IMG/VR virus record: IMGVR_UViG_3300047546_002006
Coordinates: 1 to 64,000 of that record
Length of the DNA stretch: 64,000 nt
Reading direction: 5' to 3' (one strand)
Source of the DNA: a virus
A program made the translations under genes and the position numbers. Positions 1-64,000 of the stretch are shown piece after piece (position 1 is the first letter of the stretch; the number at the start of each line of letters is the position of its first letter). The notes below the pieces were generated by a model. It was not told the DNA's origin. It was given only the letters and a program-made list of their open reading frames with translations, and did no database searches.

Positions 1-85
1 ACCGCAGAAGAGCAGCGTCAGGTCCGAGGGAACCAGGGTTTCTGCTGCTTCCTCTGGTTGGAAAGCGAATGACCTTGCAGGTTGA

Positions 86-352
86 TCACTGTGGGGTCAC
101 ACCCTCCAGCTCGGCGGCGATGGCGAGAAGCGCGGCGCGTGTTTCTTCCCGCTCTTGTTCGACTACTCGCTCGCAACAGTTACCACAAAAGAACTCTGGG
201 TCGTCAATGAGCGGCACCACCTGATCCGCAGCAGCACGCAGGGCGGCGGCGATTTGCTGGCGGCGGCGATCCTCATGGCTTTTGCAGTTGACGGGACTGA
301 GTTGCCAAGCGGCGTCCCAAACAGCTTGCGCGGCGGGAGAGAGGTCAGCCAT
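86..352 (-). CDS. hypothetical cyanophage protein, paralog of 345-590
   Basis: LSPAAQAV...IAAALRAAADQVVP...LLAIAAELEG shared with neighbour; ATG overlaps upstream stop. Confidence 0.75.
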   Translation of the reverse strand: MADLSPAAQAVWDAAWQLSPVNCKSHEDRRRQQIAAALRAAADQVVPLIDDPEFFCGNCCERVVEQEREETRAALLAIAAELEGVTPQ

Positions 353-503
353 CAGCACCCTCCAGCTCGGCGGCAATAGCGAGGAGTTGATGGCGGGTTA
401 CGCGGCGCTGGATCTCATAAGCCCTGGGTGCGCCAGGCACAAAATCACTGTTTTGTTCTTCCGGCACCACCTGATCCGCAGCAGCACGCAGGGCGGCGGC
501 GAT
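212..503. repeat. 42-bp exact direct repeat (212-253 and 462-503)
   Basis: cggcaccacctgatccgcagcagcacgcagggcggcggcgat twice. Confidence 0.95.
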
Positions 504-590
504 GCTGGGGCAATCACGCAGGTCAGGCACAGCACGGAACGCATCCAGCACCGCCTGCGCGGCGGGACTTAGTGAGGTGGGGTTAGTCAT
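345..590 (-). CDS. hypothetical cyanophage protein, paralog of 86-352
   Basis: same three motifs; GC-rich. Confidence 0.75.
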   Translation of the reverse strand: MTNPTSLSPAAQAVLDAFRAVPDLRDCPSIAAALRAAADQVVPEEQNSDFVPGAPRAYEIQRRVTRHQLLAIAAELEGADG

Positions 591-635
591 GATTAAAAAA
601 ACAAACGGGCGTAACCTTCATTGATCCATTGCTCC

Positions 636-1286
636 TCAGCAGATTCCTTCTGCTGATTGAAAGACAGCTTCTCCAATGATTGGGAATTGTTCGCAGAAGA
701 TTTCTTTGATGTGTTCTGCAATGACTCGGTGTTCGAGTTGGGTTCCGTTGTCACAACGTAGTTGTAGGTAATGTATCCACGAACGGAGTGTTCCGTTCAT
801 GTATAGCTTAGTAGGAGTTGCAAGCGGCAGGATGCTACGTGCGCATTCCTTGGCAACACCACTGCTAACCATCTCACGATAAAGGTGTTCAGCATCTTCA
901 AACAGCTGACTGATGCGACGGTAGTAATGGCTGATGTGCTCTGGATCTAGATCATCAATAGAGTTCTGTCTGTTCTTGGTATCTTGCCGACGCAGATGCG
1001 GCATGACACAAGAGCCTAGCTCACTGGTGTCTGCATAACGCTGGCTAAATTCCTGAAAGCTGAAAGAACGATGACGTAATATCTGAGCTGAGATAGCACG
1101 TGTTGTACTGATTTCAATACACATACCAGCCATCTCATATGGACTCCAGTGTTTATGCGTAATGAGATAACGCAATAACTTTGGAGCTGTATCCATGTTG
1201 GATTGATTCTTTGGTGCAGAAACTCGCGCCATATAGGTGATGAGTTCCTCTGCGTTAGGTGTTGCCCAGACCAAGGATACTGTCAT
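636..1286 (-). CDS. thyX: FAD-dependent thymidylate synthase
   Basis: HWSPYE, QILRHRSFSFQEFSQRY, AKECARSILP, TQLEHR motifs. Confidence 0.97.
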   Translation of the reverse strand: MTVSLVWATPNAEELITYMARVSAPKNQSNMDTAPKLLRYLITHKHWSPYEMAGMCIEISTTRAISAQILRHRSFSFQEFSQRYADTSELGSCVMPHLRRQDTKNRQNSIDDLDPEHISHYYRRISQLFEDAEHLYREMVSSGVAKECARSILPLATPTKLYMNGTLRSWIHYLQLRCDNGTQLEHRVIAEHIKEIFCEQFPIIGEAVFQSAEGIC

Positions 1287-1438
1287 TTGGATTCTTCAGT
1301 TTTGTTTTGAGATTCAATGCCAGCTTTATAGCCAAAGCTATAGGCAGTACTTACCAGGTAACGAACAACCTCATTTTGTTGTTTAAGTTTGTAATCTTTT
1401 GCCATAGCAATAATTTCATTGAAAGTTGTTTCGTCCAT
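1283..1438 (-). CDS. hypothetical protein (51 aa, below ORF-track cutoff)
   Basis: MDETTFNEII...; fills gap, ATGA overlap with thyX. Confidence 0.6.
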   Translation of the reverse strand: MDETTFNEIIAMAKDYKLKQQNEVVRYLVSTAYSFGYKAGIESQNKTEESK

Positions 1439-1456
1439 GGTTTGAAATAAAATCGG

Positions 1457-1753
1457 TTATTCCCCTGGAACATTAACAGAGGAGGTCAGCTTGGCAAGTT
1501 CATCAATAGGACAGATGCGATGTCTCGCATGAACCATTGGAGACTTGAGGTGGTCCCATTGAATAACAAGAAATTTAGTGCGTGCACCATTCTTGTTTAA
1601 TTTGGTTTCATAACCAAGGACTGTGCCATAACGCTGACTGCGATTACGTTTAGCAATCTCCAATGATTCTGGCCTAACGGCCATTAATGCATGTGCCTTG
1701 GGACGCTCTGCGACACGATCACCAATTTGAAAACTGTATTGTTTCTTGGTCAT
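1457..1753 (-). CDS. hypothetical protein, SH3/KOW-like start
   Basis: FQIGDRV...RYGTV; start trimmed to MTKKQ. Confidence 0.7.
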   Translation of the reverse strand: MTKKQYSFQIGDRVAERPKAHALMAVRPESLEIAKRNRSQRYGTVLGYETKLNKNGARTKFLVIQWDHLKSPMVHARHRICPIDELAKLTSSVNVPGE

Positions 1754-2097
1754 TAAACATGCCTCCAAGCTTTGCGGTTGACAATGCGTGATGTGTAAGA
1801 TGTACTGATTCCATATTTGTCTGCAATTGATTTCAGGGTTTGCCCTTCTTCAAATAGCAGACGCATCATATGGATATCAGCTTCTGTAAATACAGAAGAT
1901 CCATGGGATGAACCACGAGCAATTTTACCTGGCCTTGGTTTGCCAAACGCAGGGCCAGGCTTTGGTTTTTCATACTGCTCAACAGTACGAAACTTAGCGC
2001 CACAATCAAGACACCGACAATAACGCTTGGTAAATTTGTCGTAGTGATCAGTGCATGTAACGCGTGTGTTCGTGCTGTTGCATTCACGACACCTCAT
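1753..2097 (-). CDS. Zn-ribbon (NrdR/Ogr-like) plus C-terminal HTH protein
   Basis: MRCRECNS..TRV, RCLDCGAKFRTVE; LKSIADKYGISTSYTSRIVNRKAWRHV. Confidence 0.75.
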   Translation of the reverse strand: MRCRECNSTNTRVTCTDHYDKFTKRYCRCLDCGAKFRTVEQYEKPKPGPAFGKPRPGKIARGSSHGSSVFTEADIHMMRLLFEEGQTLKSIADKYGISTSYTSRIVNRKAWRHV

Positions 2098-2411
2098 GCA
2101 AAATCACCTGTTCTAATTTTGTCTAGTTGTAAACGATCAAGAAGATTAACAGTAGCTTCAATACCAGAAATTTTAATAAGGTCAATGATAAGTTCTTTAC
2201 CCATCATTGGAATGTCATAGTAATTGTCAAGGATGATTTCTGCTTTCTCAAAACCATCAGGCTCGCCTGTTAATTTGGTTAATACATCAGATGTCATGTT
2301 GTCTACAAAGTATTCAACAATAGCTGTCTTGACAATGTCCCAAGTGTGAGATGGAATGTGTTGAACGATTTGATCAACAAGATCAAGATCGATAAGTTCA
2401 GTAGTTGACAT
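2094..2411 (-). CDS. hypothetical protein
   Basis: ORF in operon, ATGA overlap. Confidence 0.7.
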   Translation of the reverse strand: MSTTELIDLDLVDQIVQHIPSHTWDIVKTAIVEYFVDNMTSDVLTKLTGEPDGFEKAEIILDNYYDIPMMGKELIIDLIKISGIEATVNLLDRLQLDKIRTGDFA

Positions 2412-2439
2412 AAAGAAAGGCCCCTGGAAAACCAGGGGC
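2412..2439 (-). terminator. terminator-like hairpin abutting start codon
   Basis: GCCCCTGG-TTTT-CCAGGGGC-CTTTCTTT-ATG. Confidence 0.55.
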
Positions 2440-2456
2440 GTAGTTGCGTTCAGAGA

Positions 2457-2819
2457 TTAGGCAGGCTGTGCGTCTGTGTCCACGATGCTGCTCAAAACGC
2501 CAGCATCTTGTAACTTTTGAAGCATACCAACCATGATTGAGGCATGGGTCTGAGTCTGCTCCATGAAGTGCTTGGCACGTTCAGCAGACATGGTATGGAC
2601 GTTGCCATTGGGCTCCACGTAACGCCAGCTGCCATCAGGCTGAGGCTCGCCTTGGAGGGCAAGGCGCTCTGAGTTGTGGACGTACCTAAACTCGATGTTG
2701 TGGTAGTCCTGGAGGTTATCAGTGCCAGTCCATGTAGCACCTACGTTGTAACGATTGTCATCGTCAGCGTAGGCATGGAACTGAGGAATGATGTGCTTGA
2801 GTGCAGCAAAGATTGACAT
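2457..2819 (-). CDS. hypothetical protein
   Basis: ORF with CAACT-type leader. Confidence 0.75.
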   Translation of the reverse strand: MSIFAALKHIIPQFHAYADDDNRYNVGATWTGTDNLQDYHNIEFRYVHNSERLALQGEPQPDGSWRYVEPNGNVHTMSAERAKHFMEQTQTHASIMVGMLQKLQDAGVLSSIVDTDAQPA

Positions 2820-2839
2820 GATGTTGAAGTTGAGTGTGT

Positions 2840-2925
2840 TGGTAGGGACAGAGAGACTTGAACTCTCACAGCCAATGGCTTACGGATTTTAAGTCCGTTG
2901 CGTCTACCGATTCCGCCATGTCCCC
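2840..2925 (-). tRNA. trnL: tRNA-Leu(UAA), intronless, CCA encoded
   Basis: GGGGACA/TGTCCCT acceptor, CT-TAA-AA anticodon loop, long variable arm, GTTCAAGTC T-loop, ACCA end. Confidence 0.96.
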
Positions 2926-2942
2926 ATGAGTCACATCTTAAC

Positions 2943-3917
2943 TCATAAACCAAGATACGATCTGATCTGTTGTTGTAAAAATTGAGATGCCGTTGGAAGA
3001 TTCTCTTTAACTTTTTGAATGCCGGCTGCCTGTGCTGTGCCTGTTAAAAAGTTCATTGCAATAGGTTCATCATGATACATTTGTACACGACGAACATTGG
3101 TTGGATCAACAATTGCTTTTGTACCACGAATTTCTGCAATAGGTTGTGCAACCCAATCAACTCTTCCAACTTTTGGATTGATTCGAACATTAAAACGTTC
3201 GGTATCATTGACAGGAATGTTGCCTTCATACTTAAGTACATCAGGGCGTTGTTGGGAAATAATGCGATAGTCAGGATCAACATCAAGTAATTCAAATGAT
3301 GGATTGTATTGAGTTGGTGATTGTCTCGTAGTCAAATCAAAAGCACGATAACCCCCTGGAGATTGATAAAGCCTGAGTGTTGATTGTGGATTTTGTGATA
3401 GATAATTTTGAATGCGATCTTCAACGTCACCTAAATGACGTATTGTTGCATTGCGTTCAGCATGATAAGGACCAGCAACATCCCAATCCATCATTGGTGT
3501 GTCTTTAAATCCCACAAACTCTTGGATTACACCTGGAGAAGATGGAGTGGGACGTGCTTGATTGGATGGAATTTTATGTTGGCGTTTGTAATAAACACCT
3601 GGCTCTAACACATAATGTGTTGTTGGGTATTTAAGTGTTTCAGAAAGATTAGATGTAATGCCAATAGATCCAAGGATCTTATCTAGTTCATAAGCACCAG
3701 AATCAATTTGTTGTTGTAATGCTCTTTGAGCAAATTGCTGTGACTTATGTAGAGCTTGGGTTAGATCACCATTGTTTTGACGATTAACAATTGTTTCAGG
3801 ATCAATTACAAAACGTTGTTTTGACTGTGCAAATAACTCATCAAACAACTGTTGTTTTGTTACATTAGATGGACCTGGATTAACAATCCTGCCGATACTT
3901 TTTAAAACGCCGTTCAT
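2943..3917 (-). CDS. protein with C-terminal AEP (primase-polymerase superfamily)-like domain
   Basis: MMDWD, LRLYQSPGGYRAF, LDVDPDY, FNVRINPK, terminal HD. Confidence 0.5.
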   Translation of the reverse strand: MNGVLKSIGRIVNPGPSNVTKQQLFDELFAQSKQRFVIDPETIVNRQNNGDLTQALHKSQQFAQRALQQQIDSGAYELDKILGSIGITSNLSETLKYPTTHYVLEPGVYYKRQHKIPSNQARPTPSSPGVIQEFVGFKDTPMMDWDVAGPYHAERNATIRHLGDVEDRIQNYLSQNPQSTLRLYQSPGGYRAFDLTTRQSPTQYNPSFELLDVDPDYRIISQQRPDVLKYEGNIPVNDTERFNVRINPKVGRVDWVAQPIAEIRGTKAIVDPTNVRRVQMYHDEPIAMNFLTGTAQAAGIQKVKENLPTASQFLQQQIRSYLGL

Positions 3918-4049
3918 ATCTATTTAATGCTTTGTGTTTTAAATGTAGGCAGCGATTGTACTCATCTTGTTTCTGCTGGTAAGCAAACTGCCAACAAAGT
4001 TTTTCTAAAACCTGGAACAAAGAATATGATTGTTCCAAAAGATCTTTTG

Positions 4050-4262
4050 TCATTTTACTTCAGTTGAATTGATTTCTACTGACGTTGAACGCCAGGTGTG
4101 GTCATGAGGTAATGGCTCAGTGCCATAACTCCATGTATCGTAGTCATCCTCATTGCGAGGATCATCTTCAATCAAGATGTACTGTGGTGAATTGTCATGA
4201 ATGTACTCACCAATGTTGGCCATGGCCATGGCAAGTAGTTGTTCGTCAGTGAAGTCAGACAT
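4050..4262 (-). CDS. hypothetical acidic protein
   Basis: start trimmed to MSDFTD after hairpin. Confidence 0.65.
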   Translation of the reverse strand: MSDFTDEQLLAMAMANIGEYIHDNSPQYILIEDDPRNEDDYDTWSYGTEPLPHDHTWRSTSVEINSTEVK

Positions 4263-4305
4263 AAAGAAATGGACCTGCCCCTTAACGAGGATAGGACAGG
4301 TCCAT
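4263..4305 (-). terminator. terminator-like hairpin abutting start codon
   Basis: ATGGACCTGTCC...GGGCAGGTCCAT-TTCTTT-ATG. Confidence 0.55.
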
Positions 4306-4312
4306 GTTGGCT

Positions 4313-6088
4313 TCAACGTTCTGATTTTAGTTGCTCATCACGAATGCGCAATGCGTTGCTAAACACTTGCGTGTAAATGTTACGTTCTGTATCGCTGAGT
4401 CTGGTGTTGGCAAAACCAACAATCTGCTCAACAGACATGACACCCATGTTGACCTTGAGCTGAATGGTAAACGTAGGCTTGCCATTCAACATACCAAGGA
4501 CAATGAAGTGTTGCTTCTTACGTACACCTTCGGCATACGATGCAGCATTGCCAACGCAATTGCGTACGGCCTGGCCCCATTGCGCAAGTTGATGTGTATC
4601 AATGGGCTGGAAGAATGACCAGTTGTCATCTTGATAAGTAACCTTGACAGGTTGTGGGAATAGATCTTGTGGTAGTGAGTGATTTGGATTCTGAATTTTC
4701 CATGATTCTGCTTGCACATGATCATGGAATTCTGTGATGCGCCAACGACGTGGCGGATCAATTGTCTTGCCGTTATCAAAGATACGAGCAAGCATTGAGA
4801 ATGTGTCGTTGAGTTCATTGAATCGGAACAGCCAATGGTCAGTGTCCTCATCCCAATCCCAACGACGACGCCTTTCTGATGCAGCAGTAGATTCTGCTAC
4901 TTTGTCTGTATAGTATTTGTTCATGATCTGAAACAATGATGCAACAGGCATGTGCTCACGCAACCATGCTTTGCACAGAGGAACGTCTGGCTCATAGAGA
5001 CGACGGATGCCAAGCAGTACATCAAGATGATTCTGATAGTAATCAATTGGAGTATCAGGCCAGATGCGATTGATTGTACTAATTGCATCTGCCAGTTGAT
5101 AGATGCGTTGTATTGGTACAACAATACTTTTACGTGTACAGTTGTCTGGATCATGGAATCGTTGCGTGGCTAAATCGCATTGCAATTGAATCCACTTACG
5201 AAAGAATGGTGTACTTAGAATCTTTTTGCTATCACAAATAGAACGGATACCAACATAACCATAGCCAATGTCGTTTGTATGACATACATCAATTAATTCA
5301 AAGAATGTATCAGATGTCAGCTGCCAATTGTCAAGTGTCATCTGATATTTCTCTTGGCAGATATCAAAGTACTTATCTTTGTATTTACCAGAGATACGTT
5401 CAAACAATACTTTGAATAGATCATTACCAATACGTAGACGCTCAAAGCTATTGACTGAATCATCCCATGTAGGTACAGATGCAAATAGCTGTTTGTCAAA
5501 TCGACGCACAGCTTCGCCCATCAGTCTGCCCTTCTGGCCGTAGCTATTGCACATAGACCATGGACGATCACGCCATCTCTCTGATTGTTGAATAAATTCC
5601 TTGGTGACATATACAGTCTTAATAAGGTAATCGCTGCGACCAACAGTTTCACGCAAGAATGTAGTGTCTGACACAATACTGTGCATCAACATCTTGCGTG
5701 TTGTTGCAGTGTCCTTGTAACAATGTGTATAGGCGTAGATGTATTCAGATTCCTTGCCCTTAGGCGGCAGCCATGCTGCTACCCATAAACCTTCCCAGTG
5801 ATAGATCACTGCATGTGTGATGTATTCAACATCGGGTATGGTGCCAACAGGCATACGGAATTCATGGAAACGCTCTGGTGCAGGATTAGCATTGATGTCA
5901 TCAATTGCACCTTCATACAATGAAGAACGCACCACATCGTTTGGTATCAGGACTGGTGGCAGTCCAACAGGATACTTAGGTTTCTTAGTCTTAGATGTTT
6001 GAGCTTTCTCTTGCCGTGCCAACTTCTTAAGCGTTGGATCGTAGGCAAGCAGCTCAGTTTGCAGGTTAGTAGGGAGTTGGAATTGCAT
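4313..6088 (-). CDS. PcfJ-like domain protein
   Basis: C-terminal LAQWGQAVRNCVG..Y, PTFTIQL, EQIVGFAN. Confidence 0.75.
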   Translation of the reverse strand: MQFQLPTNLQTELLAYDPTLKKLARQEKAQTSKTKKPKYPVGLPPVLIPNDVVRSSLYEGAIDDINANPAPERFHEFRMPVGTIPDVEYITHAVIYHWEGLWVAAWLPPKGKESEYIYAYTHCYKDTATTRKMLMHSIVSDTTFLRETVGRSDYLIKTVYVTKEFIQQSERWRDRPWSMCNSYGQKGRLMGEAVRRFDKQLFASVPTWDDSVNSFERLRIGNDLFKVLFERISGKYKDKYFDICQEKYQMTLDNWQLTSDTFFELIDVCHTNDIGYGYVGIRSICDSKKILSTPFFRKWIQLQCDLATQRFHDPDNCTRKSIVVPIQRIYQLADAISTINRIWPDTPIDYYQNHLDVLLGIRRLYEPDVPLCKAWLREHMPVASLFQIMNKYYTDKVAESTAASERRRRWDWDEDTDHWLFRFNELNDTFSMLARIFDNGKTIDPPRRWRITEFHDHVQAESWKIQNPNHSLPQDLFPQPVKVTYQDDNWSFFQPIDTHQLAQWGQAVRNCVGNAASYAEGVRKKQHFIVLGMLNGKPTFTIQLKVNMGVMSVEQIVGFANTRLSDTERNIYTQVFSNALRIRDEQLKSER

Positions 6089-6116
6089 GGTAGGTTCAGG
6101 GTTTAGTTCAGGGTAG

Positions 6117-6145
6117 TGAGCAGTTTAACGTCATGCTCAGGACGG
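6117..6145 (-). ncRNA. H-type pseudoknot leader element, copy 1
   Basis: cCGTC-c-TGAGCA-t-GACG-ttaaac-TGCTCA; 28/29 identical to 10080-10108. Confidence 0.65.
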
Positions 6146-6149
6146 ATGA

Positions 6150-6410
6150 TCAATCTAAATACCAGTCGGAGGTATCGACGAGTTGCCAGTCAAGATCGAG
6201 GTGAGCAAGATACTCGCAGAACCCATCTTCATCAACAGGGATTGATTCTTCTGGATCCAGAGTAAAACTTGCTGAACACAATGCTGGAGCGTACTCAGCA
6301 GGGTCTTCATGGCTGCCTTTATAGATGCAGCGCATGTCATTAACCACTGCTTCAACTGTGACATTGTTGTTCTTGATGGTGGTGGATTCGACAGCAAGGA
6401 TGTAAGTCAT
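6150..6410 (-). CDS. hypothetical protein
   Basis: start trimmed to MTYILAV, TGATG overlap. Confidence 0.7.
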   Translation of the reverse strand: MTYILAVESTTIKNNNVTVEAVVNDMRCIYKGSHEDPAEYAPALCSASFTLDPEESIPVDEDGFCEYLAHLDLDWQLVDTSDWYLD

Positions 6411-6595
6411 CAGTGGTTCTCTACGTACTGGTACTTCTTGGAAATGATGCAACGATACTTGTTCCAATGACGAGCAGTTTCATACTCGTCAATGAATCGT
6501 TCTTTGTTGCATACGTTTTGTTCGGCACGCTTCATTGCACAATGTGCAAGGTTAATGCGGTCGAACAAAGTAAGTTCATCAATTAATGCAGACAT
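6410..6595 (-). CDS. hypothetical protein
   Basis: CAACTCAACTC-ATG leader. Confidence 0.7.
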   Translation of the reverse strand: MSALIDELTLFDRINLAHCAMKRAEQNVCNKERFIDEYETARHWNKYRCIISKKYQYVENH

Positions 6596-6619
6596 GAGTT
6601 GAGTTGCAATGGGAATTTG

Positions 6620-6679
6620 GCCTGGGACTTACACTGTATCTTTCTGTGCTATGTGCACAGCGATTACAGATGCCCAGGC
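6620..6679 (-). ncRNA. long interrupted intergenic hairpin
   Basis: GCCTGGG..CTGT..CTGTGC/GCACAG..ACAG..CCCAGGC just after stop codon. Confidence 0.5.
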
Positions 6680-6680
6680 A

Positions 6681-6878
6681 TTAGAACAGTCTGATGTTGC
6701 GCTTGCTAATACCAGTGCCTGGGATACTGATCGATCCAAGGACACCAGACTTGCGTGCATTCAACGTTAGTTGGAATGGACCAAGTTGAAATGATTTGGT
6801 GTAGGACTTAACACCATGTTCAGTGATGTTAAATCCTGCAATTGTTTTGTCAAAGTTTAATGGAGATTTCTGAGTCAT
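6681..6878 (-). CDS. DUF4236-like small protein
   Basis: KSFQLGPFQLTLN..SISIPGTGIS. Confidence 0.55.
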   Translation of the reverse strand: MTQKSPLNFDKTIAGFNITEHGVKSYTKSFQLGPFQLTLNARKSGVLGSISIPGTGISKRNIRLF

Positions 6879-7200
6879 GTTTGAGTTTTGTAATGAGTTG
6901 TTCAATTTCAAGTTCAGTACCAGTAATAGATACTGTCACTGATACTTTCTTAGGTTTAGGTCTACGTGCATTACGCAGATCACGTACAGAAGAATTCCTT
7001 TGGAACTTAGTGCCGCATACAGAATTTGATTGAAATAATCTGCAGCACTCTTCTAATTCCTGATCTGCGCCCCACTGGGCAGCAGTAATTGCAATAAGCT
7101 CAATTAGTTCATAATGTTTGACTTTGGTGTCATACCAAGTATTTAACCAATTCTTTATAAGTTCAGGCGATGGTTTAATTGGGTGCTGTTGATTAATCAT
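6850..7200 (-). CDS. hypothetical cyanophage protein
   Basis: HPIKPSPEL..AAQWGADQELEECC..LRNARRPKP. Confidence 0.65.
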   Translation of the reverse strand: MINQQHPIKPSPELIKNWLNTWYDTKVKHYELIELIAITAAQWGADQELEECCRLFQSNSVCGTKFQRNSSVRDLRNARRPKPKKVSVTVSITGTELEIEQLITKLKHDSEISIKL

Positions 7201-7495
7201 TGTCATTGAATGCTTCAGCGAGTACAAACTTGAGATGGAAATACTCTTGATCTTTATCTGTCGCTGGATGGTAACGAGCATGGAACCCACCACTACCAAT
7301 AGATTCAAGCTTGATTGCTTCACGTAATAAATGTGAAGCAGCAGCTTTCAATCGTGGTATGGATGGAAGTTCCAGTCCATTACCTCTAGTTGTTTGCCAG
7401 CGCCAGTCAAGAGCTGTCATTGCAGCATGGACTTTAATGAAGTCAAATGCTTCAATAACTTCCATGATTAATTCTTCATGAACATTAGATGTCAT
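7193..7495 (-). CDS. conserved phage hypothetical protein
   Basis: FDFIKVHAAMTALDWRW..SGGF. Confidence 0.7.
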   Translation of the reverse strand: MTSNVHEELIMEVIEAFDFIKVHAAMTALDWRWQTTRGNGLELPSIPRLKAAASHLLREAIKLESIGSGGFHARYHPATDKDQEYFHLKFVLAEAFNDND

Positions 7496-7695
7496 TGGAG
7501 TTCATCAGGCATGAGGTACTGAACATCATCATCTTCCATATTTGTCATTACAAATTTCTCTCCATTGGGGGCAATGAAGCCCCCAATGAATCCAACGCCA
7601 TGTTTATCTGCTGATTCCTTCATGCGTGCAACAAGTTGCATAGCAGCAAGACGTTGGTTGTCAATGGAATCAGGAATGCGTGGTTTGTCGGACAT
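7492..7695 (-). CDS. hypothetical protein
   Basis: ORF in operon, ATGA overlap. Confidence 0.7.
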   Translation of the reverse strand: MSDKPRIPDSIDNQRLAAMQLVARMKESADKHGVGFIGGFIAPNGEKFVMTNMEDDDVQYLMPDELQ

Positions 7696-7806
7696 TTGAT
7701 GTGTGATTTGTAGAGTGAATTGAAGTTGGGTCTGAGACCTGGTCAGTCTACCCCGGATGTCAAGTCCAGGGTAGAGCTACAGATTCTCTTAATGTTTCGT
7801 AGTGAT

Positions 7807-8097
7807 TTACTTGTGCATCTCCTGGTGCTGTTGCCATGCAGCAGTGTGCATCTCATCAGCAGTCATGGGTGGTTCAGTGATTTCATCATCTGAATAATCA
7901 ACATCTAATTCATTGTCAAGCATGGGGATAATCTCATCGGTTAACAATGAGTACATGCTTGGTGTTAGATGTTGATCCATCTCATGACGTTTATCCTCAC
8001 GAGCAATGATGTCTTTGAGGATTGTCAATGCTTGTTGTACATGGACATACTCATTCTTAGTCCATGTAATCTCTGGGTACTTCTGTTGTTGATTCAT
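7807..8097 (-). CDS. hypothetical protein
   Basis: start trimmed to MNQQQ. Confidence 0.7.
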   Translation of the reverse strand: MNQQQKYPEITWTKNEYVHVQQALTILKDIIAREDKRHEMDQHLTPSMYSLLTDEIIPMLDNELDVDYSDDEITEPPMTADEMHTAAWQQHQEMHK

Positions 8098-8154
8098 GGT
8101 TAGTGTGTGGAATGAATGGTATGTATCTAATAGAAATATAAGTGTGCTCCTGGT

Positions 8155-8330
8155 ACTCCTTTCGGGGGTGCAGGGGGTAGGCCAACGAAGCTGTGGTGAT
8201 TTGCTGTGATGGTTAATAACCACACATAGTTAAACACTGTGTTTACCACACTTCGTGTCTGGCATTACCCTGTGCATTCTCTATTCGCGAATAGCGAATA
8301 ATGCTACCGTTATATAAGCTGAGCTTATAT
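8155..8330 (+). ncRNA. highly structured non-coding element (ncRNA or ssDNA structure)
   Basis: long imperfect stem 8169-8199/8243-8276 with inner hairpins; G-T pairs only on + strand; palindromes at 8281-8294 and 8312-8330. Confidence 0.45.
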
Positions 8331-8335
8331 GTTGG

Positions 8336-8611
8336 TTACATGTTACCTTGCGGTTTCTCTGGATCAAGCATGATCCAACCGGTGTATCGAAACGCTGTAC
8401 GATCCACGCGTATTAATCCGTATTCTTCCAGACGTCTTAATGCATGTAGATAGTCTCTAATCCTGGTGGATTGCATCGGAAGCTTTGGTACAAAACACGG
8501 TGTGTTTCTATGTTTCTTCCTGTGATTCAGGAAGTAGAACCAAAGATTCCGTTGGTTGATTGATAGCTTGATCTTTGGGTCAAGCTTGGGCAAATCCAGT
8601 TGGCTTGGCAC
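8336..8611 (-). CDS. winged-helix DNA-binding protein
   Basis: LSINQRNLW..YLHALRRLEEYGLIRVDR; GTG start assumed. Confidence 0.55.
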   Translation of the reverse strand: MPSQLDLPKLDPKIKLSINQRNLWFYFLNHRKKHRNTPCFVPKLPMQSTRIRDYLHALRRLEEYGLIRVDRTAFRYTGWIMLDPEKPQGNM

Positions 8612-9074
8612 GGAGTTCTTTGGGTTGTGTGTTAGCAGTAGTACGGGCGCTCCTGCGGGTACGGCTTGGCGTATCCGTTGGAGAAGGTAACAGACCATGC
8701 GTCCCAACCGAGGTTGTCACGCTGTGGTCCGTAGGTTTCTGTTGCTTCTGCTTCAAGCTTGATTGCTTCACGGATGGCTTGCTTCTTGGAGAAGACACAG
8801 ACCGTTTTGACGGGCCATCCTTGCTGGTAGTACCAACCTCCTTCTTCTGGTCCACCGTACCTGCTGTCGCATTCGTAGACACAAATGGTGGTTGGTTCTT
8901 GGTCTTCAAAGGTACAGTGCAGGTTGTACCTTGAGATCCAACGGCGGGCTGGTGCAGTGTCAATAGACATTTGATGAAATCTCCAATGAGTGTGATTGTG
9001 ATGCTGATGCAGACAATGCATAGGATGATTGGATCTTCATCCCATACATTCTTGGTTTCAGTCATGGTAGTCAT
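8580..9074 (-). CDS. possible overprinted membrane-anchored protein
   Basis: hydrophobic N-terminus fills 8970-9058 gap; basic low-complexity tail overlaps 8632-8970. Confidence 0.4.
   Translation of the reverse strand: MTTMTETKNVWDEDPIILCIVCISITITLIGDFIKCLLTLHQPAVGSQGTTCTVPLKTKNQPPFVSTNATAGTVDQKKEVGTTSKDGPSKRSVSSPRSKPSVKQSSLKQKQQKPTDHSVTTSVGTHGLLPSPTDTPSRTRRSARTTANTQPKELRAKPTGFAQA
8632..8970 (-). CDS. hypothetical protein
   Basis: VYECDSRYGGPEEGGWYY..YPQERPYYC. Confidence 0.75.
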   Translation of the reverse strand: MSIDTAPARRWISRYNLHCTFEDQEPTTICVYECDSRYGGPEEGGWYYQQGWPVKTVCVFSKKQAIREAIKLEAEATETYGPQRDNLGWDAWSVTFSNGYAKPYPQERPYYC

Positions 9075-9261
9075 GAGCATACCTCTCGTTGTAGTGGTCA
9101 CATGCGTAGCGTTCTTCATTTGATATCTCATCATTGAAGACGCCTGTCCAACCGTCTTGTTCTGCCTCACGCATGGCTTCTTCTAATTCGTATACACGAT
9201 CAGCCATGGCATCGAGGTAATTAGCATTGCGTTGTTCGTCAATGAAGTCAGAGTCTCTCAT
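9058..9261 (-). CDS. hypothetical acidic protein
   Basis: CAACTCAACC-ATG leader. Confidence 0.7.
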   Translation of the reverse strand: MRDSDFIDEQRNANYLDAMADRVYELEEAMREAEQDGWTGVFNDEISNEERYACDHYNERYAHDYHD

Positions 9262-9281
9262 GGTTGAGTTGCAATGGTGTA

Positions 9282-9310
9282 GTCTGCGTTTATAGGATGC
9301 GCAGCCCCCT
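9282..9310 (-). ncRNA. pseudoknot leader element, divergent copy
   Basis: AGGG-gg-CTGCG-ca-TCCT-ataaa-CGCAG. Confidence 0.4.
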
Positions 9311-9342
9311 GATAATATAAATAATTATTGGTTAACAAATAA

Positions 9343-9906
9343 ATGCCTGTGCCAGTTACTAAATTTCAAGATTTGCTAAATGCGTTTACCAAAAATCCTG
9401 AATACTTTACGCCTGGTTACACACAGGGATCTCCATTGTATAAAGGTGCACCTGGTCAGATGTTGAACGCATTTAAGTCCTTTGTCCCCGGACAAGGCGG
9501 CATGTTAACACGCGCAGATGAAACAGGTATGTTTGGCATTTCGCCTTTGAGTGGACAAATGACATTAAAATCTAGTACCGGCTGGGGCTTTAATGCTAAT
9601 CCTGTAACTAAATCAATAGGGTTTGATAAAGGTAGTTTTGCAGTTGGCGGTTCTTTCAATAAGTATTCACCTAGTGCATACATAAATTATGGTCCAGTTA
9701 ATATACAAGGTTCTTTAGGCTTTGATCCAAGTATTCAAATGAATATTAATACTAATGCCAGTAAAGACTTTATTGAACCAACAATGATGCAAGAGTTTCT
9801 TGCTGGTGATACAGTGCCACAACAATCAGATCCAACTGCAAGAGAAGAGTTGGAACAACAAATTAATCAATATCGCAATTCAAATCCAACCTGGTACAGA
9901 CCATAG
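9343..9906 (+). CDS. hypothetical protein, opposite strand to the early operon
   Basis: 187-aa ORF with AT-rich leader. Confidence 0.7.
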   Translation: MPVPVTKFQDLLNAFTKNPEYFTPGYTQGSPLYKGAPGQMLNAFKSFVPGQGGMLTRADETGMFGISPLSGQMTLKSSTGWGFNANPVTKSIGFDKGSFAVGGSFNKYSPSAYINYGPVNIQGSLGFDPSIQMNINTNASKDFIEPTMMQEFLAGDTVPQQSDPTAREELEQQINQYRNSNPTWYRP

Positions 9907-10058
9907 GATTGATTGCAACGATAAATCTGTTGTTGTTGTGTGCAATAATAAATACCATTTTGGGATTGATAAAGAAAATGCATGCCATCACTTAATATGA
10001 TTCCACCAACACCAAGGTATTGCTGTAAGCATGCAAATGTTGTGCAAATAAAGTTCAT
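9867..10058 (-). CDS. hypothetical protein
   Basis: start trimmed to MNFICT after pseudoknot. Confidence 0.5.
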   Translation of the reverse strand: MNFICTTFACLQQYLGVGGIILSDGMHFLYQSQNGIYYCTQQQQIYRCNQSYGLYQVGFELRY

Positions 10059-10079
10059 AGTTAGACCAAATAAAAACAA

Positions 10080-10108
10080 TGAGCAGTTTAACGTCATACT
10101 CAGGACGG
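10080..10108 (-). ncRNA. H-type pseudoknot leader element, copy 2
   Basis: single difference from copy 1 turns C-G into U-G in stem 2. Confidence 0.65.
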
Positions 10109-10157
10109 CAATAGTACCACCCCAGAAAAGGGTGGTATCACTCCATGAAGGGGTAGT

Positions 10158-10595
10158 TCATACAGTGATGTGACGCCAGGCAATGCCACGTGCAATGTTG
10201 CCAATGGCACAGCCTGTCACACTGTATGCTTTACCGATCTCTTCATATGCTTTCGTCTTACTTGAATACTTACTCATGATGTCTGGATCGTTGACCATCA
10301 TCTTGATGTCACGAACATCAGACGGAGTAAGTTTTGGTGTGTAGCCAGTGTAACGAACATGTGTAGTACCCACTCCACCCACAGGCTTAAGCCTGGGTCC
10401 ATCTCCAGTTACTTGCTTTGTCACCACTGCAGCCGGTGCTGCTGGTGGCGTAATGGAGAGGGGAGTGGTTTTAAGTGGGAACCCAAGTGTCACTGATGTG
10501 CCGTCTTTGACAACGGAGATCGTGACCTTGCCATCACGCGTGATGACAGATACGTGATCTGGGTGTTGAACGTCGAGTTGGCTGAGTGCTTCCAT
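10158..10595 (-). CDS. C-terminal HTH DNA-binding protein
   Basis: KLTPSDVRDIK..EIGKAYSVTGCAIGNIARGIAWRHI. Confidence 0.7.
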   Translation of the reverse strand: MEALSQLDVQHPDHVSVITRDGKVTISVVKDGTSVTLGFPLKTTPLSITPPAAPAAVVTKQVTGDGPRLKPVGGVGTTHVRYTGYTPKLTPSDVRDIKMMVNDPDIMSKYSSKTKAYEEIGKAYSVTGCAIGNIARGIAWRHITV

Positions 10596-10692
10596 TGAGA
10601 TGAGATGGTCTGAGTTGATGGATGCAAAGCAAGAATAGCTGGTACGTACAAGGATGCAAGTACCAGCCGTAGCGTTTGGCTGACGTAGGACA

Positions 10693-10920
10693 CTAGCCGT
10701 GTGGTATGAAGTCAGAGTCGTTGAGGAGCTGATGAACTGACAAGCAGTCTTCAGCAATCTCCTCCTTGCTACAACCAACCCAGTCGTCAGTCTGGTCCTC
10801 AATCACCTCGCAGCCAATGTCTTCGAGTTGATCTGAGAACTTAGACCATGTTGGTGCGTTGCCCCAGACATGGGCATAACGACCGGATGCGTCAGCGACT
10901 AACGCGATGTAGTTGTTCAT
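10693..10920 (-). CDS. hypothetical protein
   Basis: start trimmed to MNNYIAL. Confidence 0.7.
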   Translation of the reverse strand: MNNYIALVADASGRYAHVWGNAPTWSKFSDQLEDIGCEVIEDQTDDWVGCSKEEIAEDCLSVHQLLNDSDFIPHG

Positions 10921-11098
10921 GGTCAGGTGAGGATTGAGGTGATGTGATATCAATGCCAAGCATGGCACCGATAGTGATTGAACTGATGGCAATGGCAATG
11001 ACACCAATGAATAGATTCCACCGTCGAGTCTTATGAGACTCACCGTAAGAATCAAGGTGCATGAACCTGCCCTTGCCAAGAGGAACGATGTGTTTCAT
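10892..11098 (-). CDS. small membrane protein
   Basis: MKHIVPLG..LFIGVIAIAISSITIGAMLGI. Confidence 0.6.
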   Translation of the reverse strand: MKHIVPLGKGRFMHLDSYGESHKTRRWNLFIGVIAIAISSITIGAMLGIDITSPQSSPDHEQLHRVSR

Positions 11099-11099
11099 A

Positions 11100-11363
11100 T
11101 CAGAGTGTGTTGAGAATGTATCGAACGCAGACCAAAGGTTCTGGTTCGTAGTTCGGGGGCAGTTCTTCATAACAGAACCATTGCCCCTTGATGTCAATGT
11201 CCATGCATTCTGTAAACGATGCTAAATGAAAAGCATTTGGACCCTTGGTGCACCAAACGATATAAATAACGTTAGGTTCACACAATAAATAATAATCATC
11301 TTCCTTAATGTTGAACCGCTTGAGTGCGTCTTGTATCTCTTGATGATCTGTTGTCAATGCCAT
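11100..11363 (-). CDS. hypothetical protein, paralog of 11443-11805
   Basis: DHQEI..FNIKEDDYY..IKGQW..RY. Confidence 0.7.
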   Translation of the reverse strand: MALTTDHQEIQDALKRFNIKEDDYYLLCEPNVIYIVWCTKGPNAFHLASFTECMDIDIKGQWFCYEELPPNYEPEPLVCVRYILNTL

Positions 11364-11387
11364 GGTTGAGTTGAGATGTTGGGTGGA

Positions 11388-11445
11388 TGCAGGATGTTGA
11401 GTCCTGCAGAAACCCATCATTGCTGATGGGAATGTGCAGAAATCA
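11388..11445 (-). ncRNA. family A bistable intergenic element
   Basis: TGATTTCTGCA..hairpin..TGCAGGACTCAacaTCCTGCA. Confidence 0.7.
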
Positions 11446-11805
11446 GCTAAACGGACCTTCAGGATCACCAATAGAACCTGTTCCAGTGCCATCAATAAAA
11501 TAACGGCATTTAACGTGCTTCTGTCTTTTCAGCCAATCAATAATTTCTTGATAAATCAAAAAATCTGATTCGTCATAATCCATATGACACCACTTGCCTT
11601 TAATCTCTAAATAAACATTGTCAATTTCACAAGGTAAATCTTGGTAATAATTAAAAACGTCTGGTTGTCCAATCCAATACATATGTGCTGAAATCTGTTT
11701 GCCAGAATTTTCAGTCTTCACAGCAAAATAAACATCATCAATAGTGATGTTCATAATTTCAAAAACCCGTTTAATGTCTTGATAATCAAAAGTAAGTTCC
11801 ATCAT
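11443..11805 (-). CDS. hypothetical protein, paralog of 11100-11363
   Basis: DYQDI..MNITIDDVY..IKGKW..RY. Confidence 0.7.
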   Translation of the reverse strand: MMELTFDYQDIKRVFEIMNITIDDVYFAVKTENSGKQISAHMYWIGQPDVFNYYQDLPCEIDNVYLEIKGKWCHMDYDESDFLIYQEIIDWLKRQKHVKCRYFIDGTGTGSIGDPEGPFS

Positions 11806-11829
11806 GGTGTAGATAATTAAGTAATGACA

Positions 11830-11890
11830 GCAGGATATTGAGTCCTGCAAGAAAGGCCCTGGTAACCCAAGGCCCTTGATGCAGAAGTCA
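11830..11890 (-). ncRNA. family A bistable intergenic element
   Basis: TGACTTCTGCA..hairpin..TGCAGGACTCAataTCCTGC. Confidence 0.7.
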
Positions 11891-12289
11891 GAATGGAATT
11901 TCTTCCAGTGTGGGCACAGCTGGTGCTGATGCCATAGCCACTGGTATTGCAGAAGCAGGAGGCAGATATTGCGGTGCGGCACCAATGATAGCCCTCACAT
12001 TCGTGAGGTTGATCTGTGGGTAACGCAATGCAATAAGCTGACCATCCTTGATGTAATGGCTGCGGATCGTATTGATACGAACCTCCCACTGCGTGAGGAT
12101 AAGTTCTTGTCCTACGACCAGGGTGCCATTACGAAATGCTGTAAGCAAACCATTGGCATTATTGAATTTGATGCGGCAACCATTACCAGACTTGTCGTTG
12201 ACAGCCATGGTAACTGCAAGGAACTCGCTACCTTCATGGGTAGCAACTTCCAAGTAGCAGATGTTGCCGACAATCGCTTGAGTAAACAT
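11888..12289 (-). CDS. ssb: single-stranded DNA-binding protein (OB fold)
   Basis: IVGNI, VTMAVN, Pro/Ala linker, C-terminal EEIPF (SSB-Ct). Confidence 0.7.
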   Translation of the reverse strand: MFTQAIVGNICYLEVATHEGSEFLAVTMAVNDKSGNGCRIKFNNANGLLTAFRNGTLVVGQELILTQWEVRINTIRSHYIKDGQLIALRYPQINLTNVRAIIGAAPQYLPPASAIPVAMASAPAVPTLEEIPF

Positions 12290-12312
12290 GTTAGTAATGA
12301 GTTGAATTGAGG

Positions 12313-12391
12313 TACAGGATATTGAGTCCTGCAGAAAACCCACCGTCCGATACGAATTCGTATCAAACGGAAGGGTTAAGTGCAAGAGTCA
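12313..12391 (-). ncRNA. family A bistable intergenic element with 16-bp palindrome in apical stem
   Basis: TGACTCTTGCA..GATACGAATTCGTATC..TGCAGGACTCAataTCCTGTA. Confidence 0.7.
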
Positions 12392-12628
12392 GTCTGCGTT
12401 ACGGTACTCCCACTTGAGTAGTTCTCGGTTGAGATCTACCTTCCGTTGGAGCACCACGCAGAATGGCATCAGGTCTTGAAACTCACGCATGCCGTCCTGC
12501 CATTGGAAGAACAAGTCGAGTGCAGCTTGACGCTGGCTCTCAAGTTCTGTGTCAATGACAGGGGCATCCCTCCTGGCAAGCAGGCGGGCATCTTGCGTGA
12601 GCAGATATTCAACAGCTTTAGGAGTCAT
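12389..12628 (-). CDS. hypothetical protein
   Basis: ORF between two family A elements. Confidence 0.75.
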   Translation of the reverse strand: MTPKAVEYLLTQDARLLARRDAPVIDTELESQRQAALDLFFQWQDGMREFQDLMPFCVVLQRKVDLNRELLKWEYRNAD

Positions 12629-12665
12629 GGTTGATTCCAGTTGGTGTGAATTGAGCTGAGTTTGA

Positions 12666-12717
12666 TGCAGACTTGAGGTCTGCAGAGAAGGCCCGTAGGC
12701 CCTCAGTGCAAACGTCA
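12666..12717 (-). ncRNA. family A bistable intergenic element
   Basis: TGACGTTTGCA..hairpin..TGCAGACCTCAaGTCTGCA. Confidence 0.7.
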
Positions 12718-12903
12718 GATATTAATCTTGGGTGTAATAACGAATGCCATATCGTTCGGCATGACGAGTGCCGCTGCCCGAACCCTGAGTTCGTTCAGCT
12801 TCTCGGATGCCTGTGCCTTGGTAGGCACCTTGGCATTCTCTACTGCCGATGCGGCAAGCCGCATGATATTGGCAGTGTTCTTCCTGATGTTGAGTGCAGT
12901 CAT
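12715..12903 (-). CDS. hypothetical protein
   Basis: start trimmed to MTALNI. Confidence 0.7.
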   Translation of the reverse strand: MTALNIRKNTANIMRLAASAVENAKVPTKAQASEKLNELRVRAAALVMPNDMAFVITPKINI

Positions 12904-12926
12904 AGTATGGTGTTGAGTTGAGTAAA

Positions 12927-12984
12927 TGCCACGGGATTGTGGCAATAGTTGTGTGGGGGATTCGATCCCCCGGCTCACGCCTGG
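12927..12984 (-). ncRNA. family B T-loop/TATTGCC element
   Basis: GGC-GTGA-GCC, GGGGGA-TCGAA-TCCCCC, ACTATT-GCCAC..GTGGC. Confidence 0.55.
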
Positions 12985-13179
12985 TCAAATGACCATCACA
13001 ACATCGTCGGCTTCCATCATCTCCTGGAAGGACATGATCTGCACGTCATGCGTGCCTTGGATGCCGTCGTTAAGTTCAGGTGAGTTGAGTTCGAAGTCGT
13101 ATTGTGCAGCTTCGATAAGCGCTTCTTCCCAAAGGAAGGAAACGCCATGCTGCACACCATTGATCACGATGTAATACAT
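12985..13179 (-). CDS. hypothetical protein
   Basis: start trimmed to MYYIVI. Confidence 0.7.
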   Translation of the reverse strand: MYYIVINGVQHGVSFLWEEALIEAAQYDFELNSPELNDGIQGTHDVQIMSFQEMMEADDVVMVI

Positions 13180-13200
13180 GAGTCGAGTTGTAAGTTGAAC

Positions 13201-13257
13201 GCAGACTTGAGGTCTGCAGTAACCCCTGGCTTTCACCAGGGGAAAGTGCAAACGTCA
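13201..13257 (-). ncRNA. family A bistable intergenic element
   Basis: TGACGTTTGCA..CCCCTGG/CCAGGGG..TGCAGACCTCAaGTCTGC. Confidence 0.7.
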
Positions 13258-13440
13258 GTTAGTCTTGTAACCATTATCTGCACACCAGTCCATATGGATC
13301 TGATGCGCAGCTTTAGGCCATGCGTGATCACGGCATTGCTTGGCAGCAGCTTGGTCCAGCATGTGTGCACCAATCTGGCTAGCAATGCCTGCACCGATGG
13401 CAGTAACAATGACAAGGATAAAGAACTGATTCTTGGTCAT
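13255..13440 (-). CDS. small membrane-anchored protein
   Basis: N-terminal TM; QCRDHAWP..HMDWCADNGY. Confidence 0.7.
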   Translation of the reverse strand: MTKNQFFILVIVTAIGAGIASQIGAHMLDQAAAKQCRDHAWPKAAHQIHMDWCADNGYKTN

Positions 13441-13458
13441 AAGTTGAGTTGAATGTAA

Positions 13459-13521
13459 GCCACACTCAGTGTGTGGCAATAACTGGGCCAGGGTTTGCAC
13501 CTGGCCTCCCGCTTTAACGGA
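13459..13521 (-). ncRNA. family B T-loop/TATTGCC element
   Basis: GGCCAGG-TGCAAAC-CCTGGCC-cagttatt-GCCACAC..GTGTGGC. Confidence 0.6.
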
Positions 13522-13767
13522 TCAGCTTGCAAGCTTCAGCACCTGAATGCTGAAATTAGGAAACAGATGAAGGCGATAATCGCAGTCACGCTTACCGCAC
13601 TCACATGGATTGGAATCCCAATCCTCCTGTTCCTTAACAATGGCTTCTGCTTTAAGCAATGCCATTGCATTCTCCGCACTCTGACGAGTGGGATAAAGAG
13701 TGTCCTGGTGAATCCAACGATAATAAGAATCGTCTGGAGTAGAAACCTGGACGGCAAAGAGTTCCAC
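13522..13767 (-). CDS. hypothetical protein
   Basis: GTG start with AGGAG SD; CECxxxxC. Confidence 0.7.
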   Translation of the reverse strand: MELFAVQVSTPDDSYYRWIHQDTLYPTRQSAENAMALLKAEAIVKEQEDWDSNPCECGKRDCDYRLHLFPNFSIQVLKLAS

Positions 13768-13788
13768 AAGGAATCTCCTGTTGTGCGG

Positions 13789-13851
13789 TGCCTATCTCCG
13801 CTGGAGGCAATAACCAGAGCCAGGCATTGCACCTGGCATGGGAGCTATCAC
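13789..13851 (-). ncRNA. family B T-loop/TATTGCC element
   Basis: GCCAGG-TGCAATG-CCTGGC-tctggttatt-GCCT..AGGC. Confidence 0.6.
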
Positions 13852-14031
13852 TCACCTGGCCTGGAGTTGACGCACGAACTTGCGTGCGTTCTCCACTGAC
13901 ATTGTGGTACTGCAGTCATAACCCCTCTGGCCCTTGCGGACCAGCTTGGTGATGCGTGCCATACCTACTTCCTTGTTAACAACAAAGCAGTACGTGGCCT
14001 GCTTGGTTGCAACAGTGCAGAAAATGTCCAT
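13852..14031 (-). CDS. first gene of early operon, hypothetical (59 aa, not in ORF track)
   Basis: MDIFCTVATKQATY...RQLQAR; CA-rich leader. Confidence 0.65.
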   Translation of the reverse strand: MDIFCTVATKQATYCFVVNKEVGMARITKLVRKGQRGYDCSTTMSVENARKFVRQLQAR

Positions 14032-14060
14032 GATGAATCGAATGCGATGGAGTTGAATGC

Positions 14061-14086
14061 GCTACGTTTAACGCCCAGCTTGGCGT
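14061..14086 (-). ncRNA. pseudoknot leader element, covarying copy
   Basis: ACGCC-aaGCTG-GGCGT-taaacg-TAGC. Confidence 0.45.
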
Positions 14087-14126
14087 GATTAATCCCGAGT
14101 TGTCAGGTCGGAATTAACAAACTGTA

Positions 14127-14135
14127 ATTATGGCA
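14127..14135 (-). promoter_or_regulatory. candidate extended -10 early promoter
   Basis: TG-c-CATAAT about 40 nt upstream of the first pseudoknot. Confidence 0.35.
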
Positions 14136-14185
14136 ACTGTTCTGTATGAACAAACGTGCGGCGTGGGGCGCGACACTCCCATGTG

Positions 14186-14205
14186 CGATACGAATTCGTA
14201 TCAAA
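14186..14205. repeat. 20-bp exact repeat of 12348-12367 containing a perfect 16-bp palindrome
   Basis: cGATACGAATTCGTATCaaa. Confidence 0.9.
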
Positions 14206-14493
14206 AAACAGTATAAAAGTAGGTAGAAGTACCTAAAATCCTCACTAAATTGTCGCTCGCTCCTCCGGGCGAACGCAGTGAGCATTCCTTAGCCTTCTCT
14301 TAACGAACGAAGTGAGTTCTAACCCCCACTTACTCTTACCCATCACACATTTCTTTTTTTCTTCCCACATTTCGTGTCGCGTAGGTGTGTGGAGAAGCCC
14401 CAGAAATTTTATTTTCCTTTTTAGGCCCTATACGAGGGCCGGTTTTTAGCAAAAAGTGTCGGCATATCAAGGGTTTTGCCCTAATTTTTAGAC

Positions 14494-14519
14494 AAAAAAG
14501 CCAGGATTTTACTCCTGGC
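14494..14519 (-). terminator. intrinsic terminator
   Basis: GCCAGGA-gtaaaa-TCCTGGC-TTTTTT downstream of 14545-14757. Confidence 0.8.
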
Positions 14520-14544
14520 GGTAATTTAAATTGTTTTTATGTAA

Positions 14545-14757
14545 TTAATTTTTATTTGCATCTGCCCATTTCATGGCAGCAGTAGCAGCTTTTGCCCTGC
14601 TATCTAAATCAGGACGTTCTTTAGACAGCTCTTCCTTGGCACCAATAATAAAATTGGTGACTTCTAGATTATTTGCGCCTGCTTTTTCCATTTGTTCTGC
14701 GGAATCAGCAATTGCGTGTAAAGCAAGACCGCGCTCCATGCGATTACGTGGGTGCAT
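14545..14757 (-). CDS. hypothetical protein
   Basis: 70-aa ORF followed by terminator. Confidence 0.65.
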   Translation of the reverse strand: MHPRNRMERGLALHAIADSAEQMEKAGANNLEVTNFIIGAKEELSKERPDLDSRAKAATAAMKWADANKN

Positions 14758-14878
14758 TGTCCTTTTTTTTGCGTAAACAACTTGTTTTCAATAAAGATAG
14801 TCTATAGCATGGCGTTTTTTCTTTATTTATCCACAGTAGAATTCAACTATTAATGAATACGTAAATAAAAGGTATCTA

Positions 14879-17683
14879 ATGGCGCTAGCACCTGCTGATT
14901 TTTACGCTTATAGCCGCGCTACTGGTACGCCAGTTCCAGAAGATCCAGAAGAACGAGCGCAGATGGCGCCTGAGGTGCTTGAATTCCGCCGTAATCAGCT
15001 CAAAGCTCCACAACAAGAATCAAACCCGCTGGCTGCCCTTGGGACTGTAGCTGCAGGTTTAGGTTTATTGGCCGGTGGCTTGTATGCTGCCAAGCGATTT
15101 GGTACTGGTCGTGCTGCTGTAGCCCCTTCTAAGGTGCCAAACCTGACGCAGCAGGGTATTTCTGATGTTAGTGCCGTTGCAAAACAACAAAATGCTGAAC
15201 GTGTACAACGTGAGTTGAGTAAACAACGTCCACAAGGCGTGGTGCAGACAGATCTTGGTTTTGTTGATGAATTACTCAATGATCCAAGTTTACTTTCGCA
15301 AGTTGAGTACCAAGAATTTACCGAAGGTTTAACTGGGCCAGCCCTATCTCAACTTCGTGGCGCTGAATCTAGAGCACGTAATGAGTATCGCGGTTTGGTA
15401 ACAGAGATTGGTGATCAGATTATTGCAGAAGAACGTGCCAAAGTCCAATCACAAACTTTAAGTGCACTGGAGTCTGGCGAAGACCAGATGACAGGTCGTG
15501 TCAAAATGCAACTGTCGCGTAATGAAGATTTAGATTTAAGTCAAATTGAAACGCTTGAAAATATTGCAGAAGAAAATAATGCGCTAATGCGAGAGCAAGC
15601 AGATCCCTCTCAAATGCAAGGATATGTGCCAGACCAAGCAATTAACCAAGCAGCATCTCAGTTACCAGATGGCCCTCCCCTGGACCAAGCGGAAGGAAAA
15701 CGTGTTTTTGATTTGAGTGGGGGCAAATCAAAAATTACTGGAAATATTGTTACGCAAGGTTCAAAACAATATTTTACGGCTTCTCCTAATGTTTTAAATC
15801 AAGGACAAGCTGATGACGCATTAGTGCAAGAAGCAATACGTCATTTGCGAGCTCAAGAAATTGATACTGATTTTGATTATTCGCTAGAAAACAAAATTCA
15901 AGCTGCACAAGTTAACGATCGTATTCAAAGAGCGCAAGCATTACAAAACCAAGCAAATCAAATCCTTTCTGAAATTCAAGCAGAAGCACAACCAGTTACA
16001 CAACAACTATCTCCTGAAGAATTTGCTTCAGCTTTTAATAAGCAATACCGAGAAGAGTTAAATGCTTCATTGCAACTTGTTGATAATGCACGCCAACGTG
16101 CTGAGCAACGTTCTGCACAAACAGAAGCAACAGGCGAAGATCTCGAATCCCTGCTTTTAGGTGAACCTGGAACTATTGAAACCACCATGCAAGGCAAAGC
16201 CCTCCGTGGCGGGAAGCCAAACATTACTGGTGATATTGTTTATCAAAATGATGCAGGGAATTTTGTTACTGCAGATGCCGGATTAAAAACACGTTTAAAT
16301 CAAGGTCAACAATATGAACAACGTGCACGCCGTTTAAATCAACTAAGGTCTGCTTCAGATGAAGAATTAACAGGGTTGTTCTTCCAGGGTCAGCAAGCTA
16401 TTGCAAATAAACAACCCATGACGCAATTAGATTTAGATACAATGAGATTTGCGTCTGAAATTTTGCGCACCAGGGCATTAAAAGAAGTAGAACCTACCCG
16501 TTTGCAACTAGACGCATTAGAACGATCAAAAGCTTCGATTGCAAAATCCCAAGAGATTTTACAAGCTGCTAGAAATTTACGGCCAACCGTTTCCCCTGGA
16601 CCTGCGCAAGATGTTGCACGTTCTATGGAAACACTGCGTCGTGCAATGATTGTTGATCCTTCGGAACCGCTGCCTAGCTATCCATCTGTACAACAACTCA
16701 GGACAGGTTTTATTGATGCAGGTGATTACGCTGAATTAGGGCCAATTGTTGGTGCTCCTGATGTTTATACCGGAGCTGCGGCAGAAGCTGCTGGACCTGT
16801 GATTTTTACTGGCAAAAGCAAAGCTAATACTGTTATTAAACAACCAGATATTACCGGATCCGTCACTACGCCAGTTGGCAAATATTTAACACAAGATAAT
16901 CCAGATGTCCTTGGCACAGTTTATAGAGTTGCCGGTACTCCAGCCAATCGTGCAATTTCGGCACAGGTGGAAGCAAATGCACAAGCATTTTTAGCAGATG
17001 CTCTTACTGGTGGTTTACAACAAAAAACACAACGCGTTCCAGAACCTTATCGAACCCCAGGTACTTATGGGGTTCAACAACTTAATCTTTTAACTCCTCC
17101 TCTTTCTGAAAAAGGTTTCTCCCAGAATCCTCTCGGCCTTACAGGTTCTGCGCCAAGTCAACGTACTTTGTATGCTCAGTATCAACCTGGCCGCAGTGCT
17201 TCAACTCCTTTAAGTCCATTTATTGGCGAGATGCTTGGTGGCACGGTAAATGTTGTACCACCTTCTACTGCTGGTGCTGCAATGCGGCGTGATATTGGCG
17301 CTCCACCCGGCAGTATTGATTTGACGCGGCGTGGCGAACGTGGACGTTACTTCAGCCGCTATCCTGAGCAACCTTTTGTTACGGGTATGGAGCCAGCTCC
17401 AATTGGACCCATCGTTCCTTCACCAGGTTTATCTCGCGTTGGTGGCATGCAACAAAAAACAATTAAAGGTGCCGGTAATTTGCCGATCACTCAATTGACT
17501 ACACAAGGACAAAAGATTTCATATCCACACATGGATCCCCTAGTTAAAGCAACTGGTTTCCGTGGAGAGCAAATTACAAATGTTCCACGTTATGGTATTA
17601 ACCCAGGAGCTGAAGATTGGCGCACGGATTTAATGCGTTCAGAGTTTAGGCGCAGCGGTCCTCTTCGCAGGTATCAAGCGTAA
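14879..17683 (+). CDS. large Gln/Pro-rich putative internal virion protein
   Basis: 934 aa, one N-proximal hydrophobic Gly/Ala helix; TAGAAT promoter at 14837. Confidence 0.6.
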   Translation: MALAPADFYAYSRATGTPVPEDPEERAQMAPEVLEFRRNQLKAPQQESNPLAALGTVAAGLGLLAGGLYAAKRFGTGRAAVAPSKVPNLTQQGISDVSAVAKQQNAERVQRELSKQRPQGVVQTDLGFVDELLNDPSLLSQVEYQEFTEGLTGPALSQLRGAESRARNEYRGLVTEIGDQIIAEERAKVQSQTLSALESGEDQMTGRVKMQLSRNEDLDLSQIETLENIAEENNALMREQADPSQMQGYVPDQAINQAASQLPDGPPLDQAEGKRVFDLSGGKSKITGNIVTQGSKQYFTASPNVLNQGQADDALVQEAIRHLRAQEIDTDFDYSLENKIQAAQVNDRIQRAQALQNQANQILSEIQAEAQPVTQQLSPEEFASAFNKQYREELNASLQLVDNARQRAEQRSAQTEATGEDLESLLLGEPGTIETTMQGKALRGGKPNITGDIVYQNDAGNFVTADAGLKTRLNQGQQYEQRARRLNQLRSASDEELTGLFFQGQQAIANKQPMTQLDLDTMRFASEILRTRALKEVEPTRLQLDALERSKASIAKSQEILQAARNLRPTVSPGPAQDVARSMETLRRAMIVDPSEPLPSYPSVQQLRTGFIDAGDYAELGPIVGAPDVYTGAAAEAAGPVIFTGKSKANTVIKQPDITGSVTTPVGKYLTQDNPDVLGTVYRVAGTPANRAISAQVEANAQAFLADALTGGLQQKTQRVPEPYRTPGTYGVQQLNLLTPPLSEKGFSQNPLGLTGSAPSQRTLYAQYQPGRSASTPLSPFIGEMLGGTVNVVPPSTAGAAMRRDIGAPPGSIDLTRRGERGRYFSRYPEQPFVTGMEPAPIGPIVPSPGLSRVGGMQQKTIKGAGNLPITQLTTQGQKISYPHMDPLVKATGFRGEQITNVPRYGINPGAEDWRTDLMRSEFRRSGPLRRYQA

Positions 17684-17716
17684 TCTTGATAAAATTAAAA
17701 CATCATCTTTAAACTA

Positions 17717-18028
17717 ATGGCTGACGACAAGAAAGACAAAAAGTGGATTCAAGACATGGATATGAAGGAAGGTGCCTTTACTGCTAAAGCACGCCGTAAA
17801 GGCATCACCTCTGCTCAGCTTCAAGAAAACGTATTATCTGATCCAGATAAATACGATGAAAAAACAGTAAAGCAAGCACGGTTGCGTCAAACATTAGTAA
17901 GCTTAAAAAAGAAAAAGAAACGAGGCAAAGGCGTGCAAGGCTCTACGGGCAACACTGGAGCACAAGGTACCACCGGAGCACAAGGTACCACCGGAGCACA
18001 AGATTCAAAACGTAAAGCAGAAAGCTGA
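17717..18028 (+). CDS. small basic protein with collagen-like insert
   Basis: KKWIQ..GAFTAKA..QARLRQTL; GxY repeats. Confidence 0.7.
   Translation: MADDKKDKKWIQDMDMKEGAFTAKARRKGITSAQLQENVLSDPDKYDEKTVKQARLRQTLVSLKKKKKRGKGVQGSTGNTGAQGTTGAQGTTGAQDSKRKAES
17957..18002 (+). repeat. 18-bp tandem repeat x2.5
   Basis: ggagcacaaggtaccacc. Confidence 0.9.
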
Positions 18029-18621
18029 TGGCTAAAGATTATCGTTTAGACCTTGGTCGTTACATTGATTACTCCAAGGATGTTTTTGCCAAAAAGAAAC
18101 AGTTAAATTTTGATGATCTGTTTTCAGCCAAAGCATCAACAGGTGCAGCCCCTTGGATGCCAAGCAGGTTTGAAACGACAGACTTGCTTCGTCGCATTCA
18201 AACGCGTAAGCTAAAACTTAATCCATCTCTTAATTTTGTTGGTGATACACCAGAAGAGTATGAGGTTTTTGCAAATATTGGTAGGTTTACACGTAAAGAA
18301 GGATATGACTTTACAGTTGGCCGCCCACTTACAAAATTAAGGCCGCAAGAACAGCCTGGCTATAGTTCAACCTGGATGGATGCATACAATTTAAGTCCAA
18401 CACTTAAACCTGATGATCGAGTAAGTAATCCAATGCCTCGGTTGAGCAACCCAGATCCCAACGGTTATATTATGGCGGCAGCAGAAAACCGTGCTAAAAA
18501 TGAATTAGAAGGCAATCGATCTGTTGCTCAATTACTTTCCAACAAAACAGAAGATAAGCCAACAGATGGTCCATCAGAAAAATCCGACTATCGCTCGGCA
18601 CCAGAAGCAAAACCAGCTTAA
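18028..18621 (+). CDS. hypothetical protein
   Basis: TGATG overlap. Confidence 0.75.
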   Translation: MAKDYRLDLGRYIDYSKDVFAKKKQLNFDDLFSAKASTGAAPWMPSRFETTDLLRRIQTRKLKLNPSLNFVGDTPEEYEVFANIGRFTRKEGYDFTVGRPLTKLRPQEQPGYSSTWMDAYNLSPTLKPDDRVSNPMPRLSNPDPNGYIMAAAENRAKNELEGNRSVAQLLSNKTEDKPTDGPSEKSDYRSAPEAKPA

Positions 18622-18667
18622 TTATTTAATACCCACACTTTATAATAATTAAAAAGGAAATGGATAA

Positions 18668-19258
18668 GTGAGCTTTCTGCGCCGCCTGAATCTTGCCGGA
18701 CGTAACGCACCAACGTCCTTTTCGCCTGCTCAGTTGATGTCTCAAGTGGCCAAACCCTCTTTAACGAGTGGTGCTTATTCAGGTGGCTTATCACTGTTGT
18801 TGGGTGCTAATCCCATACAAGCACTTGCTGCCGGTGCCGTTGATGCTGGTGCGTCTGCAGCTTCTCTAGGTTTATTGCGTAAATTAAATCCCAAATCTTA
18901 TGGACAACGTACGTTAATTGATACTAAAACCGGTGAAAAAATAACACAAGAAATTACCCATCCTTTAGAGACACCTCTTAATGTTGCTACAAGTATTGGT
19001 GTGAATTTTTTAGCAGGCCCTCTTATCTATGGAGGCGGACAAAAAGAGCAAATTTCTCAACAAATCGAACAGCGCTCTCTTGTAAATCAAACACCCATTA
19101 ATCAACAACTTGTTTCCCCTGGCACGCAATTCCAAATGGCTGGGTTACCCGATGCAAGTCAATTCGAGCAACTTCTTAACCAACGTGGCAATTGGACTCA
19201 ATATCTGAGCCCAGAAGATCAGGCCTTAATTGCCGGCGTTGTTTCACCAAGGTTGTGA
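18668..19258 (+). CDS. putative internal/ejection protein
   Basis: Gly/Ala hydrophobic segments. Confidence 0.55.
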   Translation: MSFLRRLNLAGRNAPTSFSPAQLMSQVAKPSLTSGAYSGGLSLLLGANPIQALAAGAVDAGASAASLGLLRKLNPKSYGQRTLIDTKTGEKITQEITHPLETPLNVATSIGVNFLAGPLIYGGGQKEQISQQIEQRSLVNQTPINQQLVSPGTQFQMAGLPDASQFEQLLNQRGNWTQYLSPEDQALIAGVVSPRL

Positions 19259-19259
19259 T

Positions 19260-20222
19260 ATGTTTCAAGAGTTTCTTAACAAATTAACAACAGGTGCACG
19301 TAAAAGTGCAGAGGCATCAAAACGTGCAGCTTCCTACGATCCTGATCTGCCTGCCGGCATTAAACAAGATGTTGAACGCAATCCAACTATTCTTAAAAGT
19401 ATTCCTGGCTTGCGTGGTCGTTACCATGACGAGCTACGTGCTCTTGGTGTCTCGTTAAAAGAAACACCTATCGAAGCAGCCGGTGCATTTGGCACTCGTT
19501 TGCTTACTGATTTAACCAATGACGGTACACGCGGCATTTACTGGCGTTACAACCATCCCCTTGCCTGGTTAGAAGAGGGTGCTAAAGCAGCAATTGGCGA
19601 GAAGGCATATAAAGAACTTGGCCCCACAAAAACCGGTCTTATTGTCGGTGCTGGTGTTGCATTACCTGCCACTGCATTAACAGGCGCATACGACATCTTG
19701 AATCCAGGGGAGATGTTTCGCCCCAAAGGATTTGCTCAAGGTTATGCAGAAGAAGGTTCACAAGATCGTAGAGAAACATCGCAACCTGTACCAGAGTTAT
19801 TTGAACGTTTCTTCCTTGGACGCACTGGCCGCCCATTAAGTTATGAAACAGCAAAAGAAGATATTCCTTCTTTAACGCCAGAGCGTTATGGTAACTATCT
19901 GCGTAATTATTATCAAGACCATGGATTTATGGGTCTTGTAAAAGCAACTCCAGAAAATCTGCAAGGTGTACCAGAAGCTCGAGTTCTTGGTTATCCAGTT
20001 ACTATTCCATCTGTGACTACAGCGGTTGGTGGTATTGCTGGTGCAGCATTATCCATTCGTACTGCACCAACGGTTAAGAATGCATTCCGTCGTGGCCTTG
20101 CTGGCGCTGCTGCAGGTTCTGCTGCTGGTGCAATGGTAGGTAATCTTGCCAATGCAGTATTAGCATCAAAAGCAACACAACAGACCATGCCTACCACTGC
20201 TCAGTATGAAATGATGCAGTGA
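19260..20222 (+). CDS. putative internal/ejection protein
   Basis: glycine-zipper segments; start trimmed to MFQEF. Confidence 0.55.
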   Translation: MFQEFLNKLTTGARKSAEASKRAASYDPDLPAGIKQDVERNPTILKSIPGLRGRYHDELRALGVSLKETPIEAAGAFGTRLLTDLTNDGTRGIYWRYNHPLAWLEEGAKAAIGEKAYKELGPTKTGLIVGAGVALPATALTGAYDILNPGEMFRPKGFAQGYAEEGSQDRRETSQPVPELFERFFLGRTGRPLSYETAKEDIPSLTPERYGNYLRNYYQDHGFMGLVKATPENLQGVPEARVLGYPVTIPSVTTAVGGIAGAALSIRTAPTVKNAFRRGLAGAAAGSAAGAMVGNLANAVLASKATQQTMPTTAQYEMMQ

Positions 20223-20252
20223 TAGAATTTATAAAAAAGGTAGAGTGTTGAA

Positions 20253-21212
20253 GTGCTTAATCCTTACGCATCTTACGGAATTACGCCTAATTTTCAATTA
20301 GGAACGACAGGATCTTTTGCTCCACAGCCTGGCATGTTCGCTGGTGGTGCAGCACCTTCTGTACGTCTTGATCCACGAGCACAACAAGTTTTGGCAGATC
20401 AATCAGCAGCTGCAGGCGCTGTTAATCTTGGTGGTATTGCAGGTGGTCCTCAAGCACCTCAACCTGGTACCGGCCAACGCATTCGAGAAGGGCTTCAGAC
20501 AGCGAAAGGTAAGGGACAAGAATTTTTAAATGCGTTTCTTCAGGGTGCCTCTGCCCTGCCAGTTGGCCGTATTGGTGCAGCTGCTGGAATGATTTCACCA
20601 GCCATTACAGCTATCGGGGAAGCAACTGAAGGCCGTCCAGTCGGTGCTCTGGGTGCCATTGGTGGTGGTGCCGCTGGTGTCGGTCTTGGCGCCGCCGCAG
20701 CCCGCTTAATTCCTGGCCGTCTGGGTAAGATTGCTGGTGCTGTTCTTCCCACTGTGGGCGGTATGATCGGCGCTCCTACAGGCGCTCAAGCGGCTGAGTC
20801 CATTCGTCAAAAAGCAACAGGTGAGCCCACCAAAGGTAAAGAGGGTGAGTTCAGTACTCAAATGGCAATGGCTCAGCAAATCAATGAGTTAGGTGCCACG
20901 CAATATCGCGATCAGATGGGTACATATACAAGTGCTCTTAAAGATCTTTCCAAACATTATTCTGATCAACAGTATTACGATCTGCAGCGCAATATGCCGC
21001 TGATCGAAAAAATGAAGAACTCTGAGCTTGTTCGTCAGCAAGCCCTTAATGCACACATGGCGCAACAACAGGCCATGCTTGGTACTTTGGCAACTGCAGG
21101 TGCCCTGGCACAAGGTGCACAAGCTGAGTCTGGTGCAACACTCCGCACAGCATTAACATCTGCTCCATATGCAGGCGCTGTACTGCAAGCTCCCCAAATT
21201 CGCTTTGGTTGA
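20253..21212 (+). CDS. glycine-zipper putative ejection protein
   Basis: GALGAIGGGAAGVGLG, Gln-rich helical C-terminus. Confidence 0.55.
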   Translation: MLNPYASYGITPNFQLGTTGSFAPQPGMFAGGAAPSVRLDPRAQQVLADQSAAAGAVNLGGIAGGPQAPQPGTGQRIREGLQTAKGKGQEFLNAFLQGASALPVGRIGAAAGMISPAITAIGEATEGRPVGALGAIGGGAAGVGLGAAAARLIPGRLGKIAGAVLPTVGGMIGAPTGAQAAESIRQKATGEPTKGKEGEFSTQMAMAQQINELGATQYRDQMGTYTSALKDLSKHYSDQQYYDLQRNMPLIEKMKNSELVRQQALNAHMAQQQAMLGTLATAGALAQGAQAESGATLRTALTSAPYAGAVLQAPQIRFG

Positions 21213-21214
21213 TC

Positions 21215-21736
21215 ATGGCACCACGCAACTTTTTTGAGAAACCAAATGCATTGAGCTGGGTGAACTACTACGGTTCTCAGGAACCCCAGGTCACCATGCG
21301 GGATTTTACCCCGCAACAAACACCTGCTGCAACCACGCCACAACTATGGAATGGTGAAATTCCAGTAGCTGGGCAAACATCTACCGGCAATGCATATCAA
21401 CGGGTAATGTCACAGTTGCCACCAGAGTTATTTGGTGATGACAAAGACCCAATGTCCAAATTAATGCGTTGGTCAATCTTCCGCGATATGTATGAAAATG
21501 ATCCAGAGATCATTCGTCAACGTGGACAGATTTATGGTGACATCATGAATCAAATGGCAGATAAAGCAAATGCTCGTGCCATGCAAAGCAATCTTTTTGC
21601 TGGTCTATTAAGCCTGCCAAAACAATTTGCTACAGCAGCTGAACGTCGCCTGGAGTACCTGCCTTATCAGTTACAGGTTGCTCAACCGCCGCAAAACTCT
21701 AGTTTTGTAACCAGGCAATACGCAACTGTTGTTTAA
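21215..21736 (+). CDS. hypothetical virion-associated protein
   Basis: ORF in block. Confidence 0.6.
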   Translation: MAPRNFFEKPNALSWVNYYGSQEPQVTMRDFTPQQTPAATTPQLWNGEIPVAGQTSTGNAYQRVMSQLPPELFGDDKDPMSKLMRWSIFRDMYENDPEIIRQRGQIYGDIMNQMADKANARAMQSNLFAGLLSLPKQFATAAERRLEYLPYQLQVAQPPQNSSFVTRQYATVV

Positions 21737-21767
21737 TCTTTTATGTTAATCTAAAAGAAAAATAATC

Positions 21768-22187
21768 ATGGACTTAGGAAGTATTCTTTCTGGCATTAGT
21801 CAATACGGAGCAATTCCAGATCAACCAACAATTAATTCTTTTCCTTTAGCTAAAGGTGCTACTGGTGGCTTTGGTTTGTTTGGTGGCTACAATCCAATGC
21901 AGATGGCTGGCATGCTAGGCATTGGCCAGTTTGGTGCTCAGCTTGCGGGTCAAGAAGCAGCCGGTAAATCTGGACAAGCGGGTTTGGATACCATGGCTGA
22001 CTTACGTGATATTGATTTTGGTACAGATCTTTTTGCTGCAAATAAAGATATTTTTGAACAAAGAGATATGCCACGGTTTTTTGATAAGTACCGTGCCACT
22101 AATCCTTTCTATCGTCAAAATCAACTACGCCAAAATCTGCCAGATCTCGCTGGACGCTATGGTCGCTTTGGTGCCTTCGTCGCTTAA
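21768..22187 (+). CDS. Gly-rich hypothetical virion-associated protein
   Basis: ORF in block. Confidence 0.6.
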   Translation: MDLGSILSGISQYGAIPDQPTINSFPLAKGATGGFGLFGGYNPMQMAGMLGIGQFGAQLAGQEAAGKSGQAGLDTMADLRDIDFGTDLFAANKDIFEQRDMPRFFDKYRATNPFYRQNQLRQNLPDLAGRYGRFGAFVA

Positions 22188-22226
22188 ATTTTTACAGTTA
22201 AAATATACATAATATGAGTATCAAAT

Positions 22227-22922
22227 ATGGCTTTTAGTTTAGGTGGCTTCCTAGGTGGCGCAGGCTCTGGTGCAGCAGCGGGCTCTACCTTTGGTCCAAT
22301 TGGTACTGCAATCGGCGCAATCGGTGGTGGCCTGTTTGGTGGCATCGGTGGATCCGGTCAAACACCACAATACCAACCAACTGAATTACAAAAAGATTTA
22401 ACAAGCTACGGGCAAAAACAAGTTAAAGCAACTCGCGCAACACAAGATCGTATTATTAGCGAATACGAATCGATGATACGCGCGGGTAACCGTGGTGCGG
22501 CAGAGAATTTCCTAGAGCAATATGTAAATCGTTACTCCAATTCCAAGCCTTTTGAAAAAGCATTGGCAAAGAGCTATCAGCAAGATATTGATTACAGCCA
22601 AGGTAGTTATTGGAATGAAGCAAACGAATTGTACAAACAACAAAACTTAGGATTTAGCCCTGAAGATTTTGCTTCCTTTGCTGACCGGGCCAGGGGGCTC
22701 AATATCCGTAGTCCACAGGCTTTTAGTGATATGTTAAAACAGCAGTTAATTGCAGGGGGCAAGGTGATGACCCCGCAACAAGAGCAATTAAGCCTGGTAT
22801 TTGGAGATCCATATCGTGATGAAACGGGACGTTATAGAAACTATTATCAAGCCCTGCGAACATCTACCAAACCTGGCTTTGTTTCAAAATTTGAAACTTC
22901 TCAACTAGCACCAACTACATAA
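22227..22922 (+). CDS. N-terminal glycine-zipper putative ejection protein
   Basis: GAGSGAAAGSTFGPIGTAIGAIGGGLFG. Confidence 0.6.
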   Translation: MAFSLGGFLGGAGSGAAAGSTFGPIGTAIGAIGGGLFGGIGGSGQTPQYQPTELQKDLTSYGQKQVKATRATQDRIISEYESMIRAGNRGAAENFLEQYVNRYSNSKPFEKALAKSYQQDIDYSQGSYWNEANELYKQQNLGFSPEDFASFADRARGLNIRSPQAFSDMLKQQLIAGGKVMTPQQEQLSLVFGDPYRDETGRYRNYYQALRTSTKPGFVSKFETSQLAPTT

Positions 22923-22950
22923 TAAAATTAATATAACAAAGAGAGTTGAC

Positions 22951-23829
22951 ATGGCCAAGTGGAAACGAGAATTACAAGAACTTTCTTTAGGTGGTTTAAG
23001 CCATGAAGAATACGATCAGTTTAAAACTTCTTATGGTAACGTATCGGCAGACAAGCTAAATGCTTTTGCCTTAAAAAAGAATATTCTTTTTCCCTCTGGA
23101 AGTACAACCACTACTACACCAACATATCAAGGAGGAGGCACCACTACAACAAGCGGAGATACCACTACAAGTGGAAATGCTTCTGGCATTGCTCCCAGTG
23201 GATATGCCACAAATCTTCAAAACCAGTATGATTATGAGCTCGGTTTAATTAACGCACAAGGTGAATATTCCGTAAGGGCTGCTGATATTGCGGCAAATGC
23301 ACAGCTTAGTTCTACGCAAACTAGAGCTGAGGCCGATAAAGAAATTAATCGTGCCCGAACTGAAGCTGATCGATATGCGGCAGAACTTGGCTTAAAAGGA
23401 ATTGAGTCCCAAACCTCTGCACAACGTTATCTTGGTGAGCTTGGATTAAAAGGCACACAACTTCAAACAGACGCTCAGCGTTATCTTGGTGAGTTAGGCT
23501 TACAAGGTACACAACTTCAAACAGACGCGCAACGTTATCTCGGTGAGTTAGGTTTACAAGGTACTAAATATTCTGCTGATAAAGAATCAGAGTGGCGCAA
23601 GGCAGTTGCTGGAATTGAAGTAGAAGGTCGATTAAATCTCCAGCCAATTATCAATGCTGGCCTTGCACGTGTTGCTGAGATTGAAGGTGCAGCCGCTCGT
23701 GATGTTGCTGAAACAACCGGTCGTTATAGCCTGGAGTCCATGCGCACACGCTCTGAAGCAGACAAAGCCATCGGCAAAATGCAGCTCGCTGGCGCGCAGT
23801 ATGGATTAATTGGTTCAGTATTTGGTTAA
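22951..23829 (+). CDS. putative DNA pilot/ejection protein with 18-aa helical repeats
   Basis: AQRYLGELGLxGTQLQTD, 54-nt period. Confidence 0.6.
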   Translation: MAKWKRELQELSLGGLSHEEYDQFKTSYGNVSADKLNAFALKKNILFPSGSTTTTTPTYQGGGTTTTSGDTTTSGNASGIAPSGYATNLQNQYDYELGLINAQGEYSVRAADIAANAQLSSTQTRAEADKEINRARTEADRYAAELGLKGIESQTSAQRYLGELGLKGTQLQTDAQRYLGELGLQGTQLQTDAQRYLGELGLQGTKYSADKESEWRKAVAGIEVEGRLNLQPIINAGLARVAEIEGAAARDVAETTGRYSLESMRTRSEADKAIGKMQLAGAQYGLIGSVFG

Positions 23830-23867
23830 TTTGCTATAAAATATAGAGAGATTAACGGGCATTATCT

Positions 23868-24047
23868 ATGACAGCTTCTGTGCCTGCTGGCCAAAGTGCT
23901 GCAGACGACTATTTTAATATCGATCGTTTTCAGCAGCTTTTAGACAAGCTGGAGGCCTCTAAAGGTCGTCAAACACGTCAAAAATCCGTAGAGGGTCGAC
24001 GCGATGTGTTTGCCCAAGGCCTTGCCAGCATGATGAGCAACTTCTGA
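23868..24047 (+). CDS. 59-aa protein, tandem copy 1 (not in ORF track)
   Basis: MTASVPAGQSAADDYFNIDRFQQLLDKLEASKGRQTRQKSVEGRRDVFAQGLASMMSNF. Confidence 0.85.
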   Translation: MTASVPAGQSAADDYFNIDRFQQLLDKLEASKGRQTRQKSVEGRRDVFAQGLASMMSNF

Positions 24048-24058
24048 TTTAACTAGCC

Positions 24059-24238
24059 ATGACATCTTCTGTACCTACTGGTCAAACCGAAGCAGACGAT
24101 TATTTTAATATTGATCGCTTCCAGCAACTCCTCGATAAATTAGAGGCTTCCAAGGGTCGTCAAACACGCCAAAAGTCGATTGAAGGTCGTCGTGACGTGT
24201 TTGCCCAAGGTCTTGCCAGCATGATGAGCAACTTCTGA
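24059..24238 (+). CDS. 59-aa protein, tandem copy 2 (not in ORF track)
   Basis: MTSSVPTGQTEADDYFNIDRFQQLLDKLEASKGRQTRQKSIEGRRDVFAQGLASMMSNF. Confidence 0.85.
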   Translation: MTSSVPTGQTEADDYFNIDRFQQLLDKLEASKGRQTRQKSIEGRRDVFAQGLASMMSNF

Positions 24239-24249
24239 TTTAAATCCCA

Positions 24250-24498
24250 ATGACATCCAGCGTTCCCACTGGTCAGCTAGATACTGATGACTGGTTTGAT
24301 CTAGATAAATACAAACAAGCTGCTGAAGTAGCTTATAGTTTCTCTAAGAAAAAAATGGAGACTGCTGGTGAACAGGAACGCGAAACCATTGGAAAAGGAG
24401 CAGAAGAACAGCGCACTTCCGCAGAGCAAGGGCAACAGTTCCGTCAAGCAGACGAAGCAAGGGATTACAACCAAGCCCAACGAGCTTATCGATATTGA
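24250..24498 (+). CDS. small protein sharing N-terminus with the tandem pair
   Basis: MTSSVPTGQLDTDDWFDLDKY. Confidence 0.75.
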   Translation: MTSSVPTGQLDTDDWFDLDKYKQAAEVAYSFSKKKMETAGEQERETIGKGAEEQRTSAEQGQQFRQADEARDYNQAQRAYRY

Positions 24499-24988
24499 GT
24501 TATTTGACCAATGGGTTGATAACTTAACTTGCTCAGAACAAGAAGCGTTTACTTCTTTTTCTGCCAGCAATTATTCAATTATTGAAGCCTTCCTTTATGC
24601 CCGGTTCCTTGGGTATAGAGGAAGCATTGTTGCTTGTGAAGCTTGGGTTAATGATCGGTATCCCAAGCCCGATCATCGTAAAACCCTGCTGTATGAAATT
24701 GAAGAGATGCAAGAAGACATTCGCAAGCTTCGCAGTGATGTGGATGAAGGTCTTGTTAAGCGTGATGCTGGTGTTGCACGAATTGCTTCTATGCAAAAAG
24801 AATTACGCGGCACCATTGCACAGATTGAACAGTTTGTTAATAACCGTGATCGCAAAGGTTTATTGATGGCAGGTGCTGATCGTGCCATTCGTGAATTACT
24901 TTCTGTGTTTAAAGACGATCCAATTGAAATTCCTCTGGAAGAAGCTTCGATGAGCGTCTGGGCTAAAATACAATTTGATGAAGGTTAA
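24368..24988 (+). CDS. helical protein, candidate terminase small subunit
   Basis: position upstream of TerL, coiled coil; start uncertain. Confidence 0.45.
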   Translation: MNRNAKPLEKEQKNSALPQSKGNSSVKQTKQGITTKPNELIDIELFDQWVDNLTCSEQEAFTSFSASNYSIIEAFLYARFLGYRGSIVACEAWVNDRYPKPDHRKTLLYEIEEMQEDIRKLRSDVDEGLVKRDAGVARIASMQKELRGTIAQIEQFVNNRDRKGLLMAGADRAIRELLSVFKDDPIEIPLEEASMSVWAKIQFDEG

Positions 24989-25002
24989 CTTAAAGTAGAT
25001 AC

Positions 25003-25317
25003 ATGGATCCCAACGCACAACCACCTGCAGCTTCCGACGCCCGTCTTGCGGGTGGTTTGATGTCTGTGGTACAACAACTCCAAAAGAATCGTTTTGGTGG
25101 ATTACGTGAACTGCAAGGTTCTCCTATCGGAGCCGAAGCAAAAGGATCTGCTGTTTTGAATGCTTTAAGTAAAAACAAACAACAAAATGAGCAAGAACAA
25201 AATGCCGCCCCAGCTCCTGGAGCACTTCAAGAAGAAAGAAGCCAAGAACAAGGACGGCAGCGAAATGTCGGACAACGAGAAGCGCAAGGCCGCTTTGGAC
25301 AAGGCCCGCAAGTATAA
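25003..25317 (+). CDS. hypothetical protein
   Basis: ORF; C-terminus overlaps next gene. Confidence 0.55.
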   Translation: MDPNAQPPAASDARLAGGLMSVVQQLQKNRFGGLRELQGSPIGAEAKGSAVLNALSKNKQQNEQEQNAAPAPGALQEERSQEQGRQRNVGQREAQGRFGQGPQV

Positions 25318-25348
25318 AAATCAAAAAGACAAAGATTCTGATAAATGA
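25187..25348 (+). CDS. small Lys-rich protein (not in ORF track)
   Basis: MSKNKMPPQLLEHFKKKEAK. Confidence 0.6.
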   Translation: MSKNKMPPQLLEHFKKKEAKNKDGSEMSDNEKRKAALDKARKYKNQKDKDSDK

Positions 25349-25382
25349 GTTAGTATTCAGTAACTGACTGAATGCTTAAGCT

Positions 25383-26909
25383 GTGCCAGCATATCAACAT
25401 CTTGCTTATCGACGCAATGCACGCGCGGCTGCGCAACAGCAACAAATTAGACCACCTAAAAATGCCGAAGCTCTTCAGCGTGCACGCGAGGACTTTGGCT
25501 TTTTTTGTGAGTATGTAGCCGATAAACCCCCAGCAGAGCATCATAAACATTGGCACAGGCAATTCGTAACAGAAGAAAACAGTAGTTGCCTGATTAAAAT
25601 TGCTGGACCAAATATTGATTTACTTGCGCCTCGTGGCTCTGCAAAATCCACTGTTCTTGGCCTTCTAACGGCATGGGCAATTGGTATTCACACACATGCC
25701 AAAATGCCTCTGCAGATTCTCTATTTGTCATACACGGTTGATATTGCACGCTCCAAATCTGCAACTATTAAGCGGATCATTGAAAGCAAGCGATATCAAG
25801 AAGTATTTCCCAAGGTTCGTTTACTGAAGAGTGCAACCAGTAATGAGTACTGGTCTATTGACCACAAATTTGCTGGCATTGCTACAACAGGTGATGAACA
25901 ATTTACTCTCTGCGCTGCAGGTCTAAAAGGTTCCGTGACATCAAAACGATCACACCTTGTGATGATTGATGACGCCATTAAATCTGCTGCTGATATTGCA
26001 AATCCAGATATCCGCAAGCAGATGCAGGAGAACTGGAATGCGGTGATTGCGCCAACCATGTTTGAGGGTGCCAGGGCCATCTGTCTTGGCACTCGATTCC
26101 GACATGATGACATTCATTCAACTACATTCAATGAACAAAACAACTGGCGTCAAATTGTCTTATCTGCAATCTTGAATGATCCCAAGACAGGTGAGGAATT
26201 ATCGTATTGGCCAGAGATGTGGTCACTGGATTACTTAAAAGAAAAGAAAAGGCAGGCGCCAATTGCTTTTTCTTTCCAGTACATGAATCAAGTCATCAGG
26301 CAAAATGAGTTATCACTTGCACCTGAACTGATTGTTAAAGCAGAAATTTCAACAGAGTTTGATACCTTAGGAGTTGGCATTGATTTGTCTGCTGGCACTA
26401 AAGAGAAGAATGACTATACCGTCATGGTACTTGGTGGCCGTATTGGCGATCAGATTCACATTATTGATTATCGCCGTATTCGTGTAATGGGCAATCTTGA
26501 GAAATTAGATGCGCTCAAAGAACTACTTAATGATTGGTCAATCCTCGGCAAAGATGAAAACGGTAATTACTTCCCAACCCACTCAACGTGTGACATCTGG
26601 TCAGAAGCTGTACAGTACCAGGCATCCCTGGAAGCAGACTTCAAACGTATCTGCTTAAACAATGAGGGCCTCTGGAACTTGTTGTGGCATCCCGTCAAAG
26701 GCTTCCGTTCCGATAAGCTGGCGCGATTCCGTGGGTGCATGGGTCTATTTGAGGAACGCAAGATTATCTTTAATCGCTACCGTAATTTCACTGCCATGTT
26801 TGAAGAGTTAACCAACTTTGGTGTTAGTAGTCATGATGACTGTGTTGATGCTTTAGTTTGGTTGATTAACGGATTAATGCGTAAGGGTAATCTTCATCTT
26901 GATTACTGA
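25383..26909 (+). CDS. terL: terminase large subunit
   Basis: APRGSAKST Walker A, VMIDD Walker B, GTRF, GIDLS, HDDCVDAL nuclease. Confidence 0.95.
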   Translation: MPAYQHLAYRRNARAAAQQQQIRPPKNAEALQRAREDFGFFCEYVADKPPAEHHKHWHRQFVTEENSSCLIKIAGPNIDLLAPRGSAKSTVLGLLTAWAIGIHTHAKMPLQILYLSYTVDIARSKSATIKRIIESKRYQEVFPKVRLLKSATSNEYWSIDHKFAGIATTGDEQFTLCAAGLKGSVTSKRSHLVMIDDAIKSAADIANPDIRKQMQENWNAVIAPTMFEGARAICLGTRFRHDDIHSTTFNEQNNWRQIVLSAILNDPKTGEELSYWPEMWSLDYLKEKKRQAPIAFSFQYMNQVIRQNELSLAPELIVKAEISTEFDTLGVGIDLSAGTKEKNDYTVMVLGGRIGDQIHIIDYRRIRVMGNLEKLDALKELLNDWSILGKDENGNYFPTHSTCDIWSEAVQYQASLEADFKRICLNNEGLWNLLWHPVKGFRSDKLARFRGCMGLFEERKIIFNRYRNFTAMFEELTNFGVSSHDDCVDALVWLINGLMRKGNLHLDY

Positions 26910-26938
26910 ATCTAGAATTAGAAAAAAGCTTTATTCCA

Positions 26939-27232
26939 GTGGGACCAGAATATTTAGCTGTTGGCCTTACGGCTATCATTTCTGCTGTTACAGGCGGTAG
27001 TTGGGCTATGAATAAACTACTGGGCAGGCAGCAGGAAAAGCTGGATCAGGCCTATAGTTACATCAGTTCTCAGAAACGGCGTGTTGATATGCTTGAAGAT
27101 CAGATCAACCGCATGCCTATTGAATATGTACTGAAGGTTGATTTCTTAAGAGAAATTCAAGAAATGCAGGATAATTTCCGTGAGATCAACAATAAACTTG
27201 ATAAACTGATTGAAAAGTTACTTAGCAAATGA
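26939..27232 (+). CDS. TM plus coiled-coil protein (possible holin-related)
   Basis: N-terminal TM; PIEYVLKVDF..KLDKLIE. Confidence 0.55.
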   Translation: MGPEYLAVGLTAIISAVTGGSWAMNKLLGRQQEKLDQAYSYISSQKRRVDMLEDQINRMPIEYVLKVDFLREIQEMQDNFREINNKLDKLIEKLLSK

Positions 27233-27414
27233 CTAGCTACATTCTTGAGGTTCAAGAAGACGAAAACGGAGATTGTTACATCACCCTTCCAGATGAAGTG
27301 ATTGAAGATCTCGGCTGGCAAGAAGGCGATGTTCTCGATTGGGATGTCAAAGGAAATGGTATTGTTTTATCCAAGGTGAATGACGCATCCGGATATGAAG
27401 TTTTAGAAGATTAG
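27229..27414 (+). CDS. AbrB/MazE-like DNA-binding protein
   Basis: ITLPDEVIEDLGWQEGDVLDW. Confidence 0.8.
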   Translation: MTSYILEVQEDENGDCYITLPDEVIEDLGWQEGDVLDWDVKGNGIVLSKVNDASGYEVLED

Positions 27415-27434
27415 AATAAAGAAAAAATAAGATC

Positions 27435-27761
27435 ATGTTTTATAGCGGCGAATCAAACGTTCCAGGAGCACCAGGTAATTTACTTGCTGGTGGCCCTAGT
27501 TTTGACATTAATCGTACCCCCGGCTCACTTGGTGGGCGTTCTGGCGAACAGTTGAAGCGCTTGTATGAAGGCGGGACGCAGCAAAACCAGCAGTTGAATG
27601 AGGAACTCCGTCGTCGGGGTATCATGCCAGGTTCTGGTCCACAACTTCCGCTTGCATACAACCCCATGTTTGGCCCTGTTCCTATGGGTAATGCCGGCTT
27701 CTTTGCTGGACCGCAGATGGGACAAATGCCAGCCGGATTCCAAAATAAATTTGTTTCTTGA
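27435..27761 (+). CDS. Gly/Pro-rich hypothetical protein
   Basis: ORF with TAGAAT promoter. Confidence 0.65.
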   Translation: MFYSGESNVPGAPGNLLAGGPSFDINRTPGSLGGRSGEQLKRLYEGGTQQNQQLNEELRRRGIMPGSGPQLPLAYNPMFGPVPMGNAGFFAGPQMGQMPAGFQNKFVS

Positions 27762-27916
27762 TGAAAAAGAAAAAACTGGTAAAACTTGCCCTTAAAAATC
27801 CAGGGTTATATACACCGGCTGAACTTGCTTATTTTCAATGCTGGTTGCGCTTACGAAAAGAGCGCAAGAAAGCTGCTAAGATGAATTTAAACAATAAGGA
27901 AGATATTAATGGCTGA
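27761..27916 (+). CDS. small basic protein (not in ORF track)
   Basis: MKKKKLVKLALKNPGLYTPAELAYF; overlaps both neighbours. Confidence 0.6.
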   Translation: MKKKKLVKLALKNPGLYTPAELAYFQCWLRLRKERKKAAKMNLNNKEDING

Positions 27917-30206
27917 CGCCAAGGCACGGCTTCAAGAAATCATCAATTCCTATCTTGAAAAAGATAGTGACATTGTTGTTGACACCGGCGTTGTTGCGTC
28001 TCATGTTGCACAGATGAAATTATTTGGCATCCGCCAGGGTGTTGAATTTTTTCCCTCGCAAGATAACTTTGGCGGGCAGCGCAAAGATTTTATCGATCGC
28101 GTCCTCAAATACAACAAGATGGATACCCGCTTGGATTCCATCTGGGAATATTTTTTGTGCGATGGAAAAGGCCTGTTTTATATCCGCCCAACAGAGCAGA
28201 GTTATCGTCTGTATTATTTTCGTGAGCATGAATATCGATCTTATTACAATGTGGATGGCGAGCTGGATGAAGTTGTAATTATCTACAGCTACAAGGTGCG
28301 TCGGGGCAACGGCTTTGGTACCGATATTGCAACCAGCAATATTTCTGGTGGCAAATCAACCTGGAGCCCAGGAGCTAAAAGGTATATTCGTTTATCAATT
28401 AAACAACGCGAAATTGAAGAAACGCACTCAGACTCAGAGTTGTCGTTTGAAATGCCAACGTATGCCTTGACGGGCACTACCAAAAATTTCAAGAACACCC
28501 TTGGGTTTATTCCTTGTGTTGAGATCTTTAATAATCCCAAAGGTTTCTCCACTGAAGGCGTCGGTGAGTTTGATGCCATGGCAAATCATATTTGTACTCA
28601 CGACGAATTGATGCGAACGATACGCAAAAACATTACATTCTTTGGTAACCCAACATTACTGTCTTCCAGGCCCAAGACAGATCTCATGGAAGCAGGAGAT
28701 ACTGCAGTTGTACAGCGGCCATCGATTGCGGCAAACTCTGGCTTCACCAGTGCCGCACCTTTAAGTCGTTCTATGTTTAAGGCTGATCCAGTCAGCCGTG
28801 GCATGGATGGTGCAATTCGTGTGCCGCGTATCATTGCAAACCTGGAGCCAAACGATCGAGTTGGTTACATTGTTCCAGATGCAATTACTGGTGACCAGAA
28901 TGCATTTGCTCGTCAATATCGAGAAGAAATTCGCACGGCATTAGGCGGCGTGGATGAGCTGTCTATTTCTGCTGGTGTTACTGCAACTGAATACAAATCA
29001 TTATTTGGTCGTGTTGCCGCAACATCCAAAAAGAAAGCAAATGCAATCTATACACATGGCATTTGTCGTTGCCTTGAGTTAATTATTTATCAAGAAGAGC
29101 AGTTATTCAAGACAACACTTGCGGCGGCAGCAGGTATTGAAAAACCGGTTGATCTTGGACCTAATGCAACACCAGAAGAAGAGCAGGCATATAAAGAAGC
29201 AATGAAACAACATAATGACATCCTGAAAAGGATTATGCTTGCTCTTGTGGAGACCCAGGTGATTCCACCTGGAGTTATGGGTCTTATTCCGGATGGTGAC
29301 GTTACTGTCCTTTGGCGTTGGCTTGGTCCTGTTTATGAGGAATCTACACAGGACATCCTGAACAACTCCATTGTGGTGCGAAACCTTCAGGAATTAGGTG
29401 TTGATAGCATTGAAGCACTGAAATACCTCTTCCCGTCTAAGACGGATGAGGAACGGGCCGAGATGTTATCTGGGTTCCCGTTCAGGATGGTTAATGAGTT
29501 GCAGGGTGCATACGCTGCATTCTCAAAGCTAGTGGGGGGAATGATGCAGACTCCTCACCCGCAAGCACCGGATCTTCCGATGGCTGCGGATCCAAGATTG
29601 GATTTAACACCATATCTGTATCGAACATTAGAAGCTCTACAAAAGGAGATGAGTTATGCAGGACGCTACCGTCCAATCGATCCCACAGACGAGCCAAACT
29701 CCGGCAGCGGTGGCTCCAAGCAGCTACGTGGTCCCAACACCCAGCTACCAGGCAGCTCCAGCTCAGACAGCACCGGTGGCTTATCAGGTGGGTACCAGTT
29801 ACCCACAGGCGGTACCTCAGGCGGTCCCCAGCTACCAATCCGCCCCTACTCAGTACGCCCCCCAATCCCAACCGGAGGCTCCGAGCAGCAACCCATGGGA
29901 ATCGGCGTTCAACAAGGTGGTGAACCTTCTGAGCGCACCAGTTCAATCCCCGTTCCAGAATCAATCGTCAACACCGACGATTCAGTACAGTCCGGCCAAC
30001 TACGGCCAGCAGTACAGCAGCCCAGCTACGCAACAATCGGCTCCGCAGACCTGGTCTCCCAGCCAGACATCCTCGCCCAACTCTTCCCCAACTTCCTCCA
30101 ATCAGTACTTGGAGCAGGCGGCGCAAGCAGTAGTGCAAAACCTGAGCCCGGAAAGCCAGTACGTAATCAGCGCGTACGGTCTCGAGGCGCCCGCAATCCT
30201 AAATAA
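27909..30206 (+). CDS. portal protein
   Basis: size and position; NTLGFIPCVEIFNNP..GVGEF; low-complexity C-tail. Confidence 0.75.
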   Translation: MADAKARLQEIINSYLEKDSDIVVDTGVVASHVAQMKLFGIRQGVEFFPSQDNFGGQRKDFIDRVLKYNKMDTRLDSIWEYFLCDGKGLFYIRPTEQSYRLYYFREHEYRSYYNVDGELDEVVIIYSYKVRRGNGFGTDIATSNISGGKSTWSPGAKRYIRLSIKQREIEETHSDSELSFEMPTYALTGTTKNFKNTLGFIPCVEIFNNPKGFSTEGVGEFDAMANHICTHDELMRTIRKNITFFGNPTLLSSRPKTDLMEAGDTAVVQRPSIAANSGFTSAAPLSRSMFKADPVSRGMDGAIRVPRIIANLEPNDRVGYIVPDAITGDQNAFARQYREEIRTALGGVDELSISAGVTATEYKSLFGRVAATSKKKANAIYTHGICRCLELIIYQEEQLFKTTLAAAAGIEKPVDLGPNATPEEEQAYKEAMKQHNDILKRIMLALVETQVIPPGVMGLIPDGDVTVLWRWLGPVYEESTQDILNNSIVVRNLQELGVDSIEALKYLFPSKTDEERAEMLSGFPFRMVNELQGAYAAFSKLVGGMMQTPHPQAPDLPMAADPRLDLTPYLYRTLEALQKEMSYAGRYRPIDPTDEPNSGSGGSKQLRGPNTQLPGSSSSDSTGGLSGGYQLPTGGTSGGPQLPIRPYSVRPPIPTGGSEQQPMGIGVQQGGEPSERTSSIPVPESIVNTDDSVQSGQLRPAVQQPSYATIGSADLVSQPDILAQLFPNFLQSVLGAGGASSSAKPEPGKPVRNQRVRSRGARNPK

Positions 30207-30630
30207 CTATGCCCTCCAGCTGGAAGGCATGCTGGATAGTGCAGTTGCTTGGGGCGGTCAAGCCAAAGAATTGATCGAGGGCTACGCCAATTTTGCTGTC
30301 AATGAGCATCAAGAGAATCTTGCTTATAACGAGATCCTCACCAATCCCGATGTGCTGAGTGACTACACCCTGAAGTTCTTTGGTCCAGAAGGTCCGTACC
30401 CTGTGTATGAGAACGAAGGCGAACTGGAGACCCAAGGTTATCCGACTCAAGCGGTGAATCCTGCATTTAATCAGTTCCCGGCACCTCCTGCCGCAGCTGC
30501 TCCTCAGCAGCCAGAGAATTTCTGGGGCACCTTTAAGCAACAAATGGATATGGACCCCAGCCAAGCCTGGCGCATCCTGAACCAAGCTCAGCCTCAAGTT
30601 GTTGCAAACAAACTGTTTGTGATGGAGTGA
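29656..30630 (+). CDS. capsid scaffolding/assembly protein
   Basis: AGGAG SD, Pro/Gln-rich N-terminus, between portal and capsid. Confidence 0.65.
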   Translation: MQDATVQSIPQTSQTPAAVAPSSYVVPTPSYQAAPAQTAPVAYQVGTSYPQAVPQAVPSYQSAPTQYAPQSQPEAPSSNPWESAFNKVVNLLSAPVQSPFQNQSSTPTIQYSPANYGQQYSSPATQQSAPQTWSPSQTSSPNSSPTSSNQYLEQAAQAVVQNLSPESQYVISAYGLEAPAILNNYALQLEGMLDSAVAWGGQAKELIEGYANFAVNEHQENLAYNEILTNPDVLSDYTLKFFGPEGPYPVYENEGELETQGYPTQAVNPAFNQFPAPPAAAAPQQPENFWGTFKQQMDMDPSQAWRILNQAQPQVVANKLFVME

Positions 30631-30634
30631 TGCC

Positions 30635-31210
30635 ATGCGTGGCGCTCTTAAATATGGCGTACCTATTGCCGCTGGCTTAGCCACGGGTGGGTACGCCCTT
30701 TCTCAAGGTGAAGATCCTGGTTCTGCAATTCTTGCTGGTGCTGCAGGTGGCCTAGGTGGTGCCGCAGGTTTACTTGGCGCAGGTAAACTCGCAGGTAAAT
30801 ATGGCCAAGTTGTTCCAGGGCTAATCGAAAAAGGTTTGGACAAGTCTGTAGGTAAGTCCGGTCTTTCTACGCGTCAACGGATTAATCAAGCAATTGTTAA
30901 TAGTCCTGAATACATGCGTCGCGGTCAATCTGCGACTCTTTATTCTCCTGCCACTGCTGGCAACATTGCAAGAACAGGTTTACTTGCAGCACCAGCAAAT
31001 ATTGCTGCAGCAGCAAAACCTGCCTTTGCAGCGGCTGCAGTACCAGCGTCCGCCGTTGCCGCTGGCCTTGGTGGCGTAGCCCTTGGCGCTATTCCTGGTG
31101 CTATGGGTATCCCAGGATTCCAGCAGAATGTTGCCCTTGATCCTGAATCTTACGGTTCTAGTAATTCTGAAGGTGCTCGCTATAAAGCACCTACCATGCA
31201 GTATGTGTAA
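30635..31210 (+). CDS. Gly/Ala-rich membrane-like virion protein
   Basis: two hydrophobic glycine-zipper regions. Confidence 0.6.
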   Translation: MRGALKYGVPIAAGLATGGYALSQGEDPGSAILAGAAGGLGGAAGLLGAGKLAGKYGQVVPGLIEKGLDKSVGKSGLSTRQRINQAIVNSPEYMRRGQSATLYSPATAGNIARTGLLAAPANIAAAAKPAFAAAAVPASAVAAGLGGVALGAIPGAMGIPGFQQNVALDPESYGSSNSEGARYKAPTMQYV

Positions 31211-31314
31211 TAAATAAATTACCGACTGCTAAAATTTGTGTTAGATAAGACATAATAATGTCTGAATCTTTCACCCGATAAAAACACTTCCGCGACACTG
31301 GAGGATAAACCAAA

Positions 31315-32478
31315 GTGTTCATTGATAACGATTTTCCAAAAATCTTGGGCGCCGAACTCTATCGGCCCCATCCTGCTTATATTGCTGAAATGGCTGTCGA
31401 GCCAGTGGTCGTGCATGACTTCACTCGTCAGCCCGGTCAAACCGTTCAGTTAGACCGCTATAAGTTCTGGGGTACCCCTGGTACGAAGGACAGCCGTGAG
31501 CGTATTGCTGATCAAACGATCGGTACCGCTAACAGCCGTAACATCACCAAGGAGAAAGTCCTGGTGGTGCTCAAGGAGTACACTGGTCCTGCCGACCCGG
31601 GTGATCCGACCCAGCCCAGCACTTTCAAGATTGCCCGCGAGACCCTGATCACAGCTCAGCGCCTGCTGCTGGATTCGGGCAACCTGAATATGTTCCACCA
31701 GTCCATCGGCAGCCTGACACTGCTGGATGACTACCGCCGGTGGCGCGACCGCGTGTTCATCGACGAACTCGCCAAAGCTGAAGCTAACGGTGCTGCTTCT
31801 ACCAGCCAAGGTGGTTACTTCTTCCCTGGCGGCAAGATCAAAGATTCCTCTGGTCGTATTTCGTACACTGGTACTGAGTACACGGCCGACCTCCAGCAGT
31901 TCTCGGTGCGTACCGACCTGCTGAATGTTGTCAAGGATCTGCGTAAGCGCAACACTCCGACATTTGCTGATGGTCTGTATCGCTGCATCTGCGATCCTAC
32001 CTTCATGATGCATCTGCGTCGTGATCCAGACTTCCGTGAGATCGCTCGTTACGCTGGTAATCCTGGCCAAGGCATGTACATGGGCAACCCCATGATGCCT
32101 AACAACGCCAGCTTCTACATGGGTCCTCAAGCTGGTCAAGGTTATTTCCTGGCCGGTGAACCTGTTATGCCGACCGGTGTGCAGTTTGAAGGCGTTAAGT
32201 TCTTCGAGTCGACCAACTTCCCCACCAAAAACGTTAATACTTCGTTCGATGGTGGTTCGACCTATGCTTCCAAGGAAGTTGCTCAGGGCTTCTTCTTCGG
32301 TCCTCAGTCGGTTGGCGTTGGTATCGGCGGCCCGAACGCCCAGGTGCTCATCAACAACAACGATGACTTCAGCCGCTTCATCATTCTGATTTGGCAACTG
32401 TATGCTGGTTTCGAGATTCTGAACAAAGACTTTGTTACCACTGCTTACAGCTACGTTCAAGATGACGGTACCGTCTGA
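31315..32478 (+). CDS. major capsid protein
   Basis: 387 aa, strong codon bias, GGAGG SD, PGQTVQLDRY, DDFSR..WQLYAGFEILN. Confidence 0.88.
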   Translation: MFIDNDFPKILGAELYRPHPAYIAEMAVEPVVVHDFTRQPGQTVQLDRYKFWGTPGTKDSRERIADQTIGTANSRNITKEKVLVVLKEYTGPADPGDPTQPSTFKIARETLITAQRLLLDSGNLNMFHQSIGSLTLLDDYRRWRDRVFIDELAKAEANGAASTSQGGYFFPGGKIKDSSGRISYTGTEYTADLQQFSVRTDLLNVVKDLRKRNTPTFADGLYRCICDPTFMMHLRRDPDFREIARYAGNPGQGMYMGNPMMPNNASFYMGPQAGQGYFLAGEPVMPTGVQFEGVKFFESTNFPTKNVNTSFDGGSTYASKEVAQGFFFGPQSVGVGIGGPNAQVLINNNDDFSRFIILIWQLYAGFEILNKDFVTTAYSYVQDDGTV

Positions 32479-32512
32479 TAATTAGTTAACAAACAAACAT
32501 AGGAAAAGATAA

Positions 32513-33316
32513 ATGACCTATTTGTCCGCTAAAAAAATCTACCCAGGTAACTGGGCTGAGCCTCTGAACGGCTGGTATAAGAACATTGATACCGACGACA
32601 GCGGCGCTATTGATGGCTCTAAAGGTGGCCCTACTTCGGTGCTGGCTATCCCTGGCTATCGCTACTTCCAGCAGCGTGGTTATGTCCCCGTGACAACCAC
32701 CTCTGGTGCTGGTGCAGTCGCTTCTGCTGATGTGATTGTTCCTTCGCCTTATCGTCAGGATGACACACGTCCTGATATCACGGGCATGGTGATCTCTGGC
32801 AGCAGCACTCTGCCTGCTTATGTGTATCGTGCCACCATCTCCGTTGCTTCTGGCTGGGGTGATGGCCGCGTTGCTTCTGGTGTTTATGCCGCTACCGGTA
32901 ACGTTCTTTCGTTTGGCCGTAGTAACGCCGGCAGCCCTACCGCTGCTTCCGGTATTGGCGAAGCTGTGATTCAGGCCAACCTGACATCTACCACCTCTGG
33001 TACCCAGGCTGGCGAGATCCTGTTTGCTGCTGGTTCCGCTGGTTATAGTGCCAACCCCTTCCTGATTGCCAGCGGTGCTGCTGGCGTGACCGCCGGTAAC
33101 GTGTACTACGCTGCTACCGCGTCTACTACTCTGAAGGTGTTCGCCAAAGAGACTGCTAACTCCACCACAACTTCTGGTGGTTTCTACATCTCCAGCGGTG
33201 ATGCAAGTGCCGGCCGTACTGGCTACCTCGTGGTTGAGTGCTGCTACATTCAGCCTGATGTTGCACCTGGCTACGAAGACATTGATGGCTACCTCCTGGG
33301 CCGCACTGTCAGCTGA
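32513..33316 (+). CDS. capsid decoration/minor structural protein
   Basis: follows MCP with same codon bias; Ser/Gly/Ala beta-rich. Confidence 0.6.
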   Translation: MTYLSAKKIYPGNWAEPLNGWYKNIDTDDSGAIDGSKGGPTSVLAIPGYRYFQQRGYVPVTTTSGAGAVASADVIVPSPYRQDDTRPDITGMVISGSSTLPAYVYRATISVASGWGDGRVASGVYAATGNVLSFGRSNAGSPTAASGIGEAVIQANLTSTTSGTQAGEILFAAGSAGYSANPFLIASGAAGVTAGNVYYAATASTTLKVFAKETANSTTTSGGFYISSGDASAGRTGYLVVECCYIQPDVAPGYEDIDGYLLGRTVS

Positions 33317-33351
33317 GTGAGTTAAACTAGGACCAGACAATAACTGGTCCT

Positions 33352-33783
33352 ATGACAACTCTTTCGGCAGAAATGCTTTATCAGCATAAAAAAACAGGTG
33401 CACGTGTCAAGGTTGTAAGTGAATGGGATAACGGCGATTGGTACATGGTCGAAGATCAGGACGGTCGCCTTTTCACTGCTTACAAAACTGAGCTTGCACC
33501 TGATGAAGATGCAACCAAAAAGGTTAAAACTCTTCAGGTGAAAGATAAAGCAGCGAAAGAAGAGCCACGCACTTTCCCGCCCGATCACCGTTTGAATATC
33601 AATTCAGCTACCGCCCAGATGATCGCTGATCACATTAAGGGTATTGGATTGAAAACGGCACGAGAGATTAAAGATCTTCAGATGTCCTTATCGGGTGAAA
33701 GGTTTAATAATCTTGAGCAACTCAAGCAAATCAAGCGGGTTGATTGGGACGCTGTACTGGCTGCAGACCTCATCCGTGTATAA
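33352..33783 (+). CDS. helix-hairpin-helix (ComEA-like) protein
   Basis: LNINSATAQMIADHIKGIGLKTAREI..FNNLEQLKQIK. Confidence 0.8.
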   Translation: MTTLSAEMLYQHKKTGARVKVVSEWDNGDWYMVEDQDGRLFTAYKTELAPDEDATKKVKTLQVKDKAAKEEPRTFPPDHRLNINSATAQMIADHIKGIGLKTAREIKDLQMSLSGERFNNLEQLKQIKRVDWDAVLAADLIRV

Positions 33784-33808
33784 TTACTTTTATAGGAAAA
33801 AGGCACAG

Positions 33809-33832
33809 CCCCTGGGAAACCAGGGGTTTTTT
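33809..33832 (+). terminator. intrinsic terminator after capsid operon
   Basis: GCCCCTGG-GAAA-CCAGGGG followed by T run. Confidence 0.85.
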
Positions 33833-33860
33833 CGTTTTACAATGAAAAATAAAACATATA

Positions 33861-34616
33861 ATGTCTTACGTTCCAATTCGATCTGGATACACTGGACCCA
33901 GCGCGAAAATTGGTGGTTCAACCGATTATCACATCGATTTAAAATTACTTGAATCATTGCCGATTGGCGAGCGCGTAAAAGCATTAGATACACTTGCAAA
34001 GCAATACAGATCAATTGGACGTGAGATTGAATTCTCTAATCCTGCTGTATCCGGTAGGCGCTGGAATCCTGAGTCTGATTTAAGTGATCGAGTACAGTTA
34101 TTGAATCAAGCGGCTGCTGCTCATGGACATAGCCAGCATCCTGGTTGGCAATCGCTCGACTTTTATGTACCTTTTAAGGGCAAATCTCGTTTTGATCCTG
34201 GCGCAGTAGAAGATGCTTCTATTTTTATTCCAGGTGTAGCAGGAGGAAAAGTTAAACGTAGCTCTGGTGGTGGGTATGGCTACTTTTCTGAATCACTTAA
34301 TCCACAAGGGCAAGTAATCTTTAGAGTTGGACATGGCAACATTGATCGGCCTGAGCAGGAAGCAGAGCTTGCGATTCCCGGAGCACCTCAGTTACCTGGT
34401 CCTCAAGTTGTTCAAGGTCAAACACAACAACAACCTGAAGCACAGATAAGCGATAAAGAATTCCTCGAAAAATACATTAAAGAAAACCTTGAGAGTCAAT
34501 TAATGAGTGGGATGCTATCCGAAATGTTCCAACGCAAACGGAAAGATCCCTTTGCTGAGTTTCAGGAAATGATGCAGGCTTATGGTGTACCAGGTATTTC
34601 TAATCCCCTGCTTTAA
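33861..34616 (+). CDS. circularly permuted M23/LytM-like peptidase
   Basis: GYTG..STDYHID at N-terminus; H..SLDF, GGKV, GGYG, RVGHG later. Confidence 0.5.
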   Translation: MSYVPIRSGYTGPSAKIGGSTDYHIDLKLLESLPIGERVKALDTLAKQYRSIGREIEFSNPAVSGRRWNPESDLSDRVQLLNQAAAAHGHSQHPGWQSLDFYVPFKGKSRFDPGAVEDASIFIPGVAGGKVKRSSGGGYGYFSESLNPQGQVIFRVGHGNIDRPEQEAELAIPGAPQLPGPQVVQGQTQQQPEAQISDKEFLEKYIKENLESQLMSGMLSEMFQRKRKDPFAEFQEMMQAYGVPGISNPLL

Positions 34617-34655
34617 TTCAGTTCATCTATAATTAAAAACATACGGAAATAAACT

Positions 34656-35117
34656 GTGCAGCTGTCAGATTTTGACAAAAGTAGAGTCCGGTATCACCTG
34701 GGCTACTTCACGGTATCCGTGCCAGCGGGCGATTACGCGCGTTTAGAGGAAGCACTTAACACTGTTCCTGATTCGTATTTTTACGACAAAATTGTTATTC
34801 AATTAGGTCGTTGTGATACGGCAGAAAAGAAAACTGAGGTTGCTACTTCTCCTTCCACGCGTCTTGAAAGCATTGCTGGCGACGTTGATCGTACGATTCG
34901 CTCCAGTAATGCACGAGAAGCATTAAAGGTTTGGGACGAAATCTACCTGTACGAAACCAATCGTCTTGCTGGAATCCTTTACGTGCCTAACTACAAAGAT
35001 CCAATGCAAGCACGGTATCGTTACGAACGATCTGGTGCAGAGTTTATTCAGGCATTACCAGGACCTGCAGATACTGCAATTGGTTCACGCATCTATTTAC
35101 ATGAGGTTTGGCGCTAA
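34656..35117 (+). CDS. putative head-tail adaptor
   Basis: LSDFDKSRVRYHLGY, helical, position. Confidence 0.5.
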   Translation: MQLSDFDKSRVRYHLGYFTVSVPAGDYARLEEALNTVPDSYFYDKIVIQLGRCDTAEKKTEVATSPSTRLESIAGDVDRTIRSSNAREALKVWDEIYLYETNRLAGILYVPNYKDPMQARYRYERSGAEFIQALPGPADTAIGSRIYLHEVWR

Positions 35118-36424
35118 TGAATCCGTTTCTCGCTCAGTTTATTCAACGTGCTCCTCAAGTATTAAGGGCTGTACAAGGTTTTGGTGCTAAAGCAGCGCCT
35201 AAAGCTGTACAAGGTGTTGTAGATACTGTTACAAATCCCCAGACATATCGCCGTTTAGCGGCTAGCGCAGAAAATACACTTCAACGCACATTACCAAAAG
35301 CATTTGCTGGTCCAAACTTTGGCAATATTCCTGCTCGTTTTACCGGTTTAATCAGTGATGTTGCACAGATGCCGGCTGGTTTAGCTCGTGATGTGCAATC
35401 TGGAATGGTTGGACGTGCAATTCAAGAAGCAGCTGGTTTTGCGCCACAACTATCCCGTGGTGCCAGTCAGGCTGCAACAGGTGCATTACGTGCTCCGGTC
35501 ATTGGAGACGCACTGCGTGCAGGTCAATCTGTATTAACAAGTCCACTGCAGACTGCAATTCAAACCGGTGGTCAATTTGCCAGGGATCCTGGGTTACGCC
35601 GTGAGTTCTTGAAGCAATTTGGTGGCACTACAGAGAAAGCAGCACGTGCTTTAAGCGGCACTACAAATGTTGGCCGCGTCGGCGGGTTACTGCAGAGCCT
35701 TTCTCCTGGTGGTGTGACAGGACTGCGTGGATCACTTGCGCTGCCAGGTGCTCTTGGTGGCGCTGCATGGGAAGTCCCTAATATAATCGAAGCAAGTAGT
35801 TGGTTGGGTGATCGCTTGTCTGATGTTGGCATTGGATATGATCCGCGCAGAGATCCTCGTGTTACACCAATTCAAAATCGTCCAGTTGTAAATCCTGGTG
35901 AACTTGCACCCGATTACAGTGGCGCCGCAGATCGTGCAGCTCGTTTTGCTCAATATGCAAACATGGGCCAAGGATTACAAGATGCTAACCTGACTCCTGG
36001 TGCAACACCACCAAACCAACCTGCTCCCCCACCGCCGCAGTTACCTGCTGCTCGGGGCTCAGTTGAGCAGCAAGCCGGACAACCGACTTTACCACCACCT
36101 CCAGGCGGCATGCTTGGTCAAGTGGTTCTGTCGAACGGGGCCGGTGTTCCCGCACAACGTCAGAATGTTCAAGAACGCGCACTCTCTCAAGAAGTACTTA
36201 ATGCTGCTCAGCAGTACGCTGCTCCTACAGGTGTCCCCCTTCCTTCCTTCTATGCGGGCCAGCAGCAATTGGGTAGGAGTATGGCACAGACTGGAGAGTT
36301 GCAACGGCGTCTGACGGATCTTGGAGCTGCTCCGGATATGCAACAGGAGGCTCTGAAGTCCTGGGTGAGAGAGAACCCTGGTCTTGCTTACCGCGAACTG
36401 ATGAAACTCCAGAGAGGCCAGTGA
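35117..36424 (+). CDS. putative internal virion protein
   Basis: Ala/Gly/Gln-rich 435 aa. Confidence 0.6.
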   Translation: MNPFLAQFIQRAPQVLRAVQGFGAKAAPKAVQGVVDTVTNPQTYRRLAASAENTLQRTLPKAFAGPNFGNIPARFTGLISDVAQMPAGLARDVQSGMVGRAIQEAAGFAPQLSRGASQAATGALRAPVIGDALRAGQSVLTSPLQTAIQTGGQFARDPGLRREFLKQFGGTTEKAARALSGTTNVGRVGGLLQSLSPGGVTGLRGSLALPGALGGAAWEVPNIIEASSWLGDRLSDVGIGYDPRRDPRVTPIQNRPVVNPGELAPDYSGAADRAARFAQYANMGQGLQDANLTPGATPPNQPAPPPPQLPAARGSVEQQAGQPTLPPPPGGMLGQVVLSNGAGVPAQRQNVQERALSQEVLNAAQQYAAPTGVPLPSFYAGQQQLGRSMAQTGELQRRLTDLGAAPDMQQEALKSWVRENPGLAYRELMKLQRGQ

Positions 36425-37122
36425 AAACCATGCCAGCAAATCCAATTCGTCAAAAATACGAACAGATCTTAAACAAACCTTATTCTCAAGGTTTGTTAAA
36501 TATGATCCGGACCGGCGAAGGCACTGCTGGGCCAGAAGGATATCGCACGCAGTTTACTGGCAAGTTGTTTGATACATCCAGAGGATGGCGCCATCCTAAC
36601 GAGGCAATTTCTTCTGGTGGATACACAAGCACAGCCGCTGGAGCCTATCAGTTTTTAACACCTACATGGAACGAAGCAGCAAGAACGCTAGGTTTAACCA
36701 GCATGGATCCACGTTCCCAAGATCTTGCTGCGTTGTATCTTGCTGATAGAAGAGGTGCTTTAGGCATCCTTCAACAAGGTGGCAAATTGGTCGATGTTGC
36801 AGATAAGCTGGCGCCTGAATGGGCTTCTATCCCAACAAGAGAAGGGAAAAGTTACTACGGGCAACCTGTTAAAAGTATGTCTGACCTTGCAAAAGCATAC
36901 GAACAAGGCAAGGCGCGAGTTGTTGGATCCCCTGCAGTAACAACAACAACAGTACAAAAGCCACAAGTACAACCCCAGCTTGCAGGGCAAGCAGATCCTG
37001 CATTAATGAATATGGCGCAGCAGTTGGTTGCACCATTGGTTGGTTCGTTCTTAAATCGAGGCAGTAGCCCAACTTCTTCTTTTGGTAATTTTTTGAATAT
37101 GTTCGGATCAATGCTTCGGTAA
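36421..37122 (+). CDS. lambda-R-type (GH104) muramidase/transglycosylase
   Basis: LNMIRTGEGT, STAAGAYQFLTPTW, QDLAA, EWASIP. Confidence 0.88.
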   Translation: MKTMPANPIRQKYEQILNKPYSQGLLNMIRTGEGTAGPEGYRTQFTGKLFDTSRGWRHPNEAISSGGYTSTAAGAYQFLTPTWNEAARTLGLTSMDPRSQDLAALYLADRRGALGILQQGGKLVDVADKLAPEWASIPTREGKSYYGQPVKSMSDLAKAYEQGKARVVGSPAVTTTTVQKPQVQPQLAGQADPALMNMAQQLVAPLVGSFLNRGSSPTSSFGNFLNMFGSMLR

Positions 37123-37155
37123 CGTCTATAATAAGTAAAAATAGGAAGTATAGCC

Positions 37156-37941
37156 TTGGCCTCGACATCTACTAATAAACAACCAATGTTGGTTGATCGG
37201 CCGTTATTTGATTCGGTTCGAGTAACTACACAAACAGTTGGTAGTGCTTCTACGAATACATTATTTGTACAAGGCGGCCAGGCTCCATCCATTCTTGTTG
37301 ATATGGATGCCGGATTAGAAGAAGATAATAATAGTGGTGGTGTTGTAGACTCCATTACAATCGCACGTAATGATTTTTATAGGGATGCAGATTACACGGT
37401 CAATGCGTCGACTTCTGGTACTCCTGTATCTCTTGTCAGTGGTCAAATTGTTTTTATTTCTTCCACTGGGGTCTTGACTGGTGGAGGTGCGCCGTTTAGT
37501 GGTTATGGTTACTATCAATACACTGGTGCAACTACGTTGACGGGTATCAATACTGCTCTTAATTATTCAGGCGGTATTGCATCTGGCTTTGATTACAAAG
37601 GTGTTGCTTACGGTTATCAACCAGCGGTGACTTTTGTTTTCTACCAAACCCGTGGCACAACGACACCTATTCCCGCTTCTGGGGATTACCGCTTACTCTT
37701 TTCTAAAACAGTTCCGGCAGATAGTGGAATTGTTGATTGTTCTGATGTGATGCCACAACTTGCGGTACCCTCTGTTTCTGCTGGTAATACCAATGGCTTA
37801 GGTGCAACTGCGCCACTACGCAATAAAGGGATTTACCTGGAGCGCGGCGATCGTTTATACGTTGGCGTGTTTCCCGATGGCCCAAATAGTTCAGGTTATA
37901 TTCCAGGTGTACACATTACTGCGCAGGGCGGGTTCTTCTGA
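37156..37941 (+). CDS. putative tail structural protein
   Basis: beta-rich, LERGDRLYVG..AQGGFF. Confidence 0.55.
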   Translation: MASTSTNKQPMLVDRPLFDSVRVTTQTVGSASTNTLFVQGGQAPSILVDMDAGLEEDNNSGGVVDSITIARNDFYRDADYTVNASTSGTPVSLVSGQIVFISSTGVLTGGGAPFSGYGYYQYTGATTLTGINTALNYSGGIASGFDYKGVAYGYQPAVTFVFYQTRGTTTPIPASGDYRLLFSKTVPADSGIVDCSDVMPQLAVPSVSAGNTNGLGATAPLRNKGIYLERGDRLYVGVFPDGPNSSGYIPGVHITAQGGFF

Positions 37942-37943
37942 TC

Positions 37944-39578
37944 ATGGCCAAAAAGAGTGGCAACTCTTTTGGTGATTTTACACAAGTAAAAGACTTTGTG
38001 CCTCGCAAGGTACAGCCGATTAAAACTGAATTTTCCAAAGGATCAATTCCCGATTCTTTTTATGCAGTTAATAGGGAATCTTCATGGACGCGCTGGCGGC
38101 GTGGCTATGAACTGGCAACTGCAACAGTAACCGATACAGCATACGAATATCCATTTAATTATCAAATTCCACTGCCACAAGGTGTGCAACAGAGTGGTAA
38201 TAACCCACCTACAATTCCGGGAATTTTCAAGGGGTTCCCAACTGTCCACAAAGAATTTGGTATGCACTGGGCAGGCATACGCGTTGCTGGAAGCCTAAGA
38301 TTTGACAATATACGAAACACAAGAGTCACCAATCCTTTTTATTGGCACGACGCACAATTTAATGATTACGAAAATATCGGTCAATGGTTTGATCCGGAGT
38401 TCTATATCACTAACAGTATTGCGTCCATTGAGTCTGTTACAGAAGATGATGAGTATTGGTACGTAAAGATTAAAGGTGATTGGAGTACTCAAAACCCACT
38501 TCCTCCACCGCTTTATGTGCCAATCCCAGGTGTACCTGGCGGTCTAAAAGCAATTAATGGTGAAGTACTTGAAGATCGAATTATTGAAGCAAATGGTGTG
38601 CCAATCACCAGAGACACGATTGATCCAACAACACAAAAACGTTATGGATATGTCCAAGCTATTTTGGTTGACACTAATCCTTTTACAGGTGTTTTAACAC
38701 TAAGAAAAAGAGGATCAGTAGAAGCAACCCCAGACCGCGCTTTGGTTACGCCAGCAACAAGACCACCGAATGTGGGTCGATTTTTCATGACCGGCACACG
38801 TTATTGCTGTTCATGTCAAGATTTCAATCGTCGTGATTTTATGTTCATGACAAATTTAAAAGGAGGCAATTGGAAGCCATTCCCAAGAAATACTATTAGT
38901 ACTGTTAAACCAGGTCGTCGTGAGATCATCACACTTAGCGGATTATTAAATAATGCAGCCATGACACCTGGTGCAACAAACCGTGACATGGCTATCATTT
39001 CACCCGCAGTGGAATATAACGTACCTCCAACTATTACACCAACATCAACAACAGTATCTGGAACAGCACGCGACAACCCTGGTGTATATACAGATTTTGG
39101 ATCTGTTTACCTACGCGGAACAAACCCTGCCCTACCAGGGAGCAAGGCAGATGGTATGGTGACATATGAAGATTACGCAACTTCAAATGAAGAGCTGACC
39201 TCTCTTACTGATACATGGACTCCTTTACTAGATGAATTTCGCTATTGCAAACACATTTATGCCATGCGATTTAAAGAAGGCGTGTTTCCACCAGAGCCTT
39301 CTGATATCCCCGTTGAAAATGGTAGTCTTGTATCCTGGGAGCAAAAGCTAGTTTCTGATAATGAAAAAGACCAAGAAAAAATACGCGTAGAACTTGCACG
39401 TCAATCTTTGTCATACATGGATGTACCGCCCTATAACTGTCAATCTCCAATGATGATGCCAATGATGCAGAAACTGTTTAATGTGCCAAGTAGCTTTGTT
39501 CGCATGCAAGGTTTTACCATGTATGACAAAGAAGGCAATCAATACATTCCATCTCAGAATCAAAAACCAGCAACTTAA
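37944..39578 (+). CDS. protein with split SWIM-type Zn finger
   Basis: YCCSCQDF ... YCKHIYAM. Confidence 0.6.
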   Translation: MAKKSGNSFGDFTQVKDFVPRKVQPIKTEFSKGSIPDSFYAVNRESSWTRWRRGYELATATVTDTAYEYPFNYQIPLPQGVQQSGNNPPTIPGIFKGFPTVHKEFGMHWAGIRVAGSLRFDNIRNTRVTNPFYWHDAQFNDYENIGQWFDPEFYITNSIASIESVTEDDEYWYVKIKGDWSTQNPLPPPLYVPIPGVPGGLKAINGEVLEDRIIEANGVPITRDTIDPTTQKRYGYVQAILVDTNPFTGVLTLRKRGSVEATPDRALVTPATRPPNVGRFFMTGTRYCCSCQDFNRRDFMFMTNLKGGNWKPFPRNTISTVKPGRREIITLSGLLNNAAMTPGATNRDMAIISPAVEYNVPPTITPTSTTVSGTARDNPGVYTDFGSVYLRGTNPALPGSKADGMVTYEDYATSNEELTSLTDTWTPLLDEFRYCKHIYAMRFKEGVFPPEPSDIPVENGSLVSWEQKLVSDNEKDQEKIRVELARQSLSYMDVPPYNCQSPMMMPMMQKLFNVPSSFVRMQGFTMYDKEGNQYIPSQNQKPAT

Positions 39579-39620
39579 ACTTCGTCTACAATAGGAATAC
39601 TGCTTCAAGGTATTGCCAAT

Positions 39621-42497
39621 ATGTTGCTTCTTACGTCGACTGTCGATATCGTTCAGATCGTAGCGACAAGTGCAACACAATTAGAAATCCATGCTTCTTA
39701 TGCAGACAATGCATCAGGAGTGGTTACCGCTGGGCGCAAAGACACTATTGTTACAACTGCTACAACCGCTACAATCGTTAGTTCTCCTGCTCAAAATATT
39801 CAACGCAATGTACGTACGATTGTTGTACGCAATGATGATCCATCAACTTCCAACACTATAAAAGTAGAGCATTACGACGGCACCAATACGATTACACTTT
39901 GGTATGGTGCTTTAGCAGCAGGAGAAGAAGCAATACTTAGCCAGGAAGGCACATGGCATGTCTACGATATTACTGGGTTAGAAAAAAACTATAATGTAAT
40001 TGGACCGACTGGTCCAACAGGTCCTTCTGGTGGGCCTACTGGTCCACAAGGGGCAACAGGCCCACTAGGTCCTACTGGACCCACAGGCCCAACAGGTGCA
40101 ACAGGCCCACAAGGTGCAACAGGACCGCAAGGGACAACTGGTCCTATCGGCCCTTCTGGTGCGACAGGCGTACAAGGTGCAACCGGTGTTCAAGGCAGTA
40201 CAGGTATACAAGGCCCCTCGGGTGCCACTGGAGTACAAGGTGCCACAGGCATTCAAGGTCCAACAGGAACACAAGGTTCGACTGGCCCTCAAGGTACAAC
40301 AGGCCCCACGGGATTACAGGGAACTACTGGTCCTACAGGCGTACAAGGTGCCACGGGTCCACAAGGTGCTACTGGAATTGAGGGTCCAACTGGGGTAACA
40401 GGCGTACAAGGTGCCACAGGTCCGCAGGGTACAACAGGTCCCACTGGAGCAACTGGTGTTACAGGCGTTCAAGGAGCCACAGGTGTACAAGGAGCTACTG
40501 GTCCGCAGGGAACCACTGGCCCCACTGGAGTACAAGGTGTCACAGGACCGATTGGCCCCACAGGCGCTACTGGTATTCAAGGGCCTACGGGAGCCACGGG
40601 TCCGCAAGGATTTTCGTCTAGTGTTTTTAAATATCAAGCCAAAACAACGGCAACCAGTGGATATCCAGGGGACGGTTTTATCTTATGGAATAACGCCACC
40701 CAAACCAGTGCGTCAACTATTCTTGTTAGTCATTTAACATTTGACAATGTTGATGCAGATATTTTTCTTTCTCAATTAGAGCAAACAGAGCAAATTACGA
40801 TTCAAGATCAAAGCGCAAGTGCCAATTTTCAAGTATGGACAATTAATGGTACGCCAACCAACACAAACCCTGGCGCCGCTAATAGTTATTGGTCTTATCC
40901 TGTAACACTTTCAAGCTCCGGTGGAACAGGAACAACAAACTTTGCAAATAACCTCAATATTTTTATTGCTTTAACAAGTGGTGTTGATGGTGCCACTGGT
41001 GCCACTGGTGTTGCTGGCCCAACAGGTGCTACAGGTCCACAGGGCGTCACTGGTGCTACAGGTATTGGAATCACTGGTGCCACAGGTGCGACAGGGGTAC
41101 AAGGTGTTCAAGGCACTACAGGTCCCACTGGGGCAACTGGTGTTGCCGGCCCAACAGGCGCTACGGGTCCGCAAGGCACTACAGGTCCCACTGGAGTGCA
41201 AGGTATAGAAGGACCAACCGGAGCCACAGGCGTACAAGGTGCTACTGGTATTCAAGGCACTACAGGTCCCACAGGCGTACAAGGTGCCACTGGTATTCAA
41301 GGCCCCAGCGGTCCCACAGGCGCTACTGGAGTACAAGGTGCCACAGGTATTCAAGGTGCCACTGGTGCTACTGGAGTACAAGGAATCACAGGACCTACAG
41401 GTGCCACTGGTGTACAAGGTGCCACTGGTGCAACAGGTGTACAAGGAATTACTGGACCCACCGGTGCCACTGGCGTTGAAGGACCCACTGGTGCAACAGG
41501 AGTGCAAGGGCCAACAGGCGCTACAGGTGTGCAAGGTGCTACGGGTGCCACTGGTGTTGCGACCATCGGCGGCAGTAATGGCCAGGTTCAGTACAATAAC
41601 TCTGGAGCATTTGGTGGTGCCGCTGACGTAACTATCGAAAGCGGCGATCTTGTATTACTAAACCAAGCTTCTATTACATCTCCAACTGGCACGGGCACAA
41701 AGCTTGGAGCGCAATCAATTGGCGGCAGGTCACTTTTGGTCGCTAAAAATAATTCATCTTCAGCGGCTTATGCAATACAGCCTACGCTTGCGCAAAATCG
41801 AGTTAATATGTGGATTGGTATCGTCAATAACTCAACACTCGGCACTTTTGGTACAACTGCTTTTACTGCAACAGGCACAAACACCGCTACAGCGGTAGCA
41901 ACAACTAATCGTTTTACAAGAACTCAAAGACTTGAATATCTTGTTACTGTTGCTGCTGCAACCGCAGTTGCGGGCTGGCGAATTGTAAACAACGTTTGGA
42001 GTATTGGTGGAACAGCAAGTGATGAAGGTGGATTCTATTTTATTTGCCGCTGGGGTCCAGCAACAGGCGTTGCAACAACAACAAACCGTGCATTCGTTGG
42101 CATGACTAACTCTACAGTGGCGCCAACAGACGTTGAACCAAGTTCCATTACAAACATCGTTGGCATGGGCTGGGATGCTGCAGATGCAAACATACAAATG
42201 ATGCATCGTGGTACTGGCGCCGTTACAAAAATTGATCTTGGCGCTAGTTTTGCTGTGCCGACAACAGATCGAACAAAGGTATATGAGTTGGCAATGTTCT
42301 CGCCTCCGGGATCAACACAATCGGTTTCTTACTTAGTAACAGACTTGGTCACCGGATCCACAGCAAGTGGCAGCATTACAACAAACATGCCTACTACCAC
42401 CACGCTCTTGTCTCCACGAGGGTGGATGAGCGTTGGAGGCACAAGTAGTGTGATTGGCATTGCTTTTATGAGTTGCTATATTGAAACAGATTATTGA
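39621..42497 (+). CDS. collagen-like fibre/spike protein
   Basis: two long Gly-X-Y tracts (GPT, GAT, GVQ) between globular domains. Confidence 0.9.
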
Positions 42498-42544
42498 CGC
42501 CATAAATCCGATTGGTTACTATACCTAAAGCTTAGGTTTTTTAA

Positions 42545-44161
42545 ATGCGGCTGCATTTGGTTGGTATTTTTCATACCCTTGCAAAAAGCAGTTATTCACA
42601 TTGTGCTTTTACAGGAAAAGCCCTTCGTTTCCCGCGCATGATGCAAGCGCAAGGATATGAAGTCATTGAGTACAGTAATGAAGGAAGCGAAGCAAATGCA
42701 ACTGAGCATGTCACCATGCTTACGTCATACGAATTTGACGAGCTATATGGACAACGAAAAGACACTGAATTCTATGGTGATAATGCAACGGTAGGTAGTA
42801 CCGGTCATCAAAAATTTGAAGAACGCCTAATCGTTGAAATGCGCAAACGTCTGGAGCCAGGCGATATTATCTGTCATCCATTTGGACACGCACATCAAAT
42901 CCTGATGGATAAATTTCCAGATTACAAGCATGTAGAAACTGGAATAGGCTATCCAACATTAATGCCTAATAGTTTTCGCATCTTTGAGTCATACGCCTGG
43001 ATGCACTATCATCAAGGCAAAGAAAACAGGCAGGGACGTAACTATGAATGGGTTGTGCCCAACTATTTTGATATTGAAGAATGGGAGCCAAATTATGAGC
43101 CTGGACAGTATTTAGCTTTCCTCGGTCGTATTTGTTCCGTCAAGGGAATGGATACAATTTTGGAAATAGCTAAATATAGTCCATGGCCCATTGTCATTCA
43201 TGGACAAGGTGACCCCATGCCCTGGAGCCATCCCAACATTCATTATGGAGGCCCAATTTCTGGTAAAGCACGTTCTGATTTTCTGCGTAATGCACGTGCG
43301 GCTTTAATGCCCACAAACTTTACAGAACCATTTGGCGGCAGTGGAGTAGAAGCAATGCTGTGCGGTACACCATTGATTGCGGTTGATTACGGGGCATTTA
43401 CAGAAACCATATCTAATGGCATCACTGGATTTAGATGTCATACCCTCCAGGAATGGCTTGATGCCATTGTTGATGTTGATCTATTAGATCGAAGAGTAGT
43501 TGCAGCTAATGCACGCAGTCGATACAGCCTGGATGCATGCGGTAAACAATATGATCAAATCTTTAGAACGCTAGATAATTTGCAACACAAGGGATGGTAT
43601 GAATTACGCGGCATTGAAACGCAAGCCATTGATTACTCTTTTTTAGATCAAGAAGAAAAGCCATTTGCACAACGTCTTGTTCCTTATCTTGTTGATACTT
43701 TTAAGCCAGATACTGTACTTGATCTTGGCTGCGGCCCAGGTACATATGTCAATGTATTTAATGACTTAGGCGTTGACTGCATTGGTTACGACACAGACGT
43801 GCGTGTCAAAGGTATGCCAAATATTTATTGCAAGAGCCTACATGAAGCAGAAGAGAAAGCAGACCTTGTTCTGTGTATGGAGGTAGCAGAACACATTGAT
43901 TCTTCTCAGAATGAATCAATTGTTCAAGTTATGTATGACGCTTTAAACCCAGGGGGAGTTTTAATTTGGACCGCTGCAAAACCAGGTCAAGGCGGCGTAG
44001 GACACATTAATTGCCAAGAAAAAACATATTGGGAAAAACTATTAAATGCAACTGGTTTAGTTCGTGATACTGTTGAAGAACAAAAAACCATCGAATATAT
44101 CCGCAATGGATATCATATGGGTTGGTTTTTACAAAACCTTATGATCTATAGAAAACCATGA
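42545..44161 (+). CDS. GT4 glycosyltransferase fused to class I SAM methyltransferase
   Basis: FLGRICSVKG, EPFGGSGVEAMLCGTP; VLDLGCGPG, EVAEHI, PGQGGVGHIN. Confidence 0.9.
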   Translation: MRLHLVGIFHTLAKSSYSHCAFTGKALRFPRMMQAQGYEVIEYSNEGSEANATEHVTMLTSYEFDELYGQRKDTEFYGDNATVGSTGHQKFEERLIVEMRKRLEPGDIICHPFGHAHQILMDKFPDYKHVETGIGYPTLMPNSFRIFESYAWMHYHQGKENRQGRNYEWVVPNYFDIEEWEPNYEPGQYLAFLGRICSVKGMDTILEIAKYSPWPIVIHGQGDPMPWSHPNIHYGGPISGKARSDFLRNARAALMPTNFTEPFGGSGVEAMLCGTPLIAVDYGAFTETISNGITGFRCHTLQEWLDAIVDVDLLDRRVVAANARSRYSLDACGKQYDQIFRTLDNLQHKGWYELRGIETQAIDYSFLDQEEKPFAQRLVPYLVDTFKPDTVLDLGCGPGTYVNVFNDLGVDCIGYDTDVRVKGMPNIYCKSLHEAEEKADLVLCMEVAEHIDSSQNESIVQVMYDALNPGGVLIWTAAKPGQGGVGHINCQEKTYWEKLLNATGLVRDTVEEQKTIEYIRNGYHMGWFLQNLMIYRKP

Positions 44162-44391
44162 CTAACACACCAAGCTTTGGTGACGTGGTGGATTCAACTT
44201 CACCAGCATCCCAAGAACAATTAGCTAAGCGCCAATACGGTTTTAGTACCATTTCTTACGACGGTTCTCCAACTGTTTACAAAGGAGGTGACGTTGTTCA
44301 TCTCCCATATGAGATAACAGAAAAATCAACGATGGAAGCAATAGGGCTTGCTTGGGCAGCATATGCGGAAGGTATTCCCGCACAAGAATAA
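44158..44391 (+). CDS. hypothetical protein
   Basis: ATGA overlap. Confidence 0.65.
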   Translation: MTNTPSFGDVVDSTSPASQEQLAKRQYGFSTISYDGSPTVYKGGDVVHLPYEITEKSTMEAIGLAWAAYAEGIPAQE

Positions 44392-44491
44392 GGATACTTA
44401 ATGGATTAAAAGCAATAGATTAAAATATCTTTAAGCACTTGCGAGGGTGTACCGGCTTTTTCTATGGTCGGTGCATCTAGCTCAATTCAGT

Positions 44492-44923
44492 ATGTCCCAC
44501 TCTCCTCCACTTGATCAACGCATTGTCGATGAGTATTTCTCACTGGTTTCCAGGCGTAAAAACGAAGGCATCGCCTGGCTTTTTGGTATGACAGCAACCT
44601 TTGGCCTTACGCCAGAGCAATTTAAAAATGCAGGTGGCTTTACCTGGGATGGCAACAACTTGATTATCGCAGGACGTAAACGAGCCATACGTCCTCTACA
44701 TCCACAGTGGGTGCTTCTTTTCCAGCTAAAAGAAAAGCAGCCCCACGATGTGTGGAGCTGCTGGAGTCCCCTTGTGTCACGTCTGTATCGGGCTATGGCT
44801 CTCCAGGAGATCAGTATGAATGTCACTGATTTGATCCTGGCTCATAGCATGCGTAAAAGATATTATTCCTCCATCAAGCGGCAGCGGCAACGGGCTGCTC
44901 AATCTTTCGCAAGTGCTTCCTGA
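44492..44923 (+). CDS. degenerate tyrosine-recombinase catalytic domain
   Basis: WLFGMTATFGLTPEQ, RAIRPLHPQWVLLFQL, TDLILAHSMR. Confidence 0.6.
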   Translation: MSHSPPLDQRIVDEYFSLVSRRKNEGIAWLFGMTATFGLTPEQFKNAGGFTWDGNNLIIAGRKRAIRPLHPQWVLLFQLKEKQPHDVWSCWSPLVSRLYRAMALQEISMNVTDLILAHSMRKRYYSSIKRQRQRAAQSFASAS

Positions 44924-45095
44924 CAGCGTTTACGTTCCACAGATAGCTATCCCTGGAGCGCGTCTCGGGAAACGCTGCGTAGTGAGGACCCAGCTTCAGG
45001 GTGCCGTCATCCCGGTACTTGAACAAGGTTTTCTTGTCAATGCCGAGAAGCTCTTCTGCTTGCTGGGCCGAGACCCAACCTGGATGCTTAGCCAT
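44874..45095 (-). CDS. excisionase/MerR-like HTH protein
   Basis: WVSAQQAEELLGIDKKTLFKYRDDGTLKLGPHY..YLWNV. Confidence 0.75.
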   Translation of the reverse strand: MAKHPGWVSAQQAEELLGIDKKTLFKYRDDGTLKLGPHYAAFPETRSRDSYLWNVNAVRKHLRKIEQPVAAAA

Positions 45096-45119
45096 AGGTA
45101 AGCAAATGTGTACTTCCAT

Positions 45120-45147
45120 ACAGTACGGAGTAAAACGACCTTGTCAA
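45120..45147 (-). promoter_or_regulatory. sigma70-like promoter with inverted repeat over -35
   Basis: TTGACA-N16-TACTGT; CCTTG-t-CAAGG. Confidence 0.55.
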
Positions 45148-45230
45148 GGGTCTTAATTAAAGCTTTATCTCTTCTTGCAAGCTAAGTAACGTGTGTTGAA
45201 ATTAGAATAAATTAACGGCAACTAAAGAGT

Positions 45231-45569
45231 ATGTATTGCAACGAGCATGAGCCTCTCGCCCTGCTAGTTGAATTAACTCCTAAATTGGCTAAGAAAAAAT
45301 TTCGTGAAAGTATTTATCAGGCTTGGAATAATAAATGCGGTTACTGCCAGGAACAAGCAACAAGCCTAGATCATATTGTTCCACGGTTTAAATCAGGCTC
45401 GTCTAATCGCCATAATTTATTACCTTGTTGCAGGAAGTGCAATGCAAATAAAGGTTCAGAAGACATGAAAACATGGTACGAAAAACAAGAGTTTTTTTCT
45501 TTAGAAAAACTTGATAGGATTGAAGCCTGGACCAGGCAAACATCAGTATTTATTTTTGGTGACGTTTAA
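45231..45569 (+). CDS. HNH endonuclease
   Basis: CGYC, LDHIVP..G..NLLPCCRKCNANKG. Confidence 0.9.
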   Translation: MYCNEHEPLALLVELTPKLAKKKFRESIYQAWNNKCGYCQEQATSLDHIVPRFKSGSSNRHNLLPCCRKCNANKGSEDMKTWYEKQEFFSLEKLDRIEAWTRQTSVFIFGDV

Positions 45570-48500
45570 TGGCTTATTGGGATCCAAAGCAGGGATGGCA
45601 AGTTCTTTCTTATTCAACCGACTACAAAACAAACTACACAACAGTCGATCCATTAGCTTTATATCCATATAAAACTGTCAATGATTTTTTTGTAGAAGCG
45701 CCATATAAAACAATTACAGATTTTGAAACGCTTTTTCCTTATAAAACTGCAGCGGACATTGCCGCTGGCTTTACGCCAAAAACGGCCGATGATTTTCTTG
45801 CATTATTTCCCAATAAAACAGATCAAGATTTTGCAGATCAATATCCAGCTAACAGGCCAACAACGGTAACTTTCTGGACAAAAATTGATTCAGATGGCAA
45901 CAGACAAATAAGCTGGACAGAGCCAAATAAACCAGCTAATTGGAATCAAAAAAGCATCACATACCAAGGAACGCTTAAACAACAGTTTTCTGACGGCTTC
46001 CGCAATAGTTTAAGTGACAATCAAAAGGACTTACTTTTAGCTAAAATTGCCGAATTAAACACAAATAACACAAGCAATTTAAACGATATTGACGCCAGAA
46101 CTATTGCAGTTAATACGTATAATCAGCAACAAGCACTATTAAGAGATCAACAAGCAAATACTTACAATACAGAGGAACAACAGGCTGGACAACAAACTCT
46201 AGCGGAATACAATCAACAACAAGACCAACGGAGGCAGGAAGCGTTAACTACATTTAATCAGAATCAAGATACGCTTCGCCAACAATTAGCTTCAATCTAC
46301 AATCAAGGGCAAGACACTCTTCGCGCCACAGCACAAAGTAACAATTTAACTGCAGCAGACATCAATCAAAAAAATCTTCAACTTAATCAGAAAAACCAGA
46401 TACTTAACGAATGGAGCCAGGAAGTAGTTAATTATTTACAGGGTAGCAAAACAGGAACTCCAAACAATCCTGCATATGTATCTACGCGAGATGGATTGCC
46501 TACTCAAAAATTATCTAATTTATTGTCGCAAGGATTAATAACACAGAATGAATATGACACTTACGTTAATACAGCAAAAAGTGGATTTAAAGCTTATTAC
46601 TTAATTAATAGATTATCTCCTTGGAATCCCAAGGAAGGACTGCAACCTCCCACGGGGGTATTTAACTCATTGTATTACCGTACCCGGACCGGTGATATAG
46701 GAAACAGTGTTGATCAACGATTTAACGCCGCATTGCAAAATGATGATTTAGATATTTTGGGTCGTTTTGATCGCGATCTTTACGCACATTATCATTACAC
46801 TACTGTCGGAAATAAACTGGGTGCACGTGGAAACGATGTAGACGACGCACAACTTGTACAAAAGTATGCAGAATTTTTAACTGATGCAGATTATCAACTT
46901 TATAGGGATCGCGTTCTTGGCGTAGGTGACCAATCTTTACTTGGTGAGCAGGTATCTCAGTTAACAACAGAAGAAGAACAACAAAAAGAAAAAATGTTTG
47001 GCGCAATGACGCTAGACGCACTAAAAGAATCACTCCAGGCTTTGCAAAACGCAAAAGCACAAGAACAGCAATTTGATTTATATGCACAACTAGACGGATT
47101 TAAAGAAATTACAACATTAAATCAAGATATCAGTGCGTCTATTCTTGGTGATTTTGGTGCAGGCGGCATCATGGGTTGGATGGGAGGACAAGAAGATACA
47201 GAAGAAAAGTTTTCAAAAGAATTAGGAAAAATTACTGGAATCCCAAGTCGCAGCACGGCTGTATATAACTGGCAAAAGTGGTTTGATGAACAATTGACTA
47301 CAAAGTACAAGGAAGGAACAACTTTCCAGGATCTGGAAGACCCCACTAAAACCTATGTGTTGGATAAAGAATTTGCGGATAAGTACATTAATACTTACTT
47401 GAAGCCACGCTTTGATGCTTCCAAGTCAATGTCCGAATTTACAAGTTATCTGGATGTGTCACAAGCAGAACAAAACATATTCCGAACCCAAAGCTCTATT
47501 AGCGCATTAAAAGATATTGCAGATTTAAGGGCTAAGGCGTATTTAGATCAAATTTATCAGCAGTCCAATACGCAAAAATCAAATTTTGATCCTGCGTTTT
47601 ATTTAAATCCGACAGGTAATTTTAGTGCAGATGATCCAAAGCTTGCTAAATATGCCGAACAAAAAGCAAAAGTTGATTCAGATTATCAATTAGCCAAATC
47701 TAATCCCAATACTGTTGTTGAAGGCGTAGGAAAAACATGGGCACAACTTGCATATCAATATGGTTTAGATATCAACGATCCACTGCAATTTGCCAGATTA
47801 CATTATGAAGTTGTGGGTGGACCTAAATATAATTTTGACGGCGCAAGAGACGTTTTAACATTTCAAGATGCAAATCAATATATTCAAAATACAATATTGC
47901 CGCAAATTTTAGAGGAGAAAAACAATCTTGGCGATGTAACATTTATGAATTTTGTGACGCCAGAATCTTTTGCTGATGAGCTTTTGCGTGGCGTAAATCC
48001 TGAAACAAACAAAGAAGAATGGAATAAACTACTTGAGTCCCAGGGGTTGGCAGGTAGCGATGCTGGCATAGATGAAGTAAGGCAATATATCATCGATTCT
48101 TTTAGGACTAATGCCGCGCAACAAATTCGAGAATCTATTAAGTACTTAAACGAGAAAAGGTTGCGTCCAACACAAGAAAGGTTGGGAGTTGATTATATTG
48201 AAAGGACCAGTGACGCAGCAACAACTGGTTCGCCAGAAGAAACCGAATTATACAAAGTGTTTCGCAATGCTGGTTACCAAGGAACAGAAGATGATTTTTA
48301 TAACTCTTTTATGACTGATATTGATAGAGGAGAAATGGAATTATTTACACAAGGAAGTAAAGCTGGTGGAATTCAATTAGGCGGCAGTTACTCAGGATTG
48401 ACCAGTAGTGATCCCTTTGAAAGCATGGCATCAATGGAAAGTTTATTTGACAACGCAAAAGAAACAACAACAGAAGATAAACAAGCGCCTAGTTACTTTA

Positions 48501-48598
48501 GACTGTTTGATGAAGAGGATACAGATGACGATTACAAGTCTGCAACAGGACAAAAAATTCTTGGTGAATTTACATCGATGTTTAAAGGATTTAGCTAA
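45569..48598 (+). CDS. large putative virion protein with internal repeats
   Basis: 1009 aa; PYKTxxDF and 15-aa YNQ repeats. Confidence 0.65.
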   Translation: MAYWDPKQGWQVLSYSTDYKTNYTTVDPLALYPYKTVNDFFVEAPYKTITDFETLFPYKTAADIAAGFTPKTADDFLALFPNKTDQDFADQYPANRPTTVTFWTKIDSDGNRQISWTEPNKPANWNQKSITYQGTLKQQFSDGFRNSLSDNQKDLLLAKIAELNTNNTSNLNDIDARTIAVNTYNQQQALLRDQQANTYNTEEQQAGQQTLAEYNQQQDQRRQEALTTFNQNQDTLRQQLASIYNQGQDTLRATAQSNNLTAADINQKNLQLNQKNQILNEWSQEVVNYLQGSKTGTPNNPAYVSTRDGLPTQKLSNLLSQGLITQNEYDTYVNTAKSGFKAYYLINRLSPWNPKEGLQPPTGVFNSLYYRTRTGDIGNSVDQRFNAALQNDDLDILGRFDRDLYAHYHYTTVGNKLGARGNDVDDAQLVQKYAEFLTDADYQLYRDRVLGVGDQSLLGEQVSQLTTEEEQQKEKMFGAMTLDALKESLQALQNAKAQEQQFDLYAQLDGFKEITTLNQDISASILGDFGAGGIMGWMGGQEDTEEKFSKELGKITGIPSRSTAVYNWQKWFDEQLTTKYKEGTTFQDLEDPTKTYVLDKEFADKYINTYLKPRFDASKSMSEFTSYLDVSQAEQNIFRTQSSISALKDIADLRAKAYLDQIYQQSNTQKSNFDPAFYLNPTGNFSADDPKLAKYAEQKAKVDSDYQLAKSNPNTVVEGVGKTWAQLAYQYGLDINDPLQFARLHYEVVGGPKYNFDGARDVLTFQDANQYIQNTILPQILEEKNNLGDVTFMNFVTPESFADELLRGVNPETNKEEWNKLLESQGLAGSDAGIDEVRQYIIDSFRTNAAQQIRESIKYLNEKRLRPTQERLGVDYIERTSDAATTGSPEETELYKVFRNAGYQGTEDDFYNSFMTDIDRGEMELFTQGSKAGGIQLGGSYSGLTSSDPFESMASMESLFDNAKETTTEDKQAPSYFRLFDEEDTDDDYKSATGQKILGEFTSMFKGFS

Positions 48599-48897
48599 TG
48601 GCAGATAAGGCACGCAAAGCAGCAAAAGCAGCAAAATTACATAAAGATTCAATGGCGTGCAACAAACCACGCCGCACCCCTGGACATCCAACCAAATCAC
48701 ATGTTGTTAAAGCATGTAAAGGCGGAGAGGAAAAAATTATCAGGTTTGGTCAGCAAGGCGTAGAAGGTGCTGGTAAACACCCAACAACAGAGAAGGACAA
48801 AGCAAGGAAACGTTCATATTACGCACGGCATAATGCACAAGATCCTAATCCAAGCATCATGTCTGCCAGGTACTGGTCAAACCGTGTAAAGTGGTAG
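48598..48897 (+). CDS. conserved small basic phage protein
   Basis: NKPRRTP.HPTKSHVV..IIRFGQQG..ARH..SARYWS. Confidence 0.75.
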   Translation: MADKARKAAKAAKLHKDSMACNKPRRTPGHPTKSHVVKACKGGEEKIIRFGQQGVEGAGKHPTTEKDKARKRSYYARHNAQDPNPSIMSARYWSNRVKW

Positions 48898-48915
48898 GGC
48901 CACTCATTCAATTAC

Positions 48916-49041
48916 ATGGCAAAACCTAAGTCATCTGCATCCATTAAGATCGAGTCTCGCCCTAAACTAACGCGACAGGGTGATGGCAAGCACTCAAAGC
49001 CAAATCATGGTCGCAAGTTAAGTCGCGGTCAAGGCAAATAA
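48916..49041 (+). CDS. small basic protein ending RGQGK (not in ORF track)
   Basis: MAKPKS..TRQGDGKHSK..RGQGK. Confidence 0.65.
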   Translation: MAKPKSSASIKIESRPKLTRQGDGKHSKPNHGRKLSRGQGK

Positions 49042-49076
49042 ATTGTGTATGATTGGAAGTAATTATTGTTACTTCC

Positions 49077-49736
49077 ATGTCGGATTTTTCGTCTGCCATT
49101 AACATCATTCGTAAATACGAAGGATTTAACGAAAAGGCATACCCAGATCCGAACACAGGAGGAGACCCATATACCATCGGGTATGGAAGCCAATTCTATC
49201 CCGATGGTTCTCCTGTTAAAAAGGGACAATGCTGCAGTAAACAAAAGGCACTGGAGTATTTGTTCCATGAGGTCAATGTAATTGAAACTCAGCTTTTGAA
49301 ATTGAATTTGGGGTTAGATGATTGTATGCGTCAAGCCCTAATTTCTTTTATTCACTCGATTGGCTGGGAGCCTTTTTTGTACAGCCATGTTATTGATGCT
49401 ATTGAGCACGAAGATTTTTGCGGCGCCACAGAAGAAATGGGCAGATGGATTTTCAATGAAGACCATAAGGTTGTCGGTGGATTACTTGATCGCCGTAGGG
49501 AAGAAATTAGTTTATTCCTCCAGGAAGTTGACGCCAATCCCTGGTCCTCAACAGAAGTTTTGTTGACAGCATTTCGCAATTACACAGCAGCACCACACGA
49601 AGTACGCGCTATCAGAGGTTTAGAAGAAAGCATCAGTCCTTATGTCCTATCAAAATTTGCCAATGATTTTTGTATTGATGACAATCCATGGTCAGATTTT
49701 AGTACTGATGACGCAGATCTAGTATTTGGCGGCTAG
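49077..49736 (+). CDS. GH24 lysozyme
   Basis: IRKYEG..AYPD..TIGYG, ALISF, GLLDRRREE. Confidence 0.88.
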   Translation: MSDFSSAINIIRKYEGFNEKAYPDPNTGGDPYTIGYGSQFYPDGSPVKKGQCCSKQKALEYLFHEVNVIETQLLKLNLGLDDCMRQALISFIHSIGWEPFLYSHVIDAIEHEDFCGATEEMGRWIFNEDHKVVGGLLDRRREEISLFLQEVDANPWSSTEVLLTAFRNYTAAPHEVRAIRGLEESISPYVLSKFANDFCIDDNPWSDFSTDDADLVFGG

Positions 49737-49760
49737 GCTTAGAATAATTGCATTGAGAAC

Positions 49761-50063
49761 ATGCAGAGCGGGATGGAGAGGTCAGTTGAGCCACGGGAAT
49801 TTGAACTCCCCCTAGAATTGCAGTTCTCAATGCGTAAAGCAGAACTTGCTGCGCAAGAAATGACATGGGAGGAGTTGTACTGTGCACTTCTCAATCTGTA
49901 CCACCAGCGCCTTATGGAATGGTACGCTATTAAATCCTTGATGGAAGATGAGAATATTTCTATTGATTTTGATATTCCAACTGAGATTGAGTTAGCAGAA
50001 CTCGCCGCCGCCTGCATTGACGACGACGAGGATGAAAACGAAGACGATCTTCAGCCTTTTTGA
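49761..50063 (+). CDS. nblA: NblA-like phycobilisome degradation protein with acidic tail
   Basis: ELPLELQFSMR..AQEMTWEELYCALLNLYHQRL..IKSLM. Confidence 0.72.
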   Translation: MQSGMERSVEPREFELPLELQFSMRKAELAAQEMTWEELYCALLNLYHQRLMEWYAIKSLMEDENISIDFDIPTEIELAELAAACIDDDEDENEDDLQPF

Positions 50064-50341
50064 ATTTCGTCTAACTGAATCAAGCGATCAATGTACCACT
50101 GCGCTTTTTTAAGGGATTCAGTGCCCCCCTTCAAGCGTTCACGCCATACATATTTTTGAATGTTGCCTTTCAGGTAACCACGATACTCATCTGGTGTTAA
50201 TGAAGCCTCAATGGCCTCAATACACTCAATACTCCCACTATCTGTGTAGTGGGTAGGATGATTTACATTATCGCCCTGGAGCACAGGAGCCTCTTCTTTG
50301 ACAGCCCATGGTACTGGGCATACGCCACCAGGGCAATCCAT
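50051..50341 (-). CDS. DUF3310 (T7 gp1.7-like nucleotide kinase domain) protein; start may be further upstream
   Basis: DNVNHPTHY..IECIEAI..GYLKGN..KYVWR..KGG.ESLKKAQWY. Confidence 0.85.
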   Translation of the reverse strand: MDCPGGVCPVPWAVKEEAPVLQGDNVNHPTHYTDSGSIECIEAIEASLTPDEYRGYLKGNIQKYVWRERLKGGTESLKKAQWYIDRLIQLDEIQKG

Positions 50342-50358
50342 TACTTCAGGCACTGGAT

Positions 50359-50709
50359 CTACCGGAGCAAACCACGTCGTTTTGCCGACAACACTCGTTC
50401 CTTCTCCGAGGGCGCCTCCAGTTCCAGTACTAAGCTCTTCGGTCGTGGCGAGGAAGCTGGGTACTGCTCCAGTGCTTCCTCCATCGATGGGATGTAACCC
50501 GTCATTCCGGGCCGTTGCCCCTCGAGATTCAATGGATTCCGATCCAACCCTTGTTCGCATGCAACTAAACCGCGATTATACATATCGTACAGCGGCACAT
50601 CATTTTCTGCGTTATCAAGGGGTGCGCCAAAATCTTCTTCTGTCAAACAACGACATTTAACTTCGTCCTGAACAAAAGCATCTAAAAATCCAGCTGCAGA
50701 ATGCATCAC
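50359..50709 (-). CDS. hypothetical protein
   Basis: 116-aa ORF. Confidence 0.6.
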   Translation of the reverse strand: MMHSAAGFLDAFVQDEVKCRCLTEEDFGAPLDNAENDVPLYDMYNRGLVACEQGLDRNPLNLEGQRPGMTGYIPSMEEALEQYPASSPRPKSLVLELEAPSEKERVLSAKRRGLLR

Positions 50710-50745
50710 AACTAACTAACGATTTACTGCTTCTACAATAATAAG

Positions 50746-51120
50746 ATGGCAAATACATATAGCTCTAATTACGATCCACGGATCAGCTCTGGAACTTCCG
50801 GGGCAGAAGCATCTGATTTACGGCCTGAACAGGCATACGACATTGATTTGCGGCGCTTAGATCCAGAGGAGCGAGCCGCTGCATCTTCTTTAAATAAAGA
50901 CCAAGAACGTATTGGGCGTTTTATGCGAGCAGCACGAACTGCTGGTGAATACAGACAAAGGGCAAGTATTGATGAACCAATGATTCGTGGCAGAACACCA
51001 AGAACAGGTGCAGTTATTAATGGCGTAGAACTACCAACTAGAGGAGACTCTGGAGGGCGTACCGGTTCAGTTGGATACGCCCGCACTCCTAAATCAATGT
51101 TTGGCCAGCCATTTGTTTAA
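50746..51120 (+). CDS. hypothetical protein
   Basis: ORF with TACAAT at 50734. Confidence 0.65.
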   Translation: MANTYSSNYDPRISSGTSGAEASDLRPEQAYDIDLRRLDPEERAAASSLNKDQERIGRFMRAARTAGEYRQRASIDEPMIRGRTPRTGAVINGVELPTRGDSGGRTGSVGYARTPKSMFGQPFV

Positions 51121-51704
51121 ACTTGAGAAAACACCACGTTTTTGGGCTGGTCCTGGTACTTGCCCTTTCGATGCTGATAAGTCACCTCACAAGGTTTACC
51201 ACGATAGAAAAGAAGCTGTGTAATACCCTCGTTGGCGTAAATACGATTAAATAATCCAGTGCAATTACTAATCTCTAAGGTCAGATATCCTTCCCAGCCC
51301 GATTCGGCAGGAGTGATATTAACCAATATCCCTGATCGCGCATAGGTAGATTTACCTACTGCAACAACCGTTACGTCGCCAGGTAACTTTAAACGTTCTT
51401 GTGCTACACCAAGACAATAACCATATGGAGGCAAGATAAAATAATCACCTCTTTCATCAGACTGCAATTCAGCAGGCTTCAAAATATCAGGTTTAAAATT
51501 CTTCGGATCGCATTCCCCCTCTGAAATCCTTCCAAAAATTAAACATTGCTTGGGAGAAAGGCGGATATCGTAGCCGTAGGAACTGAGGCCATAGCTCAAT
51601 AGACGACGATTGTCTTCTTCGTTGACCAGATGGCCAACAAAAGGCTCAATCATGCCTTGTTTTTCGGCCAGCTCACGAATTTCCCAGTCAGCAAGAACGC
51701 TCAT
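51117..51704 (-). CDS. dcd: dCTP deaminase
   Basis: SYGLSSYGYDIRL, GKSTYARSG, GWEGYLTLE, YANEGITQ, GKYQDQ. Confidence 0.95.
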   Translation of the reverse strand: MSVLADWEIRELAEKQGMIEPFVGHLVNEEDNRRLLSYGLSSYGYDIRLSPKQCLIFGRISEGECDPKNFKPDILKPAELQSDERGDYFILPPYGYCLGVAQERLKLPGDVTVVAVGKSTYARSGILVNITPAESGWEGYLTLEISNCTGLFNRIYANEGITQLLFYRGKPCEVTYQHRKGKYQDQPKNVVFSQV

Positions 51705-51737
51705 AGTTCCCTGTTATCGTTTCTTAGTATACAGAAG

Positions 51738-52325
51738 TCAACAAAGAATGCGCCCTTTGTGACCATAGATATCAATAAAATTACTGATTGCCTGATCGGT
51801 GTCCGTGGTAGGCGGAAAATAAACTAAAAATGAAGTTGCTGTTTTATGCCTCTTTACTTCATTCTCAATTCTTCGCATGAGAATGGGAGCAGTTTTTAAG
51901 ATGCACACAGGAAAATCAAATAACTTTTGTTCATAGCGAATCATGTCAGGGCAGTTGGTAAAATAAAGTCCTTGTTTTACTTCTCCTGCCATCCACTCAC
52001 GGTATAGACGCCGAAACCACACAGCATGAGAAGAAGTCAATGTACTAGAAGAAGCTCTGGTCATCTTCCAGCGTTGATTTTTTTCTTCCCAAAAGTAGCA
52101 TCCACTAGGCGGGAATAAATACACATTTCCATACCATGGTTGAGCATTTAAGCCGTCATCCAATGGTGTGTAAAAATGTTTTGCTTCTACATAAGTATTA
52201 GCCAATGTAGAGCTTGCAACATCAAGATCAATACCGCCCATTAATGCATGAGCGGCTGTAACAAGATCTTTATTTGTAATTAATTCAGCATCTTCTCTGC
52301 GAAGACTAGGAACAAATGTTGTCAT
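51738..52325 (-). CDS. phage N6-adenine DNA methyltransferase-like protein with altered motif IV
   Basis: GGIDLDVASS..AN, DDGL..PWYGNVYLFPPS. Confidence 0.65.
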   Translation of the reverse strand: MTTFVPSLRREDAELITNKDLVTAAHALMGGIDLDVASSTLANTYVEAKHFYTPLDDGLNAQPWYGNVYLFPPSGCYFWEEKNQRWKMTRASSSTLTSSHAVWFRRLYREWMAGEVKQGLYFTNCPDMIRYEQKLFDFPVCILKTAPILMRRIENEVKRHKTATSFLVYFPPTTDTDQAISNFIDIYGHKGRILC

Positions 52326-52701
52326 CTACTTTGTTATAGTCCACTTCAAAATAACGCATCCCATCAGAATCGTTAATAACATATCCAGCTTTTTCTTTTG
52401 GATCGATTTTCTGCGCTGCAGACAGGATACGCCTAAAACTTTCTGCCATATCGCCGTCATTGGAGCGTTCACACTCTTCTTGTGCAGCATGCAATTCTTT
52501 TAATGTTAAGAAAAACATGGAACGTTCGCCAGATTCAGGTTGAAACACCATCACTCCTGGGCCTTCCACCTCCCAGAATTTACAGTACTGCTGGCCCATG
52601 TCACCAAGGATGAGCCGAACTGTTGCATCCAACATACGTGCTTTTGTTTGGTCCATTTTGGGACCAATGACAGAAGCGATTAATTGTTCTCTTTTACTCA
52701 T
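52306..52701 (-). CDS. hypothetical protein
   Basis: ORF in operon. Confidence 0.7.
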   Translation of the reverse strand: MSKREQLIASVIGPKMDQTKARMLDATVRLILGDMGQQYCKFWEVEGPGVMVFQPESGERSMFFLTLKELHAAQEECERSNDGDMAESFRRILSAAQKIDPKEKAGYVINDSDGMRYFEVDYNKVDDNICS

Positions 52702-53162
52702 CGTGCAATTAAATTTTGTTTGTAGAGGGCTTCCAGTAGCTTAGGCGTTGGCTGGTACATAACAACAAGCTTTCCCAGAGCGCCGCGTTTTTTTAGAAGC
52801 TTACCATTTTCATCTCGTAGTTTATCAAATTCTCCAGAGCGAATGAGATATTCAGCTACACAACGCAGCCGACGTTTCAAAGGCAGCTCTGCCTGGGGAA
52901 ATTTACCACAAATTGTATCTGGCATCATATCTTTAAATGCCAAACGAAGACGATTTGCAAGTGTCATGCCAGAGTTTTCGTCTTCTTCTTCAAATGCATG
53001 TAAATTTTCTAAATAACGTTGCAGACACCCATCATCAAAAGAGCCGTCAGGCGGCAAAAACATTTGCACTTGCAGGGCAAGGGATTTTGGTAGCAGTTCT
53101 AAGCAATTAGAAACCGTAAGGATGGATATATCAACACCCCTAAAACGATATGCCATAATCAA
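52698..53162 (-). CDS. possible winged-helix protein
   Basis: RRLRCVAEYLIRSGEF..GKLVVMYQPT. Confidence 0.55.
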   Translation of the reverse strand: MIMAYRFRGVDISILTVSNCLELLPKSLALQVQMFLPPDGSFDDGCLQRYLENLHAFEEEDENSGMTLANRLRLAFKDMMPDTICGKFPQAELPLKRRLRCVAEYLIRSGEFDKLRDENGKLLKKRGALGKLVVMYQPTPKLLEALYKQNLIAR

Positions 53163-53581
53163 AGGCGGCCAAAAGGTTTCACGTTATACAGCTCCTTGCG
53201 TGTATTTTCATCGGCGCCTATTTCTTTGTAGCTAATATCTTTATTTTTTGCAAAGGATTGAATTAATCGGTTCCAGGGGATCCTAATCAATGCCTTGCGT
53301 TTGTTATCAGGAGATACATTGACATAATGAACACCTTCGACCCATCCTTTCGTTGGTTGTTTTCTGCCAATAGCAATCCAATTTCTTATGGTTTGATCTG
53401 AAACTCCAAGCCGGCGACCGCATTCTTCAGTTGAAATGTATTCATCTGCATATGCGTCTGGATTGAGGACATCAGTTTCTCCTTCTCCATACCTGCTATG
53501 CCAAAGAGAAGAGAGAATATTTTTGATGCCTTTTAATTCGTAGGCAACATCTTCAAATCCTTTACGAATACCGTACTGCAT
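53159..53581 (-). CDS. excisionase-like HTH protein
   Basis: YISTEECGRRLGVSDQTIRNWI..EGVHY. Confidence 0.75.
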   Translation of the reverse strand: MQYGIRKGFEDVAYELKGIKNILSSLWHSRYGEGETDVLNPDAYADEYISTEECGRRLGVSDQTIRNWIAIGRKQPTKGWVEGVHYVNVSPDNKRKALIRIPWNRLIQSFAKNKDISYKEIGADENTRKELYNVKPFGRL

Positions 53582-53630
53582 GCCAAGACCGTTTTTTAAA
53601 TGCTAATGTGTAAGAAAATCACTTGCAACA

Positions 53631-53936
53631 ATGGAAGAACAACAGGTTCCCCCTAGCCAACCAGCCTTTCAAGTTCCCCTGGAACAGATCACACCGGATC
53701 AACTGAATGAACTGAAGGCTCGTGCGCGTGAGCTTGCCGTCCGTCAAGCAATGGCAGAGAGGCAGGTTTTGCCTCAACCAGCTCAACCCCCTCAAGTTGT
53801 TTATGTTCGACGAAATTTAACTGTTGCCGAACTGCTGATCGTCCTCTTGATATCTTGTGGAATTGTAACAGGAATTCAGTTGGCTTGGAAAGGTGTTTCT
53901 CATGTTATTCCACGCATTGAAGTAAAGGTGAAATAA
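53631..53936 (+). CDS. membrane protein
   Basis: C-terminal TM helix. Confidence 0.65.
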   Translation: MEEQQVPPSQPAFQVPLEQITPDQLNELKARARELAVRQAMAERQVLPQPAQPPQVVYVRRNLTVAELLIVLLISCGIVTGIQLAWKGVSHVIPRIEVKVK

Positions 53937-53980
53937 ATAGAACATCTATAATAAAACAATAGAGTGCATTGTAACCGTAG

Positions 53981-55759
53981 GTGGCCAATAGAAAAATTAC
54001 CGAATTTTCGTCTATCGATAGTGCTTCTATCGACGACGCAGATGTATTAACTCTTGTCCACGTTTTTGAAGTAGATCCCACCCTAAGAAATAAAAAAATT
54101 ACTTTTACTGAATTCAAGGAATACTTGAATCAGTATTACATCAGCCCTAGCGGCACTGCTACATTTAGCGGTAATGTTGTAATTCAAAGTGGATTAACGG
54201 TTAGCGGAACAGCTCTTTTGGGGGCCTTAACTGCTACGGGTGCGGCAACCTTTAGTGGCGTTACTGTTCAAAATGATATTACTATTACCGGAACAACAAG
54301 CGGTACTATTGCCAGTTTTGCGACAGGTATTTTTACCAATACAGTTTCGGGCAATACGTTAACCGGACAAACTGTAAATGCTACAACAGGTAATTTTCAG
54401 TCAGTTACCAGTGTCACTGGTGTTTTTACAGGAACTCTGTCAGGTGCAACAGTAACTGGCACTGCAGCCCAATTCACTACTATTACAGGACAAAGCATTT
54501 CCGGAGCAAACGTTACTGGTGTATCGGGTGTATTTACAACCCAGCTCTCTGGGGCGACAGTCACTGGCAACACAGGATTATTTACAACGGTAACAGGACA
54601 AACACTTAGCGGTGCTACCGGTGTTTTTCAAAATTTAACAGCTAATTCACAAGCAATACAAAACAATTTAACAGTCACTGGAACCATTGTTGCTAATGGA
54701 TCAATTACAACAACAGGAAATCTAAACACCAGTGGTAATCTTGCCGTTGCTGGCTCAGGTGTTTTTGGATCTGGGATTCAAGTTACCGGAACCATTAGCG
54801 GCACAACTGTTACAGGTGCAACGGGTTCTTTTACTAATATCACCGGTGTTAACGGTACTTTCACTACACAAGTATCGGGTGCAACAGTAACAGGTAATAC
54901 AGGACAATTTAGTAATATTACTGGTGTTTCGGGAGTATTTACAAGTTATTTATCAGGTGCAACGGTTACAGGAACAACCGGTCAATTTACAACTGTTACT
55001 GGTATTAGTGGTGCATTTACATCGTTAACTGGTACTACCATTACTGGAACCACGGCTCAATTTACAACAATAACTGGTATCAGTGGTGCGTTCACCGTAG
55101 TCACAGGTGTCACGGTAACTGGAACAACAGCTAATTTTGTCTCAGGTGTATTTACGACTCAGCTTTCTGGGGCCACAATCACAGGTAATATTATCCGTGG
55201 TACCAGTGGAATTTTTGATACATTAACAGCGGTTAACCAAACATTCTCCGGTGGCTTAACTTTTTCTGGTGATACTAATACTATTGGCAATGCACAGTTT
55301 CGATCTGGCGTAACAGTCACCGGAACTTTAAGTGGCACTACCATTACAGGAACAACAGTACAAGCCACAACTGGCACATTTGTTTCTTTAACTGGAACAA
55401 CAACAACTGGTGTAACTGCAACTTTTGTTACTGGAATATTTACCACAGTTGTATCGGGTGCAACTGTTACTGGCACGACTGCTCAGTTTATTACTGTTAC
55501 AGGTGCATCAGGCGCATTTACTTCTCTTACGGGCACCACGGTTACTGGCACAACTGCTAATTTTGCAAGTGGTAACTTCAGTACAAGTGTTTCCGGTGCG
55601 ACAGTCACAGGGAATACCGGTTTATTTACAAACATCACTGGCAGCACAATAACAATCACTACACCTTCTGGCGCAACGCCAGCGGTCATCTGTTCAGGTG
55701 TAGTGTCCGGTGGAACTTCTGGATTTGTTATCCAAGGACCTTTGACGATTTTGCCTTGA
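53981..55759 (+). CDS. Thr/Gly-rich tail fibre protein
   Basis: MANRKITEF..NKKITF anchor; SGATVTG/FTT repeats. Confidence 0.8.
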   Translation: MANRKITEFSSIDSASIDDADVLTLVHVFEVDPTLRNKKITFTEFKEYLNQYYISPSGTATFSGNVVIQSGLTVSGTALLGALTATGAATFSGVTVQNDITITGTTSGTIASFATGIFTNTVSGNTLTGQTVNATTGNFQSVTSVTGVFTGTLSGATVTGTAAQFTTITGQSISGANVTGVSGVFTTQLSGATVTGNTGLFTTVTGQTLSGATGVFQNLTANSQAIQNNLTVTGTIVANGSITTTGNLNTSGNLAVAGSGVFGSGIQVTGTISGTTVTGATGSFTNITGVNGTFTTQVSGATVTGNTGQFSNITGVSGVFTSYLSGATVTGTTGQFTTVTGISGAFTSLTGTTITGTTAQFTTITGISGAFTVVTGVTVTGTTANFVSGVFTTQLSGATITGNIIRGTSGIFDTLTAVNQTFSGGLTFSGDTNTIGNAQFRSGVTVTGTLSGTTITGTTVQATTGTFVSLTGTTTTGVTATFVTGIFTTVVSGATVTGTTAQFITVTGASGAFTSLTGTTVTGTTANFASGNFSTSVSGATVTGNTGLFTNITGSTITITTPSGATPAVICSGVVSGGTSGFVIQGPLTILP

Positions 55760-55800
55760 TATTTTGAACTAAAATAAACAAAAGACAGTAGAGAAAACAA

Positions 55801-57663
55801 ATGCCTTACGGTACCATCAAAGTTGACACGATTACGTTTACGAATGGTGGCGTAGATAAAAGTATTTCAATTTCTGGCTTAGCTCAGAATCCAACATTTA
55901 CAGGTAACGTAACAGCTACTGGTACTATTTCTGGGGACATTATCCAAGGTGGTACCACTGTTTCAGGTTTAACAGTTACTGGTACAACGGCTAATTTTGT
56001 CTCAGGTGTATTCACAACACAGATTTCTGGTGCTATTGTCAAGGTCCCAGCAGGAACTGCTGCTATACCTAGTTTGCAGGTAGGTACAGGCGCAAGTGTT
56101 TCCCCTGGTTTATACGGTGCGGGCACCGATTTACTGGGAATTAGTACGGGCGGAGCTAGTGCTGTAATTATTGATTCTGTTGGTCAGTTACGTGTTGTTA
56201 ATATAGGTTCTGCTGCCGCACCAGCATTTGTTGTAGGTAATGATTTAAATACAGGCATCTACAGCTCCGGTGCGGACCAGCTGGCGATCAGCACGAACGG
56301 CACGGAACGCCTCCGCATCGCTTCCACCGGTGCCTTTGGTCTATCTGGCGCTAACTACGGCACCAGCGGCCAGGTTTTAACCAGCAACGGTTCTGGTAGT
56401 ACTCCTACATGGACAACAATTAGTGCAGGTGGTGATGTCTTTTTATCAGCCAATAATGCATTTACTGGTGCCAACACGTTTTATAACAGCACTGGACAGA
56501 CGTTTGGCACAGCAACATCAACACAAGATGGCATTATACTTGCCGGACGCGCTGGTGGTACAACTTCATTAAGAGTTACTATTCGGCCAGATGCATTAAC
56601 AGCAAGCAGAACCTTAACGCTTCCAGACGCAAGCGGTACAGTTCTTTTAGGGGCCAGCAATAATGCATTCACTGGAGCTAATACATTTTATAACGGAACA
56701 GGACAGACGTTTGGCACTGCAACATCAACGCAAGATGGAATCATACTTGCCGGACGTGCTGGCGGCACTACATCATTAAGAGTCACGATTCAACCAGGGA
56801 CACTAACAACATCAAGAACACTCACTCTTCCCGATGTAACAGGAACCGTTGTCACAACAGGTGATACGGGTACAGTTACAAGCAACATGATTGCTACTGG
56901 AGCTATTGCAGATACAGATATCAACGCAAGTGCTGCAATTGCATATAGCAAACTAGCAAATATGACGGCAGGTTCTATCTTGCTTGGTAACGCGAGTAAC
57001 GTACCAACAGTTACCGCAATGAGCGGCGATGTAACTATTACAAGCGGTGGGGTTACATCAATTGGCACTGGTGTCATTGTTAATGCTGATGTAAATGCTT
57101 CGGCTGCAATTGCGGGAACAAAAATTAGCCCTGATTTTGGTAGCCAAAATATTATTACTACCGGATCAGTACAAGGAAGCCTTAAAGCGGAATCTGCTAT
57201 CTCAACAGTTTCTGTTAGTACTGCAACATTCTCTTCTATCCCAAGTTGGGTAAAACGAATTCATCTTTTATTTAGTGATGTCAGTACCACAGGGGCAGAT
57301 TCTTTTGGGATTCGAGTTGGCACTTCTGGTGGAATTGTTTCAACTGGATATTTAGGTGCAAATTTCCGTGTTTCAGATGGTGGCACACCAAGCGTAGCTG
57401 CTTTTTCAACAGAGTTTACAATAGTTTTTGCAGGCTCCAGTGGAGCAGCTAGCATCTATTCCGGCAGCCTGACTCTTTCCAATATTACAGGAAATACCTG
57501 GGTCATAGGTGGGACTTTTGCTGCAAACGCAACTGGCACAAATAATAGGACGGGATGTTTAAACGGCTATATTGCCCTGGCTGGAGCATTGACCCAAGTA
57601 CAGCTTGTTGATATTACTGCGGGATTTGACGCTGGATCCTTTAATATCTTATATGAAGGTTGA
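55801..57663 (+). CDS. tail fibre protein
   Basis: NTGIYSSGADQLAISTNGTERLRI, RTLTLPD, FDAGSFNILYE. Confidence 0.85.
   Translation: MPYGTIKVDTITFTNGGVDKSISISGLAQNPTFTGNVTATGTISGDIIQGGTTVSGLTVTGTTANFVSGVFTTQISGAIVKVPAGTAAIPSLQVGTGASVSPGLYGAGTDLLGISTGGASAVIIDSVGQLRVVNIGSAAAPAFVVGNDLNTGIYSSGADQLAISTNGTERLRIASTGAFGLSGANYGTSGQVLTSNGSGSTPTWTTISAGGDVFLSANNAFTGANTFYNSTGQTFGTATSTQDGIILAGRAGGTTSLRVTIRPDALTASRTLTLPDASGTVLLGASNNAFTGANTFYNGTGQTFGTATSTQDGIILAGRAGGTTSLRVTIQPGTLTTSRTLTLPDVTGTVVTTGDTGTVTSNMIATGAIADTDINASAAIAYSKLANMTAGSILLGNASNVPTVTAMSGDVTITSGGVTSIGTGVIVNADVNASAAIAGTKISPDFGSQNIITTGSVQGSLKAESAISTVSVSTATFSSIPSWVKRIHLLFSDVSTTGADSFGIRVGTSGGIVSTGYLGANFRVSDGGTPSVAAFSTEFTIVFAGSSGAASIYSGSLTLSNITGNTWVIGGTFAANATGTNNRTGCLNGYIALAGALTQVQLVDITAGFDAGSFNILYEG
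56452..56835 (+). repeat. internal duplication, 207-nt period
   Basis: NNAFTGANTFYN..RTLTLPD twice. Confidence 0.9.
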
Positions 57664-57671
57664 TTTTAACC

Positions 57672-57836
57672 ATGGCTAAAAAGTACTCTATTGTTTTTGA
57701 TTGCGACACTAAAACAACGTCTTATTACGAAGAAGACGAAAATGGGATTGTCACTGAAATTGACAGTATTCCAGAACAGCCATTGGTTAATGAACAGATT
57801 TTACCGACGCAAGATCCATTGCCCGGCACAAATTGA
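57672..57836 (+). CDS. small acidic protein, possible fibre chaperone (not in ORF track)
   Basis: MAKKYSIVFDCDT. Confidence 0.55.
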   Translation: MAKKYSIVFDCDTKTTSYYEEDENGIVTEIDSIPEQPLVNEQILPTQDPLPGTN

Positions 57837-57864
57837 TATACTTTATGTAAGGTGAACTAAAACC

Positions 57865-58050
57865 ATGACCTGCACAAAAGAAGACCTGGTTTCCGCAATT
57901 AATTCGTTTGGCGCAGCCAAAGCAACTAATGACATCAACCTCATTACGTTTGCTGGTAACTTGCTTGCTGAATTACTAGAAACCATTGAATTTGGAGAAG
58001 CTGTTCCACAAGGCGAAACGCCTGTAGTGACACCCGATGTTATTGAATGA
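57865..58050 (+). CDS. hypothetical protein
   Basis: 61-aa ORF. Confidence 0.65.
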   Translation: MTCTKEDLVSAINSFGAAKATNDINLITFAGNLLAELLETIEFGEAVPQGETPVVTPDVIE

Positions 58051-58088
58051 TAAAAGGTGACTTAGAGTTAGTAAAAGACTCTAGGTCC

Positions 58089-59114
58089 ATGGCAATAAAG
58101 CTTGTAGAGGCAGCCGAGTTTTTTAAAGGTCTGCCTCATCAAATCAATGCTTTTGAATGGCTTCAGGGCAGAGTTTCTACTTCTGACCTGGAGCTTTTTG
58201 CGCGTAAATACAGAAATCAAGATAAACCTAAAGTTGAAATAGAAAACTTTACCAATGATTGGGCAGGTCTTATTGCAGCAGCAAAACAAGCAGGATCTAA
58301 ATATCCAGAAGTAGTTGCTGCACAGTGGGCTTTAGAATCAGGCTGGGGCAAACACACCTCCGGTACACATAATTATTTTGGGCTTAAAGGTACAGGATCA
58401 AACGTTAATACACAAGAATTTTTAAACGGTAAATGGATCACAATTAAAGCTGGGTTTATTGATTTTCCAGATCTTTATACCTGTGTCTGTTACTTAGTAG
58501 AAAGATGGTATAAAGATTTTGGAAAGTTTAAAGGAGTAAACCGTGCACAAAATAGAAATGAATGTGCACGATTATTAGTAGTAGAAGGTTACGCAACGGA
58601 TCCGTCTTATAGTGACAAGTTGATGCAAATTATGGACAGAGAGCTGGATATGAAGCCAGCACCAGCCCCTAAGCCAAGCCCTGCACCAGCCCCTAAATTC
58701 AATCCGTGGAGCCCTTTTACATATAAAATAACACCAAATATTGCATATGGTGAATTAACCCTTAATCAAGAAGGTCGTAGGTTTAACAAACAATACCAAT
58801 GTGACACTGCGCTAGAAATCTGCAAGTTTCTTGAAAAAGCTCGTTCAAAATTTGGGAACAAACCTTTAATTATTACTAGCGCAAATCGACCTCCAGCTGT
58901 TAATGCAGCAGTAGGCGGTGCATCAAATTCTGAGCATTTATATTCCGCACCTAATGTAGGTGCTATTGACTTTTATATTGAAGGAATTAATTTATGGACT
59001 TTACAGGACTGGTGTGATAATAATTGGCCATACTCAGTTGGCTATGGAGCACCAAAAGGTTTTGTCCATATTGGAATTAGAGCAGGAAAACCAAAAGTAA
59101 GATGGGATTATTAA
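58089..59114 (+). CDS. endolysin: GH73 glucosaminidase plus M15 peptidase
   Basis: AAQWALESGWG, NYFGLK, YATDPSY; ITSANR..N..VGGASNSEH..AID..FVHIG. Confidence 0.9.
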   Translation: MAIKLVEAAEFFKGLPHQINAFEWLQGRVSTSDLELFARKYRNQDKPKVEIENFTNDWAGLIAAAKQAGSKYPEVVAAQWALESGWGKHTSGTHNYFGLKGTGSNVNTQEFLNGKWITIKAGFIDFPDLYTCVCYLVERWYKDFGKFKGVNRAQNRNECARLLVVEGYATDPSYSDKLMQIMDRELDMKPAPAPKPSPAPAPKFNPWSPFTYKITPNIAYGELTLNQEGRRFNKQYQCDTALEICKFLEKARSKFGNKPLIITSANRPPAVNAAVGGASNSEHLYSAPNVGAIDFYIEGINLWTLQDWCDNNWPYSVGYGAPKGFVHIGIRAGKPKVRWDY

Positions 59115-59117
59115 AGG

Positions 59118-59279
59118 ATGAAAAAGTATAAGGAGCCTTATATCAGGGTAAATATCTGCTGGGAAGTAGGAGAAGAAAAAAAATGCGTAACCTTGTCAAA
59201 AGAACAAGCTTACGCAACAAGAGAATGGGTTGAAAAGAATGATGGAACAGTATTTTGGTTCCAAGCATTACCAAATTAA
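59118..59279 (+). CDS. hypothetical protein (not in ORF track)
   Basis: MKKYKEPYIRVNICWE. Confidence 0.55.
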   Translation: MKKYKEPYIRVNICWEVGEEKKCVTLSKEQAYATREWVEKNDGTVFWFQALPN

Positions 59280-59444
59280 TCAACGTTGTTTGGCACGTCC
59301 AATAACTAAACCAGCAATTTCAATAAGACGATACGCTTTACGAGCAAGTGCATCATCCTTGGGCGTGGGAGTTAATGCGCAAATTGCAGAACATGCTGCA
59401 TGAATAGCTAAAGCAACTTCTAAATACTGATTAAGGTGAGACAT
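59280..59444 (-). CDS. small holin-like membrane protein (not in ORF track)
   Basis: AGGAG SD, TAGAAT promoter, SAICALTPTPKDD. Confidence 0.6.
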   Translation of the reverse strand: MSHLNQYLEVALAIHAACSAICALTPTPKDDALARKAYRLIEIAGLVIGRAKQR

Positions 59445-59608
59445 TGTTATCTCCTGTTTCTTTTATTCTAAGAGCAAATATAATCTTTTAAATCTTTAAA
59501 CATCGTAAATGCGACACCCAGAAGCATGCGGGTTTTGGCTGCAATACTCAACCCAGGTTGGACTTGGTTTTTTAGGGGTTTGTTTAAATAATGCGAGTAA
59601 AAATTTAA

Positions 59609-60355
59609 TCATGCTCGATTAGCCAAAGGAACCAAGACTGAGGGAAATTTATCTGTATCTTGATGTGATGCAGACCAGATTTCCTTCCATTCTGACAGAG
59701 AGTGATCGTGAATAGACTCGTAGAAAGAATCATCAACAGGATCTAAGATAATATTAAAGCCATCCTCTGTCAAAAACAATCCGCCTTCAAAATCTTCAAC
59801 TTGAAAATAACCTTCAGTAGTTGGAAATTCAACAACTAGCACAAAGGCATAATCTTGTGGTTCATTCCTGGTAGTAGAAACACAAATTAAATAACTACCT
59901 TTGGTCAAAGGATAGTAGTGATCATCTCCTCGATCAAGGCGTACGGGAGAAAATGTATTATACAGATCAGATTGAGCGGCCATGACATCGCCAAAGTATG
60001 GATAATATGTTCCGTTTGTAGTAGGAACAGCTACAGAATCTTGATCAAAAATTGAATGACCTTGAATTGGATTAACGTTTAAATCGTATGCTGATAAATG
60101 AATATATTGAGGCCTGGGAGAATCATCAACTAGGATGATCCAAGCAGGAGAAGTAATTTCAACTTTAAACCAATGGTTATAAGTGCCGCCGCCAAAGCCC
60201 CCACGTGATTGATCCCAAGTATCTGCAGATCCTACTAATTGATTTTTGGGACCTAGCGAACCACGTAGATATTTAATTGCAGTAGAACTAAATGAACCAA
60301 GCATCAAAGGATTTTTTTGAGTCCTTTGCTGTTGAGTTACTGTTGATCTTGACAT
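59609..60355 (-). CDS. hypothetical beta-sandwich protein
   Basis: HWFKVEI, LTKGSYLICVS. Confidence 0.65.
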   Translation of the reverse strand: MSRSTVTQQQRTQKNPLMLGSFSSTAIKYLRGSLGPKNQLVGSADTWDQSRGGFGGGTYNHWFKVEITSPAWIILVDDSPRPQYIHLSAYDLNVNPIQGHSIFDQDSVAVPTTNGTYYPYFGDVMAAQSDLYNTFSPVRLDRGDDHYYPLTKGSYLICVSTTRNEPQDYAFVLVVEFPTTEGYFQVEDFEGGLFLTEDGFNIILDPVDDSFYESIHDHSLSEWKEIWSASHQDTDKFPSVLVPLANRA

Positions 60356-61053
60356 TCTATCTTGTAATACTGCCTGTATTCATCATCATAATCTGGGCAA
60401 TTCCGGTGCACCAATGGATGTTGAATTGTCTGTTTGTACTTATGTTCACGTAACATTTTTAATTGTTTTTCCTCCCGCACCCTTGCAAACTGCATTAGTT
60501 TTTCTGGTTTAAATACATATTCAAATGGACTGATAGCACCAGGGGGGAAGGTGCGATTCCAACTAGAGATTAAATGCAGAGGATTTAAACAATGTTTATT
60601 GCCGCATACTCTGGTAACAAACATTGAACCAATATCGCCCCAGGCGGATTGATAAATAATTTTGTGAACAGTAACATTAGCTGAATTTTGCTTGGCATAT
60701 AAAGATCGATAGGATGGCATGCACAATCGTTTCTTAGTCAGCTTGGGAGCTTCCCAGCAATCTTCTAAATGACCGACAGGTATTTGACGCCAGAGATCCG
60801 CATATTTATGTTTGTAGTTTGCATTCATGTAATTAATATCAAAACCACAAATATTGTCACGAATTTTTAACGCACAGTGATAACACCAATGCATTTCTTT
60901 GTCACGAACAACATGATCATGGGCGCATGGAAACCCTTTGTAATAACCAAGCTCATCTAGCTGTTTTTCCGATAAATGGTCAATATCAGGAATCCAGGTA
61001 ATAGTTGGAAGTGTCTGTAAAACTTGAACTGCTTTTCTCGGAAGATTGGCCAT
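60337..61053 (-). CDS. degenerate HNH/His-Cys box endonuclease-like protein
   Basis: PCAHDH..CYHC; DCWE; VTRVCGNKHCLNPLHL. Confidence 0.65.
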   Translation of the reverse strand: MANLPRKAVQVLQTLPTITWIPDIDHLSEKQLDELGYYKGFPCAHDHVVRDKEMHWCYHCALKIRDNICGFDINYMNANYKHKYADLWRQIPVGHLEDCWEAPKLTKKRLCMPSYRSLYAKQNSANVTVHKIIYQSAWGDIGSMFVTRVCGNKHCLNPLHLISSWNRTFPPGAISPFEYVFKPEKLMQFARVREEKQLKMLREHKYKQTIQHPLVHRNCPDYDDEYRQYYKIECQDQQ

Positions 61054-61055
61054 GG

Positions 61056-61427
61056 TTAATTGCAGTGAGTTTTGGAATACATCCCACTTTTGACGTAAGG
61101 ACGTTTGTGGAGCTTTGGCGGCTCATGTACGTGAAACACCAACTCTTTTCGGTTGTCTTTGTCTATATTGTCTCGCATGTGTCTCACGTATCCACTCCCT
61201 GGATCGTGACCAGTACGCAAGTAATACACAATTCGATGCGCTGAGTAGGGAATGCCCCCCAGGTAAACCGTGTAGTAACCAGTGCGTTTGTTCTTTTTTC
61301 CTGCCATATCCCCCGCCTGATGCCGCCCATTTGTCTCCGCCCACGCCAGGCCGCTGGGGTATGCGTCAGACAAGCTCAGCTTCTCCTCCAGGTGCCAGAG
61401 CGGAAGCATTTGAGTGTACTCACGCAT
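61056..61427 (-). CDS. HNH homing-endonuclease-like protein
   Basis: AGDMAG..GYY..YSAHRIVYYLRTG.DP..VRH..DN. Confidence 0.65.
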   Translation of the reverse strand: MREYTQMLPLWHLEEKLSLSDAYPSGLAWAETNGRHQAGDMAGKKNKRTGYYTVYLGGIPYSAHRIVYYLRTGHDPGSGYVRHMRDNIDKDNRKELVFHVHEPPKLHKRPYVKSGMYSKTHCN

Positions 61428-61494
61428 CTTTAACGCACCGCCACTAAGAACAGAGTACCAGGGGGGAGCAGGCCCCTGGTGGAAACAGAACCAA

Positions 61495-61713
61495 AATTCA
61501 TGTCAAAACATAGATTCTTCTTTAGTTAAACACGGATTACACTTCGCTACCCAAAGTGTATTGTTTTGTCAGTATTTCTCAAGTGAGATCAACCTGAGAA
61601 TACTAATCTTAACTTGAGATTCCCTTGGACACCCTGAGTCAATTTCATACACTTTTACACCTAAAGTGTAATTAGCGTCATGGTAAGAGTAAATCGACCC
61701 TTTGACATGAATT
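61495..61713. other. dyad-symmetric non-coding element, candidate replication origin
   Basis: 13-bp IR, 30 bp, TACACTT-N9-AAGTGTA, core, same site, 30 bp, 13-bp IR. Confidence 0.6.
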
Positions 61714-61782
61714 CTGCTGCATCCGCCCCTAACAAGAAGCAAGTCCGCGACCCAGGTGGTACTGGTGAGACAAAAGGGACAC

Positions 61783-61807
61783 AAAAAAGCCCCCGCAGAG
61801 CGGAGGC
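61783..61807 (-). terminator. intrinsic terminator
   Basis: GCCTCCGC-TCT-GCGGGGGC-TTTTTT. Confidence 0.85.
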
Positions 61808-61831
61808 CCGGACCCCATGCAATCGACCGTT

Positions 61832-63112
61832 TTAGTTTAAGGCGCCTACCAGCCGGCGCTCCTTACGTTCTTTTTTCTTCTTGTTTTTCTTTTTTGGTTG
61901 AGTCTCATCTTGTTGAGTCTCATGTGATACATCTTTGAGTACATCTTCAAAGATGCCACCGAACTGAGAAGCGACTGTATCCCAGTCAAATTGGCTGTCA
62001 GTGACACGTTCGTAGCACCGCTGGGCCACAGCATCTAGCTCTGCCCGATCGTGGTACAGGCGGTTGAGGATTTCAGTTAGATGCTCGACAGATGGGCATG
62101 GCAGCTCTCGTGCGTAGTTGGTATCGACATCAACGTGATCGCAACGGATGAGTTCACCACATCCTTCAAAGATTTCCTTACAGGACGTGTGGTCAGGAAC
62201 CACCTGGGCGACACGGCAAGCAGCATGTTCAAAGTTAACAAGCCCCCAACCTTCACCCTTACATGTATTGATACCGATGTCAGCGGAGTTATAAATCCAG
62301 TTCAATACTTCCACAGAAACATTGGGAGGATTTGGTGTGTTTGCTGTCAAGACGATCCTTCCGTTTGGATCAAGGCCCACACGATCCATGGCACGCGCAA
62401 ATACGGACATGACATCCCAGCCTTGATCTTTCATGCCCATGTGAAGGTACAGCTGCGCCTCTGGTTTATCTACAGCAAACTGGGCGAAGGCATCAATAGT
62501 GATGTCAATTCGTTTGCGGAATTGATTGCGATTACCATTAAAGACAATAAATGCATCCTGTTTAATACCAAGACGCTCTCGTGCTTCTTTTTTATCACAT
62601 GGTTTGAATTGACCAGCAGTTACCCCATGTGGAATTACTGCAATTGGTTTAGTAATACCCCCACGAATAAATTCGTGGGCACCAAATTCAGTGTAAGAGA
62701 TGACAGCATCCCAGTTATTAGCTGTATCAGAAAGGCAACCAATCCAAGAATACGAATCCATGGGCGCATAACCCACAAATTTAAACTTACCTTCTTTGTG
62801 TAGATCTTCGATCCGCCTGTACTGCTCATTAATGATCCACATATCATTAATAGTGAAGACAACGTCTGGCTCTTCTTTTTCTACAACTTCCCTGATACGT
62901 TCTTCACCAAATGGAGCCTGCTGGAATCGATTGGACGAAGGATACATTTTATACTCAGCCTGTAGCGGAGTTGGATCACCCCACCAGTTATGGCCAAGGA
63001 CAACGATATCAAAGTTGTCTTTCAATCGACTGAGTACATTTTCTGTTACACGAGCAAATCCCGTCATGGCAACGATGTCACCACACCAGAGCAGTTTAGG
63101 TTTTTTGGTCAT
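61832..63112 (-). CDS. GT4-type glycosyltransferase
   Basis: TGFARV, NRNQFRKRID, IYNSADIG..GEGWGLVNFEHAAC. Confidence 0.88.
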   Translation of the reverse strand: MTKKPKLLWCGDIVAMTGFARVTENVLSRLKDNFDIVVLGHNWWGDPTPLQAEYKMYPSSNRFQQAPFGEERIREVVEKEEPDVVFTINDMWIINEQYRRIEDLHKEGKFKFVGYAPMDSYSWIGCLSDTANNWDAVISYTEFGAHEFIRGGITKPIAVIPHGVTAGQFKPCDKKEARERLGIKQDAFIVFNGNRNQFRKRIDITIDAFAQFAVDKPEAQLYLHMGMKDQGWDVMSVFARAMDRVGLDPNGRIVLTANTPNPPNVSVEVLNWIYNSADIGINTCKGEGWGLVNFEHAACRVAQVVPDHTSCKEIFEGCGELIRCDHVDVDTNYARELPCPSVEHLTEILNRLYHDRAELDAVAQRCYERVTDSQFDWDTVASQFGGIFEDVLKDVSHETQQDETQPKKKNKKKKERKERRLVGALN

Positions 63113-63141
63113 TTAACGAATGATTACTCGCCTTAGTATAT

Positions 63142-63495
63142 CTAATTTTGTGGAGTTACAGATCGCAAGATTTCTTTTTGCTCTATTGTTTTTGCTTGCA
63201 ATTTTTTCTTCAAAAATTCGGCAGCTCTATGGGTTTGTGTTGTATTTCCGCAGGTATACAGATCAATAGCGCAATATCCCATCTCCGGCCATGTATGAAT
63301 GGACGCATGAGATTCCGCCAGTAATGCTAGAAGCGTCACTCCTTGTGGCTGAAACTTTTCTCCAAAGATACGGAGAATAGTTGCATTAGCCATGACGAGC
63401 GAAGCTTCTAGCAGACGCTGCAGTTCTTCATAATCATCCAAGATGCCATGATCACAGTCATAGAGATCGAGGATTAAATGGCGACCATTGCTCAC
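63142..63495 (-). CDS. speD: S-adenosylmethionine decarboxylase proenzyme family
   Basis: GRHLILDLY, FQPQGVT..LAESHASIHTWPE..DLYTCG. Confidence 0.92.
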   Translation of the reverse strand: MSNGRHLILDLYDCDHGILDDYEELQRLLEASLVMANATILRIFGEKFQPQGVTLLALLAESHASIHTWPEMGYCAIDLYTCGNTTQTHRAAEFLKKKLQAKTIEQKEILRSVTPQN

Positions 63496-64000
63496 ATATC
63501 GATAGCATTTTCATCCATTATGGCATCAGTAGTTGCAGTCAGCACAACACCATACAACTGTTGATACTCTTCAGGTTTGGCAGCGACTTCAACAATGGAT
63601 GGGTAATTGTCATACTTAGTCTTATTTGATTCACGTACTGCTGCATTGATAATGCGCATACCCTTAGCCCCTTTCATGCCGTAGACATTCAGTTTGAGCT
63701 GGTGCTTACAGATATCAAGGAACAAGGGTTCAAAACGACCACGAGACATGATGCCAACATTGCAGCTCCTGCTGAATTCCGCGTAGCTGGCATAGAGCCA
63801 TTCACTCCAGTTCATGTAGTAACCAGAGCCACCAGCAGGTTGTGCTTTACAGAATCCAACAGGTGAGGACACGCCTGGATCAAAAACAATTTTGTGTTCC
63901 ATCCAATCCAGCATTGGGTTGGAACGCAGGGATTGCGTCTTTTCATATTTCTGGAAGAACGAGACATTTTTACCGGTTTCCATGAGGTAAGAGCGCATGT
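63492..64000 (-). CDS. C-terminus of D5/P4-type primase-helicase (partial)
   Basis: NPMLDWME..LYASYAEFS..MSRGRF winged-helix pattern. Confidence 0.55.
   Translation of the reverse strand, partial: MRSYLMETGKNVSFFQKYEKTQSLRSNPMLDWMEHKIVFDPGVSSPVGFCKAQPAGGSGYYMNWSEWLYASYAEFSRSCNVGIMSRGRFEPLFLDICKHQLKLNVYGMKGAKGMRIINAAVRESNKTKYDNYPSIVEVAAKPEEYQQLYGVVLTATTDAIMDENAIDM

Follow-up and report, generated by a model that had tools for sequence, protein, structure and literature searches.

Why would a phage place small knotted RNA folds ahead of several of its early genes? The window discussed here, the whole stretch of 64,000 nucleotides that was analysed, is a portion of the 79-kb genome of an uncultivated freshwater phage, of which Synechococcus phage S-EIVl is a distant relative. 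A sequence-only reading had described four sites in the window as one repeated motif of 5' leaders, a compact H-type pseudoknot that keeps a TAAA loop 3. The recurrence of knotted RNA folds before early genes of this phage is confirmed, and the fold itself holds: loop 3 is A-rich, the strand is that of the mRNA, and both stems covary in relatives. However, the four sites are not one motif but three, type A in two copies and types B and C, all on the minus strand, which is the sense of the genes.

Three pseudoknot types in one phage genome

The first copy of type A lies at 6117–6144 and reads CGUC-C-UGAGCA-U-GACG-UUAAAC-UGCUCA; it scores 49.6 bits with model R1 (E 2.5e-11). The second copy, at 10080–10107, scores 45.2 bits with the same model and has U·G as pair 5 of stem 2. 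The repeat TGAGCAGTTTAACGTCATRCTCAGGACGG that had been reported at 6117–6145 and 10080–10108 is real (shuffles expect 0), and the single difference, G6134 versus A10097 on the plus strand, does keep pairing, since on the RNA strand it turns a C-G of stem 2 into U·G. A third copy, with stem 2 UAGUCA/UGACUA, is located outside the window at genome positions 77750–77777. A covariance model run over the source genome retrieved the two window copies and genome 77746–77781, and no others.

The flanks of the two window copies are unrelated to each other, and contigs of other phages have the island 6115–6147 in common and diverge to either side of it. These contigs were assembled from four sequencing runs, a metatranscriptome and three that are probably DNA; those of the metatranscriptome cover neither type A knot and reveal no 5' ends. 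Upstream of copy 1, an 86-aa ORF ends in a TGA stop (6150–6152, minus strand), and stem 1 begins 5 nt later. The leader that follows the knot (6089–6116, minus strand) is 28 nt long, C/A-rich and G-poor, has no Shine-Dalgarno sequence and runs to the ATG of a PcfJ-like gene of 591 aa (4313–6088, minus strand). Copy 2 is preceded by a 9-bp hairpin, ACCACCC...GGGUGGU (10114–10139, minus strand), and a similar hairpin stands upstream of the knot in three other contigs (L005, L016 and L032). Behind copy 2, a 63-aa ORF (9867–10058, minus strand) that matches no family has its ATG 21 nt past the knot.

Type B occupies 14061–14085 and reads CGCC-AA-GCUG-GGCG-UUAAACG-UAGC, with an ATG at 14031, 29 nt downstream. 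The stem 1 pairing CGCC/GGCG, which had been taken as covariation within the repeat, is present together with UUAAAC, but the geometry deviates (loop 1 has 2 nt and stem 2 has 4 bp) and the canonical model R1 fails on this site. Two other phage contigs (L275 and L276) contain the type B core as an island, with flanks that are unrelated. Type C, at 9284–9310, reads AGGG-GG-CUGCG-CA-UCCU-AUAAA-CGCAG and is followed after 22 nt by the ATG at 9261 of a 67-aa ORF (9058–9261, minus strand). The site at 9282–9310 had been said to share the topology of the repeat; it is a pseudoknot with both stems covarying, a separate third type and no copy of the first. Type C occurs in at least 13 other contigs with compensatory changes in both stems, and it stands in for type A ahead of orthologous genes. 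For example, an orthologue of the 67-aa ORF, 70% identical, follows a type A knot in contig L070. Types B and C are further conserved knot types. A loose descriptor scan alone cannot validate such variants because shuffled genomes give about 12 matches each.

The proposed distance of about 20–30 nt to an ATG agrees with the measured values of 28, 21, 29 and 22 nt. The suggestion that two of the sites mark plausible transcript starts gained no support. The promoter scan gave fewer matches than shuffles, and since promoter and terminator counts are at or below the shuffle level, they give transcript starts no backing; a 60-aa ORF also lies upstream of the 14061 site.

Covariation, distribution and placement of type A

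The structure, conservation and placement of type A, as well as its match to coremin, are shown by the sequence data. Knots of these kinds turn up in hundreds of phages that are unrelated to one another, and type A is the commonest. More than 300 copies of it at about 200 phage loci show covariation in both stems. In the 28-nt consensus, NNNC-C-UNNNYA-U-GNNN-UUAAAC-URNNNA, stem 1 has 4 bp and stem 2 has 6 bp; loop 1 is a single C, one U serves as a bridge, and loop 3 is UUAAAC. When stem 1 and loop 3 were fixed by the search, at least five of the six stem 2 pairs formed in 54 of 71 distinct stem 2 pairings, against a maximum of 44 with permuted partners, and compensatory changes occur at pairs 2–5. 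When stem 2 was fixed, all four stem 1 pairs formed in 29 of 46 distinct stem 1 pairings (permuted partners, maximum 10). In alignment A2, both sides of a pair changed in 135 cells versus 33.5 in shuffles. The strand is indicated by G·U pairs, which fit the sense strand of the RNA only (52 G·U cells in stem 2 versus 11 A·C cells).

The closing pair of stem 1 is C-G in all 46 distinct stem 1 pairings and in 69 of 70 rows of A2, while the middle pairs covary. Loop 1 is C in 316 of 329 copies. The hairpin loop reads C-U-N-N-N-Y-A-U, with U at position 2 in 306 of the 329. Loop 3 is UUAAAC in 275 copies, and the base that follows is U in 319. The loop 3 variants are TAAAAC, ATAAAC, CTAAAC and, in phage Labelle, AAAAAC; they differ nowhere else, thus loop 3 varies at its first two positions only.

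An exact 27-mer of the motif was found at 65 IMG/VR loci and in seven bacterial genomes or MAGs, most of them from Clostridia, with one MAG each from Bacilli and Bacteroidetes and an unclassified one. Cultured phages with the motif infect cyanobacteria, Lactobacillus, Mycobacterium, Arthrobacter, Paracoccus, Bacillus and Streptococcus; crAss-like phages carry it also, and there are matches among Vibrio phages. Named cultured carriers are Lactobacillus phage phiEF-1.1, where the gene concerned is a scaffold gene, Mycobacterium phage Labelle (host M. smegmatis), Synechococcus phage S-EIVl and Arthrobacter phage Molivia. No Rfam family (pistol, preQ1, hammerhead or others) lies over the knots at gathering score or at E up to 10, so the Rfam search proposed by the sequence-only reading gave them no name. 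Literature on coremin and xrRNA, RNase J and RNase E was searched, and the motif was not found described there in phages.

The gap from the upstream stop to the knot is most often 5 nt (79 cases); it is 4 nt in six cases and 0–3 nt in none. The gap from the knot to the ATG is 19–29 nt, with peaks at 19–22 and 26–29 nt. In 65% of cases no structure is predicted for the 24 nt past the knot, versus 26% of random 24-mers, and the G content of this stretch is 12% versus 22%. The downstream genes are mutually unrelated and include PcfJ-like, GP88, SSB, DUF5895 and scaffold genes; PcfJ-like ORFs are the most frequent (40 of 221) and SSB is among the commonest (14 of 221). In four independent contexts a tRNA gene starts 4–9 nt after the knot, and a Hammerhead_II-like sequence lies 2 nt past one knot (L059; 32.9 bits, under the gathering score of 37). 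A second hammerhead behind a knot, read by eye in L025, was not confirmed by Rfam. A frameshift or readthrough signal was also rejected, as inspection shows no slippery heptamers ahead of the stops.

Comparison with coremin and its Watson-Crick variant

Coremin, or xrRNA-C, is an Xrn1-resistant RNA, GUCCGAAGACGUUAAACUAC, of eukaryotic RNA viruses (PMC10520033, PMC6546385, PMC10321173). Its carriers include Beet necrotic yellow vein virus and the cucumoviruses (Dilweg et al. 2019, PMC6546385; 2023, PMC10520033). Its hairpin hp1 has 3–5 bp, with the loop closed by a 5' pyrimidine and a 3' purine; the loop consensus is YGAD or YGNNAD, and loops of 7–8 nt are tolerated in some contexts (PMC6546385, PMC10520033). 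In the spacer UUAAACUAC, A15–A20 are essential and U13U14 are tolerant, and Xrn1 stalls about 1 nt upstream of hp1 (PMC6546385, PMC10520033). To stall Xrn1, the published coremin forms, the Watson-Crick variant among them, need a second hairpin, hp2, directly after the spacer; ordinary frameshifter pseudoknots leave the enzyme unstalled (PMC10321173). Coremin also halts scanning ribosomes and promotes frameshifting, including in an E. coli screen (PMC10520033, PMC10321173).

By sequence comparison, the invariant bases of type A coincide with the coremin bases that mutagenesis found essential. Both have a hairpin of 3–4 bp, CGUC/GACG being common in phages and GUC/GAC in coremin, with exchangeable middle pairs and a pyrimidine-purine closing pair (C-G in the phage form). 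In both, the loop starts with C and ends in A-D (A-U in the phage form), loops of 6–8 nt are tolerated, and in the spacer UUAAACU the AAA, C and U are essential and the two leading U's tolerant. The differences are that the phage loop has 8 nt with U at position 2 where coremin has G, that stem 2 of the phage form is a 6-bp Watson-Crick helix that takes in the counterparts of A20 and C21, and that the phage form has no hp2, the following 24 nt being mostly without predicted structure. The locations differ too: the knots belong to DNA phages and occupy 5' leaders and the spacers between genes, whereas coremin lies in 3' UTRs of RNA viruses.

The variant xrRNA-WCC, known from Sanxia picorna-like virus 5 and from screen hits (PMC10321173), shares with type A an antiparallel canonical stem 2 that pairs loop bases with bases after AAA, and a 1-nt loop 1 that is unchangeable in WCC. 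However, its stem 2 has 3 bp, its loop 1 is G, it has no bridging base and it requires hp2. It has been proposed for xrRNA-WCC that adenines dock in the minor groove of stem 1 (PMC10321173).

Possible functions of the knot

The explanation that we favour, and to which we give an even chance, is that type A acts as a directional 5'-to-3' roadblock or insulator that needs no protein. Because its invariant bases are those essential in coremin, we infer a compact and mechanically stiff fold, in which the loop 3 adenines would presumably be docked in the minor groove of stem 1. The 5-nt gap may place the knot as near to the upstream gene as possible without being melted by the terminating ribosome, and the roughly 20 nt to the ATG may avoid a clash with the initiating ribosome. 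The knot would then remain folded and could block RNase J-type exonucleases or RNase E scanning that depends on the 5' end, and it could also halt stray ribosomes. In this way the RNA unit behind it, whether a cistron, a tRNA or a ribozyme, would gain its own protected 5' boundary inside a multi-gene transcript. Types B and C may do the same job with different sequences. Several points count against the roadblock. Coremin forms require hp2 to stall Xrn1, and the phage knot has none; its loop has U at position 2 where the coremin consensus has G. Vibrio, some of whose phages have the knot, to our knowledge lacks RNase J, and 5' protection ahead of a tRNA or a hammerhead is less obviously useful.

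Could the knot serve translation instead? It might be a standby or enhancer site for leaders without a Shine-Dalgarno sequence, on the platform side of the 30S subunit, or an insulator against ribosomes sliding from the upstream gene. Its tight distance of 19–29 nt to the ATG and the G-poor leaders here, which lack Shine-Dalgarno sequences, would suit such a role. The gap of 5 nt after the stop would fit the ribosome entry channel by established ribosome geometry. Coremin blocks ribosomes and drives frameshifting (PMC10520033, PMC10321173). However, the knot also stands ahead of leaders with a strong Shine-Dalgarno sequence (L014 and L036), and nothing is translated where it precedes tRNA genes or a hammerhead-like ribozyme. 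The purely translational role that had been among the original suggestions is weakened by these copies, and we regard a translation element as unlikely. The same neighbours, together with the position at gene boundaries and the presence of other structured modules in other spacers of the same operon, could point to a processing signal, either a self-cleaving RNA or a site where RNase P, RNase E or RNase III cuts the transcript at gene boundaries. This is quite improbable, as 28 nt is far below any known natural self-cleaving class and RNase III would find no long duplex in the knot.

In phages T4 and T2, the unstructured leader of gene 32 also has at its 5' edge a compact H-type pseudoknot whose loop 1 is 1 nt long; it serves one gene only, in autoregulation by gp32. 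The layout of a knot followed by an unstructured leader in phage mRNA is the same here, and SSB genes are frequent among the targets. On this model the knot could be an operator for an RNA-binding protein, with a conserved host factor as another candidate. But the sequences are dissimilar, the targets are many and unrelated, and the identical sequence occurs across phages of several bacterial phyla without obvious common proteins; stems free to covary around fixed loops are what is expected of a self-contained fold. A protein operator is thus improbable. A ligand-sensing riboswitch of the preQ1-I or SAM-II size class, which the compact knot, its A-rich loop 3 and the strongly conserved loop bases upstream of genes bring to mind, is very improbable: there is no expression platform, neither ribosome-binding site nor terminator is overlapped, the downstream genes share no pathway, and an Rfam match is absent even at E up to 10. 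Ligand sensing had been among the first suggestions and does not hold up well. The inverted repeat TGAGCA-N11-TGCTCA might suggest a site that acts as DNA, be it a promoter, a palindromic operator or a hairpin formed when the DNA is single-stranded, but such a site is hardly credible, since the half-sites are not fixed and change by compensation, G·U fits the sense strand alone, the second, crossing stem covaries too and the orientation is always that of the downstream gene. The interpretation offered by the sequence-only reading is therefore supported in part; of the functions it proposed, the 5'-exonuclease roadblock draws indirect support from the coincidence with coremin.

For the roadblock reading, the nearest bacterial counterparts are the Gram-positive 5' stabilisers ermC, aprE and SP82, which are simple hairpins or bound ribosomes. 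They share with the candidate role of the phage knot a structure near the 5' end that acts against decay dependent on that end, but they include no conserved knot common to several phyla. It is possible, at somewhat under even chances, that the 28-nt knot is the first prokaryotic RNA resistant to exoribonucleases and ribosomes, a self-sufficient directional roadblock that DNA phages from at least five phyla of bacteria have in common, by descent or convergence, with plant, fungal and insect RNA viruses. Its Watson-Crick stem 2 would then reveal the unsolved coremin fold, which the covariation data would also constrain.

The knot is directly testable because several cultured phage-host pairs have it. 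If the roadblock reading is true, bacterial RNA decay by RNase J and by RNase E scanning would be joined to the study of xrRNAs, until now a matter of eukaryotic viruses, and a tiny portable part would be available to stabilise or insulate genes in synthetic operons. Phages would then tune the stability and boundaries of single cistrons in long transcripts by a protein-free RNA of 28 nt, which would be a level of gene control in phages that present annotation misses.

Pseudoknot types in the phage genome

The four pseudoknot sites fall into three motif types. Type A, a 28-nt H-type pseudoknot, occurs at 6117-6144 (-) and 10080-10107 (-) within a 29-nt repeat (6117-6145 and 10080-10108) whose chance expectation is 0 and whose two copies have unrelated flanks. 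On the gene strand the repeat reads CGUC-C-UGAGYA-U-GACG-UUAAAC-UGCUCA. The sequence-only reading held that the one-base difference between these copies keeps pairing, and this is borne out, as C-G changes to U.G in stem 2. A third canonical copy lies beyond the window at 77750-77777 and has UAGUCA/UGACUA as stem 2; descriptor scanning and a type A covariance model both recovered it. Over the whole genome these two methods gave no scoring canonical site beyond the three copies.

The same reading treated the sites at 14061 and 9282 as repeats of one pseudoknot, but each represents a motif type of its own. Type B (14061-14085, -; CGCC-AA-GCUG-GGCG-UUAAACG-UAGC) is not matched by the type A model. 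Its core forms an island in two other phage contigs with unrelated flanks, where stem 1 changes once from C-G to U.G. Type B is conserved, yet no compensatory change was found among the window site and the two contigs. Type C (9284-9310, -; AGGG-GG-CUGCG-CA-UCCU-AUAAA-CGCAG) is present in at least 13 contigs, and GGGGG and CAU are invariant though the search left them unconstrained. Both stems covary, stem 2 as CCGCG/CGCGG, AUGCG/CGCAU, ACGCG/CGCGU and UUGCG/CGCAA and stem 1 as AGUG/UACU (twice) and GCCG/UGGC. The 67-aa gene after type C is 70% identical to a gene located after a type A knot in another phage locus (L070), so that types A and C look interchangeable.

The full IMG/VR record is 79,218 bp and is rated complete; the window covers its first 64 kb. 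Synechococcus phage S-EIVl is the sole cultured-phage relative at the DNA level. Positions 1-14,300 hold a series of small minus-strand genes, most of them separated by 60-110 nt and preceded by leaders that are rich in C and A, poor in G and lack a Shine-Dalgarno sequence. A phage tRNA gene (2843-2925, -; 62.4 bits) lies within this early operon with no knot in front. A 187-aa ORF without a family match (9343-9906, +) opposes the operon. Between this ORF and the type C knot lies an AT-rich stretch that on inspection resembles a promoter, but a promoter scan did not detect it. Immediately 5' of the second type A copy is a 9-bp hairpin, ACCACCC/GGGUGGU (10114-10139, -), and a similar hairpin and knot pair precedes homologous small genes in phage loci L005, L016 and L032. 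Contigs of other phages from the same lake samples (sequencing runs X9, X10 and X15) match 6115-6147 at the knot only and diverge on both flanks. Read depth is 5-fold higher over this bin, which shows that the knot island is common to co-occurring phages. Metatranscriptome contigs compared with the genome revealed no 5' ends.

Another family of structured spacers (-) has UGAC-N-UUGCA followed by a GC-rich hairpin and UGCAG(G)AC-CUCAAxx-GUCUGC and is found at 11390-11415, 11831-11856 and 12315-12340 and in the spacers 12629-12724 and 13180-13257. It precedes 4 or 5 consecutive genes of the operon that carries the knots, each time followed by a C/A-rich leader. Elsewhere, presumed tail-fibre genes (40000-41600 and 54285-56033) contain long stretches of collagen-like Gly-X-Y repeats together with another group of imperfect repeats, each of 75-85 nt, and a 42-nt exact direct repeat (212-253 and 462-503, 250 nt apart) lies in a GC-richer stretch.

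RNA structure and distribution of type A

Type A is a genuine structured RNA. Its exact 27-mer is present at 65 IMG/VR loci, and about 312 canonical copies were found in 200 loci, with at most 8 per locus. When stem 1 and loop 3 were fixed and stem 2 was left free, its strands covaried (for example UGGACA/UGUCCA, UUGAUA/UGUCAG, UAAGCA/UGCUUA and UGGCCA/UGGCCA), and at least five of the six pairs formed in 54 of 71 distinct pairs (permuted partners: mean 34, maximum 44). With stem 2 fixed and stem 1 free, variants included GGAC/GUCC, ACAC/GUGU, CGCC/GGCG and UAUC/GAUA, the loop-closing C-G pair was constant, and all four pairs formed in 29 of 46 distinct pairs (permuted partners: mean 3.8, maximum 10). 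A 70-row alignment had 135 cells changed on both sides versus 33.5 in shuffles, and pairing dropped to 23-43% in slid registers, but its rows were pre-selected for pairing and the one-stem-free searches are the cleaner test of covariation.

The exact 27-mer is found in genomes or MAGs of Hornefia, Anaerovorax, Ruminiclostridium, Eubacteriales and Bacilli, a Bacteroidetes MAG and an unclassified lake MAG. BLAST found close variants in crAss-like phages and in cultured phages of Microcystis, Nostoc, Synechococcus (S-EIVl, S-H35), Lactobacillus, Moorella, Mycobacterium, Arthrobacter, Paracoccus, Bacillus, Geobacillus (D6E), Streptococcus and Vibrio. Most variants in cultured phages are without annotation. 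In phiEF-1.1 the knot is in front of the scaffold gene, in Labelle loop 3 is AAAAAC, and in S-EIVl a TAG stop lies 5 nt upstream of the knot and an ATG 23 nt downstream. The Vibrio match is uncertain and lies amid small ORFs annotated in the opposite orientation.

Placement and neighbouring genes

The stop codon of the upstream ORF and stem 1 are separated by 5 nt in 79 cases and by 4 nt in 6; gaps of 0-3 nt are absent, and those above 5 nt form a tail. For the first copy the stop is a TGA at 6152-6150. When a stop codon occupies the A site, the terminating ribosome extends over roughly 5 nt of downstream mRNA. The 5-nt minimum matches this footprint, which suggests that the knot sits at the closest spot where it would not be unwound. 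Distances to the start codon peak at 19-22 and 26-29 nt, and a spacing of 19-29 nt is just beyond the footprint of the initiating 30S subunit. Of the 24-nt stretches after the knot, 65% are unstructured versus 26% of random 24-mers, and their G content is 12% versus 22%.

The downstream families are mutually unrelated and include PcfJ-like (40, among them the 591-aa gene of the window), GP88 (20), SSB (14), DUF5895 (13), head scaffold (12) and many small ORFs. In four independent contexts a tRNA gene starts 4-9 nt after a type A knot on the same strand (L256:4626-4733, L261:9542-9652, L173:3301-3404 and L248:5428-5535; tRNA-Cys, tRNA-Asp twice and tRNA-Gly). A Hammerhead_II-like sequence (L059:7306-7398; 32.9 bits, gathering score 37) lies 2 nt after another knot, and a tmRNA gene about 120 nt after the knot in L062. 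Visual inspection also suggested a hammerhead-like core behind the knot in L025, which an Rfam search did not confirm.

Likeness to coremin and possible role

The Rfam search proposed in the sequence-only reading gave no match to the knot itself. The loop-3 string led to coremin, GUCCGAAGACGUUAAACUAC (PMC10520033). Mutagenesis of coremin has defined a hairpin of 3-4 bp closed by C-G or U-A, a YGAD or YGNNAD loop that may also be longer, a spacer whose two U's tolerate change but whose AAA, C and U are essential, and a one-base loop 1 that is C or U only; its pseudoknot is proposed, the structure being unsolved, and is canonical in a Watson-Crick variant (PMC10520033, PMC6546385, PMC10321173). 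The second hairpin (hp2), downstream of the spacer, is needed for Xrn1 resistance (PMC10321173). All invariant phage positions coincide with coremin (the closing C-G, loop 1 C, UUAAACU, and the A-U that ends the loop), and phage variation falls on the same tolerant positions. However, the loop of the phage knot is 8 nt long and has U at position 2, its stem 2 has 6 bp and, most important, the 24 nt downstream contain no hp2. The element is therefore coremin-like and not a member of coremin. As a conjecture, the 6-bp stem 2 might take the place of a short stem 2 with hp2 stacked on it.

Several roles can be considered. A DNA site is at odds with the 52 G.U versus 11 A.C cells in stem 2, which place the fold on the gene-sense strand and thus in RNA. 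The knot could be a translation standby site or insulator, but the tRNA, Hammerhead_II-like and tmRNA neighbours argue against a role limited to translation initiation. An operator for a protein, a riboswitch and a processing site are further alternatives. The favoured proposal, to which we give about an even chance, is that the knot may be a self-contained, directionally stiff roadblock or insulator. Such a knot would remain folded between the terminating and the initiating ribosome, and would halt anything that tracks 5' to 3', be it RNase J, a ribosome or RNase E in 5'-end-dependent scanning. The roadblock would give the downstream unit a protected boundary.

Follow-up and report, generated by a model that had tools for sequence, protein, structure and literature searches.

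The question raised by this locus is why small early genes of a phage should each end inside a repeated RNA stem-loop, and what such a spacer does. The window (the whole 64-kb stretch of DNA that was analysed) is the start of a 79-kb genome related to Synechococcus phage S-EIVl. The repeated sequences, here called Family A, all lie on its minus strand, each of them 3' of a small early gene. An earlier note had reported five copies, and all five were located as described (Table 1). It had also proposed that each copy alternates between two folds, one including the UGA stop codon, which exclude each other by competing for a common middle arm, and covariation in relatives gives this strong support. 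In S-EIVl-like cyanophages, the early polycistronic transcript carries Family A as a cis-acting RNA element. The fold and its bistability are well supported and in our view very probably correct, while for the function several explanations have to be weighed.

Architecture of the element

Each element consists of a left arm of 11 nt counted from the UGA stop, a variable GC hairpin, a middle arm (TGCAGNNCTCA in the window) and a right arm, which lies 5-7 nt beyond the middle arm. The arm consensus is UGAYNNNUGCA / UGCAGNNYUCA. The exact motif CTGCAGRMCTCAA is confined to Family A, where four copies carry it exactly and the fifth with one mismatch, and a covariance model run against the whole 79-kb genome matched these five copies only. 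A putative sixth copy on the plus strand (49754-49852, arms GAAC/GUUC/GAAC) was missed by this model, overlaps a possible ORF start and was rejected; we regard its arms as an unconfirmed look-alike. All five elements are followed by a G-poor, CA-rich leader without a Shine-Dalgarno sequence, at the end of which the next ATG is found.

Table 1. Positions of the Family A copies and of one adjoining leader in the window. The first position given for each left arm is that of the UGA stop, and the last position of each right arm is the end of the element.
Feature	Position	Strand	Left arm	Middle arm	Right arm	Covariance-model score (bits)	Remarks
Copy A5	13200..13257	-	13257-13247	13218-13208	13206-13200	66.3	UGA is the stop of a 61-aa gene (13255-13440); left arm UGACGUUUGCA; apical hairpin region 13246-13219; state-2 loop CUCAA 13211-13207
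Copy A4	12666..12717	-	12717-12707	12684-12674	12672-12666	65.1	UGA is the stop of gene 12715-12903; UACG-loop apical hairpin
Copy A3	12313..12391	-	12391-12381	12333-12323	12319-12313	70.5	UGA is the stop of a 79-aa gene (12389-12628); long apex with 16-bp palindrome GATACGAATTCGTATC at 12349-12364
Copy A2	11830..11890	-	11890-11880	11849-11839	11835-11830	65.4	UGA is the stop of a 133-aa gene (11888-12289); 11-bp apical hairpin
Copy A1	11388..11445	-	11445-11435	11408-11398	11394-11388	74.6	UGA is the stop of a 120-aa gene (11443-11805); GCAA-loop apical hairpin
Leader	11363..11387	-					3' of copy A1; contains CUCAACUCAAC; G-poor, CA-rich, without a Shine-Dalgarno sequence

In state 1, the left and middle arms pair and stack on the very stable apical hairpin, which gives an irregular hairpin about 20 layers long. 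RNA folding of the single copies yielded the same order of parts in all five, i.e., 3 bp, a 1x1 mismatch, 7 bp, an internal loop of 2x2 to 3x3, and an apical GC hairpin of 7-12 bp. The folding z-scores ranged from -4.5 to -6.6, and none of 200 shuffles folded equally well. The apical loops are UNCG or GNRA tetraloops. In state 2, the middle arm pairs with the right arm in a 6-7-bp hairpin, and the next, unstructured start region follows 12-32 nt downstream. When the left arm was blocked in silico, all five copies folded into the apical hairpin plus the state-2 hairpin. The median energy difference in favour of state 1 is only -3.6 kcal/mol.

Three details of the earlier description had to be adjusted, one of which, the U-rich tract, is treated below. 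The mismatch at position 4, said to be an invariant Y-C, is C.C or U.C in the window; in the family as a whole, 122 of 131 copies have two pyrimidines at this mismatch. In the state-2 stem, the outermost U-A pair of the proposed 7 bp is often missing, and the conserved stem has 6 bp.

Covariation in related phages

A covariance-model search retrieved 174 copies from 68 sources, nearly all of which are related viral contigs, and the strong copies are all co-oriented with the genes. RNAalifold recovered state 1 from an unfitted alignment of 32 sequences, and at two variable pairs of the outer stem double changes that keep the pairing were present in 12/32 and 10/32 sequences. Pairing in the outer helix of state 1 amounts to 96.1% among 133 distinct copies, with double changes at 7 of 10 pairs, and the covariation score of the whole state-1 structure was matched by none of 500 shuffles. 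For the state-2 helix, pairing amounts to 89.6%, and 5 of 7 pairs have double changes, as calculated from a model-based alignment (alignment A4) that was fitted to state 2 but not to state 1. This alignment was used because a MAFFT alignment of the state-2 region alone left the right arms out of register. With one representative per sequence type, the observed pairing was reached by 8 of 5040 permutations for each of the states. Two mutually exclusive helices with covariation in both are what is expected of a bistable regulatory RNA.

Changes also run through all three arms, as in the left/middle/right combinations GAC/GUC/GAC, GGC/GCC/GGC and CGC/GCG/CGC, and they extend into the UGCA boxes (e.g., UGUA/UACA/UGUA). 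Sequence-specific recognition of the UGCA or CUGCAG (PstI-like) boxes was considered and rejected, since divergent copies alter the boxes by three-way compensation; therefore, it is the pairing that is conserved and not the sequence. The stop codon covaries with its partner as well (UGA:UCA 113, UGA:UUA 12, UAA:UUA 3). In 123 of the 133 distinct copies, the stop codon is exactly where the helix begins, and in about 33 of 39 unique copies an upstream ORF truly ends at the left-arm UGA. Some copies have no left-arm stop or no long upstream ORF (L002:3453, L042:1111, L049:3898). The type L002/L003:3453 belongs to those without a long upstream ORF, which shows that the element is possible where no ribosome terminates in it. 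The left arm has a fixed length of 11 nt without indels, in contrast to an apex of variable length (about 18 to 50 nt). Recoding at the stop, whether by read-through, frameshift or bypass, was rejected as well. Counted from the stop, the next ATG is in frame 0 in 14 of 38 copies, in frame 1 in 9 and in frame 2 in 15, so no fixed frame relation links the stop to the downstream ORF, and the codons 5' of the stop vary.

The window from 9000 to 16000 gave no match in an Rfam 15 cmscan at E <= 1 with permissive filters, and a known ribozyme or riboswitch was rejected on this ground. The earlier note had itself named a match to an Rfam family as a ground for giving up its proposal, and that ground did not arise. 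No description of the element was found in the literature searched, which included papers on S-EIVl other than the original genome paper.

Evidence on DNA-level sites and terminators

Even though the folds are formulated in RNA, the arms could in principle act as DNA, either as an attC-like folded single-strand recombination site or as a protein-binding inverted repeat or promoter. The layout would suit this, as small ORFs are separated in integrons, too, by imperfect inverted repeats (the attC sites) that have an unpaired base and a variable centre, and the Family A elements lie at junctions of gene presence and absence. However, G.U pairs outnumber A.C pairs by 276 to 19, which places the fold in the sense transcript, and both this bias and the shared orientation of the strong copies with the genes speak against a DNA-level site. 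In addition, the arms covary rather than keep one recognition sequence, and Family A has a third arm that attC sites do not have. Neither the attC core sites (R''/R', RYYYAAC / GTTRRRY), an adjacent IntI integrase nor a promoter consensus was found, and Pfam and PHROG scans of 30 ORFs, a part of all ORFs, recognised no integrase or phage RNA polymerase. The attC parallel drawn in the earlier note thus finds no support as a mechanism, and we consider a DNA-level site very improbable.

An intrinsic terminator or attenuator, in which the apical hairpin and a U-rich tract end transcription and the outer arms modulate this, is also very unlikely. The apices in this phage are indeed GC hairpins followed by UUUCU-like tracts, and the apex of copy A3 passes a terminator scan. 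However, this is the only one of the five apices that does, and the U-rich tract, which had been counted as part of the consensus, gives way to CUC or CCC in relatives of high GC content, which retain the arms. A GC-rich hairpin directly before a conserved U-tract is therefore not a feature of the family. The apical hairpin is intact in both states and is disrupted by no alternative pairing, so there is no antiterminator, and the middle arm is made only once the polymerase is past the U-tract. The proposed attenuation is not borne out by these results.

Possible mRNA processing and end protection

Our best guess is that Family A acts as an intercistronic processing and stability site, to which we assign a probability of roughly 0.4, judging from sequence. 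A close precedent is found in phage T7, where the early RNase III sites R0.3-R1.3 are irregular hairpins of about 20 layers with an internal loop between small early cistrons. After the cut, the upstream T7 mRNA retains a protective 3' hairpin. All five Family A copies contain the hairpin that marks such a signal, i.e., an irregular one that has an internal loop, spans about two helical turns and lies between early cistrons. In both phages, such hairpins are repeated directly after the stops of small genes within one long operon. However, the T7 sites have no third arm, no alternative fold and an unpaired stop codon, whereas Family A has a third arm, a second fold and a paired stop codon.

RNase III-type processing with a self-capping 3' product would fit the anatomy of the element. 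The element would then punctuate the operon mRNA. A double-strand-specific endonuclease of the host (RNase III family) would cut state 1 and thereby separate the neighbouring cistrons. The upstream piece would retain the apical hairpin as a barrier against 3' exonucleases, while the downstream piece, now without its left-arm partner, would refold into state 2. The resulting 5'-terminal hairpin might shield it from RNase E, which depends on the 5' end, and from RNase J. The copies might also serve as recombination junctions for gene gain and loss because they are similar to each other.

Unlike that of T7, the host here is a cyanobacterium, which has several paralogues of RNase III along with RNase J (PMC10989914). 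Cyanobacterial genomes encode 1-3 RNase III enzymes as well as Mini-III, RNase E and RNase J, the last a 5'-exonuclease (PMC10989914), and cyanophage infection raises the host RNase E (PMC3113571, PMC9692554). No phage RNase was recognised in the Pfam and PHROG scans of the 30 ORFs. In metatranscriptome run X20, contigs 100% identical to the early genes were found, none of which crosses an element. As these contigs are low-depth assemblies, which are blind to RNA ends and also break at repeats and strain junctions, this gap is not counted as evidence for processing.

Some features fit a processing site less well. A plain processing site would need neither a helix that starts exactly at the stop nor covariation between the stop and its partner. 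Furthermore, the left arm is rich in wobble pairs, with U.G in 43 of 133 copies, while the right arm forms G.U with the same middle-arm G in only 2 of 132. Together with the conserved mismatch, this suggests that state 1 is deliberately weakened, which would agree with a reversible switch at least as well as with a one-way cut.

A possible switch driven by the ribosome

The main rival is a switch that is driven by the ribosome without an obligatory cut, which we regard as possible, if less probable than processing. A ribosome at the UGA covers about 12 nt downstream, i.e., the left arm, and the middle arm would then be free for state 2. Once the ribosome has gone, the UCA in the loop of state 2 would give the left arm a toehold for re-invasion. 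The share of time in state 2 would report the translation load of the upstream gene, and could set nuclease sensitivity, ribosome release or the loading of the next cistron. We regard the specific form in which each terminating ribosome peels off the 11-nt left arm and flips the spacer reversibly to state 2 as possible too, at a slightly lower probability.

Such a switch would account for the helix start at what is mostly a true stop codon, for the covariation of that codon with its partner, and for a left arm of constant length under an apex of varying length. The weakening of state 1 by wobble pairs and by the pyrimidine mismatch immediately 3' of the stop points the same way, and the small energy difference between the states is expected of a reversible switch. 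A parallel exists in E. coli, where REP hairpins within 15 nt of a stop codon have been reported to stall terminating ribosomes. However, the predicted accessibility of the next start region is equal in both states (0.64 vs 0.67). The most obvious output, coupling through unmasking of the start site, is thus missing, and this prediction also speaks against the classical translational coupling put forward in the earlier note. Moreover, the copies without a left-arm stop or long upstream ORF do not suit a ribosome-driven element, and no output can be named from sequence alone. Leader-peptide attenuators and the MS2 coat-replicase coupling resemble Family A in having mutually exclusive helices between which the position of a ribosome could decide, but their output is a terminator or a masked start, neither of which changes between the states here.

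An alternative role as a passive stabiliser and recombination module

The third explanation is that only the long hairpin matters, as an exonuclease barrier and insulator and as a repeat for gene shuffling, with the right arm as a surviving direct repeat of the left. We consider this passive role, which would be PeSL- or REP-like, unlikely. A metagenome contig joins A1 to A2 (joint 11396 to 11838), skipping 441 nt and exactly the one gene between them at 12 shared letters, and this joint looks like recombination between the repeats. Different genes and different apex types are also found at equivalent positions in relatives. Both observations would agree with a passive module. However, the right arm compensates changes in the middle arm across many sequence types, and at wobble positions its sequence departs from that of the left arm (left UCU or UUC vs right UCC; left GUU vs right GUC). 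This indicates that the right arm is maintained as a pairing partner and is not a decaying copy.

The PeSLs of T4-type phages are repeated stem-loop cassettes around small early ORFs that mediate indels (PMC2839356, PMC4122927). Family A shares with them the repeated intergenic stem-loops beside small variable early ORFs, and recombination explains gene gain and loss in both; as in PeSLs, copies mark indel junctions between close relatives. However, a PeSL joins an early sigma-70-type promoter to a terminator stem-loop, while the conserved feature of Family A is the two-state pairing. A promoter scan found no sigma-70-like site inside any element, and 5 sites in the region against 5.6 expected by chance. 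Nor is a -10 box conserved 3' of the middle arm, and Family A therefore lacks the promoter half of a PeSL.

REP/BIME sequences are repeated imperfect palindromes just after operon stops, which stabilise the upstream mRNA and, if the stop is near, can stall terminating ribosomes. They consist of a single hairpin, are found in either orientation and depend on RAYT transposases for mobilisation. Family A resembles them in its position just 3' of stop codons inside operons, but it is strictly co-oriented and has three arms and a stop codon inside the helix.

Significance

Structured spacers between early phage genes are already known. What is added here is comparative evidence for two exclusive folds, one of them incorporating the stop codon, in a single spacer. 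Such three-way covariation is uncommon outside riboswitches and attenuators. The element occurs in several copies per genome in a widespread, poorly understood and mostly freshwater cyanophage lineage, the S-EIVl-like phages, in which the function of almost none of the early genes is known, and its copies mark the junctions of gene gain and loss. It offers an experimental handle on mRNA processing, stability or translation in phages whose hosts have other ribonucleases than E. coli (PMC10989914). If the processing-and-capping model is true, the element would provide a compact natural part with which cistrons in cyanobacterial operons could be insulated. If the ribosome-driven switch is true, each spacer would report upstream translation and set nuclease sensitivity or ribosome hand-over cistron by cistron, and Family A would represent a new class of intercistronic riboregulators that sense translation in cyanobacterial phages.

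The element and its two folds

The three-arm spacer repeated in the early region of this phage is confirmed on solid statistical grounds and is conserved in a lineage of phages; its structure is established by comparative analysis of sequences. A left arm that begins at a UGA stop codon is followed by an apical GC hairpin (the apex), a middle arm and a right arm, and the middle arm can pair either with the left arm (state 1) or with the right arm (state 2). All five copies located by the earlier note (A1 to A5) lie where it placed them, and a covariance model built from the apex and state 2 matches exactly these five in the 79-kb genome. The element matches no Rfam family and appears to be undescribed so far.

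Each of the five opens with the UGA that terminates the gene upstream of it. When the RNA of the - strand is folded, all five share state 1, which comprises a three-pair stem of UGA with UCA, a 1x1 mismatch of pyrimidines, a seven-pair helix, a small internal loop and the apex, a stable hairpin whose tetraloop is often UNCG or GNRA. The fold energies range from -23.6 to -37.6 kcal/mol (z-scores -4.5 to -6.6), and none of 200 shuffles folded as well as the native copies. Blocking the 11-nt left arm makes all five refold into the apical hairpin plus a middle:right hairpin. State 1 has the lowest energy in almost every copy, but the median margin over state 2 is only 3.6 kcal/mol; in Synechococcus phage S-EIVl the lowest-energy fold is state 2.

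Relatives were sampled by collecting 49 IMG/VR loci with two flanking proteins as queries, and a structural pattern scan, filtered on all three structural criteria, gave 45 further unique copies. Searching with the covariance model at E <= 0.01 yielded 174 matches spread over 68 sources, several per contig, and the strong matches in gene-oriented loci all have the same orientation as the genes. In approximately 33 of 39 unique copies, the left-arm UGA genuinely terminates an ORF that has 65 or more open codons. The left arm never departs from 11 nt. Apex length ranges between about 18 and 50 nt, and a small number of apex types exist, reassorted among the arm types. The mismatch described earlier as an invariant Y-C at position 4 is present as a pyrimidine-pyrimidine mismatch directly after the stop in 122 of 131 copies, but it is not invariantly Y-C. 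The same middle-arm G faces the left arm in a U.G wobble in 43 of 133 copies and the right arm in a wobble in only 2 of 132, its right-arm partner being almost always C.

Covariation

RNAalifold on an unfitted MAFFT alignment returned state 1, and the two variable outer-stem pairs in this alignment changed on both sides with pairing kept in 12 and 10 of 32 sequences. In a larger alignment of 133 distinct copies, fitted to state 2 and not to state 1, pairing in the state-1 outer helix reaches 96.1%, with double-sided changes at 7 of its 10 pairs. None of 500 shuffles scored as high in covariation as the complete state-1 structure, and sliding the partner by one column lowered state-1 pairing from 95.9% to below 50%. 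The state-2 helix is 89.6% paired with double changes at 5 of 7 pairs, figures which lean towards state 2 through the fitting. With each sequence type represented once, an independent test gave, for each state, only 8 of 5040 partner permutations that paired as well as observed.

The three arms also change together (left/middle/right GAC/GUC/GAC, GGC/GCC/GGC, CGC/GCG/CGC and CUC/GGG/CCC), and in divergent copies the UGCA boxes change jointly, e.g., UGUA/UACA/UGUA. Even the stop codon covaries with its partner (UGA:UCA 113, UGA:UUA 12, UAA:UUA 3). The large excess of G.U over A.C pairs (276 vs 19) places the structure on the sense strand, the simplest reading being that it folds in the transcript. 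Collectively, the covariation bears out the earlier proposal of two mutually exclusive pairings that share the middle arm and hold the stop in the left arm, and indicates that both folds are under selection. The right arm is kept as a pairing partner and is not a decaying copy of the left arm.

Genomic context

The full genome is 79,218 bp, of which the window is the first 64 kb. S-EIVl (locus L001) is the sole relative within the phage collection, and its early region is syntenic. The - strand from 14.0 kb to about 2.9 kb carries a long series of small ORFs with no known function. Scanning 30 ORFs against Pfam and PHROG identified terminase, primase/helicase, thymidylate synthase, glycosyl- and methyltransferases and a ferritin-like protein, and no RNA polymerase, ribonuclease or integrase. 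A tRNA-Leu gene (anticodon UAA) sits inside the early operon amid protein-coding genes. Elsewhere, a probable fibre protein of 958 aa has long collagen-like Gly-X-Y repeats, and its ORF is followed by a gene in which a glycosyltransferase and a methyltransferase are fused. At its start, the window has a GC-rich stretch with a perfect direct repeat of 42 nt whose two copies are 250 nt apart.

The next ATG lies 71-104 nt past the stop, behind a G-poor, CA-rich leader without a Shine-Dalgarno sequence. Directly 5' of many early-gene ATGs is CAACUCAAC or a close variant, which may be a signal for Shine-Dalgarno-independent initiation; CUCAA is also the loop of the state-2 hairpin.

The A3 apex contains a perfect 16-bp palindrome, GATACGAATTCGTATC, which recurs in the non-coding control region 5' of the early operon (2 matches vs 0.13 expected). 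In many relatives the apex of the corresponding element is made up of this palindrome, and the S-EIVl upstream region has an imperfect copy; a DNA-binding regulator may use the palindrome as an operator. A second multi-hairpin spacer family (family B) likewise starts at a CUGA stop and occurs in S-EIVl too, and metagenome contigs show joints between its copies (13527 to 13769, 12947 to 13472). A three-arm look-alike (UGAGAACAUGCA / UGCAGUUCUCA / AGAACUUGC) lies between an ORF (49053-49736) and what may be the start of another, at 49761 or 49830, and was not found by the covariance model in the 79-kb genome.

Positions of the element copies and of other features
Feature	Source	Positions	Strand
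Element A1	window	11388-11445	-
Element A2	window	11830-11890	-
Element A3	window	12313-12391	-
Element A4	window	12666-12717	-
Element A5	window	13200-13257	-
CAACUCAAC-type site	window	13443-13451	-
CAACUCAAC-type site	window	12912-12920	-
CAACUCAAC-type site	window	11365-11373	-
CAACUCAAC-type site	window	9263-9271	-
CAACUCAAC-type site	window	6598-6606	-
CAACUCAAC-type site	genome	77388-77396	
GATACGAATTCGTATC, A3 apex	window	12349-12364	
GATACGAATTCGTATC, control region	window	14187-14202	
Relative with GATACGAATTCGTATC apex	L034	4385-4477	
Relative with GATACGAATTCGTATC apex	L008	4235-4327	
Relative with GATACGAATTCGTATC apex	L151	411-501	
Relative with GATACGAATTCGTATC apex	L012	3894-3983	
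Relative with GATACGAATTCGTATC apex	L079	3943-4038	
Family B spacer	window	12920-12992	-
Family B spacer	window	13452-13530	-
Family B spacer	window	13780-13860	-
Three-arm look-alike	window	49754-49852	+
tRNA-Leu	window	2840-2925	-
958-aa ORF	window	39621-42497	+
Fused transferase gene	window	42545-44161	
42-nt repeat, copy 1	window	212-253	
42-nt repeat, copy 2	window	462-503	

Possible functions

Several readings appear not to fit the element. It contains no sigma-70-like promoter, and the next gene is distributed 14/9/15 over the three reading frames set by the stop, against a recoding signal. A conserved terminator is contradicted by the terminator scan, which only one of five apices passes, and by high-GC relatives, which lose the U-tract and keep the arms; attenuation, suggested earlier, is unsupported on the same grounds and because neither state disturbs the apical hairpin. 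Translational coupling through start-site masking is not supported either, with predicted accessibility of 0.64 in the free fold vs 0.67 with the left arm blocked. The parallel drawn with attC sites does not extend to mechanism, as the element has the wrong strand bias and lacks the core sites, and none of the 30 ORFs scanned was recognised as an integrase.

In one contig from a DNA-like metagenome run, A1 is joined directly to A2; the intervening 441 nt are missing, and 12 letters are shared at the junction. The genes found between equivalent elements also differ among relatives. On this evidence the copies behave as gene gain/loss junctions and resemble in this the PeSL cassettes of T4-type phages (PMC2839356, PMC4122927). 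This role probably follows from the repeats and is less likely to be their primary function.

State 1 resembles the RNase III sites between the early genes of phage T7, which are of comparable size and irregularity. Cyanobacteria have one to three RNase III genes, Mini-III, RNase E and the 5'-exonuclease RNase J (PMC10989914), and host RNase E goes up on cyanophage infection (PMC3113571, PMC9692554). We favour, with a probability of about 0.4, a processing model in which state 1 would be cut by an RNase III-type enzyme between the upstream and downstream cistrons and both products would be hairpin-protected. The apical hairpin would stay on the 3' end of the upstream cistron, while the middle arm, left without its partner, would form the state-2 hairpin at the new 5' end of the downstream cistron and shield it from 5'-end-dependent decay. 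Such a model would explain selection on both folds and would account for one copy type that lacks an upstream ORF.

The main rival, a reversible switch flipped by the terminating ribosome, seems less likely to us, even though it accounts better for a helix that starts exactly at the stop codon, for the covariation of this codon with its partner, for a fixed left-arm length equal to the ribosome's downstream footprint, and for a state 1 that looks deliberately weakened. It is weak in that its output cannot be named from sequence. The processing model and the ribosome switch are compatible, as the cut could be gated by upstream translation.
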